A DNA stretch of 64,000 bases from Eledone cirrhosa (Eukaryota), in contig OZ024756.1 in assembly GCA_964016885.1 (NCBI GenBank), positions 19,158,001-19,222,000 on the forward strand. Reading direction: 5' to 3'. This document shows positions 1-64,000 of this stretch, piece after piece. The first letter of the stretch is position 1. Every line of letters starts with the position of its first letter. The notes under the pieces are model-generated. The model did not search any database and had not been told where the DNA came from. It was given only the letters and a program-made list of their open reading frames with translations. The translations under genes were made by a program, and so were the position numbers.

Positions 1-812
1 TATATGTGCATGTGTATATATATTTGTATATATATTTATATATAAATATATAAATATATGTGCGTGTAAGTATATATATATATCTATATATATATATACA
101 CATACCTATATATATACATATGTGTGAGTATGAATGATTTTTCTGTTATATGTGCATGTGTGTATATACATATATATGTGTGTGTATGTGTGAGTATGTA
201 CCAAAACAGGACAAAGTCGTAAGATAATGAATCTCCTTGTTCTTTCAAAGCATTTCAATGTGAAATTTATTTATGAACAACATAAAAAAGAAATATATAT
301 ATATATATATATAAAAAAAAATTACAATCTGATGTTGATGTGTCTGGTTTAAATTGCACAAAAGTTTAAATCATTGAATGGAAAATTTTCCCAAGAACAG
401 AGAGCTTAATAAAAAAATAAATAACCTAAAATATAATATCGGGTATATGTATGTGCGATCGTACATGTAGATGTGTAATGTGTATGTATGGATTAGTATT
501 AATAGGAAAATACAAAATACATAAGTGTTTATAAAAAACAAACCTTAGACATAGTATATGTATTTTTTAAGTTATTCCCTTGCAAACAATACAGAGTTGT
601 TTTTCATACTAGTTAGTCATGGAAGGATGGGTAGTGCCCCTGATCCATGTTTTTTTTTTTCTTTCTGAGGTGTGGGGTTTCAGGGCCTCCAGGACTGTTG
701 GGGGATAGGAGGTTTATCTCCAAACCAAAACCTTGGCTTGAATGCTTGCAACAGAGTCAAATCTGCTAAAAGTCACACAAGAACCATATGGTGGAGTTAA
801 ACTGGAAATAGA

Positions 813-1032
813 TTAACCCTTTAGCATTTACATAACTCTATATTTACTATTATATTTTCACGCTAAAGTCTTTCTTTATCTCACATAATATCGAATCTAT
901 GAGATTTTGATATTATTTATTTTGAGAGGAATACCTTAACATCACTATAAGTGGCCAGTTACAGCCAGTTTGAACAGAAAGAGGTGAGAGAATTCTGGTC
1001 AGATGTGGCCAGTTTAAATGCTAAAGGGTTAA
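813..1032. mobile_element. piggyBac-type MITE (~220 bp); other copies at 5331-5543, 5823-6050, 34002-34443, 39704-39932, 46706-47613, 48126-48340, 56862-57724, 63012-63237
   Basis: TTAA-CCCTTTAGCATTT ... AAATGCTAAAGGG-TTAA termini and a shared internal sequence. Confidence 0.88.
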
Positions 1033-2132
1033 GTCTATCACCAAAAAATTCAGAATGCAACAGAGCCAGAACAAATAAATCAAAATATTTTGTCAGACAC
1101 TCTTAACAATTCTGCATATCCAAGGCTCGAGACTGGTGCTTTAGTTTATCAACCCTGAAAGGATGAAAAGCAAAGTTAACCTCCGTGAGATTGGAATATG
1201 AAGTGCAGACAGGCAGAGGAAATAACACAAAGCATTTTATTTTATGCTTTAATAATTCTATCAATTTACACACACACACACACATATATATATACACAAA
1301 TATATATATATAAACATATATATATATATAAATATATGCACACACAAACACATATATATACTTGTATATATCCAAAATTAAATTAAGGGTGTCATGTCCG
1401 AGAGACATGCGCCATATCCACTGTGATTGTTTTATATGTTTATTTTAGATATATATGTCAATCAATTTCTAGTTGATATACTTGTATATATATGTCTAAC
1501 ACATTGATATATATACACACACACACACACACACAGATACACCATTAAAACAATAATTGCTGTGTCATTTAAAATGCTAAATCTTAATGGGAATAATTCC
1601 AGAACAAAGTAGGATCAGAACATTTTCTTTAAAAACTAATTCTTAATTATTTGACATATAGTTGTACTATTGTTACTGCTGCTGTTATTGTTGCTAATGT
1701 CGTCCCTGTGATAATATATAGTATAATATATATATATATACACACACACATATACACGTGTGTGTGTGTCTATATATGTGTGTGTGTACACACAAATACA
1801 CGTGTGTATGTGTGTGTGTTATGGAGATAAAAAGTGGTAAAGGGTGACCCTCCATTGCACCGTTAGAAGAGTAGCTTCTATTGTTGAAATAGTTCCGTGG
1901 TAATTGTTGGACTGAAGAGATGTATCAGTGGTAGAGATAGAGTGAGGGTGAAAGAGGGGAGAGAGGGAGAAAGAGGGTGAGTGAGAAAGAGAGAGAGATG
2001 TAGGTATTAAAGAGAGGTGCAGCCATATCAATTAGCATATACATCATTTAGATGAGTGTGTACATATGTAGACAGAAAAACAAATTGATTGGATGCTGAA
2101 AGAGACAAGAGCAGAGCATAGAAGATTCCGAT

Positions 2133-2165
<33 letters not shown>

Positions 2166-2762
2166 CACAATACACACAGATATATATATATATACCATGT
2201 ACACTCATGTAAAAGGTCAACCCTCTATTTTTGGCCAAAAGGATTTGATTTTTCCATGTATTTCATGTAAAAATTGAACCCAGTTCTTCACAGAATCAAC
2301 TTATTATCCTGAACATAAAAGTTATGAACTTCCATGCTTCCTGAAATTCGCTAACACTACACCTGATATTCCCCCTCCACACACAAGCATGCATGTATTT
2401 ATGTGTATACCATGACTCATACACTGTTCACTTTCCTGATATTTGTACATTGTACATTATTCTATATACTACACATGCACTTTTGATGAGTTGCAGTGCA
2501 CCTGAGCACTGTACACAATAATTTTCATTATTATTATTATAAAATTTATTGTCTATGTTATTACATCTGCTGTATACAACAAAACACACATCCTACTAAA
2601 TATTTCACTCAGAAATCATAAATAAGGCCACATCATTATTACAAATACTGATAGTTACACTTAACACAGTTCTGTATTATCTAGATAAACCATTGCTCCT
2701 AAATCAGTTCTTTTTTATTTGCCAATCATATTAACAGTCACTCCTAGCAATGCAGCCAGACA

Positions 2763-3034
2763 TTAACTTGTTGATTGCAGCATATATTTTATGCAGCTGC
2801 AGTTGCTGTGCTGGGTTTTTATTTCAGTAAAATGACTATTTTTTAAAACAAACATTTATTAACAATACATATCTGAATGATTGACAAATATCATATCAAT
2901 AAACTAGTAACCCCATCTAGCTTTGAAGTTATGAATTGTAGGAAACGAGTTCATAACTTTGAAGTGATGGACTGTTGGAAACAAGTTCAACCATATTAGG
3001 ACAAGTTATCTTATCTACAGCACTGAAGAGGTTA
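2763..3034. mobile_element. Second TTAA-flanked MITE family (another copy at ~4099-4367)
   Basis: Two similar ~270-bp copies bounded by ttaac...ttaa. Confidence 0.55.
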
Positions 3035-6000
3035 AGATTATTGTTATTTCTGCTTATGTACAAAGCGAAACCTACAGTCAGTAGGCACCTCTTAACCAAA
3101 TATACACTACTCTATCCTCCCACTCCCACCAACACCACCCTCTCTCTGTAAAGTTGGTACCACAACATCCAGTCCAAATAAATGAGAAAATGAAATCGAG
3201 ATCGTGTAGGTGTCACAACAAAAAACATAGTCCACATGGTAATGTGGCCGTGTAGGTAACGCGGTAAAAAGTTCCCAGTGTTAGGAAGGGCATCCGGCCG
3301 TAGAAAACCTGCCAGATAGTCCTAAATGAACGAGACCAACGTTGCTTCAAATTGGGACAAAACTCCCGTCTAACCCATGCTAGCGTGGAAGATGGACGTT
3401 AAACGATGATGATGACACTATCATTTTCTCATATAAAAGTAAATTGATATGTATTTATTGGTAGTTCATGATAATAACCATATCTCTGACTGTCCCATAT
3501 TATCTAGATAAACTATTGCTCCTAAATCTAATGGTGATGTGTTGCTTAAAAAATTTCAGTTGTTTTTGTTTGCCAGTCATTTTTAGAAAGCAGCCAGGTC
3601 TAAATTCATTAATATGCCAGTAAATTACACTATCATTTCTCATATAAAGATAAATTGATATGTATTTACCAGAAGTTCACGACGAATTGGCAGAGTCATC
3701 GGCTAGAATGCTTTATGATATTTGTTCCGGCTCTCTGCTCTTTGAGTTAAAATCCTGCTGAGGTCAACTTTGCCTTTCATCCTTTCGAGGTCAATAAAAA
3801 AAAGTGCCAGTCTAGTACTGGGGTCAATTCTTCCTCTCTCTGGAAAAAATCTGCTGTACTCAGACCTGGAGAAGGATGGGCTCCGCTAGGCTTAAAATGC
3901 TCAAGAAACACTGTATGTCAATACGGTGCCCCTACGACTATCAGGAGTTATGGGACCATACATACATACAATATAATTACCATACCTCTGAATGGGTACT
4001 TACGATAATTACAGTATATTTCACTAACTTAAAATCATAACATGTGTCTGCCTACATAAATATAGTTATGGATAGCAACACAGCTAGGTTGAAATGCATT
4101 AACCTGTTGACTGCCACATATATTTTACAATCTACAGTTGCTGTGCCAGTTTTTTTTCCAGTAAAATGATTATTTTTTTAAACAAACATTTATTAACAAC
4201 ACATATCTGAAGGATTGACAAACATTACTAGTAACTCCATCTAGCTTTGAAGTTATGAACTGTTGGAAAAGAGTTCAAACATGTTAGGACAAGTTATTTC
4301 ATCCATGGCACTGGGATACATAAATGTGAGGACGAGTTATCTCATCTGCGGCACTGAAATGCATTAATGATATATTATTACTATCAGTTTGCCAGTCATT
4401 CTTTTAATAAAATAGTGGATTTTTTTTTTTAATTAACACTTTGTTCATGTGTCATAGCATAACAAAATCTGGATTCCTTCATTTTCTTCATGAAGTGTTC
4501 GCTTAGCCATGCAGCTGTCAATCATTTATTTCTGCTACAGATATTAGTATGACTATGTCATAAATCTGATTATTTTGTATGAGAAACATACCAGTAGCTT
4601 AACCCTTTTCATATTAGAGGTGAAGTGGTGAAGTGACCCCCTTCAGCCATGGGATTTGCACCTAGAAAGTTCCCCTCCGAGGCATAAGTCTGGCAAGGTT
4701 GTTTTGTGGAAGACCAGCAGTCACCCATGCATACCAGTCTCCCCTCTTCACGCCACCGATATTGTCCAAGGGAAAGGCAATGGCACCAGTGACGTCCCAA
4801 CTCATTTCTACAGCTGAGTAAACTGGAGCAACATGAAAATTCACTTGAAACTGTCCCAGTTTTGTTTTTTATTCCAAACTACTAATTATAAAATGTCCGT
4901 ACTTATCTAAAACCCTTTTATCATAATTCCATGTAAGAACCTTTTATTAAGTAATGTTCCAAATACCAGCTTAATAATGAAGAAGTTAGTTATTTTACTA
5001 GATCCCTCCAAATTTCTGATTATTTTCAAAATTATTTGAAGACCATAAGTAGTGTCTTTTATTAGAAATATGGTAACAAAAGGGTTAAAATCTTAATTTA
5101 AGCATTCAAAAATAGTCAAGAGAGAAAAAAAAATGAAATGGAAGAATTTGGCACAATTTTTTTCTTTTTGTTTCATTTTAAAATAAGTCATGTCAGAACC
5201 TTCCTTGCAATTGAGATGGCGTAAGTTCTTGTATACCCTTTGTGGGATACAGTCACTAGTGTTGAAATTTCTTCACTATTTTATGCAAAACTGCCTTTCA
5301 GAAGAAGAAAAAATAAATCTACAACAGCATTTAACCCTTTAACATTTACATTAGTCTATATATACTATTGTATTTTCGAGGTAAAGGCTTTATCTCACAT
5401 AATATCGAATCTATGAGATTTTGATATTTATTTTGAGAACAATACCTTAACATCAGAATGAGTGACCAGTTATGGCCAGTTTGAACAGAAAGAGGAGAGA
5501 GAATTCTGGCCAAATACAGCCGTTTTAAATGCTAAAGGGTTAAACTAAAAGTTATTGAAGTTGCTGCGAAAAAATATCAAATAACTGCGTAACACAGCAA
5601 GAGAATTTTGTCTATTAGAGAAACTTGTGAGAGGCGGGAGAAAGATGAGCTTTAAATATTCAGTTAGCTACTTGGCTTAGTGAAGGAAATAAGCAAGAAG
5701 AAATATCTCTAAGAACCATGCAGCTTCATTTATGTTTTGTTAGTAGGAAGTGTGTTTTCATCACATGAGCCACTGCTTGCTATGAAGCATAGTAAACAGT
5801 AGCACATGCGACGATCATCAGTTTAACCTTTAATATTTACATTACTCTATATAGACTATTGTATTTTCATGGTAAAGGCTTTATCTAACATAATTATCTC
5901 ACATAATATCGAATCTATGAGATTTTGATATTATGTATTTTGAGAACAATACTATAACAAATGTATGAGTGGCTGGTTACAACCAGTTTGAAGAGAAAAA

Positions 6001-6828
6001 GGTGAAAGAACTCTGGCTGGATTTGGCCGGTTTAAATGCTAAAGGGTTAATTAGAAGACCGCGGTGTCATGAACACCAGTGGCTTTGCAGACGATCAACT
6101 ATTAATTCGACAATGGGTTGGCACAACTGCTCCAGTTAGCAGAGAAATCTATGAGTATGTAGGTGTAGTGAGCTCCATATATTCTAGCCATTAGAAAAAG
6201 CAAAATGAATGCTTCACCTTTGAAAAAAGAGGGATGACTCAAAAAGAAGAGTGTTCTGGTACATAAAAATAATGGGTATTATTACTAATTTCGTTTTTTA
6301 ACTCATCCAGAATGTATTTGGGCTTTTGCTTATTGATATGGTATTTTAGATAGTAGTGTAAGTTTCAGTCCACATAAATTTACTCTAAATAAGTAGTCTA
6401 AAAATGTGACCCTTACATGAGTTGATACAGTGTGTCTGAATGTATATAAGCAAGCAAGTACATTATATATATATATATATATATTTACACTTACCACATA
6501 CTAATATATACATAATATATGCACAACCCAGCCGCATATATATATATATATACAAATACATACATCTGCATACACACACACATATATATATATACATATA
6601 TATATACACACATACACATATATATATATATATACACACATACACATATATATATATACACACATACACACATATATATATATACACACATATATATATA
6701 TACACACATACACACATATATATATAATGTAGAGCTTCATAAATTTACAGAAAATGGGAAATAAAAAAATGAGTGAGACAGAGAGAGAGGTAGAAACAGA
6801 CAGGGAGAGAGAGAGGAAAAGAGAGGGG

Positions 6829-6861
<33 letters not shown>

Positions 6862-6896
6862 AACCAATTACATCGAACAAATTAAAGAAATTTAAC

Positions 6897-6927
<31 letters not shown>

Positions 6928-8177
6928 CTGCTAAACATTTGCTCAATCTTCAGGCATGAGTTTGGTGCGTTTAATTAGAGTTTTACAGGCATCAGTTCGT
7001 TTAGGCACAATATCCTCCCTGGTTTCAGAACAAATGCTTCGAACAAACAATAATCCCCCATAAAAAAAAAAAATAGGAAGAAAAAAAAATTTATTAGAAA
7101 ATATTAAAAATTAAATTTAAAATAAATCTATAATAAAGAAAAAAAAAAAAAAAAAAATCTTTGTACATTTTTCAGTATTTTTTAAAAATTTATTTAATTT
7201 TTCATTTTGCTGTTGTTGGTGGTGGTGGTGGTTGTTGTTTCTTTATATTTTTATTATTTTTATTTTTTTTCCTTGTTTTGAAGTAAGATTTTATATGTTT
7301 TGATGGTAAAATATATAAATGATGTGGAGCTAGGAAAGATAAATAATGAGAGGGATTTTCTTATATTCTTTTTTTTTTTTACTAGTTTCAGTCATTGAAC
7401 TGAGGCAATGCTGGAGCACTGCGTTTATGGGTTGTGTTGGGTTGTGTTGGGTTTCAGTCGATACAAAATCGAACACAGTACTCCTTGCAGTCAGGTATAT
7501 TTATTGGTCTATATATATATATATATATAGATAGATATACACATATATACATATATATATATATACATATACATATACATCTATACATATATATATATAC
7601 ATATATATGCGTGTATATATGTGAGTGTGTGTCAAATCACTAAAGTTTTGCTTTTTGAAATGATACCAGTTTTTATATACAAACACACATACATACATAC
7701 ATGTGTAGATATATATAATATATATATATATATACATATAAAATGTATATAATACATATATATATATATAATGTATATTATATATATATAATGTATATAA
7801 TATATATATATAATGTATATAATACATATATATATAATGTATATAATACATATATATATAATGTATATAATACATATATATATAAAATATATATAATACA
7901 TATATATATATAAAATGTATATAATACATATATATATATAAAATGTATATAATACATATATATATATAAAATGTATATAATACATATATATATAAAATGT
8001 ATATAATACATATATATATAAAATGTATATAATACATATATATATAAAATGTATATAATACATATATATATAAATGTATATAATATATATATATATAATG
8101 TATATAATATATATATAATGTATATAATACATATATATAATGTATATAATATATATATAATGTATATAATATATATA

Positions 8178-8217
<40 letters not shown>

Positions 8218-8478
8218 TAACATATATATAATGTATAAAATATATATAATGTATATAATATATATATAAAAAGTATATATACACATATATATATAATGTA
8301 TAAAATACATATATATACATACATATATATACATATAAATATATATAATATATTATATATATATACATATATAAATATATGTGGGAGTTGTTGACTTATA
8401 GGATTATAAATAACAGTAATTATTTACTGATGATGTGAATAGGACTCAATACTGGTTGCTGAATCAAATTAAAAAAAG

Positions 8479-8521
<43 letters not shown>

Positions 8522-8638
8522 ACATCTATACATACACACACACACACACACAAAATCAGTGTGATTCCATATTACAAATGAATGACTCTGTAAACAGATG
8601 TTATTTATATATTTTAATGTATTATATCATGTATTAAA

Positions 8639-8669
<31 letters not shown>

Positions 8670-8714
8670 GTATACATATATATATGTATATATATATATA
8701 TATGTATACATATA

Positions 8715-8791
<77 letters not shown>

Positions 8792-8826
8792 GTATGTATA
8801 TATATATGTATGTATATATATATATG

Positions 8827-8865
<39 letters not shown>

Positions 8866-8866
8866 G

Positions 8867-8897
<31 letters not shown>

Positions 8898-8964
8898 GTA
8901 TGTATATATATATGTATGTATATATATATATGTATATATATATATACATATATATATATGTATG

Positions 8965-8999
<35 letters not shown>

Positions 9000-9042
9000 G
9001 TATGTATATATATATGTATATATATACATATATATACATATA

Positions 9043-9085
<43 letters not shown>

Positions 9086-9156
9086 ATATATATATGTATG
9101 TATATATATATGTATGTATATATATATGTATGTATATATATATGTATATATATATG

Positions 9157-9193
<37 letters not shown>

Positions 9194-9246
9194 GTATGTA
9201 TATATATATGTATGTATATATATATGTATGTATATATATATGTATG

Positions 9247-9277
<31 letters not shown>

Positions 9278-9282
9278 GTATG

Positions 9283-9385
<103 letters not shown>

Positions 9386-9419
9386 GTATATGTATATATA
9401 TGCATATATATATATATGC

Positions 9420-9452
<33 letters not shown>

Positions 9453-9746
9453 AATGTATATGTATATATATATATAAATGTATATATATATATATAAATA
9501 TATATATAAATGTATATATGTATATATAAATGTATATATAAATGTATACATTTATATATATATATATACATATATATGTATGTATATATATATATGTATA
9601 TACATATATATGTATGTATATATACATATATATGTATGTATATATATGTATATATATATGTATGTATATGTATATATATGTATATATATATATATATGTA
9701 TGTATATGTATATATATGTATATATATATGTATGTATATATATATG

Positions 9747-9777
<31 letters not shown>

Positions 9778-9804
9778 GTATATGTATATGTATGTATATG
9801 TATA

Positions 9805-9854
<50 letters not shown>

Positions 9855-9858
9855 TATT

Positions 9859-9889
<31 letters not shown>

Positions 9890-9966
9890 GTATGTATATA
9901 TATATATGTATATATATATATGTATATATGTATATATATATATGTACATATATATATGTATATATG

Positions 9967-9999
<33 letters not shown>

Positions 10000-10044
10000 G
10001 TATATATATATATGTATATATGTATATATATATATGTACATATA

Positions 10045-10215
<171 letters not shown>

Positions 10216-10226
10216 GTATATATATA

Positions 10227-10275
<49 letters not shown>

Positions 10276-10289
10276 GTATATGTGTATAT

Positions 10290-10321
<32 letters not shown>

Positions 10322-10351
10322 GTGTATATATATATGTGTATATATATATAT

Positions 10352-10383
<32 letters not shown>

Positions 10384-10458
10384 GTGTGTATATATGTATA
10401 TGTGTGTATAAATATATATATATGTGTATATATATATATATATGTGTGTATATATATA

Positions 10459-10669
<211 letters not shown>

Positions 10670-10806
10670 AGGTATGTATATATATATATATATATGTATG
10701 TATATATATATGTATATATATATATGTATATATATATATATGTATATATATATATGTATATATATATATATAAATATGTATATATATATGTATGTATATA
10801 TATATG

Positions 10807-10837
<31 letters not shown>

Positions 10838-10896
10838 GTATATATATATATGTATATATATATATATAAATATGTATATATATATATATAAATATG

Positions 10897-10928
<32 letters not shown>

Positions 10929-10985
10929 AGTATGTATATATATATATAAATATGTATATATATATATATGAATATATATATATGA

Positions 10986-11016
<31 letters not shown>

Positions 11017-11056
11017 TGTGTATATATATATATATATGTGTATATATATATATATA

Positions 11057-11091
<35 letters not shown>

Positions 11092-11187
11092 GGATATGTG
11101 TGTATATATATATGGATATGTGTATATATATATATGTATATATATATATATGTATATATATATATGTATGTATATATATATATGTAT

Positions 11188-11223
<36 letters not shown>

Positions 11224-11488
11224 ATATATGTATATATGTGTATATATATATATATGTATATATATGTATGTATATATATATATATATGTATATATGTGTA
11301 TATATATATATGTATATATGTGTATATATATATATATATATATGTGTGTATATATATATATATGTATATATATGTATATATATATATGTATATATATGTA
11401 TATATATATATGTATATATACATATATATATATGTATATATGTGTATATATATATGTATATGTGTGTATATATATATGTATATATATG

Positions 11489-11520
<32 letters not shown>

Positions 11521-11706
11521 TATATGTATATATGTGTATATATATATTTATGTGTATACATATATATATATGTATATATACATATATATATATGTATATA
11601 TATATATTTATGTGTATATATATATATGTACATATGTATATATATATATATATGTATATATGTGTATATATATATATTTATGTGTATATATATATATGTA
11701 CATATG

Positions 11707-11771
<65 letters not shown>

Positions 11772-12086
11772 GTATATATATACGTATATATATACGTATA
11801 TATATATATGTATATATATATACGTATATATATATACGTATATATATATATATATGTATATGTATATGTATATATGTATATGTATAAATGTATATATATA
11901 TATGTATATATAAATATGTATATATGTACATACATATATACATAGTTATATATATATATATGTATATATATATGTATGTATAAATATGTATATATGTACA
12001 TATATATATATATAACTATGTATATATCTATGTATATATATATGTATGTATATATATATATATATGTACATAAATATATACATAGT

Positions 12087-12120
<34 letters not shown>

Positions 12121-12150
12121 TATATGTATGTACATAAATATATACATAGT

Positions 12151-12184
<34 letters not shown>

Positions 12185-12236
12185 TGTATGTATATATATA
12201 TATGTATGTATGTATATATATATATGTATGTATATG

Positions 12237-12416
<180 letters not shown>

Positions 12417-12427
12417 TATATACATAT

Positions 12428-12467
<40 letters not shown>

Positions 12468-12502
12468 GTATATATATATATATGTATGTATATATATATA
12501 TG

Positions 12503-12551
<49 letters not shown>

Positions 12552-12552
12552 G

Positions 12553-12583
<31 letters not shown>

Positions 12584-12690
12584 GTATATATATATGTATA
12601 TATATATGTATATATAGGTATATATATATGTATATATGTATATATAGGTATATATATATGTATATATGTATATATAGGTATATATATATG

Positions 12691-12753
<63 letters not shown>

Positions 12754-12766
12754 GTATATATATATG

Positions 12767-12803
<37 letters not shown>

Positions 12804-12828
12804 GTATATATATATATGTATATATATG

Positions 12829-12879
<51 letters not shown>

Positions 12880-12906
12880 GTATATATATATATGTATATA
12901 TATATG

Positions 12907-12953
<47 letters not shown>

Positions 12954-12996
12954 GTATATATATGTATATATATATATGTATATATATATATGTATA

Positions 12997-13041
<45 letters not shown>

Positions 13042-13073
13042 GTATATACATATATATATATGTATATACATAT

Positions 13074-13107
<34 letters not shown>

Positions 13108-13157
13108 AGTCCCACCCTTGCAAGCAGGGAAAAGCGGACGTAAAATGATGATGATGA

Positions 13158-13200
<43 letters not shown>

Positions 13201-13295
13201 ATATATATATGTGTATATATATATATGTGTATATACATATATATGTATATATACATATATATATATATGTATATATATATATATGTATATATATG

Positions 13296-13604
<309 letters not shown>

Positions 13605-13642
13605 GTATATATATATGTATATGTATATATATATATGTATAT

Positions 13643-13966
13643 ATAATATAAGATCAAAAGATGGTTAAAGGAGTTCCATGTATTTTATGATGCGCATTTC
13701 AAAAACAAACATCATCAAGCAATAATATTTGTGTTTTCATCAGATAAAACAGGAGAACATGATATGAAGGCTAAAAAACACTTGTGGATAGTGCAGTTAT
13801 GTTGATTTAAAACTGCACTATCCACAAGTGTTTTTTAGCCTTCATATCATGTTCTCCTGTTTTATCTGATGAAAACACAAATATTATTGCTTGATGATGT
13901 TTGTTTTTGAAATGCGCATAATAAAATACATGGAACTCCTTTAACCATCTTTTGATCTTATATTAT
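13643..13966. mobile_element. Foldback hammerhead element 1 (156-bp arms, 12-nt loop; unique tail to ~14052)
   Basis: 13643-13798 is the reverse complement of 13811-13966, with about one mismatch. Embedded in (TA)n. Confidence 0.9.
13858..13928 (+). ncRNA. Type I hammerhead ribozyme, Penelope-type (mirror copy on - at 13681-13751)
   Basis: ttttat-CTGATGA-stem II-GAAA-TGCGCA (palindromic stem III)-TA-ataaaa. The mirror copy has the triplet ATC. Confidence 0.82.
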
Positions 13967-14089
13967 GTATACTCCAGTCCTACAAACTGTAGAGTGCTTC
14001 TTATCCGATATCTGCATTGCTTTATTGTACTACAATAAAACTCACCTCCTACATATATGTATATATATATATATATATATATGTGTATG

Positions 14090-14144
<55 letters not shown>

Positions 14145-14214
14145 GTATATATATATCAGACCCGTCCCACCCTTGCAAGCAAGGAAAAGCGGACGTAAAA
14201 TGATGATGATGATA

Positions 14215-14298
<84 letters not shown>

Positions 14299-14304
14299 TA
14301 TATG

Positions 14305-14342
<38 letters not shown>

Positions 14343-15089
14343 AATATATATGTATATATATATATATAAATATATATGTATATATATATATATAAATATA
14401 TATGTATATATATATATATATAAATATATATGTGTATATATATATATATAAATATATATGTGTATATATATATATATAAATATATATGTGTATATATATA
14501 TATATAAATATATATGTATATATATATATATAAATATATATGTATATATATATATATAAATATATATGTATATATATATATATAAATATATATGTATATA
14601 TATATATATAAATATATATGTATATATATATATATAAATATATATGTATATATATATATATAAATATATATGTATATATATATATATAAATATATATGTA
14701 TATATATATATATATAAATATATATGTATATATATATATATAAATATATATGTATATATATAAATATATATGTATATATATATAAATATATATGTATATA
14801 TATATAAATATATATGTATATATATATAAATATATATGTATATATATATAAATATATATGTATATATATATAAATATATATGTAAATATATATGTATATA
14901 TATATATATATAAATATATATGTATATATATATATATATAAATATATATGTATATATATAAATATATATGTATATATATATATATATATAAATATATATA
15001 TATATAAATATATATAAATATATATATATATAAATATATATATATATAAATATATATATATATAAATATATTTATATATAAATATATTT

Positions 15090-15143
<54 letters not shown>

Positions 15144-15311
15144 ATTGTGTGTATGTGTTTGTGTGTTAGCTAAGAATGTGGTAGAAAATGTCCATGTGGT
15201 ATATAAAATGTGCAAATTAAAGGCAGGTGTCTTGAAGCCAGAGGATTTGAAAACAAAGTACAATTGGCCACACTGTTATCAAGAAATAAAACACAAAATA
15301 CCATCTTCATA

Positions 15312-17321
15312 ATGGCAATGGTTATGATGATGGTGGTGGTGGTGGTGGTGATGGTGGTGGTGGTGATAGTGATGATGGTAGTGTTGATGGTGGTGGTGGT
15401 GAGGATGGTAGTGTTGATGATAGTGTTGATTGTGAATATGATGGTGGTGGTGGTGGTAGTGTTGATTGTGACTATGATGGTGGTGGTGGTGATGATGGTA
15501 GTGTTGATGATAGTGTTGATTGTGAATATGATGGTGATGATGGTAGTGTTGCTGATAGTGTTGATTGTGAATATGATGGTGGTGGTGATGGTAGTGTTGA
15601 TTGTGAATGTGGTGGTGGTGGTGATGATGATGGTAGTGTTGATGATGGTAGTGTTGATTGTGAATATGATGGTGGTGGTGGTGCTGGTGATGATGGTAGT
15701 GTTGATAGTGATGGTGATGAATATGATGGTGGTGATGGTGGTGGTGGTGATGATGGTGGTGGTGATGGTAGTGTTGATGATAGTGATGATGGTGAATATG
15801 ATGGTGGTGGTGATGATGACGGTAGTGTTGATGATAGTGATGGTGATGAATATGATGGTGATGAATATGATGGTGGTGGTGGTGATGGTGGTGGTGATGG
15901 TGGTGGTGATGGTGGTGGTGATGGTAGTGTTGATGATAGTGATCATGGTGAATATGATGATGATGGTAGTGTTAGTGATGGTGATGAATATGATGGTGGT
16001 GGTGGTTTATGAATATGATGGTGGTGGTGGTGGTGATGATGGTAGTGTTGATAGTGATGATGAATATGATGGTGGTGGTGGTGATGATTGTGGTGGTGTT
16101 GATGATGGTAGTGGTGATGAATATGATGGTGGTGGTGTTGATGGTGATGGTGTTAATGATGGTGATGGTGTTAATGGTGGTGTTGATGGTAATGATGGTG
16201 GTGGTGTTGGTGGTAATGGTGGTGTTGATGGTAATGATGGTGGTGGTGTTGGTGGTAATGGTGGTGTTGATGGTAATGATGGTGGTGGTGTTGGTGGTAA
16301 TGGTGGTGTTGATGGTAATGATGGTGGTGGTGTTGGTGGTAATGGTGGTGTTGATGGTAATGATGGTGGTGGTGTTGGTGGTAATGGTGGTGTTGATGGT
16401 AATGATGGTGGTGGTGTTGGTGGTAATGGTGGTGTTGATGGTAATGATGGTGGTGGTGTTGGTGGTAATGGTGGTGTTGATGGTAATGATGGTGGTGGTG
16501 TTGGTGGTAATGGTGGTGTTGATGGTAATGATGGTGGTGGTGTTGGTGGTAATGGTGGTGTTGATGGTAATGATGGTGCTGGTGGTGATAGTAGTAGTGA
16601 TGGTGATGATGGTGGTGATTATGGTGGTGTTGTTGATGGTAATAGTGTTGATGGTAATGGTGATGATGATGTTGGTGATGACAGTGATGATGATGGTGAT
16701 GAGGATGTTGGTGATGACAGTGATGATGATGGTGATGAGGATGTTGGTGATGACAGTGATGATGATGGTGATGAGGATGTTGGTGATGACAGTAACAGCA
16801 ACAACAACAATGAGGACGATGATGTCAATGACAAAACGACAATGACGACGACGGTGGTGCTGGTGACGGTGTTGGTTACAACAATGATGGCGATGATGAT
16901 GATGATGAGGATGACATCCAGGATGATGTTGATGGTATTGGTGACAACAATGGCGACAACAACCATGACAACAACAATGCTGACGCTGATGGTGATGGTG
17001 AGGATGGTGATGATGATGATGATGATGGTGGCGATGACATCCACGATGATGATGATGGTGATGATGTTTATGATGGTGTTGGTGACAACAATGGCGACAA
17101 CAACCATGACAACAACAATGCTGACGCTGATGGTGATGGTGATGATGGTGATGATGATGGTGGTGATGATGATGGTGATGATAGTGATGGTGGCGATGAC
17201 ATCCACAATGATGATGATGGTGATGATGTTTATGATGGTGTTGGTGACAACAATGACAACAACAACCATGACAACAACAACAACAACAACAACAACGATG
17301 ATGATGATGATGATGATGATT
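15312..17321. repeat. GGT/GAT/ACA trinucleotide-based low-complexity array with 39-bp and 33-bp higher-order units
   Basis: Direct reading. Confidence 0.95.
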
Positions 17322-19503
17322 CAGTAATTGACCATTAACTGATCATTAATTGATTGATTGATGTATGAAAGGCAATTGAACAACAAGAGCTGACTGTGTA
17401 GAAAGTGGCAGCAACTAACCAGTAAGCCAGCTGTGAATAACAGTGGTGGGTTTTTTTTATTATCTAAAATTGGCTTTTAGATTCTAAAGCATGATGGGTA
17501 ATGGAGCCAACCATATGGAATAGTTCTTTGGGGTTTTTTTTATTTTTTTATTTTTCCATTTGTGTTGTGTTGTGTGTGTGTGAGTGTGAGTATGAGTGTT
17601 GGTTGGCAAGCTAAGGGAATGAATAAGATGAGAGTGGGGGAGGAGAGAAAGAGAGAATAAAGGGGAAGAGAGAAGGAAGGAGAAAAAGAAAGCAAAAAAT
17701 AATATAGAGTGTGAGAGAGAGAGAGAGTGTGTGTGAGAGAGAGGAGAGAGAGAGTGTGTGTGAGAGAGAGAGGAGAGAGAGAAAGAAAGAGAAGATAGAG
17801 TGTGAGAGAGAGAAGATAGAGTGTGAGAGGGGAGAGAGATAGAGATAGAGAATTGGGAAAAGACATTATTGATGTGGATTTACTTGTGATATAGGAAATA
17901 CTGTAGCAATGTGGCTGATGACCACATAACTGTTGGGCCTTGAGAAGCACTAAATACTGGGAGAAACATCCAAAATTGCAGGCATTCTCACTATTACCAT
18001 ACAAACTATGGAAGGAGCAGTACTGTGTGTAACAGACTGCTGTATGTCTTGGAATTTAAAGGGAATTCCTGGTCAGCTGGCATGTAGGCAGCTTAATAGC
18101 AGGCACTAGTGGGGCAAAAAAAATATAAACAAAAAAAAAATAAAATAAAAAACAGTTATACTTTTTTTTACAATTTTTCAAGTCTCTTTTTTTTTTCTGA
18201 TCAACAAAATGTCTTTTTTTTTTCCTTTTAATTTTTATTTTGGTATCTTTTTTTTTGTTGTTGCGTGCTATTCTTTCCAGTTGGTCACTCATGATTGATC
18301 TTAGTGAAGCTTTATCTCTGATCACAAGCAAGTGGTTGAATCTGTGCTGCTCAGCCATCAGTGAAGTTTGACCACAAACAACATGTGTCTCGGTCTGTTA
18401 AAAGATGGTCAATAAAATTTAGCCACAGACCACATACATACCTCCCCGCTCCTCAATATAAGTGGCCAGTAAATTTTATCCATATGGACCATACATTTCT
18501 CTGTCTAGTTAGTACAAATGGTCAGCAAAATTTGACCCTGAATCACATGTCTCTCAGCTGGTTTAGAACAGTCAGTAAAGTATGACCACAGACCACAGAC
18601 CACTGACCATAGACCCTGTGTGTGGTCAGTGTGCAAGTCTCCACTCAACTTCTCCTGTCTTTGTCAGGCTGCCATAAAAAAGCAGTTGTAAGGACAAAGA
18701 CACACTTCTTCAATGTCAAGAGTGAAGCTATTTAGCCCATGGTAATGTGTAAGACCATACAAGGCCTTATGGCTGACCAAGTGTGTACTGAATATCAAAC
18801 ACTGGAATATAATTCTGCATTGAGGCTTGGAACCAGTAAAGGGGAAAAATAGTGCAATCCACAGCCTAAATTTGCCTGCAACTGGTTGTATCAACCAAGC
18901 TGGGGTTTTTTGGCAAATTGTCTAGGATAGTTCTCACTAAAATTCAGTTGAGGATAACAGTATTGAATTAACATTTCTTTTTCTTCTTCTTCTTCTTCTG
19001 GTAATCCAACTCGGTTTGAGAGCAGAATTCAGTGAGTGGGAGTGTTAGTTTTGTGCTTTGGGTAGAAGCTACATCAGGAGAAAACAGTAAATTTCCAAGT
19101 CAAAATGAAATCTTGAACAACAGATTAGATTAAGAAATATAAATAAATTAAAATTTTAAAAACAAAAAACAACAAATAAAAAATAACAAACAAAAGAAAA
19201 AATATAAGAAATAAAAAATAAAATAATTAAAATAAAAAAAATATTCCTTATTTGGTTAGTAGTAATTTTTGTTTCCATTCATTTAACCTTCACATTGAGA
19301 TCATGTTGAATAAGGAATATAAAAGGTATTTAAAATTAAAAGGAAAAATAAATGATATTAGAAAAAAATAAATAAGGCATAAATAAAAATTAATGAAGTA
19401 AAATACGATGGGTATATATATACTTGTCTCCGAACGATGTTTGATCTTCTACCAATACATAAACTTTCCGTTAAACCTTAACTTAAAGAAACTGACTGTA
19501 AGT

Positions 19504-19985
19504 TTAACGATATATTGATGTCCTTGCAGAATTTGATGAGGTTGGAGATTCTGTAGGTGTCTGTTGAATGCTGCTATAAGGCTGGTACACTGATGACGTT
19601 AAAGCAGTCTGTGTATTAGATTGTAACGTTGACAAGTTCAAAGGAGGTATATCTTGGGGCCTATAAACTATAAAGGATGTGGGGGGTTGTTTCCGCTTTT
19701 TGCGATGAGTCCGTACATGTCCGAGTAAGGAAGATTCTGAGTCCACTCTACCAAAACTACTCTGATATGAAGACGGGAACGAACTGCTGTAGTGAGAACT
19801 ATGTGATGCCGATATGGCGGAATAAGTCCTGTCTGTTGGAATTTCACGCAGAGATTCAACAGAATCTGAATGATAGCTAGTTCCTGGGCCAGAGGCTGGT
19901 ATCTGTATAGGTGGTACTGACCGAAACACCATAATGGGAGTCAAAGGTAAGTCATAACGACTGTGGCCAGAAGCAACTCTTCGAT
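19504..19985 (-). CDS. ZDHHC1: ZDHHC1/11-like terminal coding exon (DRRVASGH...RTSIYR*), Ser-rich tail
   Basis: ttttcAG acceptor, phase 1, 159 open codons to TAA. Unique, non-repeat sequence. Confidence 0.78.
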
Positions 19986-20569
19986 CTGAAAATAAAGAAA
20001 GGTAAATTGTTATTAACTCTTTAGTTACCAACCCAGCCAAAAACTGGCTCTGGTTTTATGAAATAAAGTCACTCATTTTGAATGTTTCCAATTTATATTA
20101 AAATCTTCCAAACATGATTTTATATAAGAACCTTACATTAAGTTACTATCCAGTAATGAAATAACGATTTTAGTAAATCCTCAAAATTCTTCATTAATAA
20201 TTAATATAGAGAGTTCCTATTTAAATTAAAATCTACAAAATAATTTTATATAAGAACTTTACATTAAGTTACTATCTTAGTAATGAAATAATTAATAATT
20301 TTTAGTAAATCCCTCAAAATTCTTTATTAATTAATTAAAATAGAGGGTTCCTATTTAAATTAAAATCTTCCAACATAATTTTATATAAGAAGAATCTTGA
20401 AGCAAACACTCAATAAACTGTCCTTATAAAAGACATACACAATAAACTTTGTAAATGTTTTAAATATATGCTCAAAGTTACTCTTAAAATTTGAAATTGA
20501 ACTTAACCCTCACCAGGCAGAACTGAAAAGAGGCAACTTCAACAACAAACAACTTCAATTCCAAATGCA

Positions 20570-21125
20570 AACTGTTATTATAACTTATAACAGATATTCA
20601 GGGTAACCACTTTAATACTCTAGATAACTATTACAACAGATAAAATAGATATTTAGGGTAGTCACTCTAATACTAATGAGAACTGTTATTATAACAGATA
20701 AAACAGATATTTAGAGTGGTCACTAATACTATAGTGAACTGTTATTGTAACTTATAACAGATAAAACATATTTAAGGTGGTCACTAATATTATAGAGAAC
20801 TGTTATTATAACTTATTATAAGCGATAAACAGATATTTAAGGTGGTCACTCCAATACTCTAGAGAACTTATTATAACAAATAAACAGATATTTAAGGTGG
20901 TCACTCCAATACTCTAGAGAACTTATTATAACAAATAAACAGATATTTAAGGTGGTCACTCCAATACTCTAGAGAACTTATTATAACAAATAAACAGATA
21001 TTTAAGATAGCCACTCTAATACTCTAGATAACTTATTATAACAGATAAACAGATATTCAGGGTGATCACTAATACTCTAAATAACTGTTAGAACAGATAT
21101 TTAAATTGATCACTCTAATACACAA
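20570..21125. repeat. ~55-60-bp minisatellite
   Basis: Repeated ataaacagatatttaaggtggtcactccaatactctagagaac unit. Confidence 0.9.
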
Positions 21126-21280
21126 ATAAACAGATAGAGTGCTGAGGGTGGTGATGGTGGTGATGATGATATGCGTATGAACAAAGGCAACAATAAGACA
21201 AGTGTAGCAATAAAGAAATAAGAAACAGTTCCACTATGATAGTAGAACTGAAACCAGGATCAATAAAAAATGTTATTTAC

Positions 21281-21377
21281 CTCTAGTCATGGCAAAAAGT
21301 TCACGCTCTGTTACCGAATGTGAAATTTTTCGATCTTTCTTTCGTTTCCTTCTCTTTTTTACAGGGTCTTTGTCAAG
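21281..21377 (-). CDS. ZDHHC1: ZDHHC1/11-like exon 11 (LDKDPVKKRRKRKKDRKISHSVTERELFAMTR)
   Basis: ttcttAG and GTAAAT sites, 97 nt, phase 0 to 1. Polybasic cluster. Confidence 0.75.
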
Positions 21378-21869
21378 CTAAGAAAAACAAATCAAAGCAA
21401 AACCTCAAAACCAATTCCATGCAGAAAACAACAATATCCCTTATTTTGTTTCACTTATTTAAATTTGAGAACAAAGCATCCAAATAAAATTAGTATATAT
21501 GGTTTGTCTCAAAAACAACATTTGAAGTACTTCTAATCAAATTCTTTAAATGAGAGTTGCTAGAGCTACTACTTCTCTGAATTGAGAGATCACAGCTCTG
21601 ATACTATGGACATGTGGTTAGAATGTCTCAGGAAAGAATCACTGGATACCGGAGATGTCTTATTTTTTTCTTTTTTCTTTCTAACACTTCTACGTGCCAA
21701 ACACACTTCTCCTTATTCCCCTCCTCTCTCAATCATTTTTATAGCATTGATCTCTGACCTTACAAGTATTTTTACCTACGCTGCCATTGACAGCATTTGG
21801 TTGTTCAAGTTTTCTCATTTTTCTATGAATATCATCAACATTGTTTAACACCCATTTTCCACACAAGCA

Positions 21870-21901
<32 letters not shown>

Positions 21902-21995
21902 AGCAAAAGAGATATTTAATTTGTTGGTAATTCAACAAATATATATGTTTATAACTGATTCGAAGCACTCGACAGGTTTTCTGGAGTATAATATT

Positions 21996-22406
21996 CAATG
22001 ATATTAAATAAATGGAAACTATATTTATTCTATTATATATATTTCAAGGGTACCAAAACTTTGGTACGCTCTCATCAGATAAAATACAAAGTTTGTTTTA
22101 TAAATATTGACATATCCAGTCGAGGGACCTTCCCTCACGTCTATGTCAACAAGACAATCCAACGAGGATACTATCACATTTTACCACCCTGTCAACTCAC
22201 GATCAATCATTCATCTACCCTGCTAAAGGTTCAAGTTATTCCAGGAATAACTTGAACTGTTAAGATCTTCTTCCTGGTTATGTCAATATTTATAAAACAA
22301 ACTTTGTATTTTATCTGATGAGAGCGTACCAAAGTTTTGGTACCCTTGAAATATATATAATAGAATAAATATGGTTTTATAAATATAGTTTCCATTTATT
22401 TAATAT

Positions 22407-22411
<5 letters not shown>
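21996..22411. mobile_element. Foldback hammerhead element 2 (~125-bp arms, ~155-nt loop with internal hairpin; tail to ~21901)
   Basis: Arms at 21996-22119 and 22274-22411, flanked by (TA)n. Confidence 0.88.
22307..22367 (+). ncRNA. Type I hammerhead ribozyme (mirror copy on - at 22026-22086)
   Basis: tattttat-CTGATGA-gagcgtaccaaa/tttggtaccctt-GAAA-TATATA-TA-atagaata. Stem I is 8 bp. Confidence 0.82.
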
Positions 22412-22449
<38 letters not shown>

Positions 22450-22488
22450 GAAAACAAGGCGTGCTACGTGGTTGCAAATGGGTTACAT

Positions 22489-23293
22489 ATGAATAAATTT
22501 AGTCCTTCATCAGCGATCTTCCAACCTTCATTGGTATTTCATCGCTTTAAAGGCCATATACCTCTGGTTGGTGCGAGCAACGGCTAAAGAAAGTCGTTGG
22601 GACACGTAAATAGGGGGAATGAGCGAGACAGTAAACAAAGAAAGAAAGATGGTAATGCCACGAAAATTGAGGAAGAAGGAGTCAAGTCCCTCAAATCGAT
22701 GAACATAAGTTCTGTGAAATCGTGGACGAGAGAGAATAAAGACCATCCAACCTGGTCGAAATGTGAGTAAGGTCAAACGGGAGGAAGTAGGAGAGGGAGT
22801 AAAAGGAAGTGAGAAATACAGAGAAAAGGGAAGCAGTAAGAAAGAAACAGACGGGTCACAGCGGAGGATCCCCTTTTCTCTGTATCTCTCACTTCCTTTT
22901 ACCCCCTCTAACAGTCACTCTCTCTGTTAGCCTCTTCCTCACACTTTCACTCACTCACTCTCTGCTACTCCCTCTCCTACTTCCTCCCATTTGACCTGTG
23001 CAAAATTCTTTCCTTACTCACATTTCGACCAGGTTGGATGGTCTTTATTCTCTCTCATCCACGATTTCACAGAACTTATGTTCATCGATTTCAGGGACTT
23101 GACTCCTTCTTCCTCACTTTTCATTGCATTACCATCTTTCTTTCTTTGTTTACTGTCTCGCTCGTTCCCCCTATTTACGTGTCCCAACAACTTTCTTTAG
23201 CCGTTGCTCGCACCAACCAGAGGTATATGGTCTTTAAAGCGATGAAATACCAATGAAGGTTGGAAGATCACTGATGAAGGACTAAATTTATTC
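22489..23293. mobile_element. Large nested foldback (~280-bp arms) with truncated hammerhead cores
   Basis: About 22490-22772 is inverted relative to about 23012-23293. Inner inverted pairs: 22771-22801/22966-22996 and 22800-22830/22871-22901. Both arms end after CTGATGAaggactaaa. Confidence 0.8.
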
Positions 23294-23331
<38 letters not shown>

Positions 23332-23918
23332 AAAAAGTGTGGATGTTAGAAAACGCTCCGTACAGCTTATATTATATAAGGAAAATGATAATAAAAAATG
23401 GTTTAAGGGTTTGAAAAGCGCACCTGATATATAAACATATATATATATATTCAAGGACAGAAGCAACCTAAACCAACATGGTCAAGAATCAGCATGCAGG
23501 AGTTTTAATGAGAAAAAAAAAACAATTTAACCTAGTAACAGATCTTATGTTTTGATAATCCGACATGGAGAAAGTGAGCTTTGCTAAACATCATTAATTT
23601 TTTAATGAACTGGGTAATTGCTGGCCTTGTGCCTAAAGTAGAAACAATTAATTTTTGTACATGTTATAAAGATCTTATATATATATATATATATATATAT
23701 ATTTACAAGGGCGGTGCCCCAGCATGGCCTCAGCCGGATGGCTGAAACAGGTAAAAGAGTAAAAGAGTATATATATATATCTCAGGTGTGCTTTTCAAAC
23801 CCTTTTTTGTTATCATATATATATATATATATATGTACGTATGTATATAAGATATTTATATGATCTTCGTTATTAAGGTTTTTATAGTTTTCAGGATTTT
23901 AGAGAAGCTATTACTTAC

Positions 23919-24015
23919 CCTAGCTGAAGAAACTTGTTTGGAATCTTTATCTTTACAGGATAATTTATCGATGGAAACATCATCTCCAGGGTGCCGAGGA
24001 ACAGTTGAACGGATT
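23919..24015 (-). CDS. ZDHHC1: ZDHHC1/11-like exon 10 (IRSTVPRHPGDDVSIDK...VSSAR)
   Basis: ttttacAG and GTAAGT sites, 97 nt, phase 2 to 0. Confidence 0.75.
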
Positions 24016-24471
24016 CTGTAAAATAGAGACAGTAGATAAATGTATTGACTGAAGTTATACAGAATTATATTGAAGTTATATAGGATATAGGATAATGCAC
24101 TCAAGTAAAAGAGATTAGAATAGTTGTATATGTATTATGTAACATCAACACATATATATATATATATATGCCTTACCCATACTATTATTATCCCCCCTGT
24201 ATCCGACTATATCCTTCCTAACCCCCACCCCAAATCAATCACAGTAACCACTGTCCTTTGATATAAAGTGGGCAATCTTTCGCCCTGTATCTGATGCTAT
24301 ACCTTTCCTACCCCTTCTCCAATAGAAAGTGGGCAATCTTTCACTCCTCTATAGAATGGAGAAGAAAGATTTGCTTCTGTTAGCTCAATACTGATTTCCA
24401 GGGAACAATAGTCAGAAAATGGTGTTGCTGGTGATGGTGATGGTGGTAGTAATAACAGAAATAGTAACAAT

Positions 24472-27022
24472 AGCATTAGTAGCTGTAGCAGCATTAGTAG
24501 CTGTAGCAGCATTAGTAGCTGTAGTGGCTTTAGTAGCTGTAGTACCATTAGTAGCTGTAGTACCATTAGTAGCTGAAGTACCATTAGTAGCTGTAGCACC
24601 ATTAGTAGCTGTGGTGGCATTAGTAGCTATAGTACCATTAGTAGCTATAGTACCATTAGTAGTTATAGTACCATTAGTAGCTATAGTACCATTAGTAGCT
24701 ATAGTACCATTAGTAGTTATAGTACCATTAGTAGCTATAGTACCATTAGTAGTTATAGTACCATTAGTAGCTATAGTACCATTAGTAGTTATAGTACCAT
24801 TAGTAGCTGTAGTACCATTAGTAGTTATAGTACCATTAGTAGTTATAGTACCATTAGTAGTTATAGTACCATTAGTAGCTATAGTACCATTAGTAGCTAT
24901 AGTACCATTAGTAGCTGTAGTACCATTAGTAGTTGTAGTACCATTAGTAGCTATAGTACCATTAGTAGTTATAGTACCATTAGTAGCTGTAGTACCATTA
25001 GTAGCTGTAGTACCATTAGTAGCTGTAGTACCATTAGTAGCTATAGTACCATTAGTAGCTGTAGTACCATTAGTAGCTGTAGTACCATTAGTAGCTGTAG
25101 TACCATTAGTAGCTGTAGTACCATTAGTAGCTGTAGTGGCATTAGTAGCTGTAGTGGCATTAGTAGCTGTAATACCATTAGTAGCTGTAGTACCATTAGT
25201 AGCTGAAGTACCATTAGTAGCTATAGTACCATTAGTAGCTGTAATACCATTAGTAGCTGTAGTACCATTAGTAGCTGTAGTGGCATTAGTAGCTGTAATA
25301 CCATTAGTAGTTATAGTACCATTAGTAGCTGTAGTACCATTAGTAGCTATAGTACCATTAGTAGTTATAGTACCATTAGTAGCTGTAGTACCATTAGTAG
25401 CTGTAGTACCATTAGTAGCTGTAGTGGCATTAGTAGCTGTAGTGGCATTAGTAGCTGTAGTGGCATTAGTAGCTGTAATACCATTAGTAGTTATAGTACC
25501 ATTAGTAGTTATAGTACCATTAGTAGCTGTAGTACCATTAGTAGCTGTAGTACCATTAGTAGCTGTAATACCATTAGTAGTTATAGTACCATTAGTAGCT
25601 ATAGTACCATTAGTAGCTGTAGTACCATTAGTAGCTGTAATACCATTAGTAGTTATAGTACCATTAGTAGTTATAGTACCATTAGTAGTTATAGTACCAT
25701 TAGTAGCTGTAGTACCATTAGTAGCTGTAGTACCATTAGTAGCTATAGTACCATTAGTAGCTGAAGTACCATTAGTAGCTGTAATACCATTAGTAGCTGT
25801 AGTACCATTAGTAGTTATAGTACCATTAGTAGCTGTAATACCATTAGTAGCTATAGTACCATTAGTAGCTGAAGTACCATTAGTAGCTGTAGTACCATTA
25901 GTAGCTGTAGTACCATTAGTAGCTGTAATACCATTAGTAGTTATAGTACCATTAGTAGCTGTAGTGGCATTAGTAGCTGAAGTACCATTAGTAGCTGTAA
26001 TACCATTAGTAGCTGTAGTACCATTAGTAGCTGAAGTACCATTAGTAGCTGAAGTACCATTAGTAGCTGTAATACCATTAGTAGCTGTAATACCATTAGT
26101 AGTTATAGTACCATTAGTAGCTGTAGTGGCATTAGTAGCTGAAGTACCATTAGTAGCTGTAATACCATTAGTAGTTGTAGTACCATTAGTAGCTGTAGTA
26201 CCATTAGTAGCTGTAATACCATTAGTAGCTGTAATACCATTAGTAGTTATAGTACCATTAGTAGCTGTAGTGGCATTAGTAGCTGAAGTACCATTAGTAG
26301 CTGTAATACCATTAGTAGCTGTAATACCATTAGTAGTTGTAGTACCATTAGTAGCTGTAATACCATTAGTAGTTATAGTACCATTAGTAGCTGTAGTACC
26401 ATTAGTAGCTGAAGTACCATTAGTAGCTGAAGTACCATTAGTAGCTGTAATACCATTAGTAGCTGTAATACCATTAGTAGTTATAGTACCATTAGTAGCT
26501 GTAGTGGCATTAGTAGCTGAAGTACCATTAGTAGCTATAGTACCATTAGTAGTTATAGTACCATTAGTAGCTATAGTACCATTAGTAGCTGAAGTACCAT
26601 TAGTAGCTGTAATACCATTAGTAGCTGTAATACCATTAGTAGTTATAGTACCATTAGTAGCTGTAGTGGCATTAGTAGCTGAAGTACCATTAGTAGCTGT
26701 AATACCATTAGTAGCTGTAATACCATTAGTAGTTGTAGTACCATTAGTAGTTATAGTACCATTAGTAGCTGAAGTACCATTAGTAGTTGTAGTACCATTA
26801 GTAGTTATAGTACCATTAGTAGCTGAAGTACCATTAGTAGCTATAGTACCATTAGTAGCTGTAATACCATTAGTAGTTGTAGTACCATTAGTAGTTATAG
26901 TACCATTAGTAGCTGAAGTACCATTAGTAGCTGAAGTACCATTAGTAGCTGTAATACCATTAGTAGCTGTAATACCATTAGTAGTTGTAGTACCATTAGT
27001 AGTTGTAGTACCATTAGTAGCT
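24472..27022. repeat. 18-bp minisatellite (ccattagtagYtRtagta), about 140 units, intronic
   Basis: Strict 18-bp period with a few variant units. Confidence 0.97.
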
Positions 27023-28034
27023 AAAGTCATACAAATCTTTTACAACCACTTTTCCTCCAGCTCCCTTTCTCCCACTTTTTAGCAAAAATCTCAGATACTT
27101 TTGCATATTTACCTCACCTTTCTGTTTAAAATATCTTGTCATTGTTTCTTTCCAAGCTTCTCACATAAATCCCCACTGCCATCCTCATCATTTAACGTCA
27201 GTTTTCCTCCTTAAATGATGATAATGATGATGATGTAATATATATATATAGAGAGAGAGATGAGGTGGGAAGTTATGATAATTCCTTGCTTGTTGCCCAG
27301 AAACCTTTGAAGAGGTCATCTTAATGTAGCAGTATATAAATACACTTATTAATTCAACATTTAAAATCTGTGCTACTAACCACTGCAACTAAATCGACCA
27401 AATTTGTCACAGTTATTCCCTTGCTAAATAGTATTCAAAAATATTTCATGTCGAGTGCAGTAATTTCACAGAAGAAATATTAAAAAATAGGCATTTTCTC
27501 CTGCTCGTTAATTACAACTCGTTAAGACAAACATTTAATGAAAAAATTGAAGATTTTAATATTTGCAAAAAAAAAAAAAAATACAACAACAACAACAACA
27601 ACAACAAATAAAGTTAGATAAATATAAAGTATTTTAATTCTTTCATGCCTAATTCAACTATATTTAATCTTTAGCACGCTGCCTGCGACAAATTGCGACA
27701 AGAGAGTAATCTCCCCTTAATTCATAATGCAATGTCAAGGGAAGCAATTCATAGAAAGATTCAGCATGCTAAAGGTTGATTTACACGAAAATGTTAGGTC
27801 CAAATCTGTCTATGTAATTTGGCCTGCTCATGCAACTTTAGCTCATTGACAACATGGTTTACAGTTAGCTAGGTTATATATGTAGTACCCCTTAAGTAAT
27901 GCTGCTGGTAATTATAAAATATGATACCAAAATCATTAACGGCATGATTTAGAGTTAGATTAGTCGTACTTAGTAGCAGACATTAAATGACGCTACCAGT
28001 AGCTGTAGTCAGTGAAATAACTAATGTACTAATA

Positions 28035-28474
28035 TACGAGGGTTGACTGAAAAGTCCATAAACTGACCAAGATACTCTCATGGAATGACCAAATGAGGTT
28101 TATTTTTACAACATAGTCCCTGGAAAGAAACGATGCAGTTAATAAGAAGAGATGAAATGAATGCATGCAAGATTTCACAGCTCTAGCATCCCTCCATCGT
28201 AGTCAGCCTATGAACCTTTCTGTCCACCCTCGTGTGTGTGTGTGTGTACATATATATATACATATATATACACACACACAAGGGTTGGCTGAAAAGTTCA
28301 TAGGCTGACCAAGATACTCTCATGGAATGACCAAATGGGGTTTATTTTTCAACATAATCCTTGGAAAGAAACAATGCAGTTGTTAATAAGAGATGAAATG
28401 AATGTATGCAAGATTTCACAGCTCTAACATACCTCCTCCATAGACAGCCAATGAACTTTTCAGTTGACTCTTGT
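28035..28474. mobile_element. Two tandem mariner-type MITEs (third, inverted, at ~61334-61524)
   Basis: TA-CGAGGGT..GCTGAAAAGTTC / GAAC..TTC..CACCCTCGT TIRs. Confidence 0.75.
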
Positions 28475-29169
28475 AGTTAGTAGAATTATGATATATGGAG
28501 TAGCCAATACTCAGATGCTACCATCAGCTACAGACTGACAAATCTGTAGACACACTGATGACTGCGTATGGTAAGAAAAGACTCTACTATACTTCTAGTG
28601 GCCATCTTGATTCATGGCTGTAGTCACTGTAAATGTTACCAGCAATTGCTAACTAAGGTAAAGAACTAATTCTAGTTAATCTATTACTCCATTACGTGTT
28701 CCAGTCGACAGGTCGAGGCCATGCTGGAGCATTGTCATTTAGTTGTTTTGTTTTTTTAAACTTCAATCTATTCTGGTTTTAATTAAAATTCTATCAATAC
28801 TTTTACAAATTAATCGTTTAGGACCTAATTGTAATTCCACTTCACATTCACTGCTTCTCTTCAATCTTTTTATATAAACATAATAGCTAATAGTGAGAAC
28901 TCTGGCAATTTCTTGCTTCTCGCAAAGAATTCTTGCTACAACAAGAGGCAGATTAATCTTCAATGTACATAAAAGAGCAAAGACATCTCTACCTTCTTTA
29001 GAAATTAGTTTCAACTTCTTTTCCTTTCAAGCTCATCTGTTTCCCTTGCAAATAAATAGTATAACATAATCATATTCTATCCAAGAAAATCCCTTCTTAC
29101 ATATTTCAACCTTCAAATAGTTCGTCAGCTGATTCAAATCTTTCAACCAACCAATTATTTGACTATCTG

Positions 29170-29470
29170 TCAATCGCTCAACTAAATATTTGATCATTTG
29201 TCATGTGCTAAGATCAAACAAACCCTTAATCACTCAACTAAATATTTGAACATTTGTCTTGAGGTAAGATCAAATATACCCTTCAATCACTTAACTTATT
29301 ATTTGACCATTTGTCATGTGATAAGATCAAATATACCCTTTAATCTATAGTTTATAATTATTTGATCGTTTGTCATGGGATACGATCAAACATACACTTT
29401 AATCGCTCAACTAAATATTTGATCATTTGTCTTATGACAAGATCAAATATACACTTTAATCTATAGTTTA
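29170..29470. repeat. Diverged ~60-bp tandem repeat
   Basis: Repeated tatttgatcatttgtc...aagatcaaa unit. Confidence 0.75.
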
Positions 29471-30116
29471 CATAATGATCCAGCTCACTAAAGTAGATTG
29501 GGTTTGAAATGAAGTGAAATTAAATGAATTTGATCAATAACAGTTCTCACTGAAGTCTGGGATCTTGTCAATCAATTCAATTGATTATTAAAACCACAAT
29601 TGTTTCTATAAAACATATTCTTCAAATTTCTTTTTAAATAACTTTTTGTTTTGTCAAACAATAAGGCCAGTGAGAACCAAAGCCAGGTTTGATTTCATTC
29701 TTAATGATCATGAAGTCACTATGTTGAAAACACATGAATTTCAAAGACAATACAAGAGACATTGAAAACTGTGGAATTTATATTTCTCCAAAGTAAGCCA
29801 AATTGTTTCTAATAGGAATTAGAGTTGGAATGCCTATTTTATTCTCCAATAACTTTCTGCTGCATGTTTGATACAAAGCCATATATATATATATATATTC
29901 TTCTTTGCCCACTTATTCCTGTGAGTGTCTTGGGGGAAGAGTCCTTAGACACCCCTTCCACTGGCTTCTGTCAGAAGCAACCATCTCCAATTGATCAGGC
30001 AGGATTCCCAAGCGAGACCATATACATGTTGATATGTTAAACAGAGATGAAGTAAGTAACTATGGCACTAGTCAACTGGCAATAGTTCTGAGTTAAAATA
30101 ATTGTTCTGTGTTAAA

Positions 30117-30510
30117 ATAATTGTTTCTACTTTTGGCACAAGGCCAGCAAATTACCAGTGTATTACTGGTACTTTATTTTATCGACCCCATAAGGATGAA
30201 AGGCAAAATTAACCTCAGCGGGATTTGAACTCAGAATGGCAAGGGCCGTAACTCTATGCATCAAAGCATGGCGTCCGACCCTCTACCGATACTGCCAATC
30301 CACCGTTCTGTGTTAAAATAATGATAAACATTATGTGGTGTGTGAGCGGTGGATTGGCAGTATCGGTAGAGGGTTGGACGCCATGCTTTGACGCATAGAG
30401 TTACGGCCCTTGCCATTCTGAGTTCAAATCCCGTCGAGGTTAACTTTGCCTTTCATCCTTACGGGGTCGATAAAATAAAGTACCAGTAATGTACTGGTTA
30501 GAAACAATTA
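30117..30510. mobile_element. Head-to-head pair of tRNA-derived SINEs; same family at ~1100-1240, 3685-3830, 31435-31640, 35650-35840, 38500-38650, 52990-53133, 56550-56720, 57266-57690, 61075-61260, 63445-63597
   Basis: B-box GAGTTCAAATCC and core gaggttaactttgcctttcatcctt.cggggtcgataaa. Each copy has its own 16-18-bp TSD. Confidence 0.85.
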
Positions 30511-31699
30511 TGTGGTGTGTGAACAAGATCTTCATTGGTCTAACAATTCCATTATAAGATTTAATGATTAATCAAAAAACATATCTGTATGGCAGTTCTC
30601 TAAAATGTTCATACAAATTGAACAAATGAAGCAACTTCTAATGAGTAACTTGATCCGCTCAATGAAGCTGTCAAATCTAACAAAAAGACTCCCCACCATT
30701 TTGAAAATGGTGACTCATACATTTTAGATCACAAATTTGAGTATATCATGCTCTACAATAAAGATGTGGGGTCTATAGCTAGGAAGCTGATCAAAGACAG
30801 AAATTCAAACAATACCAAAACCTTCAATACCAATCCAGGGTCTTTGATTCCCTTGCTTCTTCTAAATATTCAACATCTACCATGCCATAAGGCATCTTAA
30901 TAAGAGCTGATAGAATCTAGCCAACAATAATACAGCAACCACCTTCGATACCTAATATATTATAGGGTCGCTGGTCCTGGGAAAGGTAGGGGCTACTTCT
31001 AAATGTTTTATCAACATCTTCTATACCATAAGGTTTCTTACGTGCTGATTGAATCTAGCAAACAATATCACAGCAACTCATGCAGCTAAGAAAATAATGA
31101 TGGCTAACTCATGGTCGGTTGCTAAAGGGTAGTACAATTGCTGAGCGGTTTATCATCATGTAGTTGAGGTTTTTTTAATGTTTCTATGGGGAATTTTGTA
31201 TTTTCTCCATCTTGTCAATAAAATAAGTTCTATAAACACACTAAAGTAAACAGCTATATCTCTAGAGAGCTGCATTAATAGTTTTACTGCCAAACATATC
31301 AATACTTTCCCCTATATCATGAACTAAGTACAGGCTACCTACCTAACAACACTAACAACATCAATAACTCATGCAACATTACTCATGCAATAATAATAAT
31401 AACAATAATAACAACAACAATGATTATAATGGTCTCTGATTTAGGCAAAAGGCCAGCAATTTGGGGGGAAGGGAAGTCAATTAAATCGACTCCAGTTTGT
31501 TACTGGTACTTTATTTTATCGATCCCGAAAGGATGAAAGATAAAGCTAATCTTGGCAGGATTTGAACAGAGAACGCAAAGGGCCACAACTTTCAGCTGCA
31601 AAGCATGTTGTTTGTTGCTCTACCGGTATTGCCAACCCACTGTATTTTGTAAGTAATATGGTAAGGAAAGGGTTAATGAGAAGTATAGAAGACAGTGTG

Positions 31700-32110
31700 G
31701 TGGCATGTGGCCTAGTGGTAAGTGTGTTGGTATTACGATCATAATGTCGTGGGTTTGATTCTTGGACTGGGTTGTGTGTTGTGTTCTTGAGCAAAACACT
31801 TCATTTCACGTTGCTCCAGTATACTCAGTGGGGCTGTGTGGCCTAGTGGTAAGGGTGTTGGACTTACAATCATAATGTCGTGGGTTTGATTCTTGGACTG
31901 GGTTGTGTGTTGTGTTCTTGAGCAAAACACTTCATTTCACGTTGCTCCAGTATACTCAGCTGAAAATGAGTACCAACAGCAATACCTGGGGGTTTAACCC
32001 TATGATGGAATGGCATCCTGTCCAGGGGAGTGTCTTGTACCCCTAGTTGCTTAACACCATGGAAACCAAGATAAGCCACTGCTGATGAGCTTCCAGGCTT
32101 CAGATAGACT
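31700..32110 (+). mobile_element. tRNA-derived SINE with tandemly duplicated head (relatives at 45723-45935, 47030-47168, 4613-4840)
   Basis: A-box TGGCCTAGTGG, B-box-like GGTTTGATTC, core cttgagcaa.acac. 31706-31829 is repeated at 31836-31959. Confidence 0.75.
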
Positions 32111-32452
32111 TTATAGTAGACAGTAGGATTGGAGAGCAAGTGAGAAAACCAGTTAAGGTGTGAGGTACAGCATTGTACTGTCTAACTTCACTTGAGTCTA
32201 ACTCCACTTGAGTGAAGGTGTTAAGGTGTGAGCTACAGTATTGTACAGTGTCTAACTCCACTTGAGTAAAGGTGTTAAGGTGTGAGCTACAGTATTGTAC
32301 AGTGTCTAACTCCACTTGAGTGAAGCTTCAAGTCCAATTAAGAAATTGTTATTTATGTTAGTAGTAAAGAATACAAATATATTATTATAGTGTATTAGTT
32401 TAACACCACCAACGATTACTAGCAAATACAAAAGTAATATGAATGTGTGTGC

Positions 32453-32507
<55 letters not shown>

Positions 32508-32555
32508 CATACAGTAAGTAAGTAAGGTACTCAATACATTAGTAGAGTATATACA

Positions 32556-32665
32556 AAATTTAATATAGAAATAGCTTCTACAGGACTAGAACCATTTCAT
32601 TTGAAGGAAATCATCATTTGAATGAAACAGTTCTAGTCCTGTAGAAGCCATTTCTATATTAAATT
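32556..32665. mobile_element. Short foldback carrying the 3' half of a hammerhead
   Basis: Inverted arms atatagaaatagcttctacaggactagaac. The + arm reads GAAA-cag..ctg-TA; the core is broken at the junction. Confidence 0.6.
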
Positions 32666-32687
32666 ATATATATATATATATATATAT

Positions 32688-32963
32688 ATAGTTATGTAAT
32701 AAACAACATAAGGCAATTATTCCATTTACCAGTGGTTTCTTAAAAGCAAAAAATATTTTGCTTTCAATCCTCAGAATGAAAAAATCCTGGTCTGTTTATT
32801 GAATTTGGATTTAAAAAACAAAATTTTTTTTGTTTTTAAAATCCAAATTCAATAAACAGACCAGGATTTTTTCATTCTGAGGATTGAAAGCAAAATATTT
32901 TTTGCTTTTAAGAAACCACTGGTAAATGGAATAATTGCCTTATGTTGTTTATTACATAACTAT
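32688..32963. mobile_element. Foldback hammerhead element 3 (~135-bp arms, almost no loop; tail to ~33027)
   Basis: Near-perfect palindrome centred at ~32825, between (TA)n tracts. Confidence 0.9.
32870..32931 (+). ncRNA. Type I hammerhead ribozyme (mirror copy on - at 32720-32781)
   Basis: tttcatt-CTGAGGA-ttgaaagcaaaa/ttttgcttttaa-GAAA-cca c tgg-TA-aatggaa. Confidence 0.85.
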
Positions 32964-33095
32964 TAAACTCTGTTACCTACATAGAGCACTCTTTTTTCCT
33001 GGACTTTTCTGACAGAATTACTTCACATATATATATATATACTCAGATTATTTTATAACTTATAAACAAACAAACAAAAAAACATTCCAACTAAC

Positions 33096-33130
33096 CCTTT
33101 CCGCCCAGAAACAGGCACAACTTTATTTAA
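33096..33130 (-). CDS. ZDHHC1: ZDHHC1/11-like exon 9, 35-nt micro-exon (LNKVVPVSGRK)
   Basis: tttttcAG and GTTAGT sites. The only candidate found that bridges phase 0 (exon 8) to phase 2 (exon 10). Confidence 0.7.
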
Positions 33131-34202
33131 CTGAAAAATAAAATAACAATTTAGAGTATAGAGTTCAGAGGGGGAGAAGGAGATGTATAATACATGTATA
33201 AACAATATAGGTGAATATATCTTTAAATATATTGTGTAGGAGTGACGACTGGTGGGTGGAAAAGTACCAGGTGATCCAAATGAAAGAAAGTTCCAGAAGC
33301 TGTAGGAAAAGAAAGGCGTCAGCAAAGGTGGTAAATACTGAACTGAAAGTAAGTATAACGACACAAACTAGAAAATTGATGCCATCCAGCTTAACACAGA
33401 ACTAAGTGGGAATGAAACTAAATAGATGTTAGTGTTCAGCTATCTCCACCATTTCTTGGCAAAATACTGATTTCTAACATATCCCTGTGTATCATACAAG
33501 GGGACTAACAGAAGGCTTGGCCTCAGGAAGGGCATCCGACTGCAGAAACACTGCCTCCAAAAATGGCCGTCCAACATGGAAAGGTGAATGTAAGAAAGAC
33601 AAACAACGAACAGCACTTTTAGAAGAAAATAAAGAAAACAAAATAAGATTGTATAACCTTCCATACAATTGAGAGATCACAGCTCTGATACTATGGGCGT
33701 GTGGTTAGAATGTCTCAGGAAAGTATCACTGGACAGATTTTATGGGCAAAACCAACTGGCAGGAGACCCAAGGGTAGACCCTGAGCAAGATGATTGGATA
33801 AGATCCATGAGCCTTGACTGGTCTCACTTGGGAATCTAGCTGGATCAGTTGGAGACGATTGCTTCTGACAGGACCCGCTGGAGGGAGTGTTTGAGGACTC
33901 TGCTCCATGACCCTCTCAGGAATAAGTGGAAGAAGAAGATCTTTCATGTCTTTCACAAGAGGATTATTGAAGTCATTGAAGCAATGAGACTACACTAGTT
34001 ATTAACTGTTTAGCATTTACATTACCCTATATATACTATTGTATTTTCACGGTAAAGGCTTTATCTCACATAATATCTAATCTATGGGATTTTAATGTTA
34101 TTTATTTTGAGAACAATACCTTAACATCAGTATGGGTAACAAAGTATGGCTGATTTGAACAGAAAGAGGTGAGAGAATTCTGACTGGATATAGCCGGTTT
34201 AA

Positions 34203-34424
34203 CCCTTTAGTGTTCAAACCGGCCAAAACCGGCCAGAATTCTCTACCTCATTCTGTTGAAACTGGCTGTAACTGGTCGCTCAAAATGATGTTATGGTATT
34301 GGTCTCAAAATAAATACTTTCAAAATCTCATAGATTCGATATTATGTGAGATAATTATGTGAGGTAAAGCCTTTACCTTGAAAATATAATAGTATATATA
34401 TTGAGTAATGTGAATGCTAAAGGG
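34203..34424. mobile_element. piggyBac-type MITE inserted, inverted, into the right TIR of another copy
   Basis: TTAA is duplicated at 34199-34202 and 34425-34428, and the host TIR resumes afterwards. Confidence 0.85.
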
Positions 34425-34599
34425 TTAAATACTAAAGGGCTAAAGAACATTAGTGATGGCAATAAAGTAAAGAGAATAGCACTAGGTAGGTATCGGTACA
34501 ATCATACAATCATTGTAGTAAAACTGGGAACTTATGCTCACAATTCTACAATAGTTGAAGGCAAAATATATTGATCGAGTAAAAATCCTTACTACAAAC

Positions 34600-34727
34600 C
34601 TTCTTAGAAATATTGCCAAATGGAGAAGTCTTCGCTGCAGTAGATTTTTTCATTTCCAATGCAGCTTCTTCTTCTTTTTCCTGCCTTGCTTTCTGAATTA
34701 CTTCAAATGTTGTCAGATTCTTATAGG
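34600..34727 (-). CDS. ZDHHC1: ZDHHC1/11-like exon 8 (YKNLTTFEVIQKAR...NISKK)
   Basis: Carries the conserved TTxE motif. caacAG acceptor; AAG|GTTTGT donor gives phase 0, matching the next exon. Confidence 0.85.
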
Positions 34728-34999
34728 CTGTTGGTAACAAACAGGAAGATAAATCAATCAGACAGAACAAATGAGATACAACAAAGAAAAACATATTTTT
34801 TAATTGTTGGTCAATCAATGATAAACATTGATTGCCAGCTGAATAATTATAGAAATCTAAAATATACTGAAGTGAAAGGATTTTAATTCTACATGATGCC
34901 CATAATGAAATAAAAATTCCTCTTAACCGAATTTCAATGCTGAAATTTTCAATTTATAGAATAAAATAGAATATCAATTGTAGCCTTGAGCTGTCAGAC

Positions 35000-35565
35000 A
35001 CGCCTGTCCATGTTGAGCACAGGGTGATGAAACTGTCCTGTATGCACTCATCAAGTGTCAGAGTATTGCTGACCTATGGATTTATGTAAACACCTGCTGT
35101 CACATGTGGGACAGATCCGACTCTCAATTGAGTCCATTGAGAAGATCTCTCCACCGACTTCCTTTAAAGGGGAAGGACAGGCAGTTTTTATCTGCCTAGT
35201 GGTCATGGCAAAAGAGGTCATGTGGTGAATGCATTTGGAAGGGTTGAAGGCAAGCACTTTCCTTTTCGGCAAAGCCCTGATTAACTTTTACAGGTTTCAC
35301 TTGAAGAGGAAGATCAGGGTGGAAAGGCAAGTGCTCCCTTCCAACCAGTTTGTTGTAAAGTCAGTGAGAGTGGTGTACATGGTCCATGTGAATGGGCCTG
35401 CCCTGAGTATACGCCTGTAGATTGGAACAGGACAACTAGGAGAGGGCACTTTGTCCTAGCGGACAGGGTGACCATGGCTTTTTGTGGCCATTCTCCACGA
35501 GTGACCCTCGAAGTCTCTCCACTTTTGGGGAATTTGTTATGTCCGTTTTTTTTAAATATTTATTT
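35000..35565 (+). mobile_element. Degenerate L1/Tx1-like LINE ORF2 3' fragment
   Basis: Reads CPC*AQGDETVLYALIKC (decayed CCHC knuckle), then AKEVMW, with stops. Confidence 0.55.
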
Positions 35566-35867
35566 TCTTAGACTTTGTTATAAATTTTCCTCCAAAATTA
35601 CTGGCCTTGTGCCTATACTAGAAACAATTATTATCATTACTATTAGCAGCAGTGGATTGGCAGTATCGGTAGAGGGTCGGGTGCCATGCTTTGACGCATA
35701 GAGTTACGACCCTTGCCATTCTGAGTTCAAATCCCGCCGAGGTTAACTTTGCCTTTCATCCTTACGGGGTCGATAAAATAAAGTACCAGTAATGCACTGG
35801 GATAATTGCTGGCCTTGTGCCTAAAGTAGAAACAATTATTATGATTAGCAGCAGCATCAGTACTTAC

Positions 35868-35993
35868 TAAGGTATATATGAAACAGCAAGAGATGCGTCA
35901 GTAGTAAGGCAGCAACAAAAGTCAATAAGACTGTGAACCCCATCAAAAATAACCAGTACTCATGTGGGGCAGAGAATGTAAGGATGGAGAAAC
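35868..35993 (-). CDS. ZDHHC1: ZDHHC1/11-like exon 7 (FSILTFSAPHEYWLFLMGF...LLLTHLLLFHIYL), TM4
   Basis: 126 nt, phase 1 to 1. The HLL.FHIYL motif is typical of ZDHHC1/11. GTAAGT donor. Confidence 0.9.
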
Positions 35994-37066
35994 CTGTGAA
36001 AGAGAGAGAAAGAGAAGATAAAAGACAAAGAGAGACAAACAGAGAGAGATAGAGACATGTAGAGAATGGGAGGGGAGGGCTACATGACATTATATAAGCA
36101 ACATTACAAAATAACCAGTACTCATGTGGGGTAGAGAAAGTAAGGATGGAGAAACCTGTGAAAAAGGAAAAGGGAGAGAAGATAGAGAGAGACACATATA
36201 GAAGGTGGGTGTCACACAATAAGACTGTGTACCCCATAAAAAATAACCAGTAATTATGTGGGGTAGAGAATGTAAGGATGGAGAAACCTGTGAAAAAGGA
36301 AAAGGGAGAGAAGATAATAGACAGAGAGACAAATGTAAGGATAGAGAGACAAACGGAGAGAGATAGAGACATATAGAGGGTGGTGGGGTGAGGTCACATA
36401 ATATTATATAAGTAGTAACGATATCAACAACATTACAAGATTTCTATGGTCACTTGCTTCACCTGGCCACAAACACACAGCAGACAGTTCTGTTGATTGA
36501 ATCAACTGGAGCACTTGTCATTGGAAATGATGGAGATCCAACTGACACAATGTTTCTTCCTCTTCCTCAGAGAGAGTGGGTGGGTCACACTTCCACTCAG
36601 GCACTCCCAACACACTCATCTTTTCTCCTTTCATCACCCATATTGTAACATTAGCAAATATATATTTGTTACCCCCTTTTCACCAGAAATTAATGCTGGG
36701 TAAATCTGATTTCTGAAGTTCTAGCTAAATAATATCCAATCCAATCCAATCCAATTTAGGGCTTTCTCACTCCTCTTGGAAGAACCCTTCCCTGGTTGAC
36801 CTCCACCGCTTTCTGTTTGGTTTTGGTCATGTCAGGGGTGTAGCCTTACTCACCACGCCTAACCAATTGCAGGTTGGTGAGGCTATTTAACCCACAGTTA
36901 GGGTAGATGGCCATTGATTCCAAGAAGTTCATCTGCCCCCTTTAACAGCTAATACTTTTGCTGTTGGGGTTCCAGAGTCTGGTGGGGAGCCCGTTTAGTT
37001 GCCGACCATTCAACTCCAGAGGTTAGAAAAGGTTGTAAGAATGAAACGTAAACAAATAATACTTAC

Positions 37067-37156
37067 TGGGTTTGCCAACAGGCAAAACTGTTGCGGTAGG
37101 TGTGGTTATGATAGCAATTAAAGAAGTAGCTGTCAGAGGGGAGCTGCTTACAGGTT
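37067..37156 (-). CDS. ZDHHC1: ZDHHC1/11-like exon 6, S/T/P-rich luminal loop (PVSSSPLTATSLIAIITTPTATVLPVGKP); possibly a cassette exon
   Basis: tttttcAG and GTAAGT sites, 90 nt, phase 1 to 1, open frame. Confidence 0.6.
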
Positions 37157-37921
37157 CTGAAAAACAACAATAACAATAAATACCCACAGGACCTGAAATG
37201 GAACAACAATAACACACACATAGCCATATTTATTTTATAAAATGTATTAATAGTGTGACATTAATGAACATGTCTCTTAAACTAAGAAAAATTAAATTTA
37301 AAAAAAAAAACAGACTAAAATACCCCATTTTAAGGTCCATACTTTTAAACATTCCAAGGAGCAATTAAATAGCTCCTTATTCTCAATTTTTCAAAGCTGT
37401 CAAAAGTTGTCTAGAATTCTAAATATTTTTAGATGAATCATTATAACAAGAATATTGACAGTTGGATGATTTTCTTTTGTTTATTTAATTAATCAAAATG
37501 TATATAATGAACTTTTTTGTAATATCCTTTAAAAAATTTAGTTTTGAAACTTCACTGAAAATTTCATGTTTTTATCTTTATCATTTATAAACTTAGAGCA
37601 ATTTTTGTACAGACATGTTAAATAACTATGGATTTTCACTATTCAGCTTAGGTAACTAGTGTGAAAATATCCTAATGTTGTTAAAGGAAGGTAATCAGTG
37701 GTGGCAGTGGCAGCCATCAGGGAAGAAAGAGTTTTTAACCATGTAAAACTGCTGCAAATATGATACTTATTTTGACAGAGTAATCTACCTTTTCTAGAGA
37801 AGTAAGTATCTGTGTGTGTATGCCCCCCCCCCCCCACACACACACACCTAACGTAACTCCTAATAGAGTCGTAGGGGCACTGTAGTAGTACATCCTTAAC
37901 GTTTTTAAACCTGACAAAGCC

Positions 37922-38412
37922 CATGCCCTCTTTAGGTTTGAACAGACCTAATTTTGTTTTCCAGAGAACTGACTTGGTAGACACCCATAAGATTATTAAC
38001 CATCTTTCCAACAACAACCCTGAGCACCTTTTTGAATTCCATGTATCTAACACCCATGGACATTCTTACAAAATCAGAAAACAGCACAGCTCCCATGACT
38101 TTTGGAAACGTTTTTTCATTCTCAGAGTTGCTGAAGCAATGGAACAAACTACTTGCATCAGTTGTTAGCTGCTGGGACACTGCATCCTTCAAAACTTCCA
38201 TGATCCCAAAATTCGCCAACACTACACCTGAAATTCCTCCTCCACACACACACACACACACACGCATATGTGTGTGTGTGTGTGTGCGTATATCATGGCT
38301 CATACACTGTTCCTTTTCCTGACATTTGTACATTATTCTATGCACTATACATGCACCTTTGATGAGTTGTAGTGCACCTGAGCACTGTACACAATAGTTT
38401 TCATTATCATTA
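37922..38412 (+). mobile_element. CR1-like LINE 3' fragment (tails also at ~2325-2540, 40955-41063, 47690-47915)
   Basis: Translates as NTHGHSYKIRKQ...FFILRVAEA, resembling the CR1 ORF2 C-terminus. Shared tail gtgcacctgagcactgtacacaata followed by (att)n. Confidence 0.75.
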
Positions 38413-38892
38413 TTTAGATAATGTGCCAATAGTAGAAACAATTATTTAGAAGGAGAGAGAGAGAGTGATAGAGATGAAGTGAGAAAGAGACATAGAGGAA
38501 GAATCACCCATAACACTGGACTGGTACTTTTTTTTTGTATTGACCTCCAAAGTATGAAAGGCAAAGTTGGTCTCGGCAGATTTTGAACTGAGTACAGAGA
38601 GCTGGAACAGATACTACAAAGAATTTTATCTGACGTTCTAACAATGCAGCTAATTTGATGCAATTATCTAATGAATGTTTCAATATCGTCATTTTAACAT
38701 CATGCTAACTTTCCCTGCTAGCAAGGGTTGCACAAGTCTACATAAACCAAGTCAGTACTGAAACGGAGTCACTGATCTCCCAGATGTGGCCAGAGATTTG
38801 TGTATTGTTTGTGTACAAAAAAAAAAAAAAATCCTAGTAACATCAACTGACACCCTCTCTGTCTATCTATCAGATCAATTAAAATATCTTAC

Positions 38893-38928
38893 CAATATTT
38901 TCTGGGTTATTTTCGGTCTTCAACGGTT
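38893..38928 (-). CDS. ZDHHC1: ZDHHC1/11-like exon 5, 36-nt micro-exon (PLKTENNPENI)
   Basis: ttttccAG and GTAAGA sites, phase 1 to 1, open frame. Confidence 0.7.
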
Positions 38929-39981
38929 CTGGAAAATAAAATAAAATATATTATTTTTTTAAAATTTTCTACACACTAAATAGTTATGTTCTAGTTGCTA
39001 CACATGAATGTTAAGGATAAAAAACATCAAACCTCTTGACTGTATATTACAAACAAAATTCTCTACGGCAAACTCATGTAGAGAGAACACCTAGATGTTG
39101 TTGGGGTGGGGCTACTCTAGACTCTGTAGGGGTGTTAGGGTAGAGAGAATACTTTGATGTAGTTGGGGTGGGGTAACTCTAGACTCTCTAGAGGTGTTCA
39201 GGTAGAGAGAACACCTAGATGTAGTTGGGGTGGAGCTACTCTAGACTCCCTAGGGGTGTTCAGGTAAAGAGAATATCTTGATGTTATTAGGTACGTTGGT
39301 TCTCACCTGACTCATAATTGGCTCCAAAACTTTTTCAGCCACACCCCAGAAACTGCTTCTGCTGGCAGGCTAAACTTAGTGAGGGACTTGGTGTTTGGAG
39401 AGGAGATGAGCACTGTCAAGTAGCGTGTAGTGAAATCAAATTTGACAGAGTGCCATGTAGTGAAATCAAATTCTAAGGCCCACAAAAATGCCATACTAGA
39501 CAAACAGACAAAATATAATAAAGCTAATGGCATTTATAGTCCTTTTCTTTACTTCCCTATACAGCCAGATCTGCCCTTCTTTACCCATTCCACCCCTTTT
39601 TTCAAATTTTGTTTTTAACTTATTTTTATATATTTCCATCATTGTATAACTTCATTTGAATAGATGGAAGCTGGTAGTTTTTATTTACATGGATAAATAC
39701 AATTTAACCCTTTAGAATTTACATGTCTCTATATATACTATTTTATTTTTGTGGTAAAGGCTTTATCTTACATAATTATCTCACATAATATTGAATCTAC
39801 AAGATTTTGATGTTATTTATTTTGAGAACAATACCATAACGTCAGTATGAGTGGCCAGTTACAACCAGTTTGAACAGAAAGAGGTGAGAGAATTCTAGTC
39901 GGATACAGCCGGTTTAAATGCTAAAGGGTTAATAGAAAAAGAAAAAAATTTGAACAAATTCGAAATGATAAGAGTACTTAC

Positions 39982-40106
39982 TGTGATATGGTTCAAGGAT
40001 GTATCCAGATTCTTGGTCTTGGAAATATGAAATAAACTCCAGAAGACTGATGACAAAAATACTGAGTATACCACTTAAGGCTGTACACACAGTCATAAAG
40101 AACCAT
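39982..40106 (-). CDS. ZDHHC1: ZDHHC1/11-like exon 4 (WFFMTVCTALSGILSIFVISLLEFISYF...), TM3
   Basis: 125 nt, phase 2 to 1, taccAG and GTAAGT. Hydrophobic helix following NYK. Confidence 0.9.
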
Positions 40107-40189
40107 CTGGTAAAAACACAAAGAAAACTTTCATGTATATATGTATATATGTGGGTGGGTGTATGTGTGTGTGTGTATATGTATGTATG

Positions 40190-40452
40190 TGAGATAAAAT
40201 TTGACACAAAGTACATGTAGTGAGATCAAATTTGACACAGAGTATCATGTAGTGAGATCAAATTTGACACAAAGTCTCATGCAGTGAAATCAAATTTGAG
40301 ACAGAGTATCATGTAGTGAGATCAAATTTGAGACAGAGTATCATGTAGTGAGATCAAATTTGAGACAGAGTATCATGCAGTGAAATCAAATTTGACACAG
40401 AGTATCATGTAGTGAGATCAAATTTGACACAGTATCATACATTGAGATCATA
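40190..40452. repeat. 32-bp minisatellite
   Basis: Repeated tcatgtagtgagatcaaatttgacacagagta unit. Confidence 0.9.
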
Positions 40453-41111
40453 TTTAAAATGTTGTAGTTATGAAACAGGATCAGACAATGTAAACATGAG
40501 CAAGATTTGAACATGAGGTACCAAACTAGACATTGTATAGTATCTAGCTCATCTCCCTAGGAATTAGATATGGCACCAAACTTACTAGAATACTAATGAA
40601 TACTTCACTCTTCAGCAGATTAATTGAAAGTTAAGAGAGAAATACTTTCATCTTAAGAGTATCTCTAGTTTGAGTGTCAGATCACTGGAATGAATCTTAA
40701 CCAGCAAAGTATTATCACAAAGACGTCAGCTCGAGCATTCGATGCTCTTCTTGACAAAATGACCTTTAAATGTTGATGCAGTGTAATTTGACCAATAAGC
40801 CTGGCCATTCCATCAAAGCAATTTCACAAATAACAAATTTAATTGATTATTTGTTTCACAATGTGTCACCACATATATTTAAAACTGAGCCAACCATCAA
40901 TATTTTTCACTTCAATACTTTTAAGGTATTTCACAATAATAATAATAATAATAATAATGAAATTATTGTGTACAGTGCTCAGGTGCACTACAACTCATCA
41001 AAGGTGCATGTATAGTACATAGAATAATAAAGTGTCAGGAAAATGAACAGTGTACGAGTCATGATATAATAACAATAACAAAATAAAGTTTTACATTCAT
41101 TTATATCTAAT

Positions 41112-41143
<32 letters not shown>

Positions 41144-41431
41144 TATAATAATAATAATAAAATGTTGTAGTTTGCTTGAAGCATTGTATATAACATATAA
41201 TGTTGAAAGAGATAGAAGGCTAAACAATGCAAAATGGACTGTAAGATGAGGTAACGAAAAGTAAGTTAGTTGGAAATCTTTGTTTTGCTTTTTTTTCATT
41301 GTTCTTTTTTTTTTTCTGTCCAATATTTCAGGACCTAAAAGACCTTTCTTCAGGGTTTAAGGAACTTTCAGAAAAGAATAATGTTCCAATTTCCTCTCTT
41401 TGGGATTAAATTTTGATTTAAAATTTCCTTT

Positions 41432-41492
<61 letters not shown>

Positions 41493-41560
41493 ATGATAAT
41501 TATGAAGACCAAAATCCAAAGAGGGCTAAATAAGGATTATATATATACATGCATACACAC

Positions 41561-41602
<42 letters not shown>

Positions 41603-41923
41603 CTGTAGAACAAATATTTTTTATTATTAGTACAGATTTAAAAGATCCCGTAATAGGGTGAAAGTAGCAATTCTTGTACACAGGTACTCAGTGATTATGT
41701 ACACAGGTAGATATATATATTTTTTTTATATTGGTGCTCCGTAGTGATATACATATAAATGTGAGTGTGTGTGTATTTATGTGTACATAAACATACATTT
41801 GTGTGTGTGTGTGTGTGCTTATATGTATGTGTACACATATGTGTACACGTGTTTGTTTATGTGCTTGCATGTGTGTGTGTGTATGTGTGCACATGCACAT
41901 GTCTAGATATGTGCTACACTTAC

Positions 41924-42025
41924 TTGTAGTTTCTTCTTCCAACACAGTTATTCAGCCAAATACAATGATGATCGAATTCAGCAACACATTTATTACAATC
42001 ACTGCAGTGTTTGGACTTGTGACAG
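41924..42025 (-). CDS. ZDHHC1: ZDHHC1/11-like exon 3, catalytic DHHC motif ([33 protein letters not shown])
   Basis: 102 nt, phase 2 to 2, ctacAG acceptor and GTAAGT donor. Canonical DHHC cysteine-rich domain. Confidence 0.97.
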
Positions 42026-42091
42026 CTGTAGAACACAATAAATGAGAGACACAAGGGTTAGGAAACTTTTTTAAAATATTATAGAAAGTAA

Positions 42092-42283
42092 TACAGTGAA
42101 ATTCTGTTACAACAAATTTTTTTTTAAACCCCGTAAATTTTGTTATAACGAAAAATCTTTTATAATTAGATCAATTGAAACAAATCAAGCGTTTCTTTGT
42201 CATGACCACAGAGATTGAAAAACATTTTGTTGTATTGAAAAATTTGTCATAATGGTATTTGTTATAACGGAATTTTACCTGTA
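42092..42283. mobile_element. Tigger/pogo-like MITE
   Basis: TA-CAGTGAAATTCTGTTACAAC ... GTTATAACGGAATTTTACCTG-TA imperfect TIRs. Confidence 0.6.
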
Positions 42284-42388
42284 TATAGAAAGGAAAATTA
42301 AGTGCAAAGATGAACTTGATATTCTGGGAATGAAGGTTTGAGCAAAGTGGTTAGTGCAGTATTTGAGTGGTTAACACACCTTTTAAGT

Positions 42389-42553
42389 CAGGCATGTAAA
42401 ACATGCGGACCTTTACAAGCACACCTATGGCCTGCACAAAGGTTTTTACAGCACGAGCATGTTTTATATTCGTAAAATTAGTTATGTGTGGCTTTCTGAC
42501 AACACATATGTGACCCATGTGGCCCTTGGGGGACCCTCAGTTTGACATGCCTG
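42389..42553. mobile_element. hAT-like MITE
   Basis: CAGGCATGT.AAAC / GTTTGACATGCCTG TIRs and an imperfect 8-bp TSD (ttttaagt/ctataagt). Confidence 0.6.
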
Positions 42554-42629
42554 CTATAAGTGACAAGGTGACAAGTGTATATGCTTGAGTGGAGATGGTA
42601 TGAAACTAGTTTACAGAGTTCTATGTTAT

Positions 42630-43032
42630 TGTAATAGCAATAGAACAGCCCCTCCTAGTCTTTGGAGAGTCTAAGAATCATAAGTTATAGTAACAGCAAT
42701 AGAACAGCCCCTCCTAGTCTTTGGAGAGTCTAAGAACCATAAGTTATAGTAACAGCAATAGAACAGGCCTCTCCTAGTCTTTGGAGAGTCTAAGAATCAT
42801 AAGTTATAGTAACAGCAATAGAACAGGCCTCTCCTAGTCTTTGGAGAGTCTAAGAATCATAAGTTATAGTAACAGCAATAGAACAGGCCTCTCCTAGTCT
42901 TTGGAGAGTCTAAGAATCATAGGTTATAGTAACAGCAATAGAACAGGCCTCTCCTAGTCTTTGGAGAGTCTAAGAATCATAAGTTATAGTAACAGCAATA
43001 GAACAGGCCTCTCCTAGTCTTTGGAGAATCTA
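42630..43032. repeat. 60-bp minisatellite, about 6.5 units
   Basis: Repeated gcaatagaacaggcctctcctagtctttggagagtctaagaatcataagttatagtaaca unit. Confidence 0.95.
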
Positions 43033-43525
43033 GCTGTATGTTGCTTTTTCTAACTATTTGTACTTCTATTGACTTTCACCCAAGATGAGTTGAGCCAGTT
43101 CCAACCAGTTAATCTAAAGCATTATGAACAAAGACAACCCTTGTACAGTGATCACAGAAAACTGGCACAGCTATTATCAGCTAGTCATGATTCTAATAGC
43201 AGATACTATATACAGGGTGTCGCCGAAAAATGTATACACATTTCAACAGCATTCTAATTAAAGTAAATATATGCTTTTTGGGGACACCCTATATATGATG
43301 ACTAGACATTAACTCAAGATCTGACGTGATCATGCAAATTTATGTTTGGAATTGTCTACACCACTGTTTACATCATCCAGGAAAGGGTTCTGGTATGACT
43401 GCTTCACACATGAGTTCACCTTGTGGGGGGCAACAGAGTGCATGACCAAACCAATTGGTGGTGGTGGTGGTGGGGGTGGGAGACACCTTTTGAGTAACAC
43501 AGGAATAAAGACAGCTAATACTTAC

Positions 43526-43698
43526 ACATCTACTTCACAAATATGGCAATGTTGGTTTTCAATGACGTGTTTATGTTGATTCCGATCAAATGATTTCGGC
43601 ACTGCTTGAAGACGCTTTAAAACATTCTCATCGGCGGGATTTATAGATGTGGCGATAACATTGATGAAAAAATGGACAGTAAAAAGCACTCCAACTGA
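43526..43698 (-). CDS. ZDHHC1: ZDHHC1/11-like exon 2 (SVGVLFTVHFFINVIATSINPADENV...HVIENQHCHICEVDV)
   Basis: 173 nt, phase 0 to 2, AG acceptor and GTAAGT donor. Matches the S.DPAD.NV and HVIE..HC..C motifs. Absent from the ORF track. Confidence 0.93.
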
Positions 43699-45388
43699 CT
43701 TGAGTTATAATTAAGGACTATAACAGAATGTAGGCATTGATTTTTTATGCTTTGGTTTTCTTTTTTTTTTTTCTAAATAAGTTTATAGAAAAAACAATAA
43801 ATATATATCATAAAGAGTCGGGACCCGACAGCTGAGCTCTTGCCATTTCTACAGCTAGTTATATATAAAGTGGTGTGAAATCATGGATTAATTAATAGTA
43901 ATAGTCACTTAGATTAACTTTGATAGGTTTCGGCTAGTATTGGCCCAGGCCATGTCTAACTTAATAGCACCACCTGATTAGTTTATCTAAATAACTATAA
44001 ACACAGTCATATAGAAGACTTTCATAGTTTTGGACCAATAAAAATCAGATGAGCTTTTGCTTGTTTTAAAAGAAATTTAAAATCAACTCTGGCCCTAGTT
44101 TCATCGGCCACAAACCCTGGTACTTTGGCCCGCTATGCAGAGGAAAGGAAGATAAACAAATACTGGGGATTGTTCGGCTGCTTCTGACCTCAGGCATACT
44201 TGGACCCCATACTGCCAAGTTTCTCTACAAGATCGGAATATCAGCAGCTTGTCTGAGGAAGGAGCTCCGTGAGGTGGGGTGGCTGTTGCAGTGGGTGTCA
44301 CTGGCCATAGTCCACAGGAATGCTTTTGTGGTCTTGTCCATGGGGCACAGCCCCATTACCACTGTGCCCTAGGCCCAGAGCCCAATCACCTTCCTCTCCC
44401 TCCTAGAGCCCTTGCCTTTTACTTCCTTTTTTTTTTAAAATATTTTCTTATTTTACATTCCATTCTTTCTTCTCAATCTGAATTTTTTCCCCCTTTTTCT
44501 ATTAAATTGTTTTTACTATTATAAACATCAATTTACTAGTGTAAATAACATTTATATTGTAGGGAATCTAATAAAAATATCAAATGTAGGTTTAAAGGGT
44601 TAAAAGTGTGGAAAATAACCTGAATAGTTTTATGTAAATGTCTTAAATAATCAATATATAAATTATATTTATGTAACAAATCAATAATTTATTTGTTTGT
44701 CATCTATACTGAGATGGGACCTCTTTAGAATAGATAAGGTAAATATATATATACACACATACACACACAAATACACACATACACACACAAATACACATAC
44801 GCACTCATACACACATGCATTCGCTCACACAAACACTCACATGCTCACACACACTCATTCACACTCATACATTCACTCACTCATACATTCATTCACTCAC
44901 ACACACTCGTTCAATCACACACTCATTCACCACTCTCTCTCACACCCCCACCCACACAAATGCATACACACACACGCACAGAGATACATAAACACACATA
45001 TACATATAAACACACAAATACACCCAAACAAATACATACATCATCATCATCATCGTTTAATGTCTATCTTCCACGCTAGCATGGGTTAGACGAGAATTGT
45101 CCCACTTGAGGCAAGATTGGTCGGATGACCGTGTCTCACTTGTATAGGACTATCTGGCAGGTTGTCTACGGCTGGATGCCCTTCCTAACACCAACCACAT
45201 TTACAGTGTGGATACAACACACAAATACACACACATAAACACACACACGCAGATACATAAACACACAAACAAACATACACAAAACAACACATAATTATTA
45301 AAAGCTGAATCATTGAGAATTACACATTGAAACTTTAAGTAAAGATCAAATTTTTAAAATAAAATTTGTTTTTAAATCCTCAAAAGAG

Positions 45389-45447
<59 letters not shown>

Positions 45448-45450
<3 letters not shown>

Positions 45451-45663
45451 CACGCTGTAATGTGGCCGTGTAGGCAACACGGTAAAAACCTCCCAGCCCC
45501 ACACTGTAAATGTGGTTGGTGTTAGGAAGGGCATCCAACTGTAGAAAACCCGCCAGACAGTCCTATGCGAGCAAGACAACCACTCTTGCCTCAAGTGGGA
45601 AAACTCCTGTCCAAACCCATGCAAGCGTGGAACATGGACGTTAAACGATGATGATGATGATGA

Positions 45664-45668
<5 letters not shown>
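45448..45668 (+). mobile_element. RTE 3'-UTR short copy; relatives at ~3230-3415, 13108-13158, 14160-14213, 45040-45212, 46797-46990, 53765-53990
   Basis: Near-identical to the 3' UTR of the full element (gttaggaagggcatcc...cccatgcaagcgtggaa...gatgatgat). Confidence 0.85.
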
Positions 45669-45725
<57 letters not shown>

Positions 45726-45933
45726 CGTGTGGCTGAGTGGTTAGAGAATTGGATTCACAATCTTGAGGTTGTGAGTTCTAGTCCTGGACCGATCGATGCG
45801 TTATGTCCTTGAGCAAGACATTTTATTTCACGTTGCTCCTTCTACCTGGAGTTGCGACCGATAGATAGTATTAGCAACTGGAAAGACCGATGGAAACATT
45901 GTTTCCTCGGCCCGATTTGACGAAAGTCGATCG

Positions 45934-45964
<31 letters not shown>

Positions 45965-46169
45965 TATGTGTAGATAAATCTACCAAAATAAAACGGTAGT
46001 GTCCAATCCATATGAAGAACTCAATGTAATCCAAATATAGAAGGTATCATGAAGAGAGAAAATGCATTCAAAAATCAACGATAAAAATCATAGGAAAACA
46101 GAGTCAAGATAAATTAATAAAAACAATGAAATAAAAACAAAGAACAGGTTCCTTATATTGAAAAATTCA

Positions 46170-46302
46170 TCATTTTACGATTGTTTCCAGGATATATATG
46201 TGTGTTGGTATGTATATCATGTTAAAGATCTATGTAAAAAAATTACAAATTATCAGAGGAGATATACATACCTTCACATATACATGCCATCTTCAGAAAT
46301 GA
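46170..46302 (-). ncRNA. Hammerhead ribozyme with extended (~100-nt) stem II, sense-strand in the U12 intron
   Basis: tcattt-CTGAAGA-long hairpin (atgtatatgtg/cacatatatat, ggtatgtatatc/gatatacatacc)-GAAA-caatcg-TA-aaatga. Stem III is one mismatch from the palindrome cgatcg. Confidence 0.68.
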
Positions 46303-46337
46303 TATATATACATATATATAAAACAAAAAAAGGATAC

Positions 46338-46541
46338 ACAGTACATATAAGGCTGTACCTCTTTAACTAGAGCAGGAACCATTGTGGTGAAAAAAAAGAT
46401 TCCCAGGAAAATAAATGTACCCCATGCCACGAACTGTAGAGGATGTGGTGGGAGACTCCAACCATTTAGGCGCGCTTCTCTGTAGACCTCAGAGCTGGAT
46501 GGTTTCTTGCAACTATCAAGTAGTTCCCTGAGAATCCCCAT
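46338..46541 (-). CDS. ZDHHC1: ZDHHC1/11-like palmitoyltransferase, coding exon 1 (MGILRE...RLNGWSLPPHPLQFVAW...PYMYC)
   Basis: R.NGWS.PPHPLQ..AW is the N-terminal signature of ZDHHC1/11. 204 nt, ends phase 0 at GTATCCTTT. A polypyrimidine tract plus AG at 46635-46634 implies an upstream 5' UTR exon. Confidence 0.92.
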
Positions 46542-46719
46542 ATTAGCACAAAGGCCATATATAGAAGAAAAAAAAAAAAAACCACTATCTCTGTTGCAGG
46601 TAGTTAAGATGTCATTGCATCAGTTGGAGAAAACTGTAATGAGAGAGAAAGAAAGAAAGAAAAACTTATGATAAAATAAAGTACCAGTAACATACTGTAG
46701 ACAATTTAACTCTTTAGCT

Positions 46720-47406
46720 CAGAGGTTCTCAAAGTGGGTGCTACTCCTTACCTGAGGGGCGTTGGGAAATGAGGAGGAGGGGGGGAGTGATGATATCATC
46801 ATCATCACCGTCTTATGCCCGTTCTTCCACGCTAGCATGGGTTAGACGGGTTGTTCTGTTGTGGGCAGTGTCCGGTCGGCTGACCTTGTCTTGCTCATAT
46901 GGGAACTGATTCTGGTATGATTTCTACAGCTTCCTAACACCAACCTCATTTACAGCGAGTGCTGGGTGCTTTTTTGCTGTGGCGCCTACACGTCCACTTT
47001 GCAGTGGAATGATAGGGACCTCAGTCCTATCATCTCATTTCTACAGCTGAGTAAACTGGAGCAATGTGAAATAAAGTGTCTTGCTCAAGGAAACAACACA
47101 TCTCCCAGTCCAAGAATTGAACTCACAACCTTTCGATTGCAAGTCTAATGCTCTAACCACTAAGCCATATTAAATATCAACTGATACATATCATATATAA
47201 ATATAGTAAAATAAAAAATATATAATACTTATTTATACATAGTATATATTATATTATTTATTATATATAAATTAACGATTTTATTTATCATATTATTTAC
47301 AATTTGTGTGTAGGCAGGTCTCACCGGAAATAGGGCTGGGGGGGTGCTGAGGGTATTACGTGGCTGTGAGGGAGAGGGGGGGGGGGCAAAAGTTTGAGAA
47401 CCTCTG
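46720..47406. mobile_element. hAT-like element nested in a piggyBac MITE TIR and itself carrying RTE-tail and SINE insertions
   Basis: CAGAGGTTCTCAAA / TTTGAGAACCTCTG TIRs and 8-bp flanks ctttagct/ctttaaca. Confidence 0.7.
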
Positions 47407-48605
47407 CTTTAACATTTAAACCGGCCATATCTGGCCAGAATTCTCTCACCTCTTTTTGTTCAAACTGGCCGCTCATGCTGACGTTAAGGTATTGTTCTCA
47501 AAATAATTAAATTCAAAACCTCGTTGAATCAATATTATGTGAGATAATTATGTAAGATAACACCTTTACCACAAAAATACAATAGTATATATAATGTAAA
47601 TACTAAGGGTTAATCGACTTTTCCCTCTCCCAAGAAACCATTTAATGATTTAGGCACAAAGCCAGTCCTTTCCCACAGCAACCATTAAATAACTGTTGCC
47701 AGCTGTCGGGACACTGCATCCTTCAAAACTTCCATGCTTCTTGAAATTCGCCAACACTACACATGATATTCCCCTCCATACTCACACACACGTGTGTGCA
47801 TCACGACTCATACACTTCACTTTCTTGACATCTGTACATTATTCTATGTACTATACATGCACCTTGGATGAGTTGTAGTGCACCTGAGCACTGTACACAA
47901 TAATTTTCATTATTATTTATTATTTCATAATTGAGCAATTAGGTCAACAGAAAAATAATTAGGTTTCCAGCTCCCCCCCCCCTCCACTACACACACTCAA
48001 TTGCTCATTGACACATGCTCATTTGATCACTCACACACACATTCTGTGAGTCGGTAGAGCAACAATTGAGTCAACTCCAGTAGTTTAGATGAACACTAAA
48101 CACCAAGATCAGCAGCCATATAGACTTAACCCTTTAGCATTTAAACCAGCCATATCTGGCCAGAATTCTCTCACCTCTTTCTGTTCAAAACGACTGTAAC
48201 CAGCCACTCATACTGATGTTAAGATATTTTTCTCAAAATAAATAATATCAAGATCTCACAGATGTGATATTATGTGAGGTAAAGCCTTTACCATGAAAAT
48301 ACAATAATAAATATAGAGTAACGTAAATGCTAAAGGGTCATGGTACGGTGCCACAAAGTCACTCATTCTGTGAGTCGGTAGAGCAACAATTGAGTCAACT
48401 CCAATAGTTTAAATAAAAATATGCACCAACAAGAACACCAGCCATTTTGACTTAAGGTACGGAGGAATTGGAAACAGTAATGTCCATATCTTTCTCAAGA
48501 ACATCACCAGTGTCAATGAAATAAAAGTCTGTGTCCTTGCCAAGAGTATTACATTGTTATTACACATACATATACATACACACATGCCCACACACCTGTA
48601 TATAT

Positions 48606-51600
48606 CATCATCATCATCATCATCATCAACGTTCCACGCTTGCATGGGTTTGGACGGGGATAGTCCCACTTGAGGCAAGAGTGATTGTCTTGCTCGCATA
48701 GGACTGTCTGGCAGGTTTTCTACAGTTGGATGCCCTTCCTAACACCAACCACATTTACAGTGTGGGTCTGGGAGGTTTTTACCGTGTTGCCTACACGGCC
48801 ACATTACAGCGTGGACTGTGTGTTTTTTTGTCGTGACACCTACACAATCTCATTTGTTTCGGCCTGGATGGCGCGGCACCAACATAACTTTACATAGAAC
48901 GGGGTGGTGTGGATGGGGTGGGGGTGGTGGCGGGACGGGGTGTATTTTGTTAGAGATGCCTACTGGCAAGGCGGGTCTTCTCTGTTACTGAGTACCGCCA
49001 AAGGTCTCGGTCCAGTGACATTGTCTTGGAGAGGTGTAAGTGTGTGAGGTCGGAGTTTATCAGCCCATCCCATGTTTTTCTAGGTCTGCCTATTCCGTGG
49101 CTACCGTCTATCTTTATTGCCCTGCACTTTGTTATACAGCTATCGACTTTCATGCGCATCACGTGTCCATACCAACGCAGCCTTCTCTCGAGTAAACAAC
49201 ATCTGATCCCTCTTATCTCTAATTTTTTCCTTAGTTCGTTTATGCTTTGCCGTTCACGTATATTACTGTTACACATCCAGCGGAGCATGCAAGCTTCGTT
49301 CCTCTCTAGTCTGCGTATATCCTCTGCACACAATGCCCAGGTCTCACTACCATGCAACATTGCTGTTCGTATGCAGGCATCGTACAACCTGCCTTTCATT
49401 TTTAGGGAGAACCCTTTAGCAGCTAATAGTGGTATAAGCTCTCTGAACTTTTTCCAACCAGTTCTGAATCTAGCTACAGTACTTTCAGAGCACCCTCCCC
49501 CACTGCTGATTTTATCGCCCAGGTAACGGAAGCTGTCCACTATTGCTATAGAACCCTCTGCGTAATTGAAAGAGCTAGTATTTTGTGGGCACTTGCTGCT
49601 ACTTATTGCACCAGAACACCGGCCACATGTAAAATCTATGTTCTTAGTTAGCTTACCTGTGATCCCACTACATCTTTTATGCACCCATACTTTGCATTTA
49701 GGACATAAAATGGAGTTTCTACCTACGCCTTTCCTACACACCGAACACGACCATTTCCCAGAAGGGACCGCCGCCTTGTTTTCTTTCCTACAAACTAGAA
49801 CTTTGGTCTTAGCCAGGTTAATTTTAAGTCCTTTTGACTCTAGGCCGTGCTTCCATGTTTGGAATTTCTTCTCTAGCTCGGCCATTGATTCCGCTATGAG
49901 TGTCAGGTCATCTGCGTATAGGAGTTCCCATGGGCAGCCTGTCTTGAACTCCTCTGTTATAGCCTGAAGGGCAATAATAAATAGTAGGGGGCTGAGAACA
50001 GAGCCCTGATGGACGCCAACTTTTACGCTAAACTCTTCACTATATTCGTTGTTAATTCTAACCTTGCTGACTGTTTCTTTATACATGGCTTGTATAGCCC
50101 TCACAAGCCATTCGTCAACGCCTAGTTTTCTAAGAGCCCACCAGATAATGGAGCGAGGGACTCTGTCGAAGGCTTACTCCAGGTCGACAAAAGCTAAGTA
50201 GAGGGGTTTACCTTTAGCTAGGTACTTCTCCTGTAGTTGTCGTACTATGAAAAGAGCGTCTGTGGTGCTTTTGCCTGACACAAACCCGAACTGCATTTCA
50301 TCTAAGTCAATTCTCTCTCTGATTAGTTGCGCTATTACTTTTTCCGTGACCTTCATGACCTGGTCGATTAATTTAATGCCTCTATAGTTACTCCTATCTA
50401 GGGCGTCTCCTTTACCCTTATAACAGTTAACGATGATGCTGCTATGCCAGTCCTTCGGAACAACCCCATTCTGTACGACTTGGTTAACTATGCGGGTGAC
50501 CATGGTGTGTCCCACCGTGCCAGATGCCTTCAGCATCTCAGCAACTATTTCCGAAGGCCCAGCCGCCTTACCCGTCTTCATATCCTTGATTGCCTTACTT
50601 ATTATACTCCCCTCGACTAACACTGCTGGTCCCTCTATCGGATCGATATGGGGGAGACTGTCTTTCTCCCATTTATTCTCCTCATTTAGTAGCCTTTCAT
50701 AGTGACACTTCCAAGCTACCTTCTTATCAGTGTCGGTGATGGCAAGTATGCCATCATCGTTAAGTACACACTTCTCCCCGACAATATCACGGTTTTCCTT
50801 GACGCATTGCCTGGCAATCCTGAACACCTCACGCTTTTGGTCATCGCGTTGTAGAACATGCTTGAACTTTCTTTCCTCTGCTTCCCTTCTTGCTAAGTAC
50901 ACTTCTCTCCTAGCTTCCCTCCTGGCCACTTGATAGTCTTCTCTACTTCCCCCATCCCGCCATACTTTCCAAGCCTGCTTTTTGGCCTTAATTGACCCCT
51001 CCACCCTACTGTTCCACCACCATGTTACTCTCCTCCTGCCTACAGGCCTGCTCCAGCCACAGACTTCGTCTGTCGCCAACAGCAGGTTTGCTTTCAGAAA
51101 TTCCCACTGTCCCTCTATATTGTCCGACTCTAAATGTTCTTCCTTACAGTCGAAAGCATCAAGTAATATGCTTTGAAATTTATTTCTGGCTGTGGGGTCC
51201 TTTAGCTTCCATATTTTCCTCCTGGGGATAGTCCTCTTCTGCTGTCGAGTACGTCTCGTCCTGACTATGAGGTCGCTAATTATCAGTCTATGTTGGGAGG
51301 TGCATTCTTCATGGGGGAGGGATTTAGTGTTTACAACAGACACTCTGTCACGTCTTCTGGTAAGGATATAATCTACCTGGCTTGTGTGTTCCCCGGATCT
51401 ATAGGTGATCAGGTGATTGTCACGTTTTTTGAAGTTAGTGTTACAGATAGTTAGGTTATTTGCATCACAGAATTCCAGGATTCTGGAGCCTTCCTCATTT
51501 CTAGTACCAAACCCATAGCCTCCATGGATTTCGTCGTAGCCGTCACAATGTTGTCCAACGTGACCATTTAGGTCGCCTGCAATAATTATATAGTCACTGT

Positions 51601-52175
51601 CAGATATTTGGGAGGTAGTTAGCAACAGTGTCTCATAGAATCTGTCTTTTATAGTGCCGGGCAGTCCGGATTGGGGTGCGTACGCAGATATTACTGTCAC
51701 CGTAGTTCTATTGAGGACAAGTCTTATTTTAATTATTCTGTCGTTCACTCTATTTACGTATATTATCTTATCTGCCCACTTTTCTGCTACCATGATTCCT
51801 ACTCCACCCAGCCCATCGTCGTTTCCCACCCAGAAAAGCTTATAACATCGTTTTTTACCCTCAATGAATCTAGCAGACCCACCCCTCCACCTGGTCTCTT
51901 GAATACAACAAACATCGACCTCCTTACGTTCAAGCATTTCTACAACCTCGTTAGCGCGACCCTTTAGGGTGCCTACATTTATGGTACCAACTCTGAAGTT
52001 TTGGGTTGCGTTTGGAGGGTGGGGGTGGTGGGGGGCGGGGGGAGATAGGGTTACGTTAGCCATCCGCGATATATATATATATATCTATAATCAAGGTTTA
52101 GCAAATAAGAAAAAGTTTCAAAATAAATTTCAAAAAATTCACTGTACTCACTTTTTGCGTGTAGGGATATATACT

Positions 52176-52234
<59 letters not shown>

Positions 52235-52235
52235 T
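48606..52235 (-). mobile_element. Full-length RTE-clade LINE with (GAT)n 3' tail and 30-bp target-site duplication
   Basis: APE endonuclease plus RT ORF. The 3' UTR ends in (GAT)n at 48606-48627. The direct repeat atacacacatgcccacacacctgtatatat is at 48576-48605 and 52236-52265. Confidence 0.93.
48950..52063 (-). pseudogene. RTE LINE ORF (APE endonuclease + RT with internal PHD-like finger), about 1037 codons, one premature TAA at 50176-50174
   Basis: APE motifs GTINVGTL, IQETRW, GDLNGHVG, VDYIL, SQHR. RT motifs QFGF, AFVDLE*AFD, GVHQGSVLSP, YADD, FRYLG. The two track ORFs share one frame. Confidence 0.93.
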
Positions 52236-52258
52236 ATACACACATGCCCACACACCTG

Positions 52259-52290
<32 letters not shown>

Positions 52291-52540
52291 TGTATACACA
52301 CATACATATAGACACACATGTACATATTTAGATACACATACATACATAGATTTAAACAAGCATGCATACACACATCAGTGTTTGAGTGTGTATGTATGTG
52401 CATATATGTGTGTATGTGTATGTGTGTGAGTGTATATGTGAGTGAGTGTGTATGTATGTGTTTATGTATATATAGATATATAGCAACTTTAAATGAATGA
52501 CACAGATAGGGGCAAGTGTTTTCGGGAAGAATAAACTTAC

Positions 52541-52666
52541 CATTTCCATCAATAATGATTTTGAAATACTTTAGTACATCTATTAATAGCCATAGAGGAT
52601 TGTATATAGTTTTATTGATATTATTCCAAATGCTGCTGCAATTCTATTGTTCATAGATATGTGAAA
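52541..52666 (-). other. Candidate 5' UTR exon of the ZDHHC gene
   Basis: Unique sequence bounded by atatcAG and a strong ATG|GTAAGT donor. No transcript evidence. Confidence 0.35.
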
Positions 52667-54287
52667 CTGATATTTAGAGAAAGTCTGGCCGTAAATGATA
52701 ACACAAATCTCTCATGCAGAAACTCTAACTGGAATCCTTATTTAAACACTTAGTAGTCTTCATTTCTGTTGCAAATTTCTTTCCCAAAACCAAACTATGT
52801 ATGTATGTATGGTCCTGTAACTCCTGGTGGTGCTGCAGGAGTGCCATGATGACATATGCTGTTTCTTGGGGCATTGGGTATTTTTAAGCCTAGTGGAGCC
52901 CATCCCCTCTTCAAGTCTGAATACAGCAATCTTCTTCCACAGAAGGATTGAGACTGAGATAGAGGAAATAGGAAAGAGATATAGAGGAAGAATTGACCCC
53001 ATTACTAGACTGGTACTTTTTATCAACCTCAAAAGGATGACAGGCAAAGTTAACCTCAGCAGGATTTGAACTCAGAGAGTAGAGATCTGGAACAAATTCT
53101 ATCCCATGTTCTAACAACTGCCAATTCGTCGCCTTAAATCCAAACTATAAATGTTATTATTGCTCCTCTTCTTCTCCCACATGTTCCAGAGAGAGTTGTA
53201 GGGGCAGTCCTCAAACACTCCTTCCAGCAGATCCTGTCAGAAACAATTGTGTCCAACTGCTCCAGCTGGATCCTCATGACTCCAACCAAGTTCATGGATG
53301 TTATCCAACCATCTGCTTCATGGTCTAGCTCTGGGTCTCCTGCCTGTTGGCTATGTCCATAAAATCTATCCACTGGTTCTTTTCTTAAACATTCTAACTA
53401 CATATCCATAGTAATGAAGCTGTGATCTCTCAAGTCGGAAAACTAGTGGCTCTACCTGGAGTGACTCTCTGATATCCAAGCTACACTCTCTATCAAGTAA
53501 CATTACTCCAAAGACCCTTCAAAGGAACTTTATTTTGATCTTGTTTAAGCATTTAGGCTTTAGACTGTCTGGACACAACTGAAGAACTGTTCCATACACA
53601 TGGAACCAGCTTTCATAGTTTACTTTTTTTAATGACTAAAATTGATGATATACAATTTATTCATGGCTAGATCTCTACAGAATGTTTATTTCTGTTTCAT
53701 CATCTTAACTAAATAAATGAATTGATGGCAGACCCCTCCTCATAAAGGGACTACCCAGTTCGACACTGTAAATGTTGTTCGTGTTAGAAAGGGCATCCAG
53801 CTGTAAAATAAAACCCCAGCAAAAATGACTATGTCCATAAAATCTACATGTCCAGAGTAATAGAGCTGTGATCTCTCAGGTCAGAGAACTAGCAAGATAT
53901 TGACCAGACATGCCTCATAATATGGACGACCAGGCTAACCCATGCAAGCGTGGAAAATAAGACGTTAAACAGCAATGATGATAATGATAATGTATGGTTT
54001 ATATCTGTCACCTACCCATAAACCACATGTTATTGTGCATATGGCACCACCTATATGCCAATTTGTTTACACTTATTACCTTTACACCAAGGCAACACTG
54101 GTACACATTATTGTCAGAAACTCCAGTCTCACCTACTCAGCCTCGTCCTCTGCATATGTCACTCAATATCTTTTCTTCACAACCTTTCCACTGAGAAAGT
54201 TGACAGTAAATATAAACTCTAAAACTTCCATTAGGAAAAGGAGACATATATACATACAGACAAACACACAGACACATACACACACAC

Positions 54288-54556
54288 CATCATCATCATC
54301 ATTTTACGCCCGCTTTTCCCTGCTTGCAAGGGTGGAACGGGTCTTATTAAGCATGGCATCTCTCCATTCATCACAGTCCTTTGTCATCTCCTCCATGAAC
54401 TTCAGCAATCTGAGGTCTGTTCTCACCACCTCCGCCCATGTTTTTCGGGGTCTTCCTCGACTGCGTCTTTCTTCTACTGGGATTTCTTGGCATTTCTTTA
54501 CCTAGCGGTCATCCTCTATGCGCATCACATGTCCATACCAACGCAGTCTTCTCTCC
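54288..54556 (-). mobile_element. RTE 3' fragment
   Basis: The minus strand encodes RRLRWYGHVMR and RGRPRKTWAEV, followed by a (GAT)n tail. Confidence 0.8.
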
Positions 54557-54734
54557 CACACACAACACACATATGTGTATGTTTGTATGTGTGTGTGTAT
54601 ATATATATATATATAAAAATGGAAAAAAATGAAACAAAATTTCATTTCTCACTCTTAGTACGGCTGTTAATATAAATAATATGCATAAGGAAAGTATATA
54701 CTTTCAGACGTTCAATCATCTGGCAGGAAGGTAT

Positions 54735-54777
54735 ACGGTGCTGACGATAGCTAATAAGCTTGAAACTAGTACATCGT
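54735..54777 (+). ncRNA. Minimal Penelope-type hammerhead ribozyme
   Basis: acggtg-CTGACGA-tagct aata agctt-GAAA-CTAG-TA-catcgt, within a ~280-bp unit between microsatellite tracts. Confidence 0.82.
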
Positions 54778-55659
54778 TCCTTTGTCAGTGTTGAACAAAA
54801 GGGCAACAATGGTTGCTAAACACTGTACGGCTTAATTCGGGATGTTTGTTTACAAACAAACCGAGCATCATAATAAATGTTTGGTAAATCCATACGTACA
54901 TGTATATATGTGTGCATGTATGTATATATATACATACTACTGTACGTCTGTATACATATATGTATGTACATATACATACTTATATATATATATATATTTA
55001 TATAGTTGTAATAGTAGTAGTATGCTTAGTCACAGCAGGATTTCAAACCATGTTAGAACTAAAAGTATGGTATTCTTTTATTATTTATCTATCTATCTAT
55101 TTGTGTCTGTATATCTATCTATCTGTCTATATGGTTGGGCCTTCTCTCTATATAAGCCTGTAGGTTGAGGAAAAAGAGGAAGAGAGGAAGGGAGTACTCA
55201 CTCTTGGTGCTCCTGGAGATGAAGGTTGTACATTTTTTCGGGGTGTGTACAACCCCTGTGTAACGCCTTCCCCCTATTGGGGATTTCAATTGTCATTTGT
55301 TATTTTATTAATAGTTTTATTTTCATATACCTGTATGTAAACTCCCCCATTTGTATTTGTCCCCTTCTTTTGTGCCCTTGTGGCTAATAAAGAAATTTCT
55401 CTATCTGTCTATATATATTCACACACACACGCACTATAATAATTGTTTCTACTTTTGGCACAAGGCCAGCAATTACCCCAGTGCGTTACTGGAACTTTAT
55501 TTTATCGAGCCCATAAGGATGAAAGGCAAAGTTAACCTCAGCAGTTATGTAGGTCAATTTCTATATTCGACCAAATTCTATGGAAAGCATTACAGCATAG
55601 CATGTAATATATATATGTACATATACATATATATATATATATATATACATGTGTGTGTA

Positions 55660-55693
<34 letters not shown>

Positions 55694-55727
55694 CATGTGT
55701 GTGTATGTGTGTGTGTATATATATACA

Positions 55728-55759
<32 letters not shown>

Positions 55760-55879
55760 CATGTGTGTGTATGTGTGTGTGTATATATATATATATACAT
55801 GTGTGTGTATGTGTGTGTGTGTATATATATATACATGTGTGTGTGTGTGTATATATACATACATGCATACATGTGTGTG

Positions 55880-55914
<35 letters not shown>

Positions 55915-55943
55915 CATACATGTGTGTGTGTATATATACATAC

Positions 55944-55974
<31 letters not shown>

Positions 55975-55979
55975 CATAC

Positions 55980-56027
<48 letters not shown>

Positions 56028-57083
56028 GATATCAACTCTTAAGATTCCACCATTGGCAACACATGCACTCTTCACTCAACATGAATGATTCACACAAATT
56101 TCAAAATCAATAAACTATATCAAGGCATGAGTGGACTATAATTTCAACTGAGATAAAAAGAGGGGGAAAAACAACATTATCCTCTTACTAACCTTAAAAC
56201 TAATCTATTTACTATTGTTATTATTATCATTTATTATCATTTTTACTGTTGATAAATCTGTGCACATGCAAAACCCACTCACCAACATAGACACACCCCG
56301 CAACACACACACCAACACGCATACACACCAACACACACAGCAACACACACCAACACACAGTAACACACACCAACACGCATACACACCAACACACACAGCA
56401 ACACGCACACACACACTAACACACCAACACACACAAACCAATACATACACAGACCAACACACACACACACAGACCAACACACACACACAGACCAACAGAC
56501 ACATACACATTGTGTTTTCGTCCTGTGCCGTCCTAATGACACTATGCTTCGCGGCATAGAGTTACGACCCTTTACATTCTGTGTTCAAATCCTGCTGAGG
56601 TTAGCTTTGCCTTTCATCCCTACGGGGTTGATAAAATAAAGTACCAGCAACACACTGGGGTCGATTTAAACGACTTTTCCCCCTTCCCTAAATTGCTGGC
56701 TTTGCGCCTATAGTAGAAATTATTATTTTTATTATCATTAGTTGTTTTTGTATGTGTGTGTTACATTGTGTTTTTGTATTGTTGTTGGCTGAGAAATTAA
56801 ACCTGTGGAATATGTAACTAACAGGACCAACACACCTTTAATTAGAATATTATGTGATTACACCTTTAGCATTTAAACTGGTCATATCCGGCCAGTATTT
56901 TCTCACCTCTTTCTTTTTAAACCAGCCATATCCAGCCAGAATGTTCTCACCTCTTTCTGTTCAAACCGGCTGTAACTGGCCATTCATACTGATGTTAAGG
57001 TATTGTTCTCAAAATAAATAATATCAAAATCTCATAGATTCGATATTATGCGAGGTAAGGCCTTTACCACAAAAATAGAGTAG

Positions 57084-57256
57084 TACCATATTTCCCGGCG
57101 ATGAAGCCACTACTTTTCCCCTAAAATAAGTCTAAAAAAATCTACCATGCGTCCTGGAGGCCCAAGGCTGTTTATTATTTTTTTTCAAATTTTTGGTTGT
57201 CAAAATTAGGGTGTGTCCTCGAGGACGAAGTGTCTTCAGCACCGGGAAATATGGTT
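57084..57256. mobile_element. Tc1/mariner-superfamily MITE nested in a piggyBac MITE
   Basis: ACCATATTTCCCGG / CCGGGAAATATGGT TIRs. Confidence 0.65.
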
Positions 57257-57724
57257 TATATAGAATAATTGTTTCTACTTTTGGCACAAGGTCAGCAATT
57301 ATCCCAGTGCATTACTGGTACTTTATTTTATCGACCCCGTAAGGATGAAAGACAAAGTTAGCCTCAGCGGGATTTGAACTCAGAATGGCAAGGGCCGTAA
57401 CTATGCATCAAAGCGTGGCGTCCGTATATATAAAATAATTGTTTCTACCTTTGGCACAAGGCCAGCAAATTACCCAGTAGATTACTGGTACTTTATTTTA
57501 TCGACCCCGTAAGGATGAAAGGCAAAGTTAACCTCGGCAGGATTTGAACTCAGACCGTAAAGGGGCATAACTATATGCTACAAAGCATGGCGTCCAACCC
57601 TCCACCAATACTACCAATCCACTGTGTATATAGAATTGTTTCTACTTTTGGCACAAGGCCAGCAATTATTCCAGTATATTACTGGTACTGTATATATAGA
57701 ATAATGTAAATGCTAAAAGGTTAA

Positions 57725-58575
57725 ACCTGTGAAATACGTAACTAACCTGACCAACATACCTGTTAATAGATTATTACGTGATTAAACTTGTGGTATACAT
57801 CACTAACCTGACCAACACACCTTTAAATAGATTATTACATGATTAAACTTGTGGTATACATCACTAACCTGACCAACACACCTTTAAATAGATTATTACA
57901 TGATTAAACTTGTGGTATACGTAACTAACCTGACCAACATACCTGTTAATAGATTATTACGTGATTAAACTTGTGGTATACATCACTAACCTGACCAACA
58001 CACCTTTAAATAGATTATTACATGATTAAACTTGTGGTATACGTAACTAACCTGACCAACATACCTGTTAATAGATTATTACGTGATTAAACCTGTAGTA
58101 TACATCACTAACCTGACCAACACACCTTTAAATAGATTATTACATGATTAAACTTGTAGTATACGTAACTAACCTGACCAACACACCTGTTAATAGATTA
58201 TTACATGATTAAACCTGTGGTATACGCAACTAACCTGACCAACACACCTGTTAGTAGATTATTACATGATTAAACATGTGCTATACGTAACTAACCTGAC
58301 CAACACACCTGTTAGTAGATTATTACATGATTAAACATGTGCTATACGTAACTAACCTGACCAACACACCTGTTAGTAGATTATTACATGATTAAACATG
58401 TGCTATACGTAACTAACCTGGCCAACACACCTTTAAACAGATTAACCAGACCAACACACCTTTAACTAGAATAACCTGAACAACACACCTTTAAATAGGA
58501 TATTACGTGATTAAACCTGCGGTATACGTCACTAACCTGACCAACACACCTTTAAATAGAATGTTACGTGATTAA
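57725..58575. repeat. ~61-bp minisatellite; one more unit at ~56795-56860, split off by nested insertions
   Basis: Repeated actaacctgaccaacacacct...agattattacatgattaaac unit. Confidence 0.92.
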
Positions 58576-58683
58576 AAAGAAGACCGCACCTCATGAGTCA
58601 CAGCTATGAAACATCCTTGTTTTGAAAACATTAAAAGCATTGATGATGACAATAACAACAGTAGTGATGACAACATCGACGAA

Positions 58684-59410
58684 GGTGGTAGTGGTGGTGG
58701 TGGTGGTGGTGGTGGAGGTAAGGATGGTGGTGGTGAGGATGGTGGTGGTGATGGTGGAGGTGAGGATGGTGGTGGTGATGGTGGTGGTGATATAGGTGGT
58801 GGTGATGGTGGTGGTGAGGATGGTGGTTGTGGTGGTGGTGATATAGGTGGTGGTGGTGGTGATATAGGTGGTAGTGGTGGTGGAGGTGATATAGGTGGTA
58901 GTGATGGTGGTGGTGAGGATGGTGGTGGTGATGGTGGTGGTGATATAGGTGGTAGTGATGGTGGTGGTGAGGATGGTGGTGGTGGTGGTGGTGATATAGG
59001 TGGTAGTGGAAGTGAGGATGGTGGTGGTGATATAGGTGGTAGTGGTGGTGGAGGTGAGGATGGTGGTGGTGATATAGGTGGTAGTGATGGTGGTGGTGAT
59101 ATAGGTGGTAGGTGGTGGAGATAAGGATGGTGGTGGTGATATAGGTGGTAGTGATGGTGGTGGTGGTGATATAGGTGGTAGTGGTGGTGGAGGTGAGGAT
59201 GGTGGTGGTGTATAGGTGGTAGTGGTGGTGGTGTATAGGTGGTAGTGATGGTGGAGGTGAGGATGGTGGTGGTGATATAGGTGGTAGTGTTGGTAATGAT
59301 GGTGATGACAACAACGATAGTGGTGGTGGTGGTGGTGATATTGGTGGTGGTGATGGTAATAGGATAGTGTTGATGATGGTGACAATGGTAACGATAATGA
59401 TGATGATGAT
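58684..59410. repeat. (GGT)n-based array with ggtgatata/ggtgaggat variants
   Basis: Direct reading. Confidence 0.93.
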
Positions 59411-59641
59411 GAAGATGAGTTATATAAGTCATCAACACTGACAAGTGACACACATCCTAATTCAACTATGACAAAACACACGGTTCATTATTTCATCTTT
59501 TTTACTTTTTTTCTCCCTCTTTTGATAATCTAAATATACATTATAAAATGTGTGTGTGTCTGTGTGTATGTATGTATGTATGTATGTATGTATGTATGTA
59601 TGTATGTGTGTGTGTGTATATATCTCGATAACGAGGGAGCA

Positions 59642-59717
<76 letters not shown>

Positions 59718-59748
59718 GATGAAATTTGACTAGCAATCTTTTTTCCTG

Positions 59749-59750
<2 letters not shown>

Positions 59751-59782
<32 letters not shown>

Positions 59783-60811
59783 TCATCATCTTCATACGTC
59801 CGTTTTTCCCTGCTTCCAAGGGTGGGATGGGAACTTATTCTGGCTTGATTTCTACAGCTGGATGCCCTTCCTAACATCAACCTCATTTACAGTGTGGGCT
59901 GGCTGCTTTTTTTTGCTGTGGCACCTCCACGACCACTTTGCAGTAGAATGATAGGGACCCCAGTCCTATCATCTCATTTCTACGCAGTCTGCGCAGGTCC
60001 TCTGCACGTAATGCCCATGTCTCACTGCCATGTAGCATTGCTGTTCGTATACAATCTGCCTTTCATTTTTAGAGAGAAACCTTTTGTGGCCAACAGCGGT
60101 ATAAGCTCTCTGATTTCGTCACCCAGGTAACAGAAAGTGTCTACTATTTCTATAGAACCATCTGGCAATAGAAGGAGCTAGTATCCTGTGGACACCTGCT
60201 ACCTATTGCACCTGAGCATCGGCCACATATAAAGTCTACGTTCTTAGATAGTTTACCTGTGATCCCACTACATCTTTTATGTACCCATAGTTTGCATTTG
60301 GGACATAAAATTGAATTTCTGCCTACTCCTTTCCTACACACTGAGCAAGGCCATTTTCCTGAGGGTACCTGTGCCTTATTTTCCTTTCTACAAACTAGGA
60401 CTTTAGTCTTAGACAAGTTAACTTTAAGGCCTTTTGATGCTAGGCCATGCTTCCATGTTTGGAATTTCTTCTCTAGTTCAGCTATTGATTCAGCTATGAG
60501 CGTTAGATCATCTGCGTATAGGAGTTCCCATGGGCAACCGGTTCTGACTCTGGCTACTGTACTTTCAGAACACCCTCCACCACTGCTGATTTCGTCACCC
60601 AGGTAACGGAAAGTGTCTACTATTTCTATAGAACCATCTGGGCAATAGAAGGAGCTAGTATCCTGTGGACACTTGCTACCTATTGCACCTGAGCATCGGC
60701 CACATATAAAGTCTACGTTCTTAGATAGTTTACCTGTGATCCCACTACATCTTTTATGTACCCATACTTTGCATTTGGGACATAAAATTGAATTTCTGCC
60801 TACTCCTTTCC
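59751..60811 (-). mobile_element. 5'-truncated, internally rearranged RTE copy with ~31-bp TSD
   Basis: Contains YADD and PHD segments, a duplicated PHD block and a (GAT)n tail. Flanking direct repeat tgaaatttgactagcaatcttttttcYtgct at 59720-59750 and 60812-60842. Confidence 0.85.
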
Positions 60812-61605
60812 TGAAATTTGACTAGCAATCTTTTTTCTTGCTTTATATATATATATTCCTTTATATATATATTCCTTTATATATATATTCCTGTATCAGA
60901 ATATGAGAATGTAGTTTACAGGGTTGATGGAATACTGATAGTTGAACAGGATTAACGCAAAGAAAGGAGATAAAAGATTAGATATTGTTGGTTTCCATTA
61001 GACACAAAGGAGCTGACATACATACGTCTATATAAGTAACTCCCACCACCCACCCTTTGTGTTTATATTTTGGCTTCCTGGCAGTATCGCTAGAGCGTCG
61101 GACATCATTATTATAGAATAGTTACAGCCCTTTGTGTTCTGAGTTCAAATCCTGCCAAGGTTAGCTTTGCCTTTCATATTTTACAGGGGCGATAAAATTA
61201 AGTACCAGTAATGCACTGGTGTCGATTTAATCAACTTTCCCCTTCCAAAAAATTGTTGGCCATGTTCCATCTACCAAATTGTTGGCGTTTCCATCTACCA
61301 AATTCATTCAGAAAGTATTGGTTGGCCCGACACTACGAGGTTTGGCTGAAAAGTTTGTAGGCTGACTATGAAGGAGTGATGCTAGTGTTGTAAAATCTTG
61401 CATGCATTACTTTCAACTCTTCTTATTAATAACTGTATTGTTTCTTTCCAGAAACTATGTTGAAACATAAACCTCATTTGGTCATTCCGTGAGAGTATCT
61501 TGAACTTTCCAACTGACCCTTGTATATTCTGAACTCAGAATAACACGATTTAGAAGTAAATTTCTAAACCACACAGCCATTACTCTTCTTACTATATATA
61601 TATAA

Positions 61606-62998
61606 CAGTGGGTCCCAACAGGGAAGTGCACCACCACAGGGGGCTAATTTGAATATTCAAGGGGGTGGGGGGCAATTTTAAAATGATGTAAATGAGAACA
61701 AACTTCAGCTTTTGCCATATTACTTTTACTCCAAGGCAACTTTGGTACACATTACTATCAGAAACTCCTGTCTCACCTCCACCACATGTTATTGTACATA
61801 TGGCACCACCTTCATGGTACACATTACTGTCAGAAACTCCTGTCTCACCTCCACCACATGTTATTGTACATATGACACCACCTACATGGTACACATTACT
61901 GTCAGAAACTCCTGTCTCACCCCCACCAGATGTTATTGTACATATGACACCACCTACATGGTACACATTACTATCAGAAACTCCTGTCTCACCTCCACCA
62001 GATGTTATTGTACATATGACACCACCTACATGGTACACATTACTATCAGAAACTCCTGTCTCACCTCCACCAGATGTTATTGTACATATGACACCACCTA
62101 CATGGTACACATTACTATCAGAAACTCCTGTCTCACCTCCACCAGATGTTATTGTACATATGACACCACCTCCATGGTACACATTACTGTCAAACTCCTG
62201 TCTCACCTCCACCACATGTTATTGTACATATGACACCACCTACATGGTACACATTACTGTCAGAAACTCCTGTCTCACCTCCACCACATGTTATTGTACA
62301 TATGACACCACCTACATGGTACACATTACTGTCAGAAACTCCTGTTTCACCTCCACCACATCTTATTGTACACATGACACCACCTCCATGGTACACAGTA
62401 TCAGAAACTCCTATCTCACCTCCACCACATGTTATTGTGCATATGGCACCACCTACATGGTACACATTACTATTGGAAACTCCTGTCTCACCTCCACCAC
62501 ATCTTATTGTACATATGGCACCACCTATATGGTACACATTACTATCAGAAACTGCTATCTCACCTCCTCCACCACATGTTACTGTGCTTATGGACCACCT
62601 ACATGGTACACATTACTGTTAGAAACTCCTGTCTCACCTCCACCACATGTTATTGTACATATGGCACCACCTACATGGTACACATTACTGTTAGAAACTC
62701 CTGTCTCACCTCCACCACATGTTATTGTATATATGGCACCACCTATATGGTACACATTACTATCAGAAACTCCTGTCTCACCTCCTCCACACATGTTACT
62801 GTGCTTATGGCACTGCCTATATGGTACACATTACTGTCAGAAACTCCTGTCTCACCTCCACATATGTTATTGTACATATGGCACCACCTATATGCTAATT
62901 TGCAGTTGACCATTGTTGTTTAGATATCAAAGAGGGAGGCATAGCAATTTTTGAGATGTTAAGTTTAGGCATGGTGTGTAAAAGGTTGGGAATCACTG
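61606..62998. mobile_element. hAT-like TIR element containing a 72-bp minisatellite (~16 units, 61743-62895)
   Basis: CAGTGGGTCCCAAC / GTTGGGAATCACTG ends. Unit tggtacacattactatcagaaactcctgtctcacctccaccacatgttattgtacatatgacaccacctaca. Confidence 0.6.
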
Positions 62999-64000
62999 AT
63001 ATAAGGTATATTTAACCCCTTCATGTTCAAACTGGCCAAAACCGGCCAGAATTCTCTACCTCTTTCTGTTGAAACTAGCTGTAACTGGTCACTCAAACTG
63101 ATGTTAAGGTATTGTTCTCAAAATAAATACTTTCAAAATCTCATAGATTCGATATTATGTGAGATAATTATGTGAGGTAAATCCTTTACAATGAAAATAC
63201 AATAGTACATATAGAGATGTGAATGCTAAAGGGTTAAGGGAGATATCAAATAGGTAGCTTGATGTTTATGTCTATATATGGTATGGACCTGTAACTCCTG
63301 ACGGAGTTGAAGGGGCACCCTATTGAAATAGTGTTTCTTAGGGCATTTTAAACCTGGCAGAGCCCATCTTTTCTCCAGGCACGAGTACAGCAGATTTCTT
63401 CCAGGGAAAGATAGAAAGTGAGAGAAAGAGATTTAGAGGAAGAATCGTTCCCAGTATTAGACTGGTACTTTTTTATTTTTTATCGACCTCAAATGGATGA
63501 AAAGCAAAGTTGACCTTGGTGAGATTTGAAGTCAGAGAGCCAGAACAAATACAGCAAAGCATTCTATCCGACATTCTAACGACTGCCAATTTGCCGCTGT
63601 CTATATATGGTATATAAAAAAATGTGAAAGTCTGTCCGAAGCCCAGAGACTCATCAGGTCGGTGCTTATCTCAGTTTCAAGCAACTGAGAGTATAAGACA
63701 CCCTCACTGGACAGGATGCCAGTCGGTAGCAAGGTTAGCCTCTCCTGCCCAAGCTACTACTGGCATTCATTTTCAGCTGAGTGTTTCTGGAGCAACGTGA
63801 AAGGCAGATATAAGAGACATTTGATGTAGTGTGCCAGAGAGAAGATTGTAATGGTATGAACCTGTAACATGTATGGATAATGATTGGTGGGTGAATAAGT
63901 GCTGAGAAATGCCAGTGGAAGGAAGCTGCTGTGGAGGGAGACCAAGGAAAGAAGATGCAGTAGTTGTAGGCTGAAGAAGACTTGGACTGAAGTGATGAAA

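Follow-up and report, generated by a model that had tools for sequence, protein, structure and literature searches.

Penelope-like elements (PLEs) of the Hydra clade, among them Hydra-1_Obim and Penelope-13_HM, were described by Craig et al. 2021 (PMC8557442), where short length (<3 kb) is a descriptive and not a defining trait of the clade. Penelope-13_HM has a 5'-truncated inverted copy and hammerheads on both strands (PMC8557442). How PLEs make inverted repeats is an open question according to Craig 2021 (PMC8557442); self-priming on an antisense template was proposed by Arkhipova 2013 (PMC3846280). The foldback architecture considered here is already published in these two papers (PMC8557442; PMC3846280). 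Hammerheads of the permuted type SGC were described by Eckert et al. 2023 (PMC10085705), who recovered them from environmental RNA only and from no genome of a known organism.

The window analysed here, a 64,000-nt stretch of contig OZ024756.1 of Eledone cirrhosa, contains five foldback elements, E1 to E5. Probably all five are PLE insertions beside (TA)n: four represent ribozyme-bearing termini of Hydra-type coding elements, each accompanied by an inverted copy likely made during insertion, and the fifth, E4, is an ORF-less tandem passenger with a predicted SGC hammerhead.

Hammerhead foldbacks in the window

The first-pass annotation had reported three near-perfect palindromes and two partial ones. 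E1 (13643-13966) and E3 (32688-32963, 97.8% self-complementary) are indeed near-perfect, and E2 is not; an indel of 14 nt distinguishes its two arms, and of the ~150 nt between them 109 nt belong to another repeat family. E4, with arms 91% alike, and E5 are partial palindromes as described. E1 is composed of an inverted, tail-less pLTR arm (13643..13797, minus strand; hammerhead 13681-13751), a direct pLTR arm of a Hydra-type PLE (13798..13966, plus strand; type I hammerhead 13858-13928, core 13866) and a tail (13967..14050, plus strand) that is the start of the parent 5' UTR (L238, L239, L257) and has (TA)n at its end. The UC cleavage site on the E1 inverted arm is a private change. In E2, a tail (21905..21995) and the direct pLTR arm of a decayed Hydra-type PLE (21996..22119, hammerhead 22026-22086), both on the minus strand, are followed by the 109-nt piece of unrelated repeat captured at the fold junction (22120..22228, no strand assigned) and by an inverted, tail-less arm that exceeds the direct arm in length (22229..22411, plus strand; hammerhead 22307-22367). 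E3 has an inverted, tail-less pLTR arm (32688..32824, minus strand; hammerhead 32720-32781), the direct pLTR arm of an intact Hydra-clade PLE (32825..32963, plus strand; hammerhead 32870-32931) and a tail (32964..33027, plus strand), which is the start of the parent 5' UTR (L205) with (CA)(TA)n at its end. E5 is made up of a tail (32512..32555, minus strand) shorter than in most family copies, a direct arm (32556..32617, minus strand) that is the end of a Hydra-type PLE, and an inverted arm (32618..32665, plus strand). The type I hammerhead of its direct arm is cut at the fold centre, so that C3 and the 5' strand of stem I are missing.

Searching the window with a strict type I descriptor gives exactly 6 hammerhead motifs, one per arm of E1, E2 and E3, compared with 2 matches in total in 200 dinucleotide shuffles. 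The order CTGANGA-stem II-GAAA, earlier ascribed to every arm, applies to these three elements; in E4 the GAAA lies upstream of CTGATGA, and in E5 the core is cut. A short palindromic stem III was likewise proposed throughout, and is found in E1 (AUGCGCAU on the direct arm) but not in E3, where a 4-bp stem is closed by a 1-nt loop. No hammerhead was among the 150 of 487 matches listed in an Rfam scan of the window, or in any of the 110 matches of a second scan. All 6 window motifs point outward, and so do genome-wide neighbours among the first 100 motif matches on contig C1 (32 vs 1 for E1, 19 vs 2 for E3). The one-sided tails are genuine and extend to E4 (22444-22489) and E5 (32512-32555), and each of the 10 element ends has a (TA)5 run no more than 9 nt away, compared with 3.9% of random positions. 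Each family is multi-copy, with 2,800-21,000 exact motif matches. The Penelope link, the presence of several mutually unrelated families and the (TA)n targeting are all supported. A transcript spanning a whole foldback is predicted to form a single long hairpin burying the ribozyme (-215 kcal/mol for E3).

Hairpin chimeras adjoining low-complexity DNA, arising in assembly or library preparation, could in principle give such palindromes, and no read or contig crosses an entire palindrome in public runs X1-X4. Such an artefact is nevertheless very remote as an explanation: each arm has private mutations of its own (arm-to-arm difference 1.7% in E3 and 0.7% in E1), the copies are spread over many contigs, published PLEs have matching structure, and short-read contigs of X1-X4, which come from one study and possibly the same sample, contain varied inverted-to-direct joints.

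Coding parents of four elements

Coding PLEs of Hydra type are the source of E1, E2, E3 and E5, each of which consists of the pLTR and tail from the end of such an element. The earlier description of the elements as non-autonomous, ORF-less families is retained for E4 alone and fails for the other four, because their hammerhead and tail adjoin RT/endonuclease coding sequence in longer copies. The pLTR of these parents contains a canonical type I hammerhead, and they are inserted at (TA)n.

The parent of E3 has intact ORFs of ~715 aa of the RT/GIY-YIG type. Among 12 loci, picked for long frames, an ORF of 676-718 aa was listed in 11, and the E3 hammerhead lies downstream in all 12. The DKT, YRDD and CxCX5C motifs are present in 11/11 ORFs and RWK in 9/11. 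One locus, L205, reads in order (TA)n, inverted pLTR, pLTR plus tail, 715-aa ORF, 2.2-kb UTR, pLTR plus tail and (CA)n(TA)n. From 5' pLTR to 3' tail it measures ~4.7 kb, exceeding the <3 kb of the clade because the 3' UTR is long. Its protein tracks Hydra-1_Obim closely along the RT in a by-eye comparison with the published alignment, and identity to Neptune-type proteins of the same genome is ~25-26%. Pfam did not recognise the domains of the E3 parent, whose assignment comes from motifs and from likeness to published Hydra proteins. A search of public runs with this parent gave no RNA dataset among the matches listed.

For E1, Hydra-like coding sequence lies upstream in 6/6 expanded loci, with DKT present and RWT or RWN at the RWK site. 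Hydra protein similarity was found in 10/10 E2 loci, the E2 arm lying downstream at the same locus in 7 of them. The linker motif reads CSCRKPDEC in E3, CNCRIKNKC in E1 and CNCRIKSNC in E2; where the endonuclease was read (E1-E3), its translation has CxxC and CxH, with no CCHH by eye. E5 was also considered as a short ORF-less element. This was rejected, since the tail continues into a Hydra-like ORF in 2/30 loci and the copies have up to 1.5 kb of upstream sequence in common. An E5 pattern built from one locus gave 1 match. The E1, E2 and E5 loci show RT and/or endonuclease similarity in broken or partial frames, with no single full-length intact ORF. Neptune-type PLEs, retrieved by a GIY-YIG search, were rejected as parents because none of 19 3' regions ends in E1-E5.

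Formation of the inverted arm

Comparison of arms and of junctions indicates that the inverted, tail-less arm is likely made anew at every insertion. Variants shared by at least three loci are on both arms in 63 cases vs one arm in 17 for E3 (42 loci), and in 43 vs 4 for E1 (29 loci). Single-locus variants show the reverse, being on one arm in 43 cases vs both in 2 for E3, and in 21 vs 2 for E1. No alignment column in this comparison has an arm-specific majority. The outer end of the inverted arm is constant and falls short of that of the direct arm by the length of the tail; the position of the fold centre differs among copies. Long coding copies have a foldback as well (L150, L159). The arm and junction samples were mostly picked by similarity to a foldback query. 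Spacer flipping between the arms after insertion would blur the arm test.

The self-complementary ribozyme cassette, at first taken for the insertion product of such families, is not a unit of inheritance, because copies differ in their fold centre and neither arm has a fixed difference from the other. The same absence of arm-fixed differences, the E3 centres that vary from copy to copy and the coding parents of E1, E2, E3 and E5 make it quite improbable that the short foldbacks are non-autonomous families themselves, copied entire from palindromic masters. What speaks for such copying is that 19/32 outward E1 pairs are <300 nt apart, 15 of these at 142-155 nt, and that a single exact E1 junction is repeated in 5/27 copies. 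The peak would be accounted for equally well if the RNA began at a constant position, an initiator-like TCA ~66 nt upstream of the core, and by eye one junction type occurs across subfamilies and several junctions occur within one subfamily.

Lengths of the arms bear on a different possibility, that snap-back self-priming of a single cDNA makes the inverted arm with no joining of two cDNAs. In E1 the direct arm is longer in 21/27 copies and the inverted arm in 2/27, the reference differing by 2 nt at the junction; this asymmetry fits self-priming. At the E1 junctions, a T run 15 nt back could also offer a pairing partner for the terminal A residues of the cDNA, lineage variants are common to both arms, and iterated local copies at two junctions (L187, L021) show fold-back synthesis. 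By contrast, the inverted arm is longer in 8 of the 32 E3 copies measured (direct 7, equal 17) and in 5 of 10 E2 copies (direct 1, equal 4). This suggests that either arm may be the longer one, an outcome not expected from self-priming alone. The zero-loop symmetric junctions of L044, L045 and L051 also speak against snap-back, which leaves unexplained the exact stop of the inverted arm at the pLTR/tail border, and we consider it unlikely.

We lean, with modest confidence, towards two-ended priming and the joining of two cDNAs. The PLE protein would nick (TA)n on both strands and prime two cDNAs on RNA from a single source lineage, with one starting at the tail end and the other at the pLTR end. 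Such priming points would correspond to the two RT start sites seen in vitro for an anole PLE (Frangieh 2024). Each cDNA would stop early and independently of the other, and the two would be joined head to head, often with short captured or locally templated sequence. Such joining would also be the reason that the ribozymes point outward. When both cDNAs are short, the product would be a palindrome of 150-500 nt without an ORF.

The number and youth of the foldbacks here make them suitable for testing how PLEs form inverted repeats, and arm-to-arm divergence may serve to date insertions, as it does for LTR pairs. The thousands of young foldbacks may also constitute a natural record that favours two-ended priming by the PLE reverse transcriptase.

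E4 and its candidate permuted hammerhead

E4 is an ORF-less unit of 490-640 nt found in head-to-tail arrays with PLE-type ends; the longest ATG frames in two units are 52 and 102 aa. In the window it comprises a tail (22444..22489, minus strand), a direct arm that is a near-complete unit with internal deletions (22490..22867, minus strand) and an inverted, tail-less arm (22870..23297, plus strand). The motif has 12,645 exact matches genome-wide. A relaxed pattern, one base too long, matched only 15 insertion variants. The youngest subfamily is 99-100% identical. The young subfamily forms 21 independent arrays of at most six 497-nt units; 20 of the 21 end at the tail end and 4 have an inverted arm, in every case stopping at unit position 454. 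Among the first 30 motif matches on contig C1, 21 have their end 50-68 nt after the motif and 4 at 11 nt after it. The 5' ends of arrays form no sharp cluster at the predicted cut. None of 105 loci screened joins E4 to a PLE ORF, and nearby PLE matches were separate insertions where inspected. The motif gave 0 matches in a metagenome scan.

The candidate permuted hammerhead is the most unusual feature of the stretch and is absent from the first-pass annotation, where E4 was "partial". Every conserved hammerhead nucleotide is present in the order site-GAAA-CUGAUGA, which is the non-circular type SGC permutation. The candidate on the inverted arm spans 23173..23288 (plus strand), and that on the direct arm, at 22496-22611, has two private changes in stem I. 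On the plus strand, Block S consists of stem III' (23222-23226), H17 (23227) and stem I (23228-23233); Block G of U11.1 (23243), GAAA (23244-23247) and stem III (23247-23251); and Block C of stem I' (23265-23270), CUGAUGA (23271-23277) and R10.1 (23278). The predicted extra helices are 23213-18/23258-63, 23208-12/23238-42 and 23181-84/23279-82, together with a hairpin at 23186-23205.

The SGC fold is paired in 94.4% of 462 cells in alignment A1 and in 96.0% of 759 cells in A2, a position-ordered sample of 23 copies whose fetching pattern fixed the core letters, compared with 24-50% in slid-register controls. Pairs in which both partners have changed are found in stems I and III, in the pseudoknot helix and in two side helices. 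In A2, pairing reaches 100% in stem I and 98% in stem III, and each of these stems shows wobble changes and a single pair with both partners altered; the 6-bp pseudoknot helix, accompanied by a side helix, covaries with 3 pairs changed on both sides. Covarying pairs in A2 number 8, a count equalled by 214/500 shuffles. The compensatory cells trace to few subfamilies and few independent events. A GUCC/GGAC helix is unsupported because it is invariant. In an alignment-free test, at least 10 of 11 pairs form in 30/43 segments vs 47/8,600 shuffles. Core letters are kept in diverged copies from a motif-independent BLAST, with one private loss (L096). Stem II is one pair (R10.1-U11.1), the continuing strands pairing elsewhere, and a multi-pair stem II register is paired in 38% of cells.

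Two other folds were considered. A type II fold was rejected at 59.7% paired and zero both-side changes, and a type I reading across the tandem junction was rejected because no GAAA is found there. Within the unit, too, E4 is not of type I, having no GAAA after CUGAUGA.

The structured RNA might instead bind protein or be a decayed half-core that does not cleave, like the HHR_half_core of Naiads. The one-pair stem II fits this, and half-cores with a second half 35-50 nt away are listed in Craig 2021 (PMC8557442). The anole PLE does not require hammerhead cleavage for insertion in vitro, and in raw sequence the motif exceeds the remainder of the unit only slightly in conservation (66% vs 60% between two subfamilies). 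Against these points, stems I and III pair exactly around U16.1-H17, and position 17 is A, C or U in 185/186 matches, with one G, while N7 is variable as in hammerheads. All 33 pairs form in the youngest subfamily (L364, by eye), and the E4 motif string was not found in the Craig 2021 supplement. We regard a non-cleaving element as less likely than not. It is slightly more probable than not that E4 is a currently active, retrozyme-like animal family with a self-cleaving, multiply pseudoknotted, non-circularly permuted hammerhead whose one-pair stem II would be held by a helix junction, and that the family is mobilised by PLE proteins, to which its tail and inverted arms point.

The life cycle probably begins with transcription of the unit as multimers, which would be cut by the SGC hammerhead at AU(A/C/U). 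PLE proteins acting in trans would then copy the RNA, possibly circularised in the manner of non-LTR retrozymes, back into the genome, and the resulting arrays would share a fixed 3' end but vary at the 5' end. E4 is likely a new retrozyme-like family with a permuted ribozyme; its insertion architecture itself is known.

If the hammerhead assignment is right, this would be the first non-circularly permuted hammerhead in a cellular genome, one missed by type I-III searches. Cleavage by the motif would extend permuted hammerheads beyond environmental RNA replicons and would mean that type I descriptors under-count animal retrozymes. The 116-nt natural sequence would then be a candidate for structure work as a hammerhead with minimal stem II.

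Comparison with known systems

The parents share with the Hydra clade a C-terminal endonuclease, the RWK, DKT and YRDD motifs, the CxCX5C linker, CxxC, CxH, a canonical hammerhead and (TA)n targets. They differ in that L205 is ~4.7 kb vs <3 kb published, with a 2.2-kb repeat-rich 3' UTR containing a second, diverged hammerhead. Four distinct families, each with thousands of motif copies, are present here, and solo inverted-pLTR/pLTR-plus-tail insertions form a large share. Penelope/Poseidon elements (Arkhipova 2013, PMC3846280; Frangieh 2024, PMC11167929) are alike in the head-to-head inverted pLTR, the single-end tail delimited by two RT start sites, the junction palindromes and the AT-rich targets; unlike them, the families described here have thousands of young copies, permitting arm-by-arm and junction statistics.

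E4 resembles animal non-LTR retrozymes (Cervera and de la Pena 2020, PMC7229834; Li et al. 2026, 10.64898/2026.07.22.740005) in its ORF-less head-to-tail arrays, one ribozyme motif per unit and proposed PLE dependence. Those retrozymes carry type I hammerheads in units of ~150-450 nt, whereas E4 has a predicted permuted motif in units of ~490-640 nt, with explicit PLE tail and inverted-arm ends. With the type-SGC hammerheads HRIMA-1 and its variants (Eckert et al. 2023, PMC10085705), E4 shares the S-G-C block order and the full core. In its predicted fold, as in theirs, stems I and III cross, stem I is followed by a linker of 3-4 nt, and there is an additional pseudoknot helix. In contrast to HRIMA-1 and its variants, the E4 motif resides in an animal retroelement with 12,645 exact motif matches; its stem II is one pair leading into a multi-helix junction, unlike the validated SGC motif, and its extra helices link different strands from those of HRIMA-1 as described in the text.

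Foldback Elements and Their Copies

Five foldback elements, each consisting of two arms and a one-sided tail, lie in the window (contig C17, 19158001–19222000) at 13643–14050 (E1), 21905–22411 (E2), 22444–23297 (E4), 32512–32665 (E5) and 32688–33027 (E3). Of the three near-perfect palindromes described in the first-pass annotation, E1 and E3 stand, but in E2 a spacer of 150 nt separates the two arms; as for the two partial ones it listed, E4 and E5 are indeed imperfect. A strict type I hammerhead descriptor, which gave 2 hits in total over 200 shuffles, finds six motifs in the 64 kb, one on each arm of E1, E2 and E3. All six point outward from the centre, as had been proposed. However, the proposed hammerhead core on every arm does not extend to E4, where GAAA precedes CUGAUGA. 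It is noted that hammerhead-like cores are also present at 54741 on the plus strand, resembling a family met 11 times in the fetched loci, and at 63657 on the minus strand, separate from E1–E5.

The element ends do meet (TA)n, with 10 of 10 ends at most 9 nt from (TA)5 versus 3.9% of random positions. Microsatellites and short repeats are abundant in the window: a 7.6-kb (TA)n-rich array (7510–15131), a (TGG/TGA)n array (15319–17300), an 18-nt minisatellite of 141 copies (24474–27022) and a repeat, part tandem and part inverted, around a microsatellite (28068–28463). Inverted short interspersed repeat pairs at 30154–30498 and 33996–34434 have no hammerheads. Judging by translations alone, a LINE-type element on the minus strand (48954–52084) carries two frames, of 636 and 407 aa, that resemble endonuclease and RT.

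The arms are multi-copy, as anticipated. Exact motif matches in the 3.0-Gb genome (1,796 contigs) number 14,946 for E1, 2,833 for E2, 4,810 for E3, 20,859 for the E5 family and 12,645 for the E4 type, with 0 matches for reversed patterns; these are numbers of motifs rather than of insertions. Neighbouring motifs within 8 kb, scored over the first 100 matches on contig C1, are outward versus inward in 32 versus 1 cases for E1 and 19 versus 2 for E3. A dozen or more additional type I hammerhead families were seen in the flanks of fetched loci, and since they mostly adjoin (TA)n, these microsatellites appear to gather insertions of many Penelope-like element (PLE) families.

Coding Parents of E1, E2, E3 and E5

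The elements had been taken for ORF-less, Penelope-derived families. The derivation is supported for E1, E2, E3 and E5, which are ends of coding elements with Hydra-clade PLE protein marks; being joined to coding sequence in other loci, these four are not ORF-less families, and that description fits E4 only. A query of the E3 ribozyme and tail returned 30 loci, sorted by eye into 17 short foldbacks (window included), 5 continuing upstream, 1 stopping at a gap and 7 other truncations. Expansion of the five upstream-continuing loci reached RT and endonuclease frames in L195, whose endonuclease has 69,370 first-look candidates (other families among them) and 150 scored matches at 91–100% identity. 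In 12 E3-parent loci picked for long frames, an ORF of 676–718 aa is found in 11 and the E3 ribozyme lies downstream in all 12. In one of them, L205, (TA)n is followed by an inverted pLTR, a tailed pLTR, the ORF, a 2.2-kb UTR, another tailed pLTR and (CA)n(TA)n. Window E3 is thus arranged like the 5' terminus of a full-length insertion, and its tail corresponds to where the 5' UTR begins. A second, diverged hammerhead (82–92% identical) is located in the 3' UTR of the E3 parent about 400 nt past the stop codon, at L205:5287–5390 and equivalent places in L206–L216.

All 6 E1 loci that were expanded place E1 next to coding sequence, and in L257 its tail leads to the ORF start. E2 adjoins decayed coding sequence (7 of 10 loci in one set), and 2 of 30 loci have the E5 tail leading on to a related ORF. 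The parent proteins have RWK, DKT, YRDD, a CxCX5C linker, CxxC and CxH, given as Hydra-clade marks in the consulted text of Craig et al. 2021 (PMC8557442), the supplement of which gives (TA)n as the target.

Neptune-type PLEs, with a CX4CX2C linker and with RT and GIY-YIG recognised by Pfam, are abundant as well (L148, L149, L151, L158, L159; L145, L150), L150 and L159 being multi-kb near-perfect foldbacks. A minimal hammerhead is present in the 3' UTR of one Neptune-type family; CUGANGA was not found among the 3' regions examined of other such families.

Origin of the Inverted Arm

The two arms of a locus were compared in 42 E3 and 29 E1 foldbacks, mostly picked by likeness to a foldback query. 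Variants common to at least three loci occur in both arms versus one arm in 63 versus 17 cases for E3 and 43 versus 4 for E1, whereas single-locus variants fall on one arm versus both in 43 versus 2 and 21 versus 2, respectively, and there are no arm-specific columns. Divergence between arms of one locus is 1.7% versus 3.3% between loci for E3, and 0.7% versus 2.5% for E1. These patterns indicate that a single source lineage gave both arms at insertion, after which each arm mutated on its own; this argues against an artefact and against ongoing conversion.

Frangieh 2024 (PMC11167929), in the portion consulted, reports that an anole PLE protein cleaves and extends both target strands, that RT begins at two sites bounding the tail, and that hammerhead cleavage is dispensable. 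Somewhat more likely than not, two cDNAs, one per RT start site, are joined head to head to give the foldback. Such joining resembles L1 twin priming. Snap-back self-priming of the inverted arm is a less likely but serious alternative, most of all for E1, in which the direct arm is longer in 21, the inverted in 2 and neither in 4 of 27 measured copies (of 30). The corresponding numbers are 7, 8 and 17 for 32 measured E3 loci (10 of 42 left unmeasured, 4 without an inverted anchor and 6 with missed anchors), and 1, 5 and 4 for 10 of 30 E2 loci. Junctions are variable, and many hold short repeated local copies. The window E2 junction contains 109 nt from another repeat. This spacer (22120–22228; also L373–L377) is part of a repeat with 1,029 candidates, often in direct pairs about 2.15–2.25 kb apart; CTGACGA lies just upstream of this repeat. 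The direct arm of E1 begins at an initiator-like TCA that lies 66–67 nt upstream of the anchor in 25 of 27 measured copies (L031–L060); this TCA may be a transcription start within the pLTR.

A self-complementary ribozyme cassette had been proposed as the insertion product. Because a read-through foldback transcript is predicted to form a single long hairpin with the ribozyme buried, we consider the palindrome a by-product rather than a two-ribozyme device. PLE hammerheads of this kind have low in vitro activity and likely act as dimers, according to the sections consulted of Cervera and de la Peña 2014 (PMC4209133).

A Candidate Hammerhead of Permuted Order in E4

Diverged E4 relatives found by BLAST keep both hammerhead core halves, GAAA first; farther upstream, a U-H dinucleotide is flanked by the complementary strands of stems III and I. 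The resulting order of site, GAAA and CUGAUGA (window 23173–23288) is that of type SGC of Eckert et al. 2023 (PMC10085705); as far as the consulted part of that paper goes, type-SGC ribozymes were validated in vitro and none was found in known organisms' genomes.

The SGC fold, in which a pseudoknot helix is predicted besides stems I and III, has 94.4% of cells paired in 14 hand-picked copies and 96.0% in a position-ordered sample made up of the window copy and 22 from the first 30 C1 matches (dropped: 5 without most of the upstream part, 1 with an internal deletion, 2 that were not separate rows), compared with 24–50% in slid controls. A type II fold was rejected, at 59.7% versus 96.0%. In an alignment-free test, at least 10 of 11 pairs form in 30 of 43 segments versus 47 of 8,600 shuffles. 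Position 17 is A in 175, C in 8, U in 2 and G in 1 of the loci, which are not independent. It should be mentioned that the fetch pattern had its core letters fixed, one helix (GUCC/GGAC) is invariant, and compensatory changes trace to few subfamilies; the covarying-pair count of the position-ordered sample is equalled by 214 of 500 shuffles, and raw conservation of the motif is barely above that of the rest of the unit (66% versus 60%). We lean slightly towards the motif cleaving as predicted, the expected cut being behind the AUA of the site block (23227|23228 in the window copy; a young-subfamily copy of the motif lies at L364:1495–1610 on the minus strand).

E4 copies do not continue into coding sequence; what lies upstream is an inverted arm, (TA)n or a tail of their own. 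Motif-to-motif distances are mostly 490–540 nt, some 630–640. In a young, 99–100% identical E4-related subfamily, 30 loci make up 21 arrays, the longest with six units of 497 nt; 3' ends are at the tail end in 20 of 21, 5' ends are scattered, and tail-less inverted arms are present in 4 of 21. At L101, an E5-family foldback with its tail is fused directly to an E4 body, possibly by template switching between two PLE-type RNAs.

Comparison with Known Systems

An inverted pLTR with a one-sided tail was described by Arkhipova 2013 (PMC3846280). Craig et al. 2021 (PMC8557442) list Penelope-13_HM, which carries hammerheads on each strand and an inverted copy truncated at its 5' end. The foldback architecture is therefore already known, and the foldbacks here are further members of it. 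The RT of an octopus Hydra family in the latter paper resembles that of L205, by eye.

For E4, the literature searched on non-circular, SGC, permuted or pseudoknotted hammerheads, on retrozymes and on hammerheads in octopus, mostly by title and the opening of the abstract and largely in open-access journals, included no report of such a motif in an animal genome. The family, likely a new variant, may already stand catalogued as a repeat in Repbase or Dfam. Stem II of its motif consists of one R-U pair, the neighbouring bases pairing elsewhere, unlike the defining feature of type SGC in the consulted part of Eckert et al. 2023 (PMC10085705), and we thus class the motif as one that would work like type SGC and not as a member. 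In tandem structure E4 is similar to the non-LTR retrozymes, as presented in the consulted parts of Cervera and de la Peña 2020 (PMC7229834) and the Li et al. 2026 preprint, but alongside this retrozyme-like structure it has explicit PLE ends.
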